Assembly: GCF_026571515.1 (NCBI RefSeq)
Contig: NW_026854607.1
Location: 1-64,000, forward strand
From: Ruditapes philippinarum
Lineage: Eukaryota
Length of the DNA stretch: 64,000 nucleotides
Direction of reading: 5' to 3'
Part shown: positions 1 to 64,000 of the stretch, piece by piece
Layout: every line of letters starts with the position of its first letter
Position numbering within the stretch: position 1 is the first letter of the stretch
The notes under the pieces: generated by a model
The model's input: only the letters and a program-made list of their open reading frames with translations
Database searches by the model: none
Told to the model about the DNA's origin: nothing
Made by a program: the position numbers and the translations under genes

Positions 1-661
1 GTATATATGTCAATACTTTTAGAAAAAAATATGTATATAGCAATAACGTAACAAACTAAATGATATTTGTGAATGAACATAAAACTACATGAAAATATAG
101 TACTAAATGGAGTCTGGATCATACAGACGCACTTAACTTTCTATGATTATATTATATATAATAAAATACGTGTTAAAATAAGTTATGACGTAAACAGACG
201 CACGCACGTTACAATATTGTGACGACATATGTGAATATAATAGCTTTAATGAAATTTTAATAATAGAAAAAACAAATACGCCTTGTTTGAATACAAAGAA
301 AATACAGCCAAACAGTTTTTGCACTCAATTAACCACAATATTCACAATTCTCAAAACTAATAGACCTTTAAATGTTAATCACAAGAAAGAAAAAGAAGAA
401 TATATTAATTATAAATAACTTCAGAATGGGTGCATTGTAAGTGAACACATCAAATTATGCACTTTGGAATGTTGTTCCAGTAATACTACATACAGTTTTA
501 CTGTAAAACGAGCTATAAAAATTCAAGATTTGCAAAATTGTGAATTATTCCTAATTATGGTGTAATGTGGATAATATCCCACTGACGTGTCGGAACCCCG
601 TATTATATTATAATTTAAACCATATTTACTTAAACAAAGCGTGATATTTATTTTTACTTAC

Positions 662-771
662 CTTCCGTGTCCGTCTTTACTCTTGTATTTGATTCGCTGC
701 TTTGAGGCTTTGAGATAATGGCTCGAAGATAGGTCAATAAGTAGAGATTTTGTTCCTAGCTTGACTACCAT
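662..771 (-). CDS. Possible first coding exon of a minus-strand gene running off the left edge (MVVKLGTKSLLIDLSSSHYLKASKQRIKYKSKDGHG)
   Basis: Minus-strand exon 816..662 bounded by cttacAG and a consensus AAG|GTAAGT donor; ATG at 771 with an upstream in-frame stop. No homology recognised. Confidence 0.25.
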
Positions 772-840
772 TATTATCTGTCTATGTTTGAGAATGTTTC
801 AAACTGTCAACAAAACCTGTAAGTACAGTATAGTATATAT

Positions 841-1318
841 AGAACAGAACAGAACAGAATATATACTTAATTTCAGAAATGGGCCAACATGATTTTTATT
901 CTATACAAGCATGTATGAAATGGTCAAAATACATGAAATTAACAATATCGTTATCCATTGATACATTATTATGTGGTAATCATGAACAAATATAGTCTAG
1001 GTAATACATCTAGACGAGGGAAAAACTGTTAAATATCTATCCCAGATGTACAAAAAACCAAGTACCAACGGTAATGACCCTTTTATAATATTATGGATTA
1101 GTCTTATCAACTTACATTAAGTGTAACTGTTCTTGTTTAAAGCGCATTCTCTTTAAGTACACACATTGTTTATCACTGGCTTATCTTTTTCAATCATTTT
1201 AGACATATTAAGTTTAATATGATATTTTCTCGATATATATTTCTTCATTTTTTTACAACATAAAACATAATGATATTCATCTTCAATGTCCTCGTCAACG
1301 CAAATAAGAATGTTCGCT
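841..1318 (-). mobile_element. 5'-truncated LINE (CR1/L2-like) 3' remnant with (TTCTG)n tail
   Basis: Minus-strand translation ICVDEDIEDEYHYVLCC..KKYISRKY.IK.NM.K resembles the ORF2 C-terminal C..C..EDEYHF.L.C motif. Microsatellite tail at 841-858. Flanked by CAGTATAGTATA at 826 and 1319 (TSD-like). Confidence 0.65.
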
Positions 1319-1349
1319 CAGTATAGTATAGTATAGTATATAAAGGTAC

Positions 1350-1640
1350 TTGTGGTAATGGTAGTGGTGGTTGTAGGCAAGCTGGTGTAGGGATGATGGT
1401 GGTGATCATGGTGGTAGTGAATGTGTGGTGGTAATGGTGGTGATATTAATGGTGGTTGTGTTGTGATAGTGGTGGTTCTTCTTATTGTCTGTGGTAACGG
1501 TGGTGGTTGTGGTGGTGATGTGGTAGTGGTGGCAACAACGGTAATAGTATAAATTTGGTGATGCCAGCGAAGTGAAATTTGTTTAACATGTAGTTATGTT
1601 GAGGTTTTGCTGTTGGTGGTTGTGGGTGTTGTGGCAGCAG
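1350..1640. repeat. Degenerate (GGT/TGG)n microsatellite
   Basis: Runs of ggtggt/gtggta/ggtgat. Confidence 0.85.
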
Positions 1641-2209
1641 TTCAACACGACTTAGGCTTAGGCAATATCTACTAACATTTACCCATTTTGAAACTGTTAC
1701 TTGTTACTGTATCAGACATTGGTGGAAAGCTTTAATAAAAATAATATTACATTTACACACCGCATTTCCGACATCAGATATGACAGAGATCTAAGAGTCA
1801 CTGATAACTACAGGTGGGCAATAAGTTCTATCGGTATATTACGCAGATAAGGACAATTTTATTGCTATGACCTTCCAGACCATTGAATTGAAATATCTAG
1901 GTGTTTTTGGACTATTTTTCAGTAATTAAATCTATTTTGAGCGTTTTGAAAATGATAGCTTCGGAGAAAACGTGCTTTTGTTCAAAATATCTCTCGTTTA
2001 AAATAAATACACATCAGAAAATGAAAATTTTCCTATCGTGGCCTGTACCTACTCACAACATGATTAGCCGCAAACGGCAGCTTTTTATCTGTCGTATCTT
2101 CGAACGTTTCTCGATTAATTGCTCGCTAATTAATGTTACACGTTAGTGAGTTCATTGATTGAGTTGGCTAACACGTTTTTGTAAGTGGTATTTCGCAATA
2201 TACCTACGT

Positions 2210-2490
2210 CGCAATGCTAATTCAAGATAAGATTTTGTTCTTTTTTCCTAGTTGTATCTCGTGGGAACTAGATAGCAATTTGCTTCTCGTTTTTTTTTTT
2301 AGTTATATCTCGTAGTCTCGAGATAGCATTTAGCTTTTAGCTTTTTTTTATTATCATTATCATTTCTGAGTTATATCTCGTGGCCACGAGATAGCATTTT
2401 GTCATTTGTATCTTTTTTCTGATTAATATCTGTTGCCACGAGATAGAAAAAGAAAAAAAATTGGCATGTCCCCTTTGTGCCTCTTTGTAT
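2210..2490. mobile_element. Decayed non-autonomous element with palindromic units ATCTCGTGGCCACGAGATA
   Basis: 4-5 copies of tatctcgtgg..acgagatag, ending in atgtccctttgtgcctctttgta, which resembles the end of the 54290-54513 array. Confidence 0.5.
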
Positions 2491-2534
2491 TAATGCGGAA
2501 GGTGCATTTAGCTACAACTAAATTGCACCATAGA

Positions 2535-2780
2535 TACTGTTTGCTGATTTGTACTATGTCGTATGTTCGCACCGCGGAGCGCCAGTCAAAACACGAAAAT
2601 GCGACAAAGTCACCATTTTGTCTGACTAACAAAGTAATGACTTTGTTGTATACATAATCGTGCCTCCCGCGTAGCGAAAGTAAGACAAAGTGGTGACTTT
2701 GTCGTACTTCGTGCTTTCACCTGGCGCCCGTGGCAAAAAAAAACAAAAAACAATACGATGGCACGAATCAGCCACCATAC
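2535..2780. mobile_element. Palindromic MITE remnant
   Basis: gcgccag..cacgaa..cgacaaagtcaccattttgtct is inverted against agacaaagtggtgactttgtcg..ttcgtg..ctggcgc. Confidence 0.65.
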
Positions 2781-4741
2781 AAATTAGCCACAATACGTTT
2801 TTTCATCTTTATTTCATGCAGTAAGTATACTGAATTTACCCAATTATTTTACAATGTTCTTTTGTACAACATTTAACTTTTGCTCACAATGCATGAATAA
2901 GAACGTTTTTCTTTCTTATTTATTGTTACAAATAATCGCCAATAATGCTGATGAGGTCATGAAATCGGAACAGTTAAAAGGGTGGGCAGATTAAGTAGAT
3001 ATTCGTGCAAAATACGCACAAACATTTCCTAGAATTAAGAATATTGTACGTCATTAATGACATGTCACGTGGGTGGTAATTATTGTTACTGCCACAGTCT
3101 ACCGTGGTTTCCACTTTTCACAAGAATCCGAATAAATAAATGTTATGATGAAAAAAGCAACACAATGTGCCCATGCGCATATTGCAAGGGTCTGGTTTTT
3201 TATTATTATTATTATTATCATTATTATTATTTTGAGGTTGTATTTGGTTAGTTTGTTTTTATTTGTTTGTTTTAATTTCTTTAATTTTTAACATAATTTG
3301 TAAAAAGAATTTTATTTCTTTGTTGTATTTCTACATTTCGAAAATCTATTTTCACCAAGTGCCCTGTGCACGTGTTTTACGTGTAATATACTACTCTGCC
3401 GTGCAACTCTTCGCTTAAAGCTTCTAGTATTACTGAATAGGGTTTCGACCTACTTTGCGACCATTCCTGTCGCTTATTATATGAATTATGCTAAAAATCG
3501 TGGTAAATAAATACTTGCTATAATTTATATTTAAGAATAATTATCCATTTCATTTTTGCCTTACTTTGTAACCTTTATTGACGTCACCGGATCAAATAAC
3601 TTATTTTAAGATAATCTGTTGTTTCCCTATATTTGAGGATCGGCTTCTTGAATGTGAAGAAAGAAACAAAAAGGAAATATAAGTAATAAGTTTAGAATGT
3701 ATATTTACATGTATATATAATAGAGACACATGGTGCATTTCAGCTATTTTACCCTTAAAGTTTGAGTAAACGAATAAAAAAAATAGCAAATTTCTTAGAT
3801 ATTATGAAAATGAGTTTCTTAGAGACTATATATATAGGAACGTGGATTTCTTTTACATTGGAAATGTTAATCGCGTCTTCTCGGCCACTTCCGTCAACCT
3901 TCGGATGGGAATTATGAATAATAGCAGAGGAGTTCCGATTGTAAGAATGCGGATTTTTTTAAAGGAGAAACTAGGAACGCGGATATCTAAGAAATAGGAC
4001 ACGGATTACGAAGAAAGTAGAAATGTGTATTTCTAAGAATTTTAAACCAGGAACGCGATATTATAAATGCGGATTTCCAAGCCATCGAAATATCAATCAA
4101 CTAACCGATCTGAAAAAAGTTGAGCGTTTTCAAGAAAGGATAAAGACCTATAGTTAAGGTTTATTTTACGATAGAGTCGTGATTTTTGTAGGTGACTTTG
4201 TCGTGCAAAATGCTACAATAAGATACTCAAATACAAACTATAAATGGAGCTGAAACTATTTACAATTCGCCAACCCAAATCAGTTTAATATAATCATCAT
4301 TTGTTACGTGTCTGCACTTACAGAACGTCGCTGAAGAAATATAACCGACTATCGACAAAAAAAAAACTTACACATGTGAATAAAGCAACATTGTCATAAC
4401 TGTAAAGCTAAAATAAAGCAAGAGCAATAAGTGCATGCCATACATTGCAATTGTGTCTTTTTTCATCTTTTTTTTTACTAGGTCAGAGCTTTGCTTAGGT
4501 GGTTGCAGTCGCAGACTTCTAATAACTTATTTCTTATCGCTTTTGGTCCAAAAAAGCTATTCATTGGCCATACGCTTTTGCAGTTGGCATAATTATAGTG
4601 ATTTAGTATTTTGTATGGAAGTCAAGATACTACTATGTTTACATTTGCTTGTTTAGGGCTACTTTTGTCTGTTGATTAACATCTATCATGCTCTGAATCC
4701 ATTATCAAAGCATTATTTAACACATGTTTGACCCTTTCTTA

Positions 4742-4936
4742 GAGTCGATGACTTCTAATCCAGTTACCTCTCTGGCGTGGGTTCGATCCCCGGGAGATGC
4801 TTTGGTAGTTTAGCGCGGAGGAAGGTAGTCTAGTACTGGCGTAACTCTAGGAACGATGATTAGGAAACTACTCGCCTATATGACTGAAATACTGTTGGTA
4901 AAAGGCGTAAAATGAAACAAACAAACAAACAAACAA
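4742..4936 (+). mobile_element. tRNA-derived SINE, decayed, with (AAAC)n tail
   Basis: B box GGTTCGATCCC at ~4780; 3' tatgactgaaatactgttg..ggcgtaaa; (aaac)n tail. Confidence 0.65.
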
Positions 4937-5471
4937 GAAATTTAAAAAAATATATATCGTAATGTTACTTTAAGTTTAAAATTGCCTACGTACCGAGATG
5001 TTCTAGCACTTCCGGCTAAATTTGACATGTTGCCAAATCGCAAATCCTGCAATAGTACAGGCACGAGCGGCTAAAAATAAAACAGTTGTGATATTGCATT
5101 GCTTTTTAAAAATAAAAGTGTCCCAGAAGCCTCGTTATGTCTACATGACTTCCTTTTATGTAGATATTAAATTGTAATGTTTTCCGCCTTTATTTTATAT
5201 CGTGAACAATTTTATTATTTTTGAGTACTTTTGAGAAAACATAAAACTAAACGGAAACCCTTCGAAACGATAAATCTGTCGCAAGGTAGGTTTTACATTC
5301 GGAAGGTAACAATATTTCCTTCTGTAAATTAAAGTGGAACGCATTCTCGTATGTTCTTCAAATATCAGATGCTCATGTATGGAATATATTGTAGAAATTT
5401 ATTGAAATCTATTAATTTTTACTGAATTTGTCTGATTTGAATCCGAGAGTACTCCAAGTACATTCTGGAAG

Positions 5472-5680
5472 CACAGGCGTTCCGCTCATTTGTCTTGCCA
5501 ATAATAGTCAAAATTATTATAAAATAATCTCCCCTTGATCAACAAAAACAAAATTACTATACGGCTGCACATACAGTAAATGGGTTCTGCATAGTAAGTT
5601 GTTCTTGATAATAAAAGGGAGATTATTTTATGATATTAATTTGACCATTATTGGCAAGACAAATGTGCCGAACGCCTGTG
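5472..5680. mobile_element. Palindromic MITE with ~75-bp TIRs (CACAGGCGTTC...GAACGCCTGTG)
   Basis: Long inverted arms; flanks TCTGGAAG and TCTAGAGG (6/8 match, possible decayed 8-bp TSD). Confidence 0.75.
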
Positions 5681-7539
5681 TCTAGAGGCTGTAAGTTAAT
5701 TTGGTCCTTAAAAAATAATTTAAAAAAAAACACTGCCATGATTTTTTAATCCATGGTTAGATACAAATGACTATATCATACGTAATAGTCATGAAGAAAT
5801 TAGTCTTGCCCGAGGGTCGATTCAGAGACCGCGTAATTACAAATCCGATTCTATTTTTATCAAGCTTGAAAAAGGCAATGAAGGATTTTCAGTTCTCATT
5901 GACATTCGACGGCAGAAATTTTTCTGTAAATCTCATAAATATTGAACAGCCCTCGTACATATTCGCCAATCGAAATTATGTTTCAGGCCGTTTTACCCTT
6001 TTGTAAGTACTTAAATAATTCAAATTTTCAAGGCGCCGCTTTCCTAAAACCTATAGCTCTTTTTGTTCAGCAGTTTGTAGATATGGGGTATAGATAGTAT
6101 CTTGTTTTCACCAGGATCTGTTTGCCATTTAGTTAATTTAATCGTGAATCATCTGATATCCGTTTATGCATTCGTGGAATTATTTTACAATTCAGATCAA
6201 GTAGATCACATGACTATACCACGTGACATATTATGATCTGTGTGGGGCAAAAAATAAATTATTTAAAAAAAAAAACAACATTAAAACAAAAACATAATAC
6301 AATAAAAGATCCATATTTTATTTTCTTCATATTTTCAAGTTACAAAACAAAACATCATTCCTACATAATTATGACGTTCAAAGGACGTCACTGTTGATAT
6401 CGGACTACATTAATAAATGAGATACTGGGGTCAGAAATGTCAAACGGGCAGGTAATTTAAAAAAATAATCATGAAATTCATTAAATTGTACGTCAATGTT
6501 AAGTCTCACCTGGGAGCGGTTATCTTAATCTGCGCTTTTTTAACCCATGAAAATTGTAAAGTAAGCATATTATCATGATTTGTATTTAAAAAAGAGACGA
6601 AGCTTTAAATGGCGGTCGAAAATTTTTACCGAAAATTTCTCTTATTTACTATTTGACAATTTTCAAAAAATGGATAAGAGGGATTTAAAAATTGATGCCC
6701 TAATGTTTGTTGAAAGCATGCATATTTTGAATTTTTGGGAAAGAAGATATATTGGTACAAAGGACTAAAGATTAGTTTCTTGCCACAGGTGTTTTTGGCG
6801 CTTGATTTTGGTCACTAACAGTTTCCCTCGCCCACCCCAACATTTACCTCTCAAAACCTTGTAAGCTGCAGTATTTTTCATTTAAAACATGTTTTAATAA
6901 TTGGTTTAAATTTTTAATTCAATTACCTTCATTCCACACACACGAAACAAAAAGATACATATATATATTTAGTAAAGGTATGCAACTCGCCGCTCTTTTT
7001 TCAGCACTCATCTTAATATGAACTCCATAACTCCAACAATTTTTTTTTTTCACAAATTTTTAAAATCTTGGTACCAAATGGTAGGGAATTGATTTCTCTT
7101 AAAGGAAATAAAGCTGTCATTACAATCAATTTAAGTTATAAGAAGATATGTAATTTCGAAGTTACCGCAAGTTTAAGTCGACAGCGACCTGACCCCTGGG
7201 TGTTTGTGAAAAATACCCGACTTAACGGCAGTTTGTTCGAAATGAATGTATATATTTTTTTGTATTGCGCATATAGATATAATAAGATTATATTTTTAAT
7301 TTTTAATAACTGTTCAATCAAAACATCATATGAAACTATAACGAAAGATTATAATATATAATATTAAATGTCAAATTCCCGATCGTAATTGGGGGGTGGT
7401 GGGGGGGTAAAGTGTGGCAATTCAAACGCCGCAGGTCAATGTTTGAGAAGTGTTCTCTGTTGTGTGCGCGCGAAGTGTGTCTTTTTTTTTTTTTTAGTTG
7501 GGGTTTTTTTTTCCCCCTGTTTGGGTTTTTTTTGTTTTA

Positions 7540-8420
7540 TCAGGTTCAGTTGTGTGTGAGTAGTGTTTCCTGTGTATGCCAGGTCAGTCTTTGGAAGTGG
7601 TCCTGGTGGTATCAGGTCAGTCTGTGAGTAGTGTCCTTGTGTTATGCCAGGTTCAGTCTCGTGAGTAGTGTCCTGTGTTATCAGGTCAGTCTGTGAGTCA
7701 GAGTAGTGTCCTTGTTGTTTATGCCAGGTCAGTCTGTAGGAAGTAGTGTCCTGTGTGTGGTCAGTTAGTCTGTGGAAGTGTCCTGTGTGTATCAGGTCAG
7801 TCTGTGAGTAGTCTCCTGTGTATGTTCAGGTTCAGTCTGTCAGTAGTGCCCTATGAGTAGGTCAGTCTTGTGGAAAAGTTGTCCTTGTGTGTAAATCAGG
7901 TCAGTCTGGTGAAGTAGTGTTCCTGTGTGATGTCAGTCAGGTTAAATCTGTGAGTAGTGTCCTATGAGTAAGGTCAGTCTGTGAGAATGTCATGTGTATA
8001 TCAGGTCGGGCTGTGAGTATTGGCCTGTCGTGTTGTATGACAGTCAGTTCTGTGAGTTAGTGTTTCTGTATGTATCAAGGTCAGTTCTGTGAGTAGTCTC
8101 CTGTGTCTGTCAGGTCAGTCTGTGGCTATGTGTTCTTATGTGTTTCAGGTCCAGTCTGTGAAGTTAGTGTCATGTGCTTAGGTTAGTCTGTGGAGTAGTG
8201 TCCCTGTGTATGTCAGGTCAGTGTGTGAGTAGTGTTCCTGTGTCTGTTAGGTCAGTGTGTGAGTAGTTGTACTTTGTTATGTTAGGTTTAGTCTGTGAGT
8301 AGTGTCTGGTTGTTTGTCAGGTCAGTCTGTGAGTAGTTGTTACTGTGTTTGTCAGGTCAGTTCTGTGAGTAGTGTTCTGTGTTATGTTCATTTGTTCAGT
8401 CTGTGGTGTGAGTAGTGTAT
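7540..8420 (+). repeat. ~33-bp minisatellite (CAGGTCAGTCTGTGAGTAGTGTCCTGTGTATGT), about 25 noisy copies
   Basis: Recurrent caggtcagtctgtgagtagtg with many 1-nt indels. Confidence 0.9.
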
Positions 8421-8882
8421 TTGAGTGCAGGGAGTACGAAAGAAATTGTTATTATAAAATTTTAGTTGGAGTAGCGGGGGAAAACGAACTTTGAACCCCT
8501 AATTTGTGCAGCATGTTACCCCGCACCACAAACGCCCGCTTCTTTATTTTTAACTATTTTGGAATTCCCTATAAAACATTTTTACTTTAGTGACCAAAAA
8601 ATTTTGAGTCATTTTTGCATTGTTTTTTGCACCTAAATAGTAAATATAGCTTTTAAAGGTCTGAATTTTTTAAAAAATGGTTTGGACTTTCGTTTTTCTT
8701 GCTCGGGGGTTTTTATGTTTAAGGGGATTTTAAACCCCAAATGAACATTTAAAATTTAAGGGTAAGATTTTTTGAAAAAAAATTTAAAAACCCCACCGAA
8801 AAGTCCTTTTTAAAGAAAAAATAGGGTCGAAGTTCTAAAAATTGACAAAAATGTAAGTTAAAACAATTTTATTTGTTTTTTA

Positions 8883-9033
8883 ATGTTCGCTTTTCAGTTT
8901 CTCTACTTGAAATTTGGGGTTTGATAAGCGAACAGAAATGGATCCTGATAAAGATTTTGCGCGGCAGGCCAGGGTTTGGTCTGGATCCATGCGGGGTCGA
9001 AAACCCCATTATGTTTTTTGTCATGAAAGGCTC
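8883..9033. mobile_element. Right half of the 235-bp palindromic MITE, degraded
   Basis: cagtttctctactt..agcgaacag..tggatcctga..ggtctggatccatgc..gtcatgaaaggctc. Confidence 0.7.
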
Positions 9034-11743
9034 TTTTTTATTTTGATTTTATAAAATTGTATTTAACGCGAATAAACCCTAAATTTTTTTTGCAGATCAA
9101 GTTTTTGTTTACTTTTGGATGTATCACATGCTATCCCACGTGACATTTTAGATCTGCTTTGGTACAAAAACAAAAATAAAAAAAAAACCCAATTTTTAAA
9201 AGGGTTTCCATTTTTTATTTACTTCCCCTTTTTAATTTTTCCAGTTCCCGAAAAAAGGGTTTTACCCTTCCAAACAAAAAAAGGGCCCAATTTAAATAGG
9301 GTAAATTATTGATAAAATGCCCCAACATTACTTGATGGGATACTGGGGTTTTCAGGAATGTAAAACGGTCGGGGCAATTTAATTTAGAAAAATCACGAAA
9401 TTAATAAAATTGTACGTTCAATGTTAGATTGGTCACGTGGAGGACATTTTAGCAGAGGTAATCCTATTAAATTTAATGAACACTACATTCCTAAATTGGG
9501 CGTTTTTTTAAAAAAACAGAATTACTACTTTCTTTTACATTTTTACTACTTTTTAACAAATACTTTCATAATTTCCATAGACATTTTCTTCAAGAGATAA
9601 GCATCTAAAAATTGATTCTAATACCTTTTCAATTTAACTAATTATAAAAATCATAAAAGCTTAAATTAAAAGATGGATTTATCATTTTTTTTTTATTTAA
9701 TATTTAAAATGGGAAAAACATTTATAATTTGTATTAGGTTAAAAAATTGATTTTTTTGAAGTGTTTAAAAATTTATTTGTAATTATTTGATTTTTTCATT
9801 GTGTTTTATTATTCGAACCGAAGAAAACAGGGAGAAAAATACCTTATATTTTCTTTATGTAATTTTTTATCATTATCAAAATTCGTCGGGAAACTTTATA
9901 TTTACGTCATTCATGTAATGAATTTACGTCATAAGCATATTTCAGATTACCAGAGGAAAAACACATGAAATCCTTTTCGTTGAATGAGAGATAAAGGAAA
10001 AAAACAACAACACTATATTGCCTTTGGTTTTCATGTATATAAAATTATAAAGTAAAACATATAACACCTCTAAATTAAATTTTTAAGTATCTAAATTTTA
10101 AAATATCTTTACAAATTACCTAATTTGTTTACCCAAATGCCGCGGGGATTTTGTTTCTTTTGTAAAATTACCGGCAACTTTAGTTTTTTAAAGTAAGAAA
10201 GAGAGTGTGTGTAAGTCTATGCTTTAATGAGGGTCCATCCGGGTCCGTAAGGGTAACCATAAAATTCCAGGCTTTCCGCTTGGTCGAGTACGGACCCCGG
10301 ACATTTGCCACCAGTCATTCCCTTTAAAAGAGTTAATTTGAAGCACAAAACGGGTTGATAATTTACATTCATGCAATTTCTACCGGAGTTTTTTAGCCGC
10401 AGATATATGAATTTTGGGGCCAAAAGTATGTCACTGTTACGGGCCGGTCAATGAGAACCTTAATAGTTACAGTAAATTCAGGAAAATATGAAGGGGTAGC
10501 CCCTTACCAAGGGCTTGTTGGTGCCAAGTAAATGGCCTGCCAAACTGAAGCCGTCCATCCGTGGCTTAGGGGCTTACGCATCCTAGCCACACCATTCTCA
10601 ATCGACTCCAAAGCCTTTTCTTTGTAGGTCCACCCACTCGGAATTAGTGAGGACATCAAACAGCTGGTGTGCAGTACAAAGTTCTAAAATGTTTTTTAGG
10701 CAGGCCATTCCAAAATGTCTCTTGCACTCTTTTTTGCCGATTGTCCTTGCCTTCTCAGCGGACGAGGCACGCTCCGAGAGGGGAAGTGAGAAGTTAAGTA
10801 AAACTTATTTATAGTATAAGGGTTGTATGTGTTTCAAAGCAGAGATCGCTAGTTAGGACTACTAGGGTCCAAGCCATGTTTCTTCAAATCATATCGTTTT
10901 TTTAGTTTTAATTTGGGACCCGAGTGTTTTTAAAGTTAAATTGGTCTAAAATGGAAGAATTCTCCTAAATACAATAAATTTAATTAAATGCTGAAAATAT
11001 TTTAGTATCGCAAAAAAAAAAAAAAATGATTTGTTGTTGCCAAAAGTGTTTATACATCAAAACGGGTTAAAATATTTTACCGTATTTCCCATAATGGCAA
11101 GATAAAAATTGTTTTAAAGAACAAATGATTATCATTTCATCATCTTTAAAATGGTTTCATACTAAAATCAATTAGAAGTTTTATTTAAAAAAGAGTTAAT
11201 TCAAGGAAATTTTTTTATGACAATATCCATGCAAATGATACATTTCTTTTTGTTTTTATCCAATTATCCAAAAAAACCTTGTGCCCATTGCAGACCAATC
11301 CCATTTTAAAGAAGTCACACACTTGATTAAAAGAATCGAAAATCAAATGAATAATATTGAGACTAAGAAATAAAATAGTTTTTATCAATTTTTTTTTAAT
11401 TAGTTTTAGCTCATTTTCGTGTACATGTTGTACTTTATTTACATGATAAATTATTAGAGGCATTTCATAGTAACACATGGACATATCTGCGCATTTTTCG
11501 AAAGACGGTTGAGACAATTTATATTACACATTATCTCAAACCAAACAACAATAACGTATCAGCATTACTTGCTAAATTTTACAGATTCGTAAAAAAAATT
11601 CAGATAGCATGATCTCAAAATTGTCTAAATTAAATCAATGTTGGTAAAAAAGACAAAAAAGTATGTGGGATATTTTTTATAAATTGATTGCCACATTGCG
11701 GCATTGCTGCATGCATTTGATTAAACGTGAATTGTCTATAAAT

Positions 11744-11920
11744 GAGCCCGCCATTGACAAAACCAAACATAATGGTTTTGCGAGCAGCATGGATCCATAC
11801 CCAGCCTGCGCATCCGCGCAGTCTGATCAGGATTCCAAATGCTTGGTCGCTTACCAACCCTATTAACAAGTAGAAGAAATGATAGCGAACAGTTTGGATC
11901 CTGATCAGGACTGCGCGGAT
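11744..11920. mobile_element. 235-bp palindromic MITE, 3'-truncated copy
   Basis: Begins GAGCC..gacaaaaccaaacataatgg; breaks after ctgcgcggat. Confidence 0.8.
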
Positions 11921-12732
11921 AGTAATCCAGTATCATACGTGACAATAGATCACGAACTAATTATTTATAGATGTTGTTGGTAAGTGTGGGATACATGATC
12001 CCATATTAATTATCTGTCTTATTATTACCTCAAATAATTCCATATTTCAGGGAAAAACCCGTCTGCTGATGTTGTTAAGGAAATAGTAGGGTTCAACCCT
12101 TATAAATTTATGGTAATAATATTATATTGTTATACTGCTATACCAAATTGTGTACAAAAAGAGCAACAAAAAATATGTTTAAATCAAATTAATATTTGTA
12201 TTTAAATGTTCCTACTACATGTCAACATTCATCAATAAAAGTTATATATTAATAATTTTTAATATAGATATGTACATTTCTGTTATCATTGTAGACAAAT
12301 CCACTTTAAACATTTTTGAAAGAAAACTCGTTAGAATCTATTCGAAACAGAGGTATGCCCTATATCATTCTTGCAAGGGAGACACTGGTAAAAAATTTTC
12401 ATTTTTCGTTTTTAAATTTTCATTCATTATTCTGTGAATTGTCCTCAAAAATAAATACAACCGTGAGGCAGTTTCCAGGAAAAAATTTCCACCCATTGAA
12501 GAATAAAATGGGCGGTTTCCCTAAATTGAACCCCACGTTTTGGTCAGGTTAAGATTTCACAATCGTAGTTACAGTGAACTCTGGAAACGTTTAGGAACAT
12601 GTCAAATGAATGACTTAGACTTGTTTCAATAATACAATTTCCACAATATCTATTATTGTAACTTACAGGGTTTGTTCAAGACACAGACTACTCAGAGATT
12701 CTGTCGGCGTCTAAATTTCGTTCAATTTAATT

Positions 12733-12972
12733 GAGCCGCGTCACGACAAAACCAAAATAGTGCGTTTGCGACCAGCATGGATCCAGAGCAGCCCGCGCAT
12801 CCGCGCAGTCTGATCAGGGCCCATGCTGTTCGCTTATCAGTTTCTCTACTTGTTATAGGGTCTGTAAGCGAACAGCATGGATCCTGATCAGACTGCGCGG
12901 ATGCGCAGGCTGGTCTGGATCCATGCTGGGCGCAAACGCACTATGTTTTGGTTTTTGTCGTTGACGCGGCTC
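12733..12972. mobile_element. 235-bp palindromic MITE (Sola-like), full copy
   Basis: GAGCCGCG...CGCGGCTC; flanks AATT/ATAT. Confidence 0.9.
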
Positions 12973-13900
12973 ATATATAAGATTATATTTAACGCTTTCA
13001 AACCCCCAAAATATATAGAAATTCATACAGGGAAATTCATGCTGGGACTTTTAAAAATGTCATTATAGTGTAAATTTAAGTTACATTTTTTAATATTTCT
13101 GTTCTTACTTTGCCTGGGTATCTCTATAAGCCTCAACATATAGAGGTTTGACTTTATTCAGGCCCCAAAGTTGGATGCTTGCCATTACAGTTTGTTTTTG
13201 TGTTGTTTTGTTGTTGTTTTTTTATTCTATAGTACATGTTTTATTAGCTTTTGTTTTCGTGTGTTGAAATTTTAAGTACATTGTACTGTTAATATACTGC
13301 CCCCTTTTTCAATTTGTTTATTTCTTTATATCTAGTATTAAAACAACTTGTTTCTGACTAATAACAAGGTTTAATGTCTTTATTTTTCCCTTTTTGAATT
13401 TATGACTTTGGGGGTTGGGGGAGGTTTATATTTTAAAGGTTTCACTATGTTTTTTCAAAAATTTATTTTTAAGAAAAGGGGAAAACCCTTTTTTTTTTAA
13501 ACCCTTCAAAAAAAAGTTTTAGGGGCATGTTAGGGGGCTTTTAACTTGAAAAAAGTAGCGATAAATGCAGAATGATTTGTCATAAAAGAAGCATTATGTA
13601 AACAAAGTAGTATTTTGACCTCCAAAAAAATACTAAATCACTATTTCTGTACTAATTTCATGCCAAAAGGCAACGGATGAAAAAGATTGTTGTACATGTA
13701 ATTGGCCAAGGAGTAATATTTTGGAAAGTATAAAAGTACACCAAAAATATAAAGCTTTTGAGAAATAAAAAAATAAAAGCATTTGTGAGGTATTATGGGC
13801 CTTTAAAAGTAAAATGCTCAGTTTTTTTTTGACTATTTAGAGTATTGATTATAACAAACCTAAAAGTTCACAGTAAACAGGTAGAACCTATACCTAAAAT

Positions 13901-14338
13901 TAGGGAGGGGTAATGCAAAGAAAATCATATTGCGATATAGGGCGACATTTACAGACATATTGCAATATATTGTGATATATTGTGAACTACTAGTATCTAA
14001 CATTCTTGAAAATCAAGGGTTAGAACTATAGAACCACGATTTAAAAGTTTATTGTTCAATAAATATACCCCAATTAGTGGTATATTGTATGTAAGAGGCC
14101 CTTTTATAAATTATTTTAAAAGGTGTTGTTAAAAGTGGCATTTTAAAGGAAGAAGTTTAAGCATTTGTACATAAATTCCATTTGTAGTGAAGTTAATATA
14201 AGTTTCTTTAATAAAATTATATGGTTTTATTTATTGAAAAATGTACAGCTTCAATATATTGCGATATTTTAAACATACTGCGATATTATATTGCCTGAAT
14301 CAAACATATTGGGATATATTGCTCAACCACCCACCCTA
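13901..14338. mobile_element. hAT-like MITE (TAGGG...CCCTA) with subterminal ATATTGCGATAT repeats
   Basis: Termini tagggaggg and cccaccctA; clustered atattgcgatat motifs at both ends; TSD not evident. Confidence 0.55.
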
Positions 14339-14664
14339 AAATACGTCCGTCCAAGGAACAAATTTTCTATAAGATATTGGGCAAAGTATTGGGACAAAAA
14401 TAGATATTACTCACAATAAGCATGACACATGTCACGTGTATATTTATACATTTATTTCATCTTATACCTTAAATGGTACATCAAGAGCATGAGGAATATA
14501 TCATGTTTACAACCCATTCAACGCTTGAATATGCAAAATATTCCTGAACTATATCTTTACTATATACATTACGAAAGTAATAAATGTTTTTGCATATGAA
14601 TTATATATGTATTTCAATAAAATTTAGATATATTTTTGGCGTTTTCAACAACTATAGTCTTTTA

Positions 14665-14969
14665 AGCAGCACGCCTCCAGATTCATGCTAACTTTCATGA
14701 AATTGAAATTGTATTTGACAGTATAATATTGTGAAGTTACCAAAAGAATTACCATAAAGAGGTCAAAATATGCAAAAAAGCCCTTACCGCGTTCGTTAGT
14801 AACGCAGTAGAAATATAGTTATAAATACTGAAAATCTGTCATTAATCGCATATAACATGTAAATTATTACTAGAATTTTCAATCTTTATACTTTTCCTAA
14901 AATCTTAGTACAGTTTTCCCGGGCTTGATTGTATCGAAATATTTTTTGCTCATCTGAAGGCGTGCAGCT
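14665..14969. mobile_element. Kolobok-like TTAA non-autonomous element, family K2
   Basis: AGCAGCACGCCTCCAGAT...ATCTGAAGGCGTGCAGCT|TTAA; homologous to 38676, 40736 and ~50560-50816. Confidence 0.7.
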
Positions 14970-16549
14970 TTAAAATATTCGGGGAAAAATCAAAACAAAA
15001 TGACTTTGATGCGATTCGTGCTGGTTAAATTTGAATTTAAAAAAAAAAACTCATTAAATAAAGGCAAAAATATATCAAAATATCTAGTATTCAGAAAGGA
15101 ACGAAAACGTAATACAATACTTATTTGAGTTATCATATATAAATAACATAATAACTTAAGTTTATCAATAAGATATTCAAATTTAAATTGACAAAGAATG
15201 TAAAAGATTAAAATTTTCAATATTTGAAGATTTTCTTGAGAATTATGACGTCATCAAATGTATCACATTTCCAAAGACTTAGAAATATCGTTTTTGAAGA
15301 TTAAAAACAAAGATTGGTGCATGTATAAAACTGAGATTAATCTCGTGTTTGATGTTTTTGTTTTAATTTCTGTTTGTTGTTGTTGTTGCTGTTGTTGTTG
15401 TTGTTTTGTTTTGTTTATTTCTTTCGGTATCCTTTCGTATTTTTTCTTAATTTGTTTGTGCAAGCATAATTTAACCACTAACATATCTACGTATTGATCA
15501 TAATTGATAGAGGCATCCATTCTTGCTTGACCAAGTATTTAACTAGAGTTTCTTAACCCCACCATTTTTCACTTATATGTTACTTAACTTTGTATGTAAA
15601 CAGGAAAAATTTACTTGATCCGGATCATTTCTTCGAAAGAATGTGCATGTATGTTCGTATTCATTTGTACGACGATAATTTAATTTTGTTATCTGATATT
15701 TGTACGTTTATGTGCGGTTTGAACATAATAGGTCTTTTCTCAAGTTTTCCAAGAATTTTATTAGTACTTTTCTTGGTAACTAACACTTAAAAATGAACAA
15801 GTGACGGTAATTTATAACCTGACCTATATAATTATATATTAAATTCCTTGAAATACTAAATCTTCATAAGAGTACATTAGATATAAAAAAACATGTTTAT
15901 TTATATTATATATTACTCTTAACCTAAATTTGTATATATGATGAATACAGATTGGTTTGAGTTTACCACACATTCATTCAACATGTTCAAGATTAATTCA
16001 AAATAGAGAGGTTGAGCTACCGCCTGGTCAGAAAATGCAAGTAATTGCAGACTGACCTGGGTGTATACTGGGTGTATATTAGTGGAAAAGGCGAATCCGT
16101 TTCTGTAAGTAGCGGATGATTCAAGTTGCATGTCTCAAGATGAGCCAAAATATTTCAAGAAAATCAAACTTGAGTAAAATGTACAAAAAAAGAAGAAGAA
16201 GATTAAAAAAAAAGGAATTCAAGGTTATAATGTATATGTTATGTGGGAATTGTGACTGATTTTGCTGTATTATCACCATAATTTATTTCTATTATTGTAA
16301 TATATACATAATCACAATAAACAGACAAATGTGTTTAGAAAGAAGTTAACAACAATGTATATGTTTGGAAAATTTATTGTCAGCGTTTTTTTTATTTTTG
16401 AGCTAAATATTTTTGTATATAACACGAAATGTTGTTCGGTCACAGGTCATTAATAGGATAGGTGCATCAGATATAGAAATAATAACAATAACAACAACAA
16501 ACATCATATTCATTTGTAGATCACATATATAAAGCGTGAAAACATAAAA

Positions 16550-16784
16550 GAGCCGCGTCACGACAAAACCAACATAGTGCGTTTGCGATCAGCATGGATC
16601 CAGACCAGCCTGCGCATCCGCGCAGTCTGATCAGGATCCATGCTGTTCGCTATCAGTTTCTCTACTTGTTATAGGGTTTGTAAGCGAACAGCATGGACCC
16701 TGATCAGACTGCGCGGATGCCCAGGCTGGTCTGGATCCATGCTGGTCGCAAGCGCACTATGTTGGTTTCGTCGTGACGCGGCTC
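16550..16784. mobile_element. 235-bp palindromic MITE (Sola-like), full copy
   Basis: GAGCCGCG...CGCGGCTC, 235 bp; flanks AAAA/AAAT. Confidence 0.92.
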
Positions 16785-17504
16785 AAATGATTAAAAACTG
16801 GCGACGTTTCAATGGTGGTTTAATTCAGTTACACTTATGAAATTCTTTTCTTGTTTGAAGTTGTAGTAACTGTTTTTTTTTTCTTTGTTTTATTTATTTA
16901 TTTGCTTTTTGTTGTTTTGTTGTTGTTTTTTTTTTCCTTTTTCTACCTTGTTTTTCTTGAAATTTTGCCATATTTACCTGAAGATGTATTTACTGAATTT
17001 CATGACACTTTAATTATCAACATTTTTATATATAATGTTCAAACCTTCCTTAAAAATTATCAAGTTGGTATTCTATACCACAAAATAGACAAACAAGTCT
17101 AGCAAATACTCCTTTTATATCTAACAGTTCAATAAGTGTCTGTGAACTGGTTTCCGAGGAGAGGGGAGCGTTCAGTGCAACTCAATTATTGTTTATATTA
17201 TAATTATTATCTTATGCTTTTAAGTGAGATATTTTTTATATCAGTAGTATACGAAAAAAAATGGTATTAAACTGACTGCATTTGAGAGTGAAATATAGAA
17301 TTTTGGCTTTTTTTTAATGAATTGTAATAATTATAAAGACAAGTGGAATTCAAAGTATAGAAGGCAAACTTTCTTCTTCTTTTTTTAAACAAAAAAGAAT
17401 ATTGAACGTATCTCACTTCGATGTGATATTTCCTTATATTTTCACTCGTGTCTTATTCTCTTGAATATAGTCCTTAGTGAGATACAGCCCATTTTCACTA
17501 AAGG

Positions 17505-17797
17505 TCTTGTTTTTATTACAGTGTCACCCCTACTGAATGGGCCAGCCATTTCTGACTTATGAGACACCTTTTGCTTGCATACTTTGTACCTCCAAACTCC
17601 TACCACTATGCCAGGCCCCAGGCGGATAGAAATCGGTATTAAACATTCACTTTAACTACCTCGCGGCTCACGAAGCGGCCATTTCGGAATGAGTCCCACG
17701 AGAAACATTCATTTTTGATTAACGCTCTCCGTCGGACTCGAACATTCGACCTCCCGATTCAAAGGCGGACACCTTAACCACAAGACCAACGGCACCA
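17505..17797 (-). mobile_element. tRNA-derived SINE
   Basis: Minus-strand head GGTGCCGTTGGTCTTGTGGTTAAGGTGTCCGCC..GTTCGAGTCC (A and B boxes) followed by a non-tRNA body. Confidence 0.65.
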
Positions 17798-17832
17798 GGT
17801 CAAGCAACTTTGTTCTGGTTAATTCATTTTAA

Positions 17833-18198
17833 AGGCACATTATGCCCAAGAATCGAGTAAAAATTTTATTTATTAGAAAGGGCAAACATGAGTGTCGTAA
17901 CATGAAATAACTATTTTAGAGCATGTTAGATGCTTATTACCTGAAAACAAATAGTGCTAAATGTAAAATTTGTCTGTCATTAAAGTAGTAAAATAATAAC
18001 AAAGTACTCTTTGGACTATCATACAAAATACTAAATCACTATAATTGTACTAATTGCCAAACAGCAACAGAAGCAAAAAATGATTCAGGGATTGGCGAAT
18101 GAGTAACTTTTCCGGAAACTTTCAAGGGACGCCAGAAGTAAAATCTTTGAGAAATAGAACTAAAAGAGAAAAGCATTCTGGGGCATATAAATTGGCCT
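17833..18198. mobile_element. Kolobok-like TTAA non-autonomous element, family K1 (~366 bp)
   Basis: TTAA|AGGCACATTATGCCCAAGAAT...ATTCTGGGGCATATAAATTGGCCT|TTAA; relatives at ~13510-13802, 30099-30390 and 52907-53255. Confidence 0.72.
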
Positions 18199-19246
18199 TT
18201 AAATTCGTCTGTAACGATATAATTTGTTCATTAGTTTTGCAAAGTAATTACGTTCTTCTATTTTCTGAGTAATTATGGTCATTTTTAGTTTATGAAATTA
18301 ATTTTAGTTTTGAATAGAATGTGCTAAGCATAAATGGCTGTGCGGCATACAGTAAAAGGGTAGCCGAATGAAATCAAATGTATAAAATACGTACTGCTTA
18401 TATTATTTAACCCTTACCTACTGGAACAAGAACAAGATCAGTATAAAGCCGAGCCAGCCTTAAAACCCGTACCGTCTGACCAGGCTCGAGCTCGGTACTA
18501 TTGGCCGACTAACTTATATTTTCATCTTGATATCTTCAAAAATTAGTAATTGACAGCTTTAAAACTGGATTATGGACAAGTCAATTTTAAAATATTCAGC
18601 AGGTGAAGCGTGAGACACATTTCTTTCAACAATGACTGAGCATGCGCAGTGTATACATTAAATATTTAATAAACAACATAACATGAGCCACGTTAAAAGG
18701 TAAATAATATTCTTATACGTGATTATGAAACAAAAGATAAAAAAGAAAAGAATAAAAACTAATTACTAATTCATAAGGCGGTATTTTTTATATCTACGAG
18801 CCCACATCTCGGATACATTTGAGCCTTTTGTACGTTAACCAACCGATTTATCTGGCATGGTATAAACTATAAACTGACGGAAGATAATATATCCCCACCC
18901 CCGCTATCACCGACATTCCTCGGGGATTAGGGGCGGGTACATTGGATTAATACATAAGTAAATGATAAAGTTATAAAAAGACTCAATTAAGAGACTTCTA
19001 AATAAATAAAGTTAAAAGATAAATGGTCAAATGGTTTGTCAAAAATTAAAAAAGAAAACACCTGAAACCTATAGACCTACATTGAAATAGAACAGCCGCA
19101 AACTTTAGCGAAAACAAACATCCCGTTTCTTTAGAAGTATACGTCATTTTAAGATAAGAATATTTGTTTTTACAAAACATAAACTTCAGCAAAAATTACC
19201 TCGAGCCTTTAGTTATTCTTACACCGATGAAAATCACGCTGTGGGG

Positions 19247-19307
19247 GGACTTTATCCTGTTTGTTGTGTGGGAAGTATCTTCCCACACAACAAACAGGAT
19301 AAAGTCC
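19247..19307. repeat. Perfect 29-bp inverted repeat with a 3-nt loop
   Basis: GGACTTTATCCTGTTTGTTGTGTGGGAAG-TAT-CTTCCCACACAACAAACAGGATAAAGTCC. Confidence 0.95.
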
Positions 19308-19379
19308 TCTAACAAGATACACAGTCCTCGTAAAAAATAACAATACTGAAACTGCGTGATACCTGCATTTTTCTTTTTC

Positions 19380-19573
19380 GGTTTGGTTTAAACATATTTT
19401 TCTAATCTCGTTTGCGAAACAAGTTCTTGCAACTTATATTTATAACTTTCGATTCCTGGAATCAGCCAATACTGGTGTCATATTAAGAAACATGGTCGTG
19501 ACCCGATTAGGGCTCGGATCCAAGACTCCTGGGTTGAGAAACAGACACCTTAACCACTAGTCCACCACTCCCC
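19380..19573 (-). mobile_element. tRNA-derived SINE (related copy at 58975-59129)
   Basis: Minus-strand head GGGGAGTGGTGGACTAGTGGTTAAGGTGTCTG..GATCCGAGCCC, followed by the body and an aaaccaaacc tail. Confidence 0.65.
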
Positions 19574-22500
19574 TTAATTTATAGTAATTTTAGAGGTGTT
19601 AGTGGTCTCAAAAATCAAACTTCGATTGTCTTTACTGATTTTGGATTTTAAGTATCAATAGGTTTGAATCCAATGTCAAAGGTGACAATATGACCTAAAT
19701 AAAAGTGTTATACTTGTCCTGCATTTCTGATATTTTTTCGGCCGTAAGCTGTATGAGTTTATCTTGGCTTCCGGTGAATTTTGGAACTAGTCGCCGTCAT
19801 TGTATCCGTCTATGTGATACCAAAACCAAACCAAAAACACCATAGCTGTCAGTCTTTCGCCGAATATATATAATATAATGTGTATATATAAACGAATATT
19901 TATTTTCACAGTCTTTCTTTCTTATTGACACTAGGATATGGATAACTACATCGGTATTTTTCAAGAATATCGCATACCAGCTTACTTGTATTTAATTATT
20001 GCCATTATTCTTAATATAAATAAGACAATTCAATCTTCTTTTATTTCTTTATTATATTAAGTCATTTCCAATCACATATTTATGTAAAAAAACACATTCA
20101 ATATAAAGTGGTTAAATTTCTTATTTCTGTCAGAATAATAAAAGTTTAACTTACAAACTGTTAGAATAGTATAGTAATTAGTATAGTATTTAGTAGAAAG
20201 AATTGTTATTTGTTCGCATGTAGTTCGAATATACTTTCAAAACGTATACATAACTAAAATGTTTTTAGTTTAGTCAACGGAAGTATAAAGTGCACACCGG
20301 AAGATAGAATATATATTTCAACGAAAACAATCGCGCCAATGCAGTTTGCTTTTTCACATTATCGGCTTCCGATCAAAATTGATAGCACTTAAGTTTGAAT
20401 AGTTGGTAAATGAAGAAAGACAATCATTCAATATAAGCTTATAAAGTAAGAAGTTTCGATTCATGATCTATTTTTAGCTTTTCAGGCGGCAGGATTGTAC
20501 TTCATTCCACGATATCTGCTTTAATTAAACCAGCCAATCGCCGGATACTTCCTTATTTGGTTAGAATGATTATGCAAATAAGGTTAAATGCACGCGCTTT
20601 ATCAATGCTTGTGTTAACGATATTAGTTATATTTTAAGGATAATTTATCCATTGATTCGTTTTTTTTCAACTCGAGTCCAATAGTACTAACTATTAAAGC
20701 AATTTGTTTGACTTTTAAAACCATGCCATAACACCCCACCCACCCACACACACAATTTACATCAAAGGAATGCGATAATGCCCTTATAAATAATTAAACT
20801 AGCACAAATGTTTCAATGTATTTGTATGTTTTTTGATTGTTTATCAACATAAACATCTTTTTTTCTTAAAGTTATAGTTTCCGAAAACGTCTACACAAAC
20901 ATCGAAAGGGTACTTCTTTTAAAGCACATTCAACGGCAAAGAATGAAAGGAATGAAAAAGAAAGTAAATGATCTATGAACATGCATATATCTGTCATAAA
21001 CTTTAAAACCTGCACCGCAGATGTGTATTTTATCTTATTATATTACATATAATAAACAAAATTTGATTATTAAAGTGACAAATAAAAATGAATCTTGAAT
21101 CACATGTAGAAGAGTTGAAAACTTAACCCAAAGCAAGTCTAAACAAAATTGCAAAGAAAATTGAAGTTTTGTATGAAGGATAACATATTTCTTGTGATTA
21201 AATTTGTAAAATTTGAAAATTTAGATGAAGACTTCTAGTATTTTATTATTTCATAGGCTGCCAACTTAACGAACATTTATAGCTGGCGAACTTTGTGAAG
21301 TTGAAACCGATGTTCACAACGATTTCATGTTAGCATCCACCGTATCCAGCAAGTTCTCATTTAATTTGCGAGATTTTCCGAGACTATGTTTAATATAAGA
21401 AAATTTACAAATTTACCGATACGCCTCCATGATATAAATTTTTTTTTTAGGTTATCAAAAGAATTATATAAAAAATAAAAAGAAAAAATATATATAAATA
21501 ATGTTGCAGAAATGTAAAAATAGCAAAAAAAGATTAAGTATATTATTCTAAGTAATGGATTTAAATGTAAACACATCCGGTAACGTGAAACAAGATAGCG
21601 GAAATTGATCAACTCCAAGGGCCAATGAATTTCGCGCAAGAGACTGTGGGTCTGGATTGGAAATTTTTATTTTTTTTTTGAGCTTCTTATCCCTCTGCAA
21701 TATAAATCTCTAATAACCGCATGCGTAATTAAACAGAGAATGATCACCTGTTAAAAAATGGGATGATGTTAAATTGTGCTATAATAAATTGCCAAGCATT
21801 ACCAATTTAGTACATGCTCAAACAAACGGAACTGAAAGGCTGAGCAATCTTATAATTATGTTAATCAAAATTCAGGCCTCGACACAAGCGGTGGTCCTTT
21901 GGTCCGAGACCACCTGATTTTGACAAGGACCATCTGATATTAAGATCCAGTGGTCCGGTTACACCTCATCTGCTAAAAAGTAAGGCCTGGATATCATACA
22001 CCCAAATTGTTGCTAACTTTCAGAAACAGTAGGGAGTGAACTTGTATGGAACCTTGGCGATGAAGATGATATTGAAATTGTAGTTGACTGTATATGAAGA
22101 GATGTAAAATCTCATGTGGTATAAGAAGAGGTTCCGGGGAATGCCTTGACACAATTATTGCGCGAGTGTCTAGATGACACGGAGATGTAGGCGTGCATTG
22201 TATCTGAAGTTTGAAGGGGGTTGGTACAGGGGTGAGAGGGTTGGGTGGGCTGGGGCTAGAACAAACATTAATCTAGGAGCTATATATTAACATACAATAC
22301 AAAAAGTGAAATATTCTTCTTTTTTTTTTAAAGTATTTCTATCATACTGTATGTCATATAGGTTAGATTTCTAGTGGGCTGGTTAATCGAATGACTTCTT
22401 ACAAGTCTTTTATCTTGATATTTGTTATGTAGGTACCCTGCTCGTGTCTCAAGTTTCTTCGTCGTCGTCAATGGAGATTTTTCTACATTACAGACAGATG

Positions 22501-24082
22501 ATGTTACTTTATATATGGTTTAATCCGTCTTGGGCGCAGTCCTTGGCTCGTGTTTGTGATTAAAATATGATTATAGTTCTCCTATGCGATGGAAGTCTGG
22601 CTCTCTTTTTCTGTATTATTTTATTCACGTTGTTTTGAATGTTTTTAGGTTCTTCAACCATTTTACATAAATAAAAAATAAAGACTGCGTGAAAAAAAGC
22701 AAAATCGCAATTGACGACAATTATATTAACACAAGCCGGTGCTAGGGAGCGTGATAGATGTTACACTTTTTCATTATTCCTCATAATACATACTCATTCA
22801 AACCGAGTCTGCATTTTTCACGTATTTTTGCTGGATAGATCGCTTTTTTTCCAGATATTGGATGTAAATTATTACTTAAATATGTTAATATTACTCAAAC
22901 ATAGTTAAATAAGTTCAACACTGCGAATAATGTTTAGAATAGACCTTTGTTCTAGGTAGAACCATATTTCTCTTAACTTAATCATGATTTAATGTATCGT
23001 TCATTCAGCTGCTGCTTGTGTTACACATCTTTAAATATGAATAAAATGTGCCCTGTTACAAACTGACTTTTAATTTCTAAGACAAAATTTCTAATTCATA
23101 AGTCTTTTTTTAACCAATTTTTAACACAACAGAACCTCCTTTTTCATTAAAGAACTACTCGGCTTCCGTAGTTAAGATACGTTTTTTTAAAAAAATAAAA
23201 TTGAAATAAATACAGAAAGTGACGCAATATTCAAAAGACGCCATATTCATGTTGCGTCACTTGATTAATATATTACAACAGTTATCTTTAAATACTATAA
23301 TTTCATATTGTTATGTGAACATATTAGGAATTAATATATCAACGTATGAGATTATTAGCCTATATTTCAAAAACGGCGTTTATTGGTCCATAAAAATTAA
23401 TATGCCATAAAATTTTAACAAATAAAAGGATGTCTTATTTAGAAATTTCTGCCAATATGCATATGATTAACAATTATCTTTTATTACAATTATTTTTATA
23501 TATTAACGTTCATTGATTGGTCAACACACTGAAACCGGAATGCTTTCTGTTGAACCTTGGAACAATATAGATCTATTACTATTAGTAATGCTTCCTGAAA
23601 AAAAAAAAAAAAAAAAAAAACGCACCGGGAATTTACACTTAAATCCGCATAAATATGGGAGAAAATACTTTGGAAAACCACGTCGCTTAAAATAGCGTCC
23701 AATACACGGATTACCATGGTATTCTGACATGATCGGCTTATATATACATGTATATTTATACCTTTGCTGCGTTACCAAGCAGTTTTAACTGTTTCTTTGC
23801 GACATTAAGAGACGATTAAACGATATTTAAAATCGAATAAAAAATGTCTAACGTTGATCTAATCAATTAGCGTTATTTTGAAACGGGTACATGATTCAAC
23901 GACGCTACCGGATTTTGTAATTTTAAAGCGTGATAAAATTTCTAAATTTAGCCTATATAAATGAGGGGAAAAACTATAAATAGACATGAAATATATGGTT
24001 AATTTGTTCCGATAAAGTGACTACATTACTGTTTTTCATAACGATATAAAATAGAAACCACGAAGCATTAAATATTTACACC

Positions 24083-24116
24083 TGACGTCATGGCGCATGC
24101 GCAGTAGTTTGTTTAC
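24083..24116 (+). promoter_or_regulatory. Putative CBX proximal promoter: CRE (TGACGTCA), NRF1/EWG-type site (GCGCATGCGCA), forkhead core (TGTTTAC)
   Basis: TGACGTCA at 24083-24090, GCGCATGCGCA at 24093-24103 and TGTTTAC at 24110-24116, clustered about 80-110 bp upstream of the ATG in a CpG-retaining patch. Confidence 0.55.
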
Positions 24117-24195
24117 AAGCTGTGTTTCATTTACTGCGTCATAAAATCATCGGCTGGTCGATATAGTTTAGTGTTATTATATCGAAGCTGCTACG

Positions 24196-24249
24196 ATGGC
24201 GGATCGTGTTTTTATCGCAGATTACATAAAAAAGAAGCGACGTAGAAAG
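24196..24249 (+). CDS. CBX: CBX exon 1 (MADRVFIADYIKKKRRRK)
   Basis: ATG at 24196; donor AAG|GTAAAA at 24250; matches the chromodomain start (ERVFAAE.I.KKR.RK). Confidence 0.92.
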
Positions 24250-27200
24250 GTAAAAATTGTTTTATTCTTTTCATTAACCAAATATCTAACATTTGACTTA
24301 ATTTCAGCGGCTGACAATTTGTAAATTTTCAGATATTAGCGTTAATAAAATGCCGGTATGGCGACATTCGCCATTAAGCTTTGAACAGTGATACTGCTGT
24401 ATTCATGAAGGATAAGGTTCAATAAAAGTGCAGGGTTGTTTTGCTTCTTAACGAAAAAACATTTCCATGATATTGTTGTATCACGCAAAGCGATGTAGGA
24501 ATAATTTGCACATATATCTTCAGACATTAAATGTATATTTCACCACATCATGTAAATGGTATACATGCATGCATTGCTGATAAATGTGATTTTACGCGTT
24601 AATTTATCAGAGGCGGAAAGCCGGAAACTTAACATACGGTTACGTAAGCTTAGAGAAAGTGCAATATACATACAATGTCACTGTATAATCAGTTTCGTGC
24701 GGTTTCTATTTTGCCATATTTCATTTATTAAGTGTTGTCTTATTTTAGAAGTAGAATACATGGCATTCGTAGGAGTAAAATCACGTAGATCTATCAATCG
24801 TATTTAAAAATGAACTTATACAGTTAAATAAAAAAGATTCAAACTTATTAAGACCATACATTAAAATGTCTGTTGTTAATGGATTTTTTCTAAGATTTAT
24901 AATTATAACAATTGTTAAAAGACACCCCGATGCTTATAGATAGATGATAGCATCATTCTGCGATTTCGACCTGCACAAGAAAAATGATGTCATCTTTTGT
25001 AAAAGTGAAAATCAGAGTCAGTTACAGTGTCGGTTTAATATTCGTATTTATAAAACCATAAATTTTCCTCCCGGATATGTATGTTCTTGTCTATGCAGCT
25101 GTGCGGTTTTACATACAAATATTAAACCTTGTATACAGTATAATTGCTTAAATGTGTTTTACTGATCAATAATTTCCGCCATGTAATTTATATAACCTAG
25201 CGTTGCATTTGAACTGTTACACTACCACACGTGTACTTATTCGTACACTCACACAATAGGTGAAGATGACTAGATTTAATAGATAACGAATTTAAGTGTT
25301 TTGTTTCGATTCCGGTATCAGTGTTAACTTTAAACCACGCTGAAATAAGATGAGATAGAACTCGCTAGAACATGCACTGAGCGTAAAGGTTTCGTTTTTC
25401 GTTTCGGTTTAATTGAGAGAAAAAAAGAAGTAAGAAAACGTGGCGTTGGCGTGGTTTATATATTTACATGTAAAATACAGGTTTAAACGATGTATATTTG
25501 TACTTTTATATTCAGAATGACATGCTTGCATTCAGTATAATATTCGGTAAGCACTGTCACGCACTTATGTGCACCCATCAAGCACCCGTCTCTCTCCCCA
25601 TACCATATATAAGTAATTAAGTTAGGATAATAACTATTTTATACATGTACCATGCAAAAAGGTGAATATACACGCGGTTTCATTGTCGTATAAGGTAGAT
25701 CTACTAAATCTTACGTAGAAAACATGAGGACTTTATAAAGGAATGGTACAGAAAATACATGTATGATTTTGTAGTGGATGACTAACATAATTTTATTGAC
25801 CGTTAACTTTTATAGCATACATGTAACATATTGTGTTGGAGCATAGATATCACTATGTCCTTGACCTTTAAGAATTAATTGTATTTCTTTCTTTTTTTCA
25901 GGGAAATCTTGAATACTTGGTGAAATGGAAGGGATATCCAACACGGTAAAAATATCAAACATTTCTTTTTCCACAACGGTATCTCTTTCTTCAGTTTTAT
26001 ATCACCTGGTCATATAGCACTCTTGTGCCCCTCTGCGCATTTTTTCAGGCACGAGCGGGTACCTGCGTAGAGGTATAAACTTCCGGTAAACTCGATGCAT
26101 AGTTTCCTCCCTGAAATGATTCCAAAGCCTAAGTCAGGATTCAAACCTACAGACGGCTAAGGGGTCAAGTGATTCCAAGCCGGTGACCATAATGACCATA
26201 CCTCCGAGCCAATGGATCGCCACGCAGTTGTAGTTATAGCGCTCGTATGGGATGGGCGTTGGTCCTCGTAGCCAGATGTCAAATTAAGATATTATTTGTA
26301 TACGAAATGCTTATCGTTATGGTTTTAAGAAATGTGAAGGTAACAATTCTAAGTTAAAAAAAATGTTTTAAAATTCCGACAATATGGAAATTGGCGGATG
26401 AATAAGTGCTAAATATAAGATTATGAATATATCTTATTTCTTATATCCGCATTCGAGACTGAACATGAACTATTATAATAATTATCATCTTTTTGCTGAT
26501 GTATTGATTCAAGAAAAGGTGTCTTTAATTCTGTTCCTATATATAGTACACGTTCGATATTGCGAGAAATATGACATTTACACTACATATACTTGCGAAT
26601 ATGACATTTATCTATGGGATTAAACTATGACATCATACTTAAGATAATGTCAATACCTGGTCAAATGTTAATTATTATGTCTCCCCCACCTCGGGGGGAG
26701 ACATATTGTTTTTGCCCTGTCCGTCCGTCAGTCCGTCCGTCAGTCCGTCAGTCCGTCCGTCCATTCTTCGTTTCCGGACGATAACTAGAGTTCCTTTTGA
26801 CCTACAGCTCTCAAACTTCATAGGATGAATGGTCTTATTGAGCAGATGATCCCTATTGTTTTTGGGGTCAGTAGGTCAAAGGTCAAGGTCACAGTGACCG
26901 TTGGTCAATTTCTCGTTTCCGGATGATAACTAGAGTTCCTTTTGACCTACAGCCCTCAAACTTCATAGGATGATTGGTCTTATAGAGCTGATGATCCCTA
27001 TTGTTTTTGGGGTCAGTAGGTCAAAGGTCAAGGTCACACTGACCGTTGGTCAATTTCTCGTTTCCGGATGATAACTAGAGTTCCTTTAGACCTACAGACC
27101 TCAAACTTCATAGGATGATTGGTCTTATTGAGCAGATGATCCCTATTGTTTTTGGGGTCAGTAGTTCAAAGGTCAAGGTCACAGTGACCGTTGGTCAATT

Positions 27201-30200
27201 TCTCGTTTCCGGATGATAACTAGAGTTCCTTTTGACCTACAGCCCTCAAACTTCATAGGATGATTGGTCTTATAGAGCAGATGATCCCTATTGTTTTTGG
27301 GGTCAGTAGTTCAAAGGTCAAGGTCACAGTGACCGTTGGTCAATTTCTCGTTTCCGGATGATAACTAGAGTTCCTTTTGACCTACAGCCCTCAAACTTCA
27401 TAGGATGATTGGTCTTATAGAGCAGATGATCCCTATTGTTTTTGGGGTCAGTAGGTCAAAGGTCAAGGTCACAGTGACCGTTGGTCAATTTCTCATTTCC
27501 GGATGATAACTTGAGTTCCTTTTGACCTACAACCCTCAAACTGGGGGGAGACATATTGTTTTTGCCCTGTCCGTCCGTCAGTCCGTCCGTCCGTCAGTCC
27601 GTCCGTCCATTCTTCGTTTCCGGACGATAACTAGAGTTCCTTTTGACCTACAGCTCTCAAACTTCATAGGATGAATGGTCTTATTGAGCAGATGATCCCT
27701 ATTGTTTTTGGGGTCAGTAGTTCAAAGGTCAAAGTCACAGTGACCGTTGGTCAATTTCTCGTTTCCGGATGATAACTAGAGTTCCTTTTGACCTACAGCC
27801 CTCAAACTTCATAGGATGATTGGTCTTATAGAGCTGATGATCTCTGGATGTGGTGAATTTTTGTTTCAAGTATCTACCAGAGAGGCTTCATTGTGAAAAC
27901 GAGTGGAGTCATCCCAACACACTACAGTTATCATGATTTTACATACATTGTAATTTGAGTTGTCTTTCAATAGTGTAAAAAAATCTGACAATATGAACGT
28001 TTGTTTCAAGTATCATCAAAATCCTTTAAAGGTTTGAAGAATTATGGAGCAGACACAATTTCATTTAATTTCATTTGTGAAACTATATATGATATGACCA
28101 TCAAGTGCAATTTCGTTTGACGCCCGCCTGCCATACGCTGATTGAATAACCAGGATTTTCAAAATTGAATACCTGGTTAAAAACAAACAGTTTAGGAAGC
28201 ATCTTCTCATACAACCTTAACAATAGAAACCATCCATAGACAGCCTTCATTGAAGTGACTACCGGGTATTTACATTATCTTATCTCCATTTCCATTCCTG
28301 TTTCCATTCACAGTTATTCTCAGCAGTGGGGGAGACATGCGCTTTTTTACAAAAGCATCCTCTAGTTTGTTATGTATCGGGTGTATTATCCAAAATGTCA
28401 AAAATCGTGAATTTTATTCTGAAATAACAATACAACTGAGGATGTGGGCGATGGGAGGTTTCGGTAGTATTGCGCCACTCCCGTTTTGCCACCTTTTGTC
28501 TGTCTTCTTGTTTCGGTATTTGATCATGATTTATTGTTCTTTTGATAGAACTATGTGTGTAGTCGTTTGGGAGAAGTTCTAAAAACGGATTTGTAATTTT
28601 TATGATTAAGAATTTTGCTACTACGCGGGGGTGTTTAAGGGTTATTTTAAAAACGGAAAGAAGACATTACCGCATTTGGCAAGTTGTCAGAGCTTAACTT
28701 GTATCAATAATTGTGCTTTTTTAAAAAAACTATACAAAGTATATGTCATTTTTATCAGTTATTAATAATGAACGGTATTTGTTAATTAATATTTATTATT
28801 ATCTTAAAAAAACAACAACAATTTACGTTATTTGCGAAATGACCGCTGCGCGTTTTAATTTTGTCACAGAAAGTAGATCCATTACGTTTATTGTATTGAC
28901 AAGAAAATCACAGGCATTCGTCTGCTGTAGAATCTAGAAGAGTCTTTCGCTATATTTTAGAAAAGCAAATGATATCGGCAATCTTGTCTGTCTTTGTTAT
29001 TCAATAAATAAAGATATAGTCTACAAGCTAAATTTATAGATAGATTCTTGAACCGTCATTCATTAATTAGCAGATCAGTCTATACAGGAAAAGTTTGCAT
29101 GAGTCAACGATATATCTTCATGGAAGTGACTAATATCAATTTTAAAATGTGGGAAATATTAAGTATTATAATCGAACGAAAGGAAACAGTATCCTAGAAA
29201 GTTCTTACATATATTATGTTATTGTTTAATATCAATCAAAATATCGTACGATCATAAGATCTAGAAGTCTATAAATAGAAACAAATAGAAAAAGCGATAA
29301 TTTACATTGTAACGATTCCATTATTTGAGACGACATCTACGTACGTCACTTGGTCACATGACCACTTTTAAAGACAAATTAATATACAAAGTGTGTCATT
29401 GTTACAGTATACACTTCCCCACCGTTTATAAAAGAGGCGAAGTTGGAATTCAGTAAAACAACACTTAAGTACAGATTACAGAGTACGAATTGTTAATGTT
29501 ATGATGTTGGAAATGTGAAAAGAATATAAAAAATGCTGTCGTAAACTTGAACACTTCTAGATTTAATTAATATGCCATGATACGGGATTCCTCAAATTGT
29601 GGTTGTTTTCTAAAGTGCAAGTTGTTTCTAGTGCACGTTATCTGGTATCTAAAATCAATTATGGGTAAAATAACAGATGAACAAAGTAGAATGATCTCAG
29701 CGGAAACTGATAATAGAAATGTTCAACGTACGAAAGTTTTAAGTGACGAGTGATAAAATTATAATAAAGAAGAATTTTGAAGACAATGAATTTTAGATAC
29801 AATAGTCGTTTTCAGACCAAATTTTGAAGACAATGAAGTTTAGATACAATAGTCATTTTCAGACCAAAACTGTTCCGTGGAAACTCCCTTTTTATTTCGC
29901 CGCGTGACATGTTTAAGAGGGTTAAGGCATTCCATCTAGTGTGCCTTAATAATTTTTAGTAATATGCATGTATACTTTGCGTTAATTAAAAAAGTTAACT
30001 TTAAAGAATAACAACAAACTCAATTTTTTTCTTTTCTTTCAAATTGATTAAGCGCTTTTATCAACATAATGATTTATATGATGCGTGGTATATATTAAAG
30101 GCACACAAAGTGTTTTAGATATGAACTTTACTTTCTCCAAGAAGTACGATACATGTGTTGTAATAATGGATTTAGAATATGAAAGATGCCTATAACCTGA

Positions 30201-33200
30201 CGAATTATAGCGCTGAATGTGAAATAATTTAAGAAAAAGAAGTGGTATTTTGACTAACATACTAATTGCCCAAACGTGATAGAAGATTTTAAGTGCCAAT
30301 GAGTAACTTTTTTAAAACCGCAAACAGAAAAGTAAAAATATAAAACTTAAAAATATGAAAATATCTACATTTTCTAGGCTTACTGGGCCTTTAAAGTTGT
30401 GTCTCTGCGAAATATACGTCAGGAAATTTCTTGAGTGTTTTTTCTCGTGGAAAAAAACGTGAAACAACTTAAGATGTGACCTGTTTCTATAATAGAGTGT
30501 ATATTATCAGAAGAAAGTGGACATAGATTAAGATCTTTTACTGCGAAATTTGTATCGATCCACGATCTTTCCTTAGTTTTTGTGAACTTTAATTTAAAAA
30601 GTACAAAAAAAGTTAGAATATCGTGTGATTAAGGTGAAGTTACTTGGTCAAGTTACATCAGAAGAAAAGACGATTACTTGAAACATAATTATGTCGGTCT
30701 CAGATTCTATATGGAATACAAAATGTATATGATATTTGCTGGAAAAACTTTTTCGTATTTTTGTGTACTCGGCTCCCAATGGCTACGGGTAAACAATGAA
30801 CCTGCTTAGTTTCTTAAATTCGGACTTTACCTTGGAACTTACCATTGGATATCAAGATGATATGAGCCGCGTCACGACAAAACCAACATAATGGGTTTGC
30901 GTACAGCATGGATCCAGACCAGATGCGCATCCGCACAGTCTGGTCAGGATCCATGCTGTTCGCTATCAGTTGTAATAGGGTTTGTAAGCGAACAAAATGG
31001 GTCCTGATCAGACTGCGCGGATGCACTATATTGGTTTTGTCATGACGCGGCTCAAATATATACTTGATCAGCTATTAGTAATGAACCTGGTCAGGCTGAA
31101 TGGAGGTACAGACTGGCTTTGCATTATACTGGGTGACAAAGGCTATAAATACTTCCGGTTGCTGCAGGTCAAGTGTTAATAACCATGACGTTTTGAAGCA
31201 TAATAATTGTTAGCACTTGATGACTTTTCATTCTCTAAAAAAAACGAAGCAAAATTGTCTTCGTTCCTTCCTTGAATACACATGATTATGTGATATATAA
31301 GTAAATAAGTAATTGCAATATTTCGAATATTTGAACAAGTACTGTATAATTATACGAGCGGTCTTTTTTTGTTGTGTAATTATACTTATGTATTTATCTC
31401 ATTTTTAACAATGCTGGTATTATTTTTACCAGATCTTTTGAATTTCAAGTTACGTTAACGTGTACATTATCAACATCTTCAAATTATAGTTTCACGGATG
31501 TAGTTTAGATAATTAATGGACCTTCACTTCTTTATCAGTCTGATAACATTACGTTAAACGAATTTAAGTACACAATCATGCATTCGCACAAAATATTTTA
31601 GACAAAAAAGGGCATGGAAATTAACTCGCGTATTTTCTATAAAAAGTGCAAAATTCGTTTGTGCGCCAATGATTTTCTACACGAAAACGTGACAAGATAT
31701 TATTTAAAAAGCTTATCATAGCTTAAATATGTGCTGCATTTTTATACATGTACGTGGGATGGGAGGGCACGCTATCTGTCCGTGATCAATACAAATTAAC
31801 TATTCAAAAATCTGCATTTTACAATACTTATACTCTACAGATACATCGTACGATTTACTTGAAAACGTGCGTCGGTGAAACACGAGTGTTTAAATAATTA
31901 TGCCATTTCAAAATTGGTACAACACTGTGCCGATGACACATTTTTTTAAGTGAAATATAATTTAAAATGAAATTACGCAATGATTTACATTATATTAATC
32001 ATTTTTTTAACAGTCATAAAACGCCACTGATTACCGAGTTTAAGCGATTTATTGCGCTCCCGATAACAATGTTACGTAAGACCATTAATTAAGTAATACG
32101 AATTAATTAATGCGCGGCTTACGCGTGTTTGAGCTGAATTAAAAACGATTACGTAATGTATGCGTAAGGTGAAAATGCTAATTAACTATCAGAAATATTT
32201 ATTACCTGAGTTCGTTTTTTGTCGAACATACTGTGATATGATACTTTCACACAATCGCGCAACCTTCATGAATTCGCAAAACAATAAACTGCGTCATGGA
32301 ACAAAAATATTGATAATTTAAAAGCGCTTTGACATCGAAACTTAATAAAAAAAAATCGAATCGTCTCTCGCACTGTCTGGCATCTGGTCTCAACGAAATG
32401 AAAATATGAAAAAAAAGGATATAAATTTGTTTTTAATTCCTTAATTTAAATATACATGAGTATAAATTGTTTAGTAACAGATTTGCCGGTAGATAACTCG
32501 CGACCTTTTCAAACGCTTTCGCGAGCTCACACTGCTGTAACATGTTGCGTGCCCGTGCTTCAAATCGATTTCCACATTAAATATCCAATTAAAAAACCAG
32601 ATGTCGCGAATGGATGCAAATTTAATAACTCGTTAAATATGAGGATCAGGACAATCGCAGAAATGCCGTGGAATATTACATTCCTGTAGTCCATATGTCA
32701 GTCATTGCTTCTTTCTCTTTTGGTAGTAAATATTTTGGCGCCAAATTGTGTGGGACAACGACTTTGTTTGGAAAACAAAGAGACGTATGGAAACAAGGCT
32801 TTTTCTTTCTTTATTTGAGACCATTTAGTGACAAACGTCGATAATTAATTTTCAAGTTTACTATAAAATTGATAGTTTTTTTCTAGACGCGTTTTTCTAG
32901 CACGCGCTTTTAGTGTCCAATCGTGCGAATGCCTACTTTATTTTGAATGAAGATAAACGAGAAAAAGATAAAAGAAGCAAGGATTCGGCGCAATTAAAAG
33001 GACATACTACTTCATTATTGGGGAGTCCGTGCCCGTTTGATCAAACAACTTGCCTCTCACGGGTTCGACACGCGCAAGCGTCTTCGGATTCTGCCATGTG
33101 AGAAAGCTATCTAGCTAGCTTACGGAACGTCGGTGGTTCTACTCAGGTAGAAGTTCGAGCCTGAAGTAATGCACAGAAGTGCACCTGAGGTCTCCCTCCA

Positions 33201-36200
33201 CCAGTAAAAGACCTGAAAAGTCACCATATGACCTTTACAGTTTTGGTGCGACGTAAAACCCAACCCAAAATTAATTATTTAAAGGTGGTTACAACCTCTT
33301 AACACTGGTCAGCTTTTACACTTAAGCTGTGCATGACTATCTTAAAATAGATTTTATACAATTTATATTTCCCCTCCCTTGTTTTTCTTCGTCTTTTTTA
33401 CGCATGTTATGAATTGTTAAGGAAAAACAGTGTTGTTTACGAATCTTGTTACATATGAATTTGTCGATTGCTACGCACAACGGTTTCTATTTTGTACATG
33501 ACACGGACGCTCGGCATGATCGAGGAAATTACGGACTTTAGTAGACCTTTCAACTCGCCTTCAACTTTTACTCGCGGTAACACGTAATGGTAAACAACTA
33601 CCGGTATCACACGAATCTAGGTTTTTTTTTTCGAATAAGCGATAAACTTTCTCGCAATATTGATAAAGTGTCTTATATCTGTCAGACAAAGGTACATATA
33701 TTTTTATGTATATATGTGCATACTGTATTTCATAATTAATTGAGATCTATTGTGGTTGTTATTTATATAAGGTCAAATCGTGAAATTATTTCTGAGGACA
33801 TGTTTTGTAATATATTAAATATGGTTGAAAATAGGCTACATCGTTTTCAAGCAAGAAGTTGTTATATAAAACATCGGGGGGGGGGGGGGGGGGTCGTTGA
33901 AACATTACGAACTTTCTTATGCACGTGAACTTATCGAAAATACCCAATTCTCAAACGCGCGGGAATAAAAATAAAGTGAAGCGAGAGGGTTGGCGGCTGC
34001 ATTGTCTTTGTTTGATCCGTAACATTTTAAAAGGCGGGTAATAAAATTGATTATTTTGAAAGAATTCCACCACAAATCGTTATATCCGTGTTTGAGTTAA
34101 TGATTATTCGGATTAGTAGGCCGATTTTAATCTTAATATGTTTACGGGTAAACAATATGGATCCCTAGGGACGAGTCTGTTCATATTTTTTGTTAATTTG
34201 GTAATGTTAGTTTAGGTCAATGCGGACCGTATCTTTATTATATATGAATACCCTTTTGTTACACGTTTGTAACTTGTTATTGAAAACACCGTGATCGTAT
34301 TAGATAACGGGTCCGGGTTGAAACCTTAGACCAGCAAGATTACTATTTACGTACCGCTGACTTGTAAACAACCCTTAAAAGGTAAACAGGTGTATTGTAG
34401 TACGGCTAGAGCACTCTAATGTGTCCTATAGCTAATTCCACTATAGTTGTCGCGAAACTCGCATGTGCTGTTTTAACATACGTTGCATGGCCGTTTAGCA
34501 TTTTTCCTGTTCCATGGATTTTAAATTATTTCAGTGTTTGGAAGCTATCCAGGTAGCTGACGGAACGTCGGTGGTTCTACTCATGTCTAAAATAATGCAC
34601 GGATGGGGACCTGGGGTACCGTATGGCCACGTGACAATTTCGTGCAGCGTCGCTATGACTTAAACCCCAACAACAACAACGTTAACGTACTTGCAAAAAG
34701 AAGATTTTCAGCCATTCTCATTAAGCGAATATATTTTTATATTCATAACAGAGACCTTTAACATTTTATAGGGTTTTAATAAGGATAAAATATAAAATGG
34801 GAATTAATATGTATACATGCATTTTCATTCTAAAAGAACTGTGAAATTCATTTTAATCCGGTTATTGTTTTGGTGTTACATGTATTATGTTTTTGTATTA
34901 TTATTTCTCCCCTTTGGCATTTAAATAAACTCTTGTCGCAGTTGCCACATAAGTTGAAATTAACTACTTTTGCTTAATTTTCTTTTGCGTTTGTCTTACA
35001 TGTTTATTATGGTATGTTCCAAGGTATGAAATATTGCACGTACACTATTAAACAAGTCAACTTTATCCACGTAAATACCTAATGAGTTATCGCTAATGCG
35101 TTCGTGCGTAAACCAATAAAGCATGTTTCACGTATATATACTGTTTTAATCATTTTCTTTAACATTTAATGATAATAATGATACTTTATGCACGTAATTT
35201 TTTAAAGAAGTCGTTTATATTTCCACAGTGTTTATGTTTACGTGTAAACAGAGATGAAACAAGAAAATTGGCTTATGCTTGCATACGTTGCAAAAGATAA
35301 TGCAAAATTATGCTATAGATAATGCAACTTTATGCTATAGATAATGCAACATTATGCTTTAGATAATGCAACTTCATGCTATAGATAATGCAACATTATG
35401 CTATAGATAATGCAACATTATGCTTTAGATAATGCAACATTATGCTATAGATAATGCAACATTATGCTATAGATAATGCAACATTATGCTTTAGATAATG
35501 CAACATTATGCTATAGATAATGCAACATTATGCTATAGATAATGCAACTTCATGCTATATATAATGCAACATTATGCCGTTATGCCCTAGATAATGAATG
35601 CATCATAATGTTACAGACAATGCAACATTATACTGTAATAACACTTGTTATCTACTAGTGTTAATAAAGTCGTTGATGTTTACATTTCTGCAAGAAATAA
35701 TGCAATAATTCAACAGAATGCGTGTTTACTATAAAAGACTGTCGTTTATGTTTACATGCTAGAAATAATGCAACAGGGTGTTTATTTACTGTGAAAGAAA
35801 TCGAGTTTATTATCGCCTATAAATTACATGCCAAAATCAAACTGAATGCTAATTGTTTATTGTTATACGTATAGTATACAGTAGTACAATCTTTTACTAA
35901 AGGAAAAAAAAAACTTTATTGAAATGCTTTAATTATATCAGATTACTGTTTGTTTATTTGTTACATGTACGAGTATAACGCATATTAATTAAATGTAAAA
36001 AGAAAATCGTTTTATGTTTTACATTCTAGATATAATACAACAGGATATGCGTGTTAATTATTGATGGTTTATATTTTTTCAGACACTGCACTTGGGAACC
36101 TAGAGAAAACATACTTGATGCGTCCTTGATAAAACAGTTTGACGAGGAGTAAGTGCATTTCTATTCACTGATTTAGTTTGCTTGATAAGTATAACAAGGT

Positions 36201-39200
36201 CGAAAGTACTACTCAGTTGATGTTGAGACAGATAACCAACCGCCTTTTGTGCGCGCGATGATAATACATGTATGTACATGTACATCTGTGTATATCACCG
36301 GAAGCACGTGTGAGCGTCTCCCTCGGAAAAAACAACTTTGTAGTAATCTTACTTTTTTAGAGTATAAAAAAGTTTATAATATATATGAAGAACTATTAAA
36401 AGTGAGTTTCATTCCGAAACTTATTCCTAAGTTTAATTGAGGAAGCGTGGGGGGGTCAAACTTACGACCTCTGGAATTATAGCCAAACAGAGTTATCACT
36501 GGTCTGCTGCGCTCGCAATGATAATACAGTCAAGTAATTTGCCGTTCTTTTATACCTGAGCTGTTTTACGTCTGTTTTCTATTGTTGACAGTAGCCTGGA
36601 AAATATGTTTCTTTTATTTCTGTGACAAATTACTTAACTTTGAGCAACAGCAGAAATCATTTAACCGCCTTTGCATGTATTCTAGAGGAAAATTAAAGTT
36701 AAAATTAATCCCTGAAAGTCAATGCCATAATGAGTAGGTAGTGTCAATATTTCTGAAAGTCCGTGTTCTAAATTAAATTCTCAGCGTCGAAGAAACCTAG
36801 TTTTCTTATTTGACACGCTTAATTCAGAAAGTTGGAAACCGCCGATATTCAAAGGGTTACAGCGTCCATAAAAAATAATATGTCACAAGCTGGCTTATTC
36901 TGTATAATCAATTATATATATTTAATATATACGTTTCTAGAACTGTCTTTGAATGCGATAGCTGATTATCTTCTGCTCAGCACGCGCTGCATTCGTCTGC
37001 TTCTTTCTGCTTTTATCGGTAGATTACTCAATATCCGTTGTAGCGTTTAAATTCTTATGTATACCTAATTTAGAATAACATGTACATATATGAATAGTTG
37101 AATATTAAATTGGTATATAACCGCGACACGTCTCGCTTTTCGTTCAATACATAAAATTATATTATAAAACAATGGCAGAATTAAAAGGGTTTTACTCCCG
37201 TGTATGTGTTAGTATATGCAAACTTTAGTATGCGAGTACCTTGTAGTGCATGCACGAGGCGGGAAAAATAATTATGCTACATTTTTCATTTTCATAACTT
37301 AAATGTAAGCACTTGCTCAGAATTATTAGACGCTCATGGCTTGTGACTGCCCGTCGGTCTATGACAAAAATACCGGTAGACAGACAGACATACATACTCC
37401 CGACGAGCGCAGTGGTTTAGTGGTAACACTTTAAATCCAAGTGTCGTGAGTTCGATCCCCTGTCACTCCAACTACAATTACTAACGGATGTTAAAAACCG
37501 AGGTTTTCCGTATAGTGGGGATTTAAATCTTCATTAGGAATACCTAACCGATTGTTCTTATTCGAAATTTTACGGAAAGGGCCGAGAAGTTGCAACTTTC
37601 AGCCTTATATACTCAATTGCCTTGCACATGCTTAATCAATTGCTCTTAAACATAGAAACCTACCTATTGAAAACAATCTCAATGTATCATGTAGAAAGTG
37701 ACACATAGTTCTTGTCTTTAATTGTCTGAATACTTCTGAAAAGTGAATCTAATTGATCACCGTTTCGATCTGATTCGCCGACAGTCAGACATGATTCAGA
37801 CCTCACTGACTAATATAGGCCAGTGCTTAAATAATGCCAGTGAATAAAAGTGAGTAATGTATGTGACTAAGTGAAAAGCCTTGCCGACAGTCTGTACAAA
37901 ACATAAATATCATATTGATTTAAGAAACGATAATTTGTTTATTTTTGTATATTTCTAATTGTGATAATTATTTTCTCTGGTATTGATTTTTTTTGTTGAT
38001 ATTTCGGTGATTTTTATTAGGTTCTAGTTATATTAATGCTATTTATAAAAAAAAAACACGTTATATATTCACGATAAAAAGTACATGTTAATTAGGCTAT
38101 ATATAAATGTACTCGTAAACGTATATAGACAGACGTATTATTAACATGTTCACATAAATGTGCTATATTAAAAAAATGAGCCGCGTCACGACAAAACCAA
38201 CATAATGGGTTTGCGACCAGCATGGATCCAGACCGGCCTGCGCATCCGCGCAGTCTGATCAGGATCCATGCTGATCGCTTACAAACCCTATTACAAGTAA
38301 AGAAACTGATAGCGAACAGCATGGATCCTGATCAGACTGCGCAGATGCACAGGCTGGTCTGGATCCATGCTGGTCGCAAACGCATTATGTTGGTTTTGTC
38401 ATGACGCGGCTCATGTATTAAAAAACTACTTTCTCAAAAAATTATTATAGGTGACCTTTAAGTAAATGCTTACGTGGATCAGACAAATAGTTATGAAGCA
38501 GTAACGACCTTCTTGGGAGTGATTTATTGAGATATTTTAGCATTTGCTGTAATAAACACGTACGTCTATAAATGTACTATAGGGAAATATAATTGTATCG
38601 CAATAGCTTTTCTGTAAGCTCTGAAAAGGGTACTTTTTTTTTTCCGTAACTATCATAAATTATCACGATTCTTAAAGCTGGATTACTTATTTTCATGAAA
38701 ATTGTGAAGTTGTATTAAAAAGCGTCATTATTGTCAAGTTTACAAGGAAAGTAAACGGCTCTTTCGATCCACGTAAATTACAAAGTAAAAGCCAAACTAT
38801 GCAATAGCCTATATTGCGTTAGTCACGCAGTAGAAATATGGTGATATACATGTATACTTGAAAATCAGTCATTCATTGCATATAACATGTTTTTTCACCA
38901 CTTGAATTATGAATAATTTTACTTTTCTTTACATCTAAGTACATTTTTTCTTCAAAGTTGATTTTCTTGAAATTGTTTTACTAATCTGGAGGCATGAAGC
39001 TTTTATTTATATTTGGATTCATAACATCTGTAGTTTAGGACCCTCTCGTATTTATATCAAAATTTTGCTTTGTTTTTTTTTACAAGTGATAATTAGAAGC
39101 ATTAAACTATGACAGCACAATCAGTAGACACATTTTGTATTTAAATGTTTTTTTTTGTCATGATGGTTGTTTTAATATTTTGTTTTATTATTCATTTTCA

Positions 39201-42200
39201 ATTTTATTTCTTCACTTCTTGGTTCTTTTATTCCCCTTCATATGTATATTTTTTTTTGCTGAATCATCGTGAATACACATTATCGGTATATTAAATGTAT
39301 CATGTATTATATATGTAAACTCGTCGCCTACTTGAATGCTTGACAAAATATTTATAAATATCATCTGTGCAACCTTAGTTACATAAGTCCTATGAAATAA
39401 GATACTGCGCTTAATACATGTATCATGTATAATAATTATAATAATACTAATATCTCAGGCTATAGAGAAAATAACAGACTTTGATAATTAAAAAAAATAA
39501 TATGATCTTAGGTTATTAGCTTAGATTTCTTTTGTTAATAAAATTTTTTGTTGTCTTAAGATCTTACTTTTTTTAACGTTACTTGATGTATGTGTTTTCT
39601 TGATTGAAAACATTATAACGCTTCCACGTTAAAGTTTCTTTAAAGTTTGAAAGATTTAATATAGGTATTCACTCACACATACGCACGCACACACATGCAC
39701 TTTTTTAATTTTAACGCTTACAAGTGAATTTTAGGTTACTTTAATTTAGATTTGTTTCTACAACGCTTCAAGATACACTAGAGAAAGAAATCAAACCTAA
39801 CATCAAAATAGTACTTTAAATTGTTGGCATATACAATGTACTTTAAACAAAGCTTTTTTAGAACGTGTTCTTTTTTCTAGAACAATATTTCAACCTGTTT
39901 GCATACACCGAGAAATTTATAAAACACTAAACTCCCTTGAGTTGATAAATTGTCTTGTCCACATTTCACTTTGGAAAAAAACATATGAGCCGCTTCATGA
40001 CAAAACCAACATTGTGGGTTTGCAACCAGCATGGATCCAGACCAGCCTGCCGTCCGCGCAGTCTGATCAGGATCCATGCTGTTCGCTTACCAACTCTATT
40101 ACAAGTAGAGAAACTGATAGCGAACAGCATGGATCCTGATCAGACTGCGCGGCTGCGCAGGCTGGTCTGGATCCAGGCTGGTCGCAAACCCATTATGTTG
40201 GTTTTGTTGTGACGCGGCTCATATTATATATTTTTAATGAAAAAAAATGTACGGACTCAATAACGAACAATGCAGACCACGATACGTCGGCACGAATGTA
40301 CCGACTGAATTTGGTCTGCACTAGTCACAGGGGTAGAACAACAACAACAACTATTCTCAACGGATATAAATAAAATACTGAAAATGTCAGGCCTCTTATA
40401 TTTCGAAGACTTAGATTTTTCTCCAAGTTTCTTAGATATAATGTTACAATTTATCTTCCTATTACCCCTCTGTGAACTCCATAGTGAATCAACATGTTTA
40501 CCACAAATATTAACCGTGTTTTTCTATCAATGGAAACCAGGCTTCAAGGCCATCTATTGGCTCTTCAATATCATATCGATGCAAGGCGAAGCAGAGCCTT
40601 GCTGTTACAGTTCTTCTAGAACTGTTTACTTAGTGTTTTGTTTTTCCAATAAAACATGATCTACAGTTCGCCCTATTGAAATTGATCCTAATTTAACAGA
40701 GAAGAGATCTGAAAATCTAAATTAATTGTTGTTAAAGCAGCATGCCATCGAATCAATGCTAATTTTCCGGAAAATTTTGAAAAATTATTCAAAAGTAAAA
40801 TATTTTGAAGTGAACAACGAAAGTAATACATGTATCGACATTGCAAACAACGCTTACAATCCACGCAAATTACCAGAAGGAGACAAAATATGCAAAAAGT
40901 AGCCCTAACTGTATCAGTCACTTAGTAGAAATATTGTGATTAATAGTGCAAAATCAGTCATTAATCGCACAAAACATGTTAAGTTTTACTTGAGTCTTTT
41001 ACTTTTCTTAAAATCTTAGTACATTTTTCTTAAGTTTGATTTTCTTAAAATGTTTTTTGCTCATCTGGAGGCATGCAGCTTTAACTGGATTTTTATTTCT
41101 GTATATTTCATCTGTTAACTTAAGTGTTGTTAACAAGTCATCTTCAGTGTTTTTACTTCAGATTTGTTTTTTGCTTTAAATAATTATAGGTGAGCAATTA
41201 AACGTCTAAGCATCATTCGTGACTATTAAAGATGCCTCAATTTACCTTATTCTATAAACAATAATTGTAGCATAATTTAAGAGTAACTTTCCGCGGAATT
41301 ATTGCGCCGCGCGTGATGATGCGGTTATTTTATTAAGCATCATTGTCGAATGAATCATACCAGATGTTAAGAGTACATGACAATTGCACGATTGTTCCGG
41401 AAGTGCTTTGAGCGTTTCTTTTTTTCCAATTTAACAGTTGGGGTTATTTTCACTTGCCTTCTATCTCGATCAAGGTCGAAATTTCAAGAGGACGCGTTTT
41501 TCCTTTTAATATTCATCATTTTTTATAATTCTCAATGATATTCAATTTTTATATATTTTCCACTTTGTCAGTGGTGCTTTAGATGCCACATGAAACCTCA
41601 GACGACTTTTATCGGACGTAATCATTCTCGTCTGCTATGTTCTGACTTTCTTCTATTTCTCAATATAGATTTCATAACATTATTGGAAGGATTATATGGC
41701 AGGCATTTTCTGTGGCAGAAACAAATCGAAGAGGTGAATGTCTTTCGAAAAAAGCACGTAACTAACTTCTTGAACCGCGATAGAAATCATATACAAAAGT
41801 ACATATACCTGATAAAAGGGCGTTGCGTATAATCGTTCACCTTTTAGCTAGCTAGTTAATCCTAAATTGAATAATCCCATTATGTTATGATTCCCGAAAA
41901 TAAAACTTACACGTGAATTCATTTCAGTGCCGCGAATGCCAGTTACCACGCTAATTATATAGAATAAATATTGTTGTGGGCGCAACCCACAATTATGAAA
42001 ATGCGCCTCGGGAAATTACATTCAATGTTACTGTTCAGAAAATGTATGAAGCTCTATGTTCGGACAGTATCTCTGCTCATATTTTACTAGAAATATATAT
42101 ATGTTGTTAATTTTCTTGTCTTTTTCTTGTATTTCAGGGGCTATGATCCACGTAGGGTGAGGGCGGCCTGCCGGAAGAAGAAAAGGAGGCGAAGTGAGGT

Positions 42201-45200
42201 AACTACTCGAGACTAGGATTTATACTTTCATAGTTTTCATAACATTGTCCCAAATATTTAAACATATTAAAATAGAATGCAAGCTCACATGTAAGGATGG
42301 AGATATTTGCCGATTTTTCAGCGTTTTCTGGGGTTATCTTAATATCACGTGATATAAGGAATAATATATTCTTCATATAATACTTGTTTTATATCATGAG
42401 GTTATTATACATTGTTGAGTACAATAATGAATTGTATTGGGAGAGAACAGAAACCTATATTGGACGACGCGCTTGCCGAATCTTAAATGGGTTTACAGTT
42501 GTGTACAAGTCCAATACAATAAGTATTGTGCTCAACAGTGTATAATGACCTCTTTATTTCACACAAATACTTTCGAAGGGAAAATACATTAAAATAAAGA
42601 CAGCGGCGTGTTATATTTCATTAATCAAGTATGATATGGATTTGATATAGACATTTTGGACTCTGCAAATGAAAATGGAGCTATAAATGTGATATCTAAT
42701 TTTTGGACTCGAAAAATGAAGAACGAATCCGCCATCTACATTTTAATGGCACTTGAATTTTTCTTTTCTCAAAAAAACATGATACAAAAACTTATATTTT
42801 CGTAAAATATTCGTCTGCCATAAACAGCTGTTCATCAATTCGTTATGTTGCTATGTATTGGCTGATCACGTGTTGTCAAAAATAGTGACAGCATATATTC
42901 ATTTATCATTGATTTTTCTTAGTTTTTTTATTATAAAAATTGCAGTTCACTGCACTTTGCGTTGAATGACAGATGTTACAAATTCTTTGTTTTGTTTGTT
43001 TTTTTATCCATTATTAAACGTTGTGATGTCTCGAATTAGATCTATATATGGTGTAAATGGGTTCAATATGGCTATTAATCTTTCATTTAATTCAATTTAT
43101 TACCACATGTCCGACCTTTGCTTCAATTTTGTCAACATTCGGTGATTTAGTACTACCGAAATATATCTATTATTGTCAATTTTTTGTGCAATTAAAGTTA
43201 ATAACTTAATATATAATAAATGAATAGACCAGCGCATGCGCATCGTAATGTTTGAATATCATCTGTTCACATGTTATGTACATGTGTGTATTACTATGTT
43301 AGGCGTGGTTAGGTTGTAAAATCTTTGAGGGGAAGATTCAGTATGAGAATTTGATCTCCTGTCTCGTCATTTCGGTTAACTTAGACCGAATGCGAAGCTA
43401 AGATATACGTGATCAATCTTAGATGATTCAAGGAAAGTAATAAGATAAATTAAAAGAACATAATAATGTTATGATCATCTTAAAGAAGGGAATGAACAAA
43501 TAAAATAAGTAAATAAATAAATAAAGATGCTCATATTTACTTGAGTCATAGTTTGTTTAACTGAAGTTATCTCAGTGTTAATTCATAACTGTAGCATACT
43601 TATGTAAAATGTATGTAAGTATTTCATTTTTATTACTACATACGTAAATAAACTATGTCATGCATTTCACCACGCATTTATAATTTAAAAGCATTAATAC
43701 TTCTCCAGCAATGCATTTCGTCACGCAGTAGCTTTCTGCGCTCAATTTGAAATAAATGAAAAACACACAGGAAATGTACAAATATCTATGTACATTAATT
43801 AATACATGACTACGTTGAAAATTTGCCGTTGCCTGAAGGCTAAAGGGATTGGATCTCTTAAATTTTTACGAACACGTGACAGTGCCCCTTCAAGGTCATT
43901 AAAATGTATATGTGAATTTCTTAAAGTGACTCCACTTTTTAAAGATGACGGGGCTGAAATTATTAGTCCTAGATATGTGTACTATTTGATGTAGGTCAGT
44001 ACTAATAACTTATGAGCAAATTTTCAGATCATTTCCTCAATCTGTTTTGCCAGAACGATTACTTTTATTGTTCATGTAGAATGACCTAAAAATGAAAAGC
44101 GTTGCAACGGTATATTATAATCATGAATGATGTTCAGATCTAATGTTGTTAGCCAGTGTCTTTCCGAGAGTTCCCGTTTAAACAGACTCACATTCTTTCT
44201 TTTCTATTACAAATATGCAATTGTAATGTGAAAGTAAATTCGTAGATACAGACGATAAAATAACGAACTTAGTATTTCCTAGAGCTTTTCCATTAAATAA
44301 TAATACGCGGTATACTAATTCAGGACTAAGTACGAAAAGGTCAATTTCAAATTAAGTATTTTGTCGTCTGCTATAGGCAACTGATCCTATCCATGCGCCT
44401 AGTGTCGTCTAAGCATGGTCTGCACTGTTCACTATTCAATATCGTTTGAAAATTTCCCTAAAAAGTATAGTTTTCTCCATTTTGACAAATGGGCACTTCC
44501 ATTATCGTATTAAAGGTGGTAAGGGTTAAACAGTAATGAAATTGGGTCAAGTTTGTTTAAAAAATGGGCAAGTCAATTATCATATTTATATCTAAATCAA
44601 ACAGGAAGAATTTGCCAAATTTAGTGCAAGTATATTTACGTTATCGAATTAAATGAGATAAAACACCGTCAAGAGACTTTATTGGTTTTTAAACACTATT
44701 TTTTTTTCAAACAATAAACGAAGTTAACTTCCGTGATGCATTCCGTTTTGATATCGCTTTCATTTTTTGAATTTGAAATTTGAATGAATATTTTAACGGT
44801 TTCACATTTAAGGAAGTTATGTAGGTTTGAATTTAGAGGACGAGTTATAAAAGGAAGTTAAATATTTAAATTTCTGTGACCGCAAAATAAGTCGCCATCT
44901 ATTTTATGTGTTATACTCGTCAATATATATTACATGTTGACATGTACATGTGATCAGTTTATACCGGCCTTCAAATTTGAAAATTATGACAGCCGTGTAA
45001 TAAATGTTCGTTATAAATTACACACTTTGGTGTCATTAAAATGCTTGAAGTAAAAAAAATATAGGTTATGAATTTATAATCCCTTCATCGATTCGAATAA
45101 AGAATATTATTTATTAATGGTTATATTTATTTATTTTTTTCTCTATGATTTTTCAGATCACAGAGTCTAGGTCCCTTCCGCTCCCATTCTACGATTCTGA

Positions 45201-46059
45201 CAGTGAACACGAGCCCAGGACGCCACCCCATGATCTTTTAAGCAAACATAAAACCAAAGTGTCTCCGATTTCATTGTCAAAATTTGGCGGCGTGTGGCAA
45301 GCAGATGCCACGAGCGAGGAACGAGATACTTTGTTTGAAAACGAGGCGGATAAACGCACGGGACAAAAGAAACGGAAAATCGAGTTGGATATTATCGATA
45401 ATAAAGAAAATGAGGTCACCCTGCATAGTCCGAGACAAGAACAACTGAGCCCATTGTACGAAAATGGCGGGAAAAGCTGCCACCCAAAAATGCGAGCGAA
45501 GTACATGTTTCGCACCGGTGATTTTGAGAATACAGAATGGGGGTACGACTGGAGTAGCTCGGACAACGAGAGTTTAAAGGGGATTGTGCATATTGATAGT
45601 GAAAAAGCGCTTCAGTCAACAATGACTGTGACACAAAATAATCCCGAGAACCGGAAACGCCTGGATAGTTATTGTGAAATGTCTAGTAACGCTAGTGAAT
45701 CTACGATACCCGCAATTGATGAACTTGAAGTCCCCCCTCTGGTAATCGATCATGACTGGCAGGAGCCAGCCGGGTGTCCCTCTTTAGAAAACTCTTACTT
45801 CGAGGAAACCTTCTCTCCTATAAAGGAGGAAGACGAAAACATGCCCACACTAACAAACGAACACGCATACCCTGATCCTGAAAAATACAACCTGACGCAA
45901 CAACCGGAAATGGACCAATCTTACGAAAACGTTACACCGGAAGTAAACACTGACAAAGCGCGCGAGCACGTGTACGTTACGGAAGTAACATTAGATAACC
46001 TCACTGTGATTATCCATGAAAGTGATAAAATGAAAGGCTTCTTTAGATACCAGACGTAA
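24196..46059 (+). CDS. CBX: Polycomb-group chromobox protein (Pc/CBX2-4-6-7-8 family, canonical PRC1 subunit), 5 exons, 375 aa: join(24196..24249,25902..25945,36083..36148,42138..42198,45157..46059)
   Basis: Spliced translation: MADRVFIADYIKKKRRRK|GNLEYLVKWKGYPTR|HCTWEPRENILDASLIKQFDEE|GYDPRRVRAACRKKKRRRSE|ITESRSL...EHVYVTEVTLDNLTVIIHESDKMKGFFRYQT*. All four introns are GT..AG with pyrimidine tracts, phases 0/2/2/0 keep the frame, and 1128 nt = 376 codons. Chromodomain plus Pc box (compare CBX2 EHVFVTDVTANLITVTVKESPTSVGFF). Exon 2/3 sizes of 44/66 nt match vertebrate CBX gene structure as I recall it. Confidence 0.95.
25902..25945 (+). CDS. CBX: CBX exon 2 (GNLEYLVKWKGYPT-R), 44 nt
   Basis: Acceptor ctttttttcAG at 25900-25901; donor CG|GTAAAA; EYLVKWKG chromodomain core. 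Confidence 0.95.
26000..26222 (-). mobile_element. Decayed SINE of the 33040 family in CBX intron 2
   Basis: Reverse complement of the ctac.caggt.cccgctcgtgcctgaaa.aatgc.cagaggggcac core; B-box-like ggtttgaatcc. Confidence 0.55.
26672..28366 (+). mobile_element. Helentron-associated non-autonomous element (HINE/DINE-1/pearl-like) with a 145-bp satellite core, in CBX intron 2
   Basis: 5' subTIR ATGTCTCCCCC plus IR GGGGGAGACAT, (GTCC)n microsatellite, tandem core, 3' subTIR GGGGGAGACAT at 28328, terminal stem-loop GCTTTT..AAAAGC, TT flanks. Confidence 0.85.
26766..27845 (+). repeat. 145-bp tandem satellite (about 5.3 + 1.6 near-identical units)
   Basis: TTTCCGGA recurs at 26771, 26916, 27061, 27206, 27351 and 27496, then at 27617 and 27762. 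Confidence 0.95.
29773..29868 (+). repeat. 48-bp tandem duplication
   Basis: aattttgaagacaatgaa.tttagatacaatagtc.ttttcagaccaa occurs twice. Confidence 0.9.
30099..30390. mobile_element. Kolobok-like TTAA element, family K1
   Basis: TTAA|AGGCAC...GGGCCT|TTAA; internal similarity to 17833-18198. Confidence 0.65.
30864..31053. mobile_element. 235-bp palindromic MITE, internally deleted (190 bp)
   Basis: Both termini are intact; flanks ATAT/AAAT. Confidence 0.88.
33040..33270 (+). mobile_element. tRNA-derived mollusc-type SINE (other copies at 34505-34680 +, 62686-62875 -, 26000-26222 -)
   Basis: B box GGTTCGACAC; shared core gaagctatc.ag.tagct.acggaacgtcggtggttctactca..aataatgcac..; 3' cgacgtaaaacccaa. 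Confidence 0.75.
34505..34680 (+). mobile_element. SINE fragment, 33040 family, with (AAC)n tail
   Basis: ggaagctatccaggtagctgacggaacgtcggtggttctactca core. Confidence 0.7.
35296..35630 (+). repeat. 22-bp minisatellite (GATAATGCAACATTATGCTATA), about 14 copies
   Basis: Exact 22-nt periodicity; each unit contains the hairpin ATAATG-CAA-CATTAT. Confidence 0.95.
36083..36148 (+). CDS. CBX: CBX exon 3 (R-HCTWEPRENILDASLIKQFDE-E), 66 nt
   Basis: Acceptor ttttttcAG; donor GA|GTAAGT; TWEPxENIL motif. Confidence 0.95.
37402..37510 (+). mobile_element. tRNA-derived SINE head (same family as 55432)
   Basis: tggtttagtggtaacact..gtcgtgagttcgatcccc..actcca. Confidence 0.65.
38178..38412. mobile_element. 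235-bp palindromic MITE (Sola-like), full copy in CBX intron 3
   Basis: GAGCCGCG...CGCGGCTC, 235 bp; loop in reverse orientation. Confidence 0.92.
38676..39001. mobile_element. Kolobok-like TTAA element, family K2
   Basis: TTAA|AGCTG...ATCTGGAGGCATGAAGCT; internal match to 14665 and 40736. Confidence 0.65.
39987..40220. mobile_element. 235-bp palindromic MITE (Sola-like), full copy with ATAT TSD
   Basis: ATAT|GAGCC...GGCTC|ATAT. Confidence 0.92.
40736..41080. mobile_element. Kolobok-like TTAA element, family K2 (345 bp)
   Basis: TTAA|AGCAGCATGCC...GGCATGCAGCT|TTAA. Confidence 0.75.
42138..42198 (+). CDS. CBX: CBX exon 4 (E-GYDPRRVRAACRKKKRRRSE), basic/NLS exon, 61 nt
   Basis: Acceptor ttgtatttcAG; donor GAG|GTAACT; GC-rich island in an AT-rich intron; bridges phase 2 to phase 0 as required; sits where CBX genes have their basic AT-hook exon. 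Confidence 0.85.
42398..42552. mobile_element. Small palindromic MITE in CBX intron 4
   Basis: gaggttattatacattgttgagtacaata..ttgtattgg is inverted against ccaatacaataagtattgtgctcaacagtgtataatgacctc. Confidence 0.7.
45157..46059 (+). CDS. CBX: CBX exon 5 (acidic linker, KKRK NLS-like motif, C-terminal Pc box)
   Basis: Longest ORF in the window (45145..46059); acceptor tttttcAG at 45155-45156; ends in a Pc box; TAA at 46057-46059. Confidence 0.95.
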   Translation: MTESRSLPLPFYDSDSEHEPRTPPHDLLSKHKTKVSPISLSKFGGVWQADATSEERDTLFENEADKRTGQKKRKIELDIIDNKENEVTLHSPRQEQLSPLYENGGKSCHPKMRAKYMFRTGDFENTEWGYDWSSSDNESLKGIVHIDSEKALQSTMTVTQNNPENRKRLDSYCEMSSNASESTIPAIDELEVPPLVIDHDWQEPAGCPSLENSYFEETFSPIKEEDENMPTLTNEHAYPDPEKYNLTQQPEMDQSYENVTPEVNTDKAREHVYVTEVTLDNLTVIIHESDKMKGFFRYQT

Positions 46060-46441
46060 AAAAATACAATAATTTCTGCGGCTCGTGATTTTAGAAGTTG
46101 AACTAGAGCCAATTTTGCATATTATCACACATGTAACGGAGAATGGTCCTGAATTTTTCTACCTGCAGATCTTATAAAGAGGTCATGGCCCTTCGTTTAA
46201 GATACTAACTTTTGACTGGATTTTCAATAAGGGTCAAACACATATTTATGCATATTGTTTATAATGGCATAATTGAAATATCTGAGTTCGATGGCTTATT
46301 GTGTAATAGGGAATTACATGTAAAATATTTTCTAATTTTTATACTTCAAAACTTTGTTTCCATTTGTTATTCTTTGTTCATAAAGTACAAAAAACAACAC
46401 ATATTTTATATGTTATGATATTTTCAGAATCCTTTGGTTTT

Positions 46442-46645
46442 AATAAAAAGTGTATCTATATTCTGATAAAAAATGTACCTCTTTTCTCGCATTGTGTTGC
46501 ATGTCCAGATTTATATAAGATAATTTCAATAACTTCAACGTATTTATGAAACTTTATTTTGACATTTTAAAAAGCATAACATTTGTTTTTCTCAAATCTT
46601 CATTTTTATTTATTACTTAAGTAATTCAGTCCAGAAACAAATAAA
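46442..46645 (+). terminator. Candidate CBX polyadenylation signals (AATAAA at 46442 and 46640)
   Basis: Two AATAAA hexamers 380-580 nt after the stop codon, followed by T-rich sequence; which one is used is unknown. Confidence 0.4.
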
Positions 46646-46662
46646 AGTTTTACTGCATTGTA

Positions 46663-47754
46663 TTTTTAGCTCACCTGTCACAAAGTGACAGGGTGAGCTT
46701 TTGTGATCGCTTTTCGTCCGGCGTCCGTCCGTCATCCGTCCGTAAACTTTTACTTTAAATGACATCTCCTCATAAACCACTAAACCAATTTCATCCAAAC
46801 TTCACAGGAATGTTCCTTTGGTGGTCACCTTTAAAAATCGTTCAAAGAATTTAATTCCATGCAGAACTCTGGTTGCCATGGCAACCGAAAGAAAAAACTT
46901 TAAATATCTTCTTTTAAAAAACCATAAGAGCTAGAGCTTAGATATTTGGCATGAAACATCTTCTAGTGAGTGTCTACCAAGTTTGTTCAAATAAAAGCCC
47001 TGGGGTCAAAATTGGCCCCGCCCCAGGGGGTCATTGATTTTCCCTACATGCATATAGTAAAAACTTAAAAAATCTTCTTTTAAAGAACTCAAAGAGCTAT
47101 GGCTAAGATATTTAGCATCAAACATGTTCTAATAGGTGTCTACCAAGTTTGTTCAAATAAAAGCCCTGGGGTCAAAATTGGCACCGCCCCGGGGGTCATT
47201 GATTTTCCTTATATGTGTATAGCAAAAACTTAAAAAATCTTCTTTGAAAAAACCCAAATAGCTAGAGTTAAGATATTAAGCATGAAACATCTTTTAGTGA
47301 GTGTCTACAAAGTTTGTTCAAATAAAAGACCTGGGGTCAAAATTGGCCCCACCCCGGGGGTCATTGATTTTCTTTATATGTGTATAGCAAAAACTTAAAA
47401 TCTTCTTTGAAAAAACCCAAATAGCTAGAATTTAGATATTAAGCATGAAACATCTTCTAGTAAGTGTCTACAAAGTTTGTTCAAATAAAAGCCCTGGGGT
47501 CAAAACTGGCCCGGCCCCAGGGGTGTCATTGTTTTTAACTATATGTGTATAGTAAAAACTTTAAAAAAATCTTCTTTTAAAAAGCCCAATGAGCTAGAGC
47601 TTAGATGTTTAGCATGAAACATCTTCTTATGGGTGTCTACCAAGTTTGTGCAAATAAAAGCCCTTGGGTTAAATTGGCCCTGCAACGTTGGGGGTGGGGG
47701 TTGGGGGGCCTATATACAGGTGAGCGACCTCAGGGCCATCATGGCCCTCTTGTT
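46663..47754 (+). mobile_element. HINE/Helentron-associated element with a ~165-bp satellite core, downstream of the CBX stop codon
   Basis: 5' TTTTTAGCTCACCTG..AGGGTGAGCT hairpin, (GTCC)n, about 5 units (gtttgttcaa at 46981, 47147, 47312, 47475, 47644), 3' subTIR CAGGTGAGC, stem-loop AGGGCCAT-C-ATGGCCCT, ending CTTGTT. Confidence 0.88.
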
Positions 47755-50700
47755 ATTTATTACTTAAGTAATTCAGTCCAGAAACAAATAAAAGTTTTAC
47801 TGCATTGTATTTTTTTATGTTTTTTTATGATTTTTAATTGGAAGAACATAAATCTAGTATGTTTATAATTTTGTGTATACCTATAAGAAAAGGCTGATTT
47901 TGGTGTAAAACCTAAATATGTTCATTTGTATTGTAAGATGTTTTCAAATTTATGTTTATAAATTTTTGATAATATTAGAAACACATGAGAAAAGTGGTCA
48001 AACGATTGCTAGTTGAACAAATAACGTGATTTTAGCACATCTAAGGCGCTTTATGAATTTCGTAAAAGTTGCATGTGATATTAGAATAAAAAGTGTAAAA
48101 ATGCATTTCTCCGTTAGTCACGGTTTAGAAATACAGAAAAATTATAAATCCGGTCAAATTTTTAATAAAATAGGCATATGAATTTGTTTAAACCCTATCT
48201 ACACTAAATATCTAAAAAAAAATGGACTTGTCTGTCCTCCAATCTGGACAAAACCATTAATCAGTAATAGGGGGAAATTTCAAAATGAGTTGTAACTGAA
48301 TAACGAACAGTGCAGACCTTAATCAGACGACACGTGTCGGATGATCTTCGTCTGCACTGGATCTGTTGCCTCTTGCAGACTTGCGGTAAAATTCTTCACT
48401 ATTTGATTTTTTTTCCTTATTTCAATTAAAACAAAAAGATAATTGTTTTTCTTATCTGCAAGTAAATATCAACACACATGACATGATGTGGCGGGGAGGG
48501 GTAATAGAATACTTATTAGAGATCGCTTAAATGGGCATATTATAATCGCGAGTAAATTAAATTTTTACCCTGTTTAAACCGGAAGTAACTAGCCTTTGCC
48601 ACCAGTGTAGGGTAAGACCAGCCTGCACTTGCGTGCAGTTTACTGTTTGCTGACAATATCCCCAAAACTGATAATGGGCAGTTCCAAATATGGAAGCTGG
48701 ACAAGTCGATTTAAGAAATTAAGAGGGTTAAAAGTTTAGGTTTAATTGTCTTACATTTGAAAATAACGAAAAAAACAATTTTTGTATAGTAACATTTTTA
48801 ATGATGTTTATTTGTTTTGAAAGGACCACTTCACCCTAAGAAAGTGTGTTATTACTTATTGTTATACATGTATGACCAACGGACCAGTATAACCTTGTTA
48901 GTTATATAGATAAAACATGATAACATTAAGTATGTGGTAAAACGTTATATACAATAACATACATCTACAAAATAGGTTAAGGTATAAATAACTCATTTCG
49001 AAGAAAAACTATTAATGTTGACGTGAGTGTTACAAACTGTCCTTCAGGGTTTTATGTGACATCTTTTTGTAATTGTGGTTAATAAATCGAATAAAAGAGT
49101 TTTGTATTTTGTCTTTCATCTTTCCGTTCTCTTAATTTGCGTCCGTCTGCCGTTTGGGGAACGGTACAAGCACGATGTGATATTACGGACGGAGGGGAGA
49201 AAGTGGGGAAAATGGTATGGGGGGTAAAGTGGGGGAAATGGTATGGGGTACGACGCTTTGGGAGGACTGTCTAGGTGCGGAAACGTCAACAACCGTGATA
49301 GGTCAATAATTATGAATATCGCTGAAGCGAAACTGAGAAAAAAAAACAGAAAAAACACACCATTTTCTTCCATGCAGAATTTAATGTTTAAAACGTATTG
49401 TAAAAAGCTATTCCTGAATTATTTATAGATGCTTTGCTCTTTTTTAGAACACAGTTAAAGTAATGAACTGTTATAAAACCACTCGGTTGAAATAAGTCTT
49501 CACTGATATTTGATATTTTATGGGGCTATAACTTGTGTTCAGCCCAGTTAAGCGTATATATATCCGAAAACATCTCTCTTGGCTAGTTATTTGTAAATAT
49601 TTATATGCATGGCAATCGACGTCATAACTTTTATAATATCGATTACTGAAGAATAAAAAATTGTTTTGTTTTGTTTTTATTATTCGTTTAGGAAACAAAA
49701 AAAAAACAACAACCGATTTATCTATTTCCGCGTATCTAAAAACAACAACAACAAAAACCGGTCGATAATATATCTTTTACGTAGCTAGTTACTACATACA
49801 TGGATGTGTACTTACCGGAATATATTTAAACGGTCATTATTCAGTACAATTTTATTTATTACATACTCTTGTTTATATATATTCTGGCAAAAACTAAACA
49901 ATAATAAACATGTACATGTAATATCTGTTTTTTTTAATAAATTTTATTACATTAAATACTTACCTGTGTATATACATATAGATTCTTCAAATAAAGAAAA
50001 AAAAACAACACTGGAATAACAAAAAACGGCCAGCAGACAAGATCAACAACAGACAGTACATCTTTTATGTATTTGAATACATATTTGTCTATATACATGT
50101 GCGTTCGGCTAAACAAAAAACAAAACAAAATAAAACAACAACAATATAATAGCAACAGAGAACGATCAATAGCGATCAAACAAAGTACATGTTTTTCGTA
50201 TTTTACAGCGTACATGTGCATATTTTGCAAAAAGTATGCTTTCTGTATACATTTAGTAATATATATTCGTTATGTAGTAGCGACATCATCATATGTGCAG
50301 AGATATAGAACTTCATCTCTGATATGACAATACTTTATGGTTGATGACATACTTAAAATATGAGAAACTGTTTAAAACAAAATTACCACGGAACTTGCCC
50401 CTTATACTTTGACTTCTGTAAGGTTCTTGCAATATTGAACTTTGCTCGGCGAGAACACACGGAACACGGAAGTGGTACGTGTGACCCTGATCTGTGGATA
50501 GAAAACAAGACTTAGGTGCCAGATCAAAACAGTCTTAGAATATCCACTGTTTTTTAAAATGACTTTAGAAAATGTCCATGTTATTTGCGTTTTATGTCTG
50601 ATTTTACTGTATTTTCACCTTATTTACACTGCGTTATTAACGCAGTATTGGCTATTTTTGCATATTTTGCCCCCCCCCCCTTTTTGTCTTGGTAAATAAC

Positions 50701-50835
50701 ATTAGTTGTATGTGCTGTTTGCAATGTGAAAATTATTTTCTTTATTCACTTCACAATATTTTACTTTATACATTAAAAAATCGTGAAAATTAGCATGAAT
50801 CTGGAGGCGTACAGCATTAAAATGCAATTAGAAAT

Positions 50836-51070
50836 GGGCCGTGTCACGACAAAACCAACATAGTGCGTTTGCGACCAGCATGGATCCAGACCAGCCTGTG
50901 CATCCGCGCAATCTGATCAGGATCCATGCTGTTCGCTATCAGTTTCTCTACTTGTTATAGGGTTGGTAAGCAAACAGCATGGATCCTGATCAGACTGCGC
51001 GGATGCGCAGGCTGATCTGGATCCATGCTGGTCGCAAACCCATTATGTTGGTTTTGTCGTGACACGACTC
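50836..51070. mobile_element. 235-bp palindromic MITE (Sola-like), full copy with AAAT TSD
   Basis: AAAT|GGGCC...GACTC|AAAT. Confidence 0.92.
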
Positions 51071-51640
51071 AAATTATAGTTGACAACGAAGTGCATAAAG
51101 AGTATACGTATCATCCAGTGCATTTTCAATTGCATTATAATACAGATATTAAGTACTAACACTACATCACATTAGCATATTTAGAACTTCGCACAAAATT
51201 ACTAGATATTTTTGCCTTTTCATAATCAGTGTGACCACTTACTCCATCATCTAAAAACATGATATATAGACTAAACTTATAAATGTTTATTATTTTTTTG
51301 TTCAGTCCTTTAGAACATTATAATGATTACTTGAGAAACAACTTGTTCATTGGTATTTAAGATGTAACGCACTGGCAAGACTAGTGTACATTGTATATGA
51401 GACAAACGCTCCTTTCTCCCGAGGAAAAAAGAAAAACACCAACATACAAAACAACAATAAGCAGGAAACCCAACAGAAAATTAGTCAGTGTAGAGTGGGG
51501 GATGGCTCGAACTTATAGCCACATAACTTGTATTTCCACAAAACATCCACTGGGTAATATGCCCACTTTATATTATTTTTGTTTGACTTACACTGTATTG
51601 TGCACATGTGCATGGGCTTGACCATGTGGATACGCCAGTG

Positions 51641-51934
51641 ACTTGGAGGTCAGGCCATATCTCCGGCTTTAACCGCCCCTATAAACAGTCAATAAAAATC
51701 CTTTATCGTTTTACACAAATGGGGCACCTGTCATAATTATTAATATTGTTTTTATTTAACAATTTCCACAAGAATAAAAAAGTATCCCATGTAGTTTTTG
51801 AGACTAAACGATACATGTTTTTTTTAAAGGAACGGTTTACAAAATAATTTTAATGATTAAGACAGATACCCCAAGTTTTATTGGCCGTTTACAGGGGCGA
51901 TTCAAGCCGGGGCATATGGTCTGACCCCACAAGT
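51641..51934. mobile_element. MITE with ~55-bp imperfect TIRs
   Basis: ggtcaggccatatctccggctttaaccgcccctataaacagtcaataaaa is inverted against ttttattggccgtttacaggggcgattcaagccggggcatatggtctgacc. Confidence 0.75.
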
Positions 51935-52906
51935 GTCTGTGGTGTTTCTTAGAGAACGGTCATTACATGTTGTATATATAGACTGTAAACAAACAACTGC
52001 ACAAAGTTTGAAAACTTAATAACAGTCCAATTATGCAAGATGATGTATATGTACGAGATTTCAGTAAAAAATTGCCTCAAAACAGTTTTTTTCTGTCGCA
52101 GCTATGTAAAGTGTTACAAATTTATAACCTGCTCTATCTTTTTAATGTCTTAACAAAGTAAGTGCAAACGTATACATTTATGAAGCATGTAATAATGAAT
52201 ACATATTCAAAATTTAGATTAAGTTTCGAACGAGTATGAGTCAAACTTCAAGTTACCGAATTTTATCGGAAAATTTTGCTTTGCTGTAAATGACGTGTTG
52301 CTGAAACCAGTTTCACACGTAAACACGAGTCACGTGTTCATTAGTGTTCGTGTAAAAATGCAAATAAAATTAATCTAACTAGAACAAATGGAAATTTCGT
52401 GGATTATAACGTGTCAGAGTTATCATTAATATATTTTGTCCATATGTATTTTCGAATTTCGCTTCAGTATTATTTTCAGTTATTTTGCTTCCTGTTTTAA
52501 GAAGACCTTGAAACAGTCGCAAAACGGAAACCGACAAAGTGATCTGCATGACTGGGTTACTGTTGTTGAAGCTGTATTTGGTTGTTGTTTTTCTTTTTTT
52601 TTTGTATTTCCTTTTCATTTCTTTATCTTTTTTGGTGTGTTTTTTGTGTTGTTGTTGTTTTTTTGTCCATTTCATAAATATATACATAAATACATGTATA
52701 TACACTGAAAGTCAACAGAGATGTGTTGTCTTCGTATTGTCTATTTCAATTAAAAGAGAAACCCGTTATTATTTTATGCCCTGTCAATATTTAACTTAAT
52801 AAATCAATCTCAAATCTATCACAATGTTATTGTCCACTTCTGAAAGAACGGACAGTATTTAATTTCTAACCAATTTCACCAAGCCGTCCGTCCGTCTGTT
52901 ATTTAA

Positions 52907-53255
52907 AGGCCTATTAAGCCCCAGATATGCATTTATTTTTCATTTCCCTTAAGCCTTTTATCTTTCATTTTGGTGTCCCGATTTATAGATAAAACAATAA
53001 CAACAACAACAACAATTTCATAACCAAATGGGCTTTTATTTGAATCATCTATTGCTATTTTTTTCAGTAAGTACAGTCATTGTGCTGTATTATTTTATAC
53101 TACTTACAAGATTATATTTTAAATCGAGGGCTACTTCCTTCACGTGCTAAGTATCAAAACACGCTCTAAAACTACTATTTAGAACAATATAAAACATATG
53201 TTTGTCCTTTTTAAAGTAGGGGAAAATATAAATTTCTGAGGCATTAACAGAACCT
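52907..53255. mobile_element. Kolobok-like TTAA element, family K1 (reverse orientation)
   Basis: TTAA|AGGCCTATTAAGCCCCAGA...TCTGAGGCATTAACAGAACCT|TTAA. Confidence 0.65.
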
Positions 53256-54289
53256 TTAACTGCTCAGTTTCAACTCTACAAAGGAAAGCTTGTTTTGTCT
53301 AAAGGAATTAATGTGTTTTTATTGCAATAATGTTTCATATTCAAACGTATTTTTCCGTTTCATGAACACGAAAGATATGTAAATATTTGTAGGCGTATTG
53401 TAATTTCGGAAATTGTGAAGATTACCTAATTACGAATACTACATTTGGCCTATAGCCATTATTTCTGTTCATTCAATTATAATTGGCCATTCGCAAAGCG
53501 TTCTTTAAATTCCTACGTAAATATTTGGCACCCTCAATATTTTACGCATTTTCATTCTTTCATGTTATTCATTTACAAATGGAACAAATGTACTAAAATT
53601 TGAACTAGATTTGCACGTGTAAAGGGACGTAACCTTTTTTTAGTAGAATGCTACATTTAATGATTACATGCTTAATACCGTAGGAGTGCTGTCCCTTGGT
53701 TAGCTCTGCTAAAATTGCAAAATTCTTGCGGATGAGTATCTATGCAGCATTCGTAAAGGGGAAATCTAAAATTTAATGTTTTTTTTTATTTATATTGGAT
53801 TCAGTGAGATAAAACGTGTACATGTAATTATAGACAGGACTGATTTTAAGAAAATATGAATGCTAGAGGCATTTTGTAGCACAAGTAATATCTTGAGTGT
53901 TTTAACCTAATATACTGTATGCTGAAGACGATGAGGGTGGATACCAAGAAAATAAAATTGACCTTGACCTTCAAAAGGTCAATTTAAAATGGCCGCTTAA
54001 AAATACTAAAATAGGTCATTAAAACTATGACACAATATGATGCAATGAATTATTTTTGTCAAAATCAAATGATCAAATTCAATATGATCAGATTTTAATG
54101 AGATTGGCCACCAAATATAACGATTATAAGCCTAATGGCTCAATTAACAGTTAAATACAGTACTGTTTTACTAGCGCGTTAAGGTATAAGACTAAGATTG
54201 AAAAAAAAACTCTTTTTATGTTTTGTTTACTTGACTTATATTTAACAATAAACTTAGTTTCAAATCCTTCTTTATAAATATTACCAAAG

Positions 54290-54513
54290 AATAAATATTT
54301 CGTAATAACAAATTAATATTTCGTAATTACGAAATAATATTTCGTAATAACGAATTAATATCTCGTAATTACGAAATAATATTTCGTTATAACGAATCAA
54401 GATTTTATATTTCGATAAAACGAAATAATATTTCTAATTGGGAATTTTTATCTCGTAAAAACGAATTCAATTCCGGGAGAAATTCTGGAAAATGTCACTT
54501 CAGGTGTTCCGTA
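54290..54513. repeat. 21-bp palindromic minisatellite (ATATTTCGTAATTACGAAATA), about 8 copies, with a transposon-like end
   Basis: Repeated tttcgtaattacgaaa/ttcgtaataacgaa, followed by aaaatgtcacttcaggtgttccgta. Confidence 0.85.
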
Positions 54514-55431
54514 ATTTTCAATATAATTTGTAGCTATGATTTTTTCTTCAGTTGTTCATTTTGTTTTCATATATTTTGCACTTATTATGGTATATATATA
54601 TAATGTCTTAATTGAGTGTTGAGCAAACTAGGTAAAAATATCCAACTTACAAATTTACAAATCCTACTTTTTAAATGGTTACAACAACATTTCTGTCCCA
54701 TTCTTTTATAAAATGTGTCACTTGCTGAAATGTTGAAATTAATAAAGAGCTGTTTTTCAGCACGTTGTGAACATTACACATGTATGCTGCAAGTTAGTTT
54801 TTTGTGTGTTGTTATGTTTATATTTGTTGTTTTCTGCCGAAAATAATATCTGCATAATTTATTTTTAGATTCAATTATAACGGCATTAAGGTAAACGATG
54901 GATAATCGATAATATTAAAAAGTCATCTTAAACTTTGAAGTGTATACTTTATCACATTCTTAACAAAAATACAGAAAACAACAAATGTTTACCATCTTGT
55001 TTAAAAATAAGTGACGATTAATTTGAAATTTAACGTTAAAGTTAAAAACAACAACAACAACAATAACAACACCATATTTTAATCAAGTCATAAAATGTCT
55101 GAAACCAGGAGATTGCTACATGTGCTTGCTATACCATGGCAGCTCTCCAAAATTTTGGAATTCAGTCTCGGTTTTGAGAAAATTCTACAAGAAGATTATC
55201 ACATCATTCAGGGTACCCTCCAATAAATTTCAAGGATATCTTAAAGTAACAGCAAAGTTATCTATAAAAATATTACTTAAATCGAGTAATATTTTCTTTG
55301 ACCATAAATAAAAGTCACGTGGGTTGGCTACATAGTAGAGGTGTTAAAATATAATTGTAATACGCCCTTTGTTAGCCATTGAAATAGTATTTAATGTATA
55401 AAGGACTTTCAAAAATGGTTATTATTCAGAG

Positions 55432-55530
55432 CGGGCGCTATGGTGCAGTGGTAACACTGTCTGCCTACAAATCAAGGGGTCGTGAGTTCGATCCCCCGCT
55501 ACTCCACTGAACGAATAAAATGACTACAAG
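55432..55530 (+). mobile_element. tRNA-derived SINE head
   Basis: A box TGGTGCAGTGG and B box GAGTTCGATCC; acceptor and anticodon stems do not pair; paralogous to 37402. Confidence 0.7.
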
Positions 55531-56868
55531 ACTAACAAAACCAGGACATCGGCACAGCAGGACGGCAACATAGATACAAGAGAAGACCTTAACAGAACAG
55601 GAAACAAGTACCGAAAGTACAAGGCCGAAGACGACGACCGATAACAGAAGAGAGAACGGAGACAAGAACTGACAACAAGCGTACAGAGACGGGGACCGAT
55701 AACAGAAGAACAGAGACAGGGACCGATAACAGAACAACAGACCGATAACAGAACAACACAGACAGGGACCGATAACAGACGAACTAACAACAATCGGACA
55801 GAGACGAGTACCGATAACAGAAGAACTGACAACAAACGAACAGAGACAGGCACCGATAACAGAAGAGTGAACGAAGACAAGAACTGAAACAAGAGAACAA
55901 AGACGAGGACTGATAACAGAAGACAAGCCAACAGAGACAGGCACCGATAAAAAAACTGACAATAAACGAACAGAGACAAGGACCGATAACAGAAGAACTA
56001 TAACAGTAGATCTGACAACAAAGCAACGGAGACGAAGACTGATAACAGAAAAACGGACACGAACGGAGACGATAACAGAACAACGAAGACGACGACCGAT
56101 AACAGAAAGACAGTTTCTCTGCTGTCAGTTCTTCTGTTCTTGGTCGTGACTTGTGTTCTTCTGTTATCGGTCCTAGTCTGGACCTCTTACAGAAGAACTG
56201 TCAAAATGAGAAGACAAGCCAACAGGCACCGATAAAAGAAAAACTGACAATAAACGAACAGAGACAAGGACCGATAACAGAAGAACTATAACAGAAGATC
56301 TGACAACAAAGCAACGGAGACGAAGACTGATAACAGAAGAACGGACACGAACGAAGACGATAACAGAACAACGAAGACGACGACCGATAACAGAAAAACG
56401 AGGACCGATAACAGAACATCTGCCAACAAAAGAACTGTTACCAGGACCGATTACAGAAGAACTGTCAAAATGAGAACTGCGACTAGGACCGATAACAGAA
56501 GAACACAAGTCACAACCAAGAACAGAAGAACTGACAGCAGAGAAATACAACGAGAACCGATAACAAAAAAAACGAATACCAAAACCCAAGAGTACACAGA
56601 GAAAGGGCCTTTAATTAATATTTTGCATGCACACGTTTTAACCCCCTCACACATAGCAAGCTATCTGTAGGAATCTGAGTAGCCACTCTATATAGAACCG
56701 ATAACAGAAGAACGAAGACGACGAACCGATAACAGAAAAAACGAACACCAAAACCTAAAAGAGTACACAGAGAAAGGTGCCTTTAATTAATGTATATTTT
56801 GCATGCACACGTTTTAACCCCCCTCACGCCGTGCAAACATAAGTAGGAATCTGAGTAGCCACTCTATA
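55530..56868 (+). repeat. Complex T-poor satellite built on GACCGATAACAGAAG, with internal duplication and inversion
   Basis: More than 20 copies of (cc/ct)gataacaga with variable spacers; 55910-56107 is repeated at 56205-56397; 56113-56178 is the reverse complement of 56481-56545; the 3' end 56555-56690 is repeated at 56715-56868. Confidence 0.9.
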
Positions 56869-57317
56869 TGCTTGCATAGACAACAACATAGAGTGCCAGA
56901 TAAAATATGATAGCTCTATATTTAGCAGATAGGGCAGGGAAGAATGTAGTGTTCGCTGCGTAAACCCTAAATATAGTGATGGTTCAAAGGAGTAGGGACG
57001 TGATAAAGAAATTTAGCGGCCATTTTAGTGGTCATTTTAAAAGGCCATTTCAACGGTCAAGATCCAGTTTTTCAATTTGGTATCCACCTTTCTCGAATTC
57101 AGTATACCATAAATAGGTTAAAACACCAAGATACCACTTGTACTACAAAATGCCTCTAGCATTGACAGCCAAATTCTCAAAATCAGTCATGTCTATTATT
57201 AAGCTTAATTGTATCGTGAAAAAGTAAAATCTAATTTATCGGAAATGTATGCGGGGAAAACTATTTGAATTAAAAAAAATGATAGCAAAATGCTTATTGA
57301 AAAAATAATTATCTAAA

Positions 57318-57560
57318 TGATGATGATAATGATGGTGGCGGTGTTGATGATGACGGAGAGTATCCTTAAACGATGACAAGTATGATGGATACATTTTTTG
57401 TTGATGCCGATGATGTTAGAGTTGGTTAATGATGCTTGGTCGTGTAATTTTTAACGATCATAATGGTGATGGTGATGGTGGTGGTGATGATGATGATGAT
57501 GATTAAAGAATGATGTATGATGATACTGATTTTTACGATAATGTTGATAGCGATGAAAAG
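57318..57560. repeat. Degenerate (GAT/GGT)n microsatellite
   Basis: gatgatgat/ggtgatggt runs. Confidence 0.8.
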
Positions 57561-57791
57561 AATAATTTTGCTAGTGGTCGTGGATAAAGTGTAAGAATAA
57601 TTATCACAACCTGAGGGAGCAGACGAGATGTTTCATAATGTCTTACAACCTTAAGGCCAATACATAGCAGACGAAATGTTGCTTAGGTTATGAACTTAAG
57701 GCTAGTACAGATCACGTTTATCTCAGGAGGGCAAGGTTATCTTTCCGGAAGCTAAAGTCACGTTTGCAAATCTTGTTCTGGTTTAACATTT

Positions 57792-58026
57792 GAGCCGCGC
57801 CATGACAAAACCAACATAATGGGTTTGCGACCAGCATGGATCCAGACAAGCCTGCGCATCCGCGCAGTCTGATCAGGATCCATGCTATTCGCTATCAGTT
57901 TCTCTACTTGTTATAGGGTTTGTAAGCGAACAGCATGGATCCTGATCAGACTGCGCGGATGCGCAGGCTGGTCTAGATCCATGCTTGTCGCAAACCCATT
58001 ATGTTGGTTTTGTCATGACGCGGCTC
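57792..58026. mobile_element. 235-bp palindromic MITE (Sola-like), near-perfect copy with ATTT TSD
   Basis: ATTT|GAGCCGCG...CGCGGCTC|ATTT; the arms are nearly perfect inverted repeats. Confidence 0.95.
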
Positions 58027-58753
58027 ATTTATCTTTTATTGATTAGCCTTTATACCACCAGACTGAGTATAAAGTCTTCATGAGATGTATCATGACAGTT
58101 GGACGAGGCTGGTAGCTGATATTGAAATCCCTACATTTGCAAATGGACTGTTCCAAATTTAAAACAGGGCAAAATCATTACACAAAGTCAGGGGGTAAAG
58201 GGTTTACAATGCCACTTTTATCTCTCTTGATTGACAAAAGGTAAGTATGATGATTTCATATAGTTTACGCTGTCTTTATTATTCGTACTTAAAGTGATAC
58301 GGATGGGTCAAAAGTATGAACATTTTAGTGAGTGCAAGTTTCTTTCTCATTTCACCTTCGTCCAAGAACCCTCTTCTGCTTTCGTCCCAGAAAATTTAAG
58401 TCAAAGAAATCACTGAGTGTGTGAAATTGTTATACAGGTATGTTAAACGCTTGTTTATTTGGATTACAACAACTAGATAGACAAATTTACTCTTTAAAAC
58501 AGGATGGTACGGTGATAATAGGTTTGTTTCTGGAGGATTGTGAATTAAGTTCAATATAACCGCATTCATGTATAAATCCTCAAAAACATGGTGAATATTA
58601 GTACAATATTACCGGTTCCTTCCGATTCCTTCTTTCAGCACGGATGTGATAATTTTGAAAATATGTTGCCATGGAAATCGTGAAGATATGGCTCAATAAT
58701 TGCACGTAGAAGTTTATACCTGTCTCGGCAGCCTGAGGGAAAGGTCGTGTAAA

Positions 58754-59706
58754 ATGAACGACAATATACTGTCTCGTAGGAAGTCATGTGATGCCGGAGA
58801 GAAGCTAGTAAGTTCCGTTTTATTTTCATTTTTTAAAATTTAAATTCAATTTTATTTCAGGCAACATTAAAGACTTGTGCACTTGACCTCGTGGTTAGTA
58901 ATGCCGCACGAATAATTCAAACATAAATTTTGTTTAAAAATTAAGTTCGATTGTTTCAGTTTAGAAACATTTTCGATTTTTAAAGCAAGTTCTTGTTCTT
59001 ATTTCGAGTCCGCTTTGTAGAAATAAGCACTGATGACATATGTAAATATGTTATTGAAACGAGTAGGGCTCGAGCCCGCGATATCTGGGTAGTGAGACAG
59101 ATACTATAACTATAAGGTTACTGCTCCCATTTGAGGTGGTTCTTTGAAAGTATTCGTAGATGAATACATGTATACCAAAGAACACATTTGACTGATTTTA
59201 CATTCAATATAGTCAGGTTTTTGTAAAGACCCTGATATAGTTAAGTTTGGTCGTCGGTATATGTGATGGATTTTACTTTAGTGTTGGCGTGATAAAAATC
59301 TCATCATCATTTTTGCCCTTATTTATATATATTTGTTCATCATGTCAACGAAATGCTGATCTTGTTTCTTATGTATATTAAGTTATTTCACTATTTTGTT
59401 CATCATTAATTTTACTTGACCGAACCACAGAGCTATATATTACAAGATATACTATGTTCATCCTTGAGTAAAATACTTTAATTAGTCTTTTGAAACATAT
59501 GAGATTCTTACAGAATATGTCTTATTTGAATAAAAAGTGAATTAACTATGTATGGGAAGCTGTGTTCCCTATCACAGGTCAAGTAAAGGTGGTCTTTTCT
59601 TAAAAAGATATTTTTTTTTAATTTTAAACAGAAACAGAACATATCTACCTTAATTGTGTGAAGGCAAAAAATGTTTATCTTATATTTACAAAGAGACTGT
59701 GTAGCC

Positions 59707-59745
<39 letters not shown>

Positions 59746-60555
59746 TATATCATATTTGAGCAAAGTATATCTTTAAATTGTATAAGTTCTTGATCAAACC
59801 ATCTATCCAAGTACAAATTTGATTAATTGATTGAAACAAAAGCGATAGAAATTATGTGTATAATAACAGCCAGTGGTCTTTTTTTTTGTAGGAAGGCATC
59901 CCAGTAGTGAATGGGTTTCCGAGAAGAGGTTCTCTTACTTCTTCAAAGCGTAAGTAAAAAAATAACTCCAAATCAAATGACCACGTACTGTGGAGACAAC
60001 AAAATAATAATGTTTTTATAATGTTTTTATCAATAAAAGAAAATGTAAATGAATAGACAGGTTTTAATCTTATATTGAGGCTAAATCAGTAGTTTTATTT
60101 ATCCAAAGAAAATGCCTTAATTATTCACTTTGGCTAATGTTTCAGCAAGCCTTCTTCCTCGTCGCCGATCGGAGGTCACTTTACACGAAATACAGGAAGT
60201 GCGAAAGATTGAGGAAACTAAGAAATCAGTGCTCCGTCGGCAATTCTCAACAATATGCGCACCAAAACTTGTCTCGGAACGTCAAAATATCGGGAAAACA
60301 GTTACAAAAACTGACACTTGCAAAAAAGACGACGACCTTGAATTGCCCAGAATTCCCTCAGTGACACCGGAACCGGAAGAGATCAAATTCGCCAAACAAA
60401 GAAGAAACAGCGAAAGTATTAAGGAAGAACTGCAAAACGGTTCATATCGACCAAAACATTGCTGGTGTTTTCGTTGTCAACTGATGTTCTCAATGTTTAA
60501 AGCAGGGGATGATAGGCTAGAAATGTGGGGGAACTATCCTTGTTTCAGAAGGTAA
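58754..60555 (+). CDS. Uncharacterised 184-aa protein, 4 coding exons: join(58754..58807,58861..58893,59892..59949,60146..60555)
   Basis: aaaATG with an upstream in-frame TAA. Donors GTAAGT, GTTAGT, GTAAGT; acceptors tttatttcAG, tttttgtAG, ctaatgtttcAG. Phases 0/0/1 are consistent and 555 nt = 185 codons. Translation: MNDNILSRRKSCDAGEKL|ATLKTCALDLV|EGIPVVNGFPRRGSLTSSKP|SLLPRRRSEVTLHE...HCWCFRCQLMFSMFKAGDDRLEMWGNYPCFRR*. AATAAA at ~60710. The last two exons are the best supported; the first intron is only 53 nt. Confidence 0.72.
58975..59129 (-). mobile_element. Decayed SINE (19380 family) in intron 2 of the uncharacterised gene
   Basis: caagttcttg..cgagtagggctcgagccc..ctgggt..gagacagatac.ataac..ctccc aligns with 19420-19573. 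Confidence 0.6.
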
Positions 60556-62685
60556 CACTTAATGACATAAACGGCTGCACCTTACATTGATCTATTTTAA
60601 GATAAATCACACGATGCAAAGTCACGTGGTTCCCATACATGACCATGCGATTTCACAGGATACGTGTAATTTTCAAAAAAGCAACAATACTTGATATTTC
60701 AAGATTTGGAATAAAAATACGATATTTATTTTCAAAATTCTGTTTTTCGGCGTCTGATTGTTATATTGAACTACTAAGTGTAACTTTACGCAGCAAACTT
60801 CTATAGACAGCTTAGACACGGAGAGAGAAATGATGATTTCTTCAAGTAACACTCCTATGTGACTCCCACAAAAAAGTGAAGATTAAAGGTGGCCCATAGT
60901 TCATTTCAGGTTAAAGATTACTAATGTTTTAGTTTTTGTTTGACATTTTAAGTTAAACAATAACCTTTATGATGTATATATGTGAATGAGAATTAATAAG
61001 AAGCATAAAACAAAATGAATTGCCTATAAAGTCATTTGTACTATTAAAGGATATTTCTTATGTTAATAATGTAAGCCATTTAATTTTTCTACACTGTAAA
61101 ATATTTTTTGAACCTTATAAAGTTTTGACATACATGTAGTTTGTGTTTCAAGGGACTTTTGTGCAAATTGATACTTATACAGAATTGTATTTAGTTCTGA
61201 TAAAGTTTTAAGAAACATGTTGTATGGAATTTTTGCAATCATGATAATACGTTATGATTTTAAATGATAAAATCATGACTGGATATTGTTCTTTTTTTAC
61301 TTTTAAAAAATCTTTTTTTTTCTAAACAATAAGAAATAATTATTTCTGAGAAAATCTTGGAAACACAGAAATGTTTTTTTCTTTGTTTCTTCCAAAATAT
61401 TGGATTAAAATAAAATGGATAGCACATTTTTGTAAATATTTTGTTATAGGATTTTGTAATTATCTTATTTGTATTTATTTAATGCATAATGTAAATAAAA
61501 TGAAATAAAATATGTTTTTTTTTATTTGTTTTTCCTACTTTTGATATTATAATAAAGTTAGACGAACCAAATAATCAAATGACATTAAGTTTATGTCGAT
61601 CTAAAAGATTCCGTTAAATACAATTGCCTTTTTCAAAAATCTAGAGTTTTAAAATGTTGACCTTTTTGTAAGGTCAATGTCATTTAGGGTCAAGGTCATA
61701 TTCAAACAATCAATATCACGCTTTGTTATAAGATTGAATGCATTAGTTTATAAAGATTTGTTATGTGTGAGGTTAAAGATATCAGCTTAGAGAACAAAAC
61801 AGACACAAACAAAAAACAACCAAAAACAAAAAACATGCCAGGTCTACGTGTACTTATACTAAAAGTGGCATAGTTTTATAGTGTCATTACAGTACAAAAT
61901 AGAATACAATTCCGGAGAAGTGTTCTTATCACGTGATTATAATCACTAGTTTGAAAATTCTTGCACCAGGAAAAAAATCAGTTTTCAAGGTATTATAGCT
62001 TAGCAGATCATCGTTCAAACTGAATGAACATAAATGCATTCATATTGTGACCATCTATAGTGTGTATAGTTTTGAATATAACATATCTATACTTCGTGTG
62101 AAGTTAAAACGTGCTTAACTTGTATTTACAAAAAAAAAATTGTGGTAATTAAATTATCAATATTTTTTATATCAAACTTGAGCAAAGTATATCTTTAAAA
62201 ACCCTTTCCAATCTAGGGAAATGTATTCGTCTACTTTCGTTTTATTTTTACCTAGTAAAGTTTTCAAAATCCAGATGAACTACATTATATTTCCTGAATG
62301 TCAAAAAGATGACTAGATTGCAAATTGCTTTGTTTGTGGTCATGTACAAGCCTATCTGAAAAAGGTTATTATGGTCGCTTTCTGCAGGTTATGGGTTTAG
62401 AAGGGCACTGATAGCTCTGACGTATGCTAACTCAAGCCGATTTGACAAAACAAAGAAATGTCATTGATATGGGAAAATCTATTTATAGCTCTAGTGACAT
62501 TAATTAACCTTAACACGATCGACCTTGAAGTCCACCCAAGAGTAAAGATCAGCGGATGGCACCAGATAAGACATTTTTATAATATAGGTCATTAAATAAT
62601 GATGTTATAAGAATCAGTAGTGGGACAAATTGGTATGTGTCCTCTGTCGAAACTTTTCGGGGAGGATAAATTTGCTTCTGCTGCC

Positions 62686-62875
62686 GTTGTTGTTGGAGTT
62701 TAAATCACATCGACACGGCAAATGTCAATAATTGCGAATTTCTAGCTTTTCATGTGCAGAAAGGCCTAAGGTGATTCTCCGTGCATTATTTCAGACACAA
62801 ACGAGCACCCGAGTAGAACCACCGACATTCCGTGACGTTGCTGAATAGCTAGCTTACTCACATGAAAGAATCCAG
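62686..62875 (-). mobile_element. SINE, 33040 family
   Basis: ccgtgcattatttcag..gagtagaaccaccgacattccgt..tagct..tcacatgaaagaatcc is the reverse complement of the family core. Confidence 0.7.
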
Positions 62876-63239
62876 GATTTTAACCAATACCTGTGACATC
62901 AGTTTAAAGGGAATTCGTCGGATGCTCCTAAACTATTTGACACAATGTAGTTAGGATCGTGTGTAAGCCTAACTTCCTATTTATTTTGCGAGCTGTTATA
63001 AGATGACATTGTAAACACGTCGGCTAGTTTTTGAAGTGTGTAAAGGACAAAGGAGGACAAACGAAAGACATCAAAAGACATAAATCTAGAAAAAAAGATA
63101 CTTAGAACATGTTCACTAATATGCACATCTCTTGAAGAATACAACAGAGTGGGTGGGTACTGAGAAAACGTGTGGACAAAAAAAGTTGAAATTCAAATGA
63201 GAGGCGTTTTGAAAAACTCACTGATATACAGGTACACAC

Positions 63240-63655
63240 CTCTGTTTTGTAAAGAAGCTTGCTATGAAGTTTCGATGAATTCTTATTAGTGGTCGCTGAG
63301 AAATAGTTCCGACCAATTTTATAGCTGAATATAATTAAAAGCTGAAAAACATAATCAAAGGGACATAATTGTGAAAGAAATTATTTATTAACCAAAACTT
63401 GTTTATGCTCGAGATCGCTTTCCACCTTCCATGCAGTTAAAGATTGCTGACCAATAGACCGGACATAAATTACAGCCTAATAGGAATTAAAGGGGCATAA
63501 TTGTGTAAAATAAATCTACTATACGAACACCTCCACTTGGCATGAAACTTTCGGTATAGATTGGTTGAGTGTAAAGTTTCAGTGTTTGCTGACACATCAA
63601 CAGACGGACGGACGGTCAGATATATATGCATCTCCTTTGATGACTGAACATAATA
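63240..63655 (-). mobile_element. Decayed HINE-like remnant
   Basis: (GGAC/GACG)n microsatellite at 63600-63617, aaaggg.cataattgtg repeated at 63357 and 63490, and aagtttc motifs typical of these elements' core repeats. Confidence 0.5.
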
Positions 63656-64000
63656 GATAAATAAAAAAATAACTTTCATCTATTAATATATATATATTTA
63701 TTTAATCTGATTTTATACTAAAAGTTCAAGATATATATACATAATTAATGAATACATAATTGAAAGAAAAAGTATATTAAAATTTTAAAAAAGATGACAA
63801 TTTGAACGTATGCAAGTTAGCTCTAGAAAATTTTATAAAAAAAAGGTGAAAATCTGATATAATGAAAATAAGCTGTAAGTATGTATTTAAGTAATTGTAC
63901 AAAATCCCAATGTGTCACAGAACTTGAAATCATCAACATTTCCACTGCATAAATATGTGGTTTTATCTTATCATAAAATGTTGAAACAAAAATCAGTTAA

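Follow-up and report, generated by a model that had tools for sequence, protein, structure and literature searches.

The window analysed here, a 64,000-nt stretch of genomic DNA from the clam Ruditapes philippinarum, contains a gene whose five exons, separated by four GT-AG introns, join into one open frame of 375 aa. Judged from its sequence, the product is a member of an old second clade of Pc/CBX proteins, here called clade B, that originated at least before the Mollusca and perhaps includes echinoderm members.

Gene structure and expression

The gene and its coding elements are arranged as follows:

24142-24195, + strand: 5´ untranslated leader, from RNA 5´ ends in run X24
24196-24249, + strand: coding part of exon 1, 54 nt, aa 1-18; clasp V5, cage F6, groove I7 (Ala12 in CBX7)
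25902-25945, + strand: exon 2, 44 nt, aa 19-33; cage W27 (25926-25928) and Y30 (25935-25937; Trp35 in CBX7)
36083-36148, + strand: exon 3, 66 nt, aa 33-55; clasp L44, D45, S47 (Arg52 in CBX7), chromodomain helix
42138-42198, + strand: exon 4, 61 nt, aa 55-75; basic tract
45157-46059, + strand: coding part of exon 5, 903 nt, aa 76-375; acidic, predicted disordered linker and Pc box
45460-45573, + strand: conserved unannotated motif, aa 177-214
45970-46047, + strand: Pc box core, aa 347-372; retains the beta-hairpin pattern and the GFF loop, with changes at the upstream Trp and the equivalent of CBX7 R142

The introns measure 1652, 10137, 5989 and 2958 nt. The three small chromodomain exons (54/44/66 nt) and the two long introns that separate them are as originally predicted, and so are residues V5, F6, W27, Y30 and L44. 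In a six-frame scan, the chromodomain appears as pieces at 25914-25940 and 36084-36128, and exon 5 as a single long frame at 45118-46059. The gene had been described as hidden, but is already annotated, its product being identical to the NCBI model P0001, ‘chromobox protein homolog 8-like [Ruditapes philippinarum]’.

The RNA evidence comes from seven of the 24 listed runs (X1, X6, X7, X11, X21, X23 and X24), of which X6 consists of contigs whose RNA nature is a guess. The predicted junctions of all four introns are present in these data: one X6 contig spans junctions 1-3, and a loose end at 42198 reads into the start of exon 5 (junction 4). Junction 1 is also crossed by 148 raw RNA reads in X24, where 151 reads continue into exon 3 and the transcript 5´ ends cluster at ~24142-24144. 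No other letters are listed over exons 1-2 in the X24 reads, and the Tyr codon is thus no assembly error. Junction-1 reads number 148 in X24 (1658 M letters), one in X23 (1105 M, same study) and none in X21 (1934 M), which implies an approximately hundredfold difference in expression between these samples, unlabelled for tissue. Nothing from X1 was placed on the gene and no junction was found in X11. The gene is expressed in some samples only.

At 25943-25944, two letters stand in swapped order in transcripts from X6, X7 and X24 compared to the assembly, and an X23 read has the same shifted joint. The swap is synonymous (both versions encode Thr-Arg), moves the mapped joint by three bases, and represents either an allele or an assembly error. 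A non-canonical splice from 25942 to 36080 was rejected in favour of such a two-letter difference under an ordinary GT-AG intron. As a separate observation, a single X7 contig at 24160 carries an exon-4-like piece of 28 letters ahead of the 5´ leader, possibly a circular or template-switch product.

Intron 3 holds two copies (38170-38415 and 39990-40220) of a MITE-like repeat, small, palindromic and of very high copy number, and these draw thousands of reads. Tandem arrays with units of 145, 22 and 165 nt (26768-27542, 35295-35577 and 46893-47680, respectively) lie in introns and downstream of the gene. An open frame of 144 aa at 60121-60555 on the + strand, with a weak Pfam GKAP match below the cut-off (E 0.003), is probably an exon of the next gene.

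Canonical Pc and PRC1 partner genes in the same genome

A canonical Pc gene is found on contig C14699 (assembly G000). The two genes have the 44- and 66-nt chromodomain exons and the intron positions in common. Unlike the window gene, the canonical gene encodes the W cage (KWKGW), LDKRL, Arg52, AT-hook-like and AT-hook motifs, and a Pfam-grade, Trp-led Pc box. The window gene is thus not the sole Pc-box gene, and its designation as a CBX paralogue is borne out. A recent duplication and a second haplotype were both rejected; in the AU test, a sister relationship between the window gene and the clam Pc has p=0.0009. No third Pc-class gene was seen in exon-2 pattern and Pc-box searches of the genome, and two is a lower bound, as the searches are insensitive and Pfam CBX7_C missed the window gene itself. 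The exon-2 pattern gave eight matches, comprising the two real genes and six that do not read as chromodomain exons, and five matches in the control. A weak Pc-box match on C14745 contains three stops and was dismissed as looking like chance.

The genome further contains a RING1 gene, with the RAWUL domain split over several exons, and an RYBP-type motif on two contigs (E 2e-15). The latter matches (C5019:21381-21479 and C6933:93440-93538) score equal and are probably on duplicate haplotype contigs. In variant PRC1, a beta-hairpin of RYBP/YAF2 binds the same RING1 site as the Pc box (PMC10638273), and the window protein differs from these proteins in having a chromodomain in place of the zinc finger. 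The idea that it replaces RYBP was rejected because the genome has its own RYBP-type matches.

A Pc-type chromodomain with a changed groove

The window protein is organized like Drosophila Pc and vertebrate CBX2/4/6/7/8, with an N-terminal chromodomain with clasp, a disordered linker and a C-terminal Pc box. It differs from them in W35 to Y, A12 to I and R52 to S (CBX7 numbering, offset +5), in changed Pc-box Trp and Arg142, in an acidic linker, and in being devoid of an RGP-type AT-hook or AT-hook-like motif. The chromodomain, which is the only confident part of the AlphaFold model, has a Pfam Chromo match of 60 bits. The 19 best PDB sequence matches are all CBX2/4/6/7/8 or Pc (best CBX7, E 3e-17), CBX7 ranks first in Foldseek, and HP1 matches rank below every CBX/Pc entry. 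The Pc-type hydrophobic clasp (V10 and L49 in CBX7) is kept as V5 and L44, as predicted, and D50 as D45. The cage is F/W/Y rather than F/Y-W-W, and I7 and S47 in the groove replace A12 and R52.

These positions were counted in 49 clade-B proteins and 123 others, all having a single chromodomain and a tail resembling the Pc box; the rows are related and not independent. A12 is kept in none of the clade-B proteins and 111/123 others, R52 in none and 120/123, and W35 in 11/49 and 118/123, contrasts that are partly circular because the columns counted here had already served to delimit clade B. The R52 position is occupied by 11 different residues across the 49 clade-B rows. The W-to-Y change, on which the original prediction dwelt, is on these sequences the weaker signal, and the losses of A12 and R52 are the stronger and probably more important; the prediction missed these more consistent changes along with those of the Pc-box Trp and Arg.

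The W-to-Y change is nonetheless real and is not common to mollusc canonical Pc orthologues, as those named in the tree keep the W cage. Within clade B, Tyr at the third cage position marks bivalves and gastropods, Trp is found in the chiton, octopus-type and nemertean members, and Cys or Phe in the echinoderms. Four echinoderm proteins with Cys (P0097, P0131, P0271 and P0291) are left with two aromatics only and may not read methyl-lysine. Outside the clade, Tyr is seen in two mite Pc proteins and in a Nematostella CBX that keeps Arg52 (PMC10638273 supplement 9); as judged from sequence, it arose separately in mite and Nematostella Pc. Two other features had been singled out as unusual without being so: the H of HCTW is present in 57/124 comparison proteins, and the DA of LDASL has its counterpart in human CBX8, which reads ENILDARL.

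K9/K27 selectivity has been ascribed to polar fingers versus clasp and to surface charge, with acidic fingers for K9; mammalian CBX domains already bind weakly and unselectively (Kaustov et al., PMC3013012). The acidic polar fingers and electronegative groove of HP1 are absent from the window protein (V5/L44), the net charge of which is +4 (+3 to +7 in the six canonical chromodomains compared), and no chromo-shadow domain was matched by Pfam at E<=1. HP1 (CBX1/3/5) further differs in that the window protein has a Pc box. The cage is thus HP1-like, as originally described, with respect to one residue, Y, and the resulting KWKGYP text is found in venerid and mactrid clams; the same Y occurs in mite and Nematostella, and fingers and charge are Pc-type. 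The absence of acidic fingers and the recurrence of Y make reading of H3K9me unlikely.

Chromodomain specificity derives from surfaces beyond the cage (review PMC13068663). The H3 groove is formed by V10, A12, L49, D50 and R52, of which D50 and R52 make hydrogen bonds to the backbone of H3; binding is abolished by R52-to-Asp (bioRxiv 10.1101/2024.10.02.616304). A cnidarian CBX with Ser at position 52 is described in the same source, where polar residues are considered possibly tolerated, and R52-to-Ser is milder than the tested R52-to-Asp. Because specificity lies beyond the cage and D50 and R52 bond to H3, the groove changes outweigh the cage change and point to weaker reading of K27.

Pc box, basic tract and linker

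The Pc box (aa 341-372) aligns to CBX7 216-246 and scores 29.6 bits against a profile of the 123 canonical boxes, the best of 500 shuffles scoring 6.0. It is not reported by Pfam CBX7_C even at E<=1, and the Pc box alone is unfolded in the AlphaFold model. In short-form CBX7 numbering, W118 and R142 have become V338 and H362, whereas the V127 and D131 positions are kept as V347 and E351. In the same partly circular comparison, the upstream Trp is found in 9/49 clade-B proteins versus 119/123 others and Arg/Lys142 in 4/49 versus 114/123; within the clade, the V127 position holds an aliphatic residue in 49/49 and the D131 position D or E in 42/49. Several members have Tyr-Pro at the Trp site; the clam has neither.

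The hairpin and loop bind RING1B (PMC5310723). In a cryo-EM structure of cPRC1, W118, V127 and R142 of CBX7 contact BMI1, and D131 joins a PHC2 network (PMC13672072). The CBX7-BMI1 interface is of limited local resolution in that structure, and the CBX-PHC contacts are largely backbone (PMC13672072), such that clade B could keep them. The Pc box had been called well preserved, and this applies to the core hairpin and GFF loop, but not to the upstream Trp, which is gone, or to recognition by Pfam. The accompanying claim that the protein can still enter canonical PRC1 is in doubt with Trp and Arg changed. With the hairpin kept and the BMI1-contacting Trp and Arg altered, RING1 binding seems likely and full canonical assembly doubtful.

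Where other Pc proteins have the AT-hook-like motif, exon 4 encodes a basic tract (net +8 over aa 56-75) that lacks the RGP core, and no RGRP/RGPK pattern occurs in the window protein. An AT-hook or AT-hook-like motif next to the chromodomain is a feature defined for vertebrate CBX and is also seen in the clam canonical Pc; the AT-hook-like motif is present in 0/48 clade-B proteins versus 67/124 others. In CBX7, this motif and the chromodomain form a DNA-binding unit by way of basic residues (PMC5056789). The linker is acidic (net -25 over aa 76-345) and predicted to be disordered. It contains a motif (aa 177-214) that is conserved among heterodont bivalves and to a lesser degree in unionids (82% in Mactra, 79% in Dreissena and 39% in Sinanodonta) and not recognisable in scallop, oyster or snails. 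The motif has no Pfam match, and an Atlas search returned nothing usable. Over aa 1-80, identity is 100% with Mercenaria and 94% with Mactra, and this part of the protein appears to be under strong constraint.

Phylogeny

Proteins of the same type are found in venerid, mactrid, dreissenid and unionid clams, Solemya, scallops, oyster, ark clam and mussel, as well as in at least seven gastropod genera, a chiton, an octopus, two nemerteans and five echinoderm genera. Both clade-B and canonical proteins were named in Solemya, Tegillarca, Haliotis, Aplysia and Tubulanus. In all of them except Aplysia, the two copies are on a contig of equal size, and in Tubulanus the locus numbers differ by four, which suggests an old tandem linkage. 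Four starfish CBX proteins with close gene numbers (022779-022812; supplement 9 of PMC10638273) likewise hint at a tandem CBX cluster.

The careful tree was built from the chromodomain and Pc box of 42 proteins (86 columns; 20 clade-B rows and 22 canonical and vertebrate rows), after removal of three long-branched and further redundant rows from a 76-row set. Clade B is split from canonical and vertebrate CBX with a support of 97/94; in the quick 76-row tree, which includes the three long branches, the support is only 51. Some rows are unnamed, and the labels CBX2-like, CBX7-like and insect Pc on these were assigned here from their motifs. The window gene is not placed with vertebrate CBX8, and ‘CBX8-like’ is thus an annotation label only. 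The AU test rejects duplication within Mollusca (p=0.008), and the paralogue is therefore older than Mollusca and not lineage-specific as originally thought. A duplication within Spiralia is compatible with the test (p=0.27), and a test without echinoderms does not discriminate (p=0.44). In the tree, the echinoderm rows fall among those of the bivalves, a placement that has to be artefactual, and bilaterian age is therefore not established.

Discussion

Our search of the openly accessible literature returned no description of a clade-B CBX subfamily. The genes are on record under various NCBI names, and three of the proteins, P0037 (Aplysia), P0265 (Biomphalaria) and P0292 (Acanthaster), are named ‘M-phase phosphoprotein 8’ despite a C-terminal Pc box. 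Invertebrates are said to ‘have one PC gene’ (PMC2784810). From 1 to 8 CBX genes per animal are reported in a study that built trees for PCGF (Gahan et al., bioRxiv 2020.03.18.997064). Two oyster and four starfish CBX proteins, B-type included, are in the hit table of PMC10638273, and according to its peer-review file, CBX trees were attempted without success. A ‘CBX8’ is female-biased in Tegillarca gonads (PMC5608214); this species has both paralogues and the report is not counted as support.

We give an even chance to the reading that the window gene encodes a RING1-binding CBX with relaxed reading of H3K27me3 and loose coupling to Psc and Ph, made in a restricted context. According to this model, built from sequence comparison, the kept hairpin and GFF loop would pair with the RAWUL domain of RING1 in competition with canonical Pc and RYBP, and the Psc/Ph lobe would be loosened because the Trp and Arg in contact with BMI1 in human cPRC1 are missing. 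An ARKS-type peptide could still have its trimethyl-lysine held by the F/W/Y cage, but a groove lacking R52 and A12 would no longer grip H3 residues 20-24, and the preference for K27 would fall. The basic tract following the chromodomain may add DNA or RNA binding, and the variant complex would be made in a restricted tissue or stage.

The protein could also be an ordinary second canonical Pc that enters canonical PRC1, reads H3K27me3 like its paralogue and differs mainly in its site of expression. The best structural and sequence matches (CBX7/8/6/2), the clasp, D45, a cage of three aromatics, the hairpin, and a net charge like that of other Pc chromodomains are all consistent with this, yet we find it doubtful in view of A12, R52, the Pc-box Trp and R142, which hardly vary among the 123 canonical proteins but are missing or rare in the 49 of clade B, and of the AT-hook-like motif that the clade lacks. 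An unlikely possibility is that the protein is a specialised reader tying RING1 to a different methyl-lysine, which could be in a histone variant or at an ARKS-like site outside the histones. Binding to methylated peptides of non-histone origin is on record for human Pc-class domains (Kaustov et al., PMC3013012), and the tight conservation of the changed groove among bivalves (in Mactra, Dreissena and Sinanodonta, 79-92% over aa 3-55) fits a new ligand better than decay; the variety of residues at the R52 position, on the other hand, looks like loss rather than a new contact. The HP1-like case of the original prediction would make the protein a reader of H3K9me2/3 that brings PRC1 to constitutive heterochromatin. 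The Y of fly HP1 is indeed at the third cage position, and lost K27-side groove contacts would narrow the advantage of K27. We nevertheless consider such a reader very improbable, as the surface is basic and the acidic fingers associated with K9 (Kaustov et al., PMC3013012) are missing, as the chiton, octopus-type, nemertean and echinoderm members do not have the Y, which mite and Nematostella Pc acquired separately, and as HP1 ranks below all CBX/Pc matches.

In conclusion, we prefer to see in the window gene a CBX that would bind RING1, read H3K27me3 in a relaxed manner and couple loosely to Psc and Ph. The diversification of CBX genes is generally regarded as having taken place in vertebrates. 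A far-reaching scenario, which we regard as quite unlikely, is that the bilaterian ancestor had two linked CBX genes, one of which gave rise to clade B; flies and vertebrates would have lost this clade, whereas molluscs, nemerteans and echinoderms retained it. Clade B would then define a third class of PRC1, in which RING1 carries a chromodomain subunit that is coupled neither to Psc/Ph nor to H3K27me3 and acts in the embryo or germ line. A second CBX clade of old origin, in which residues of the H3 groove and of the BMI1 contact have changed together, would amount to a natural experiment on the defining features of canonical PRC1 and on its dependence on H3K27me3.
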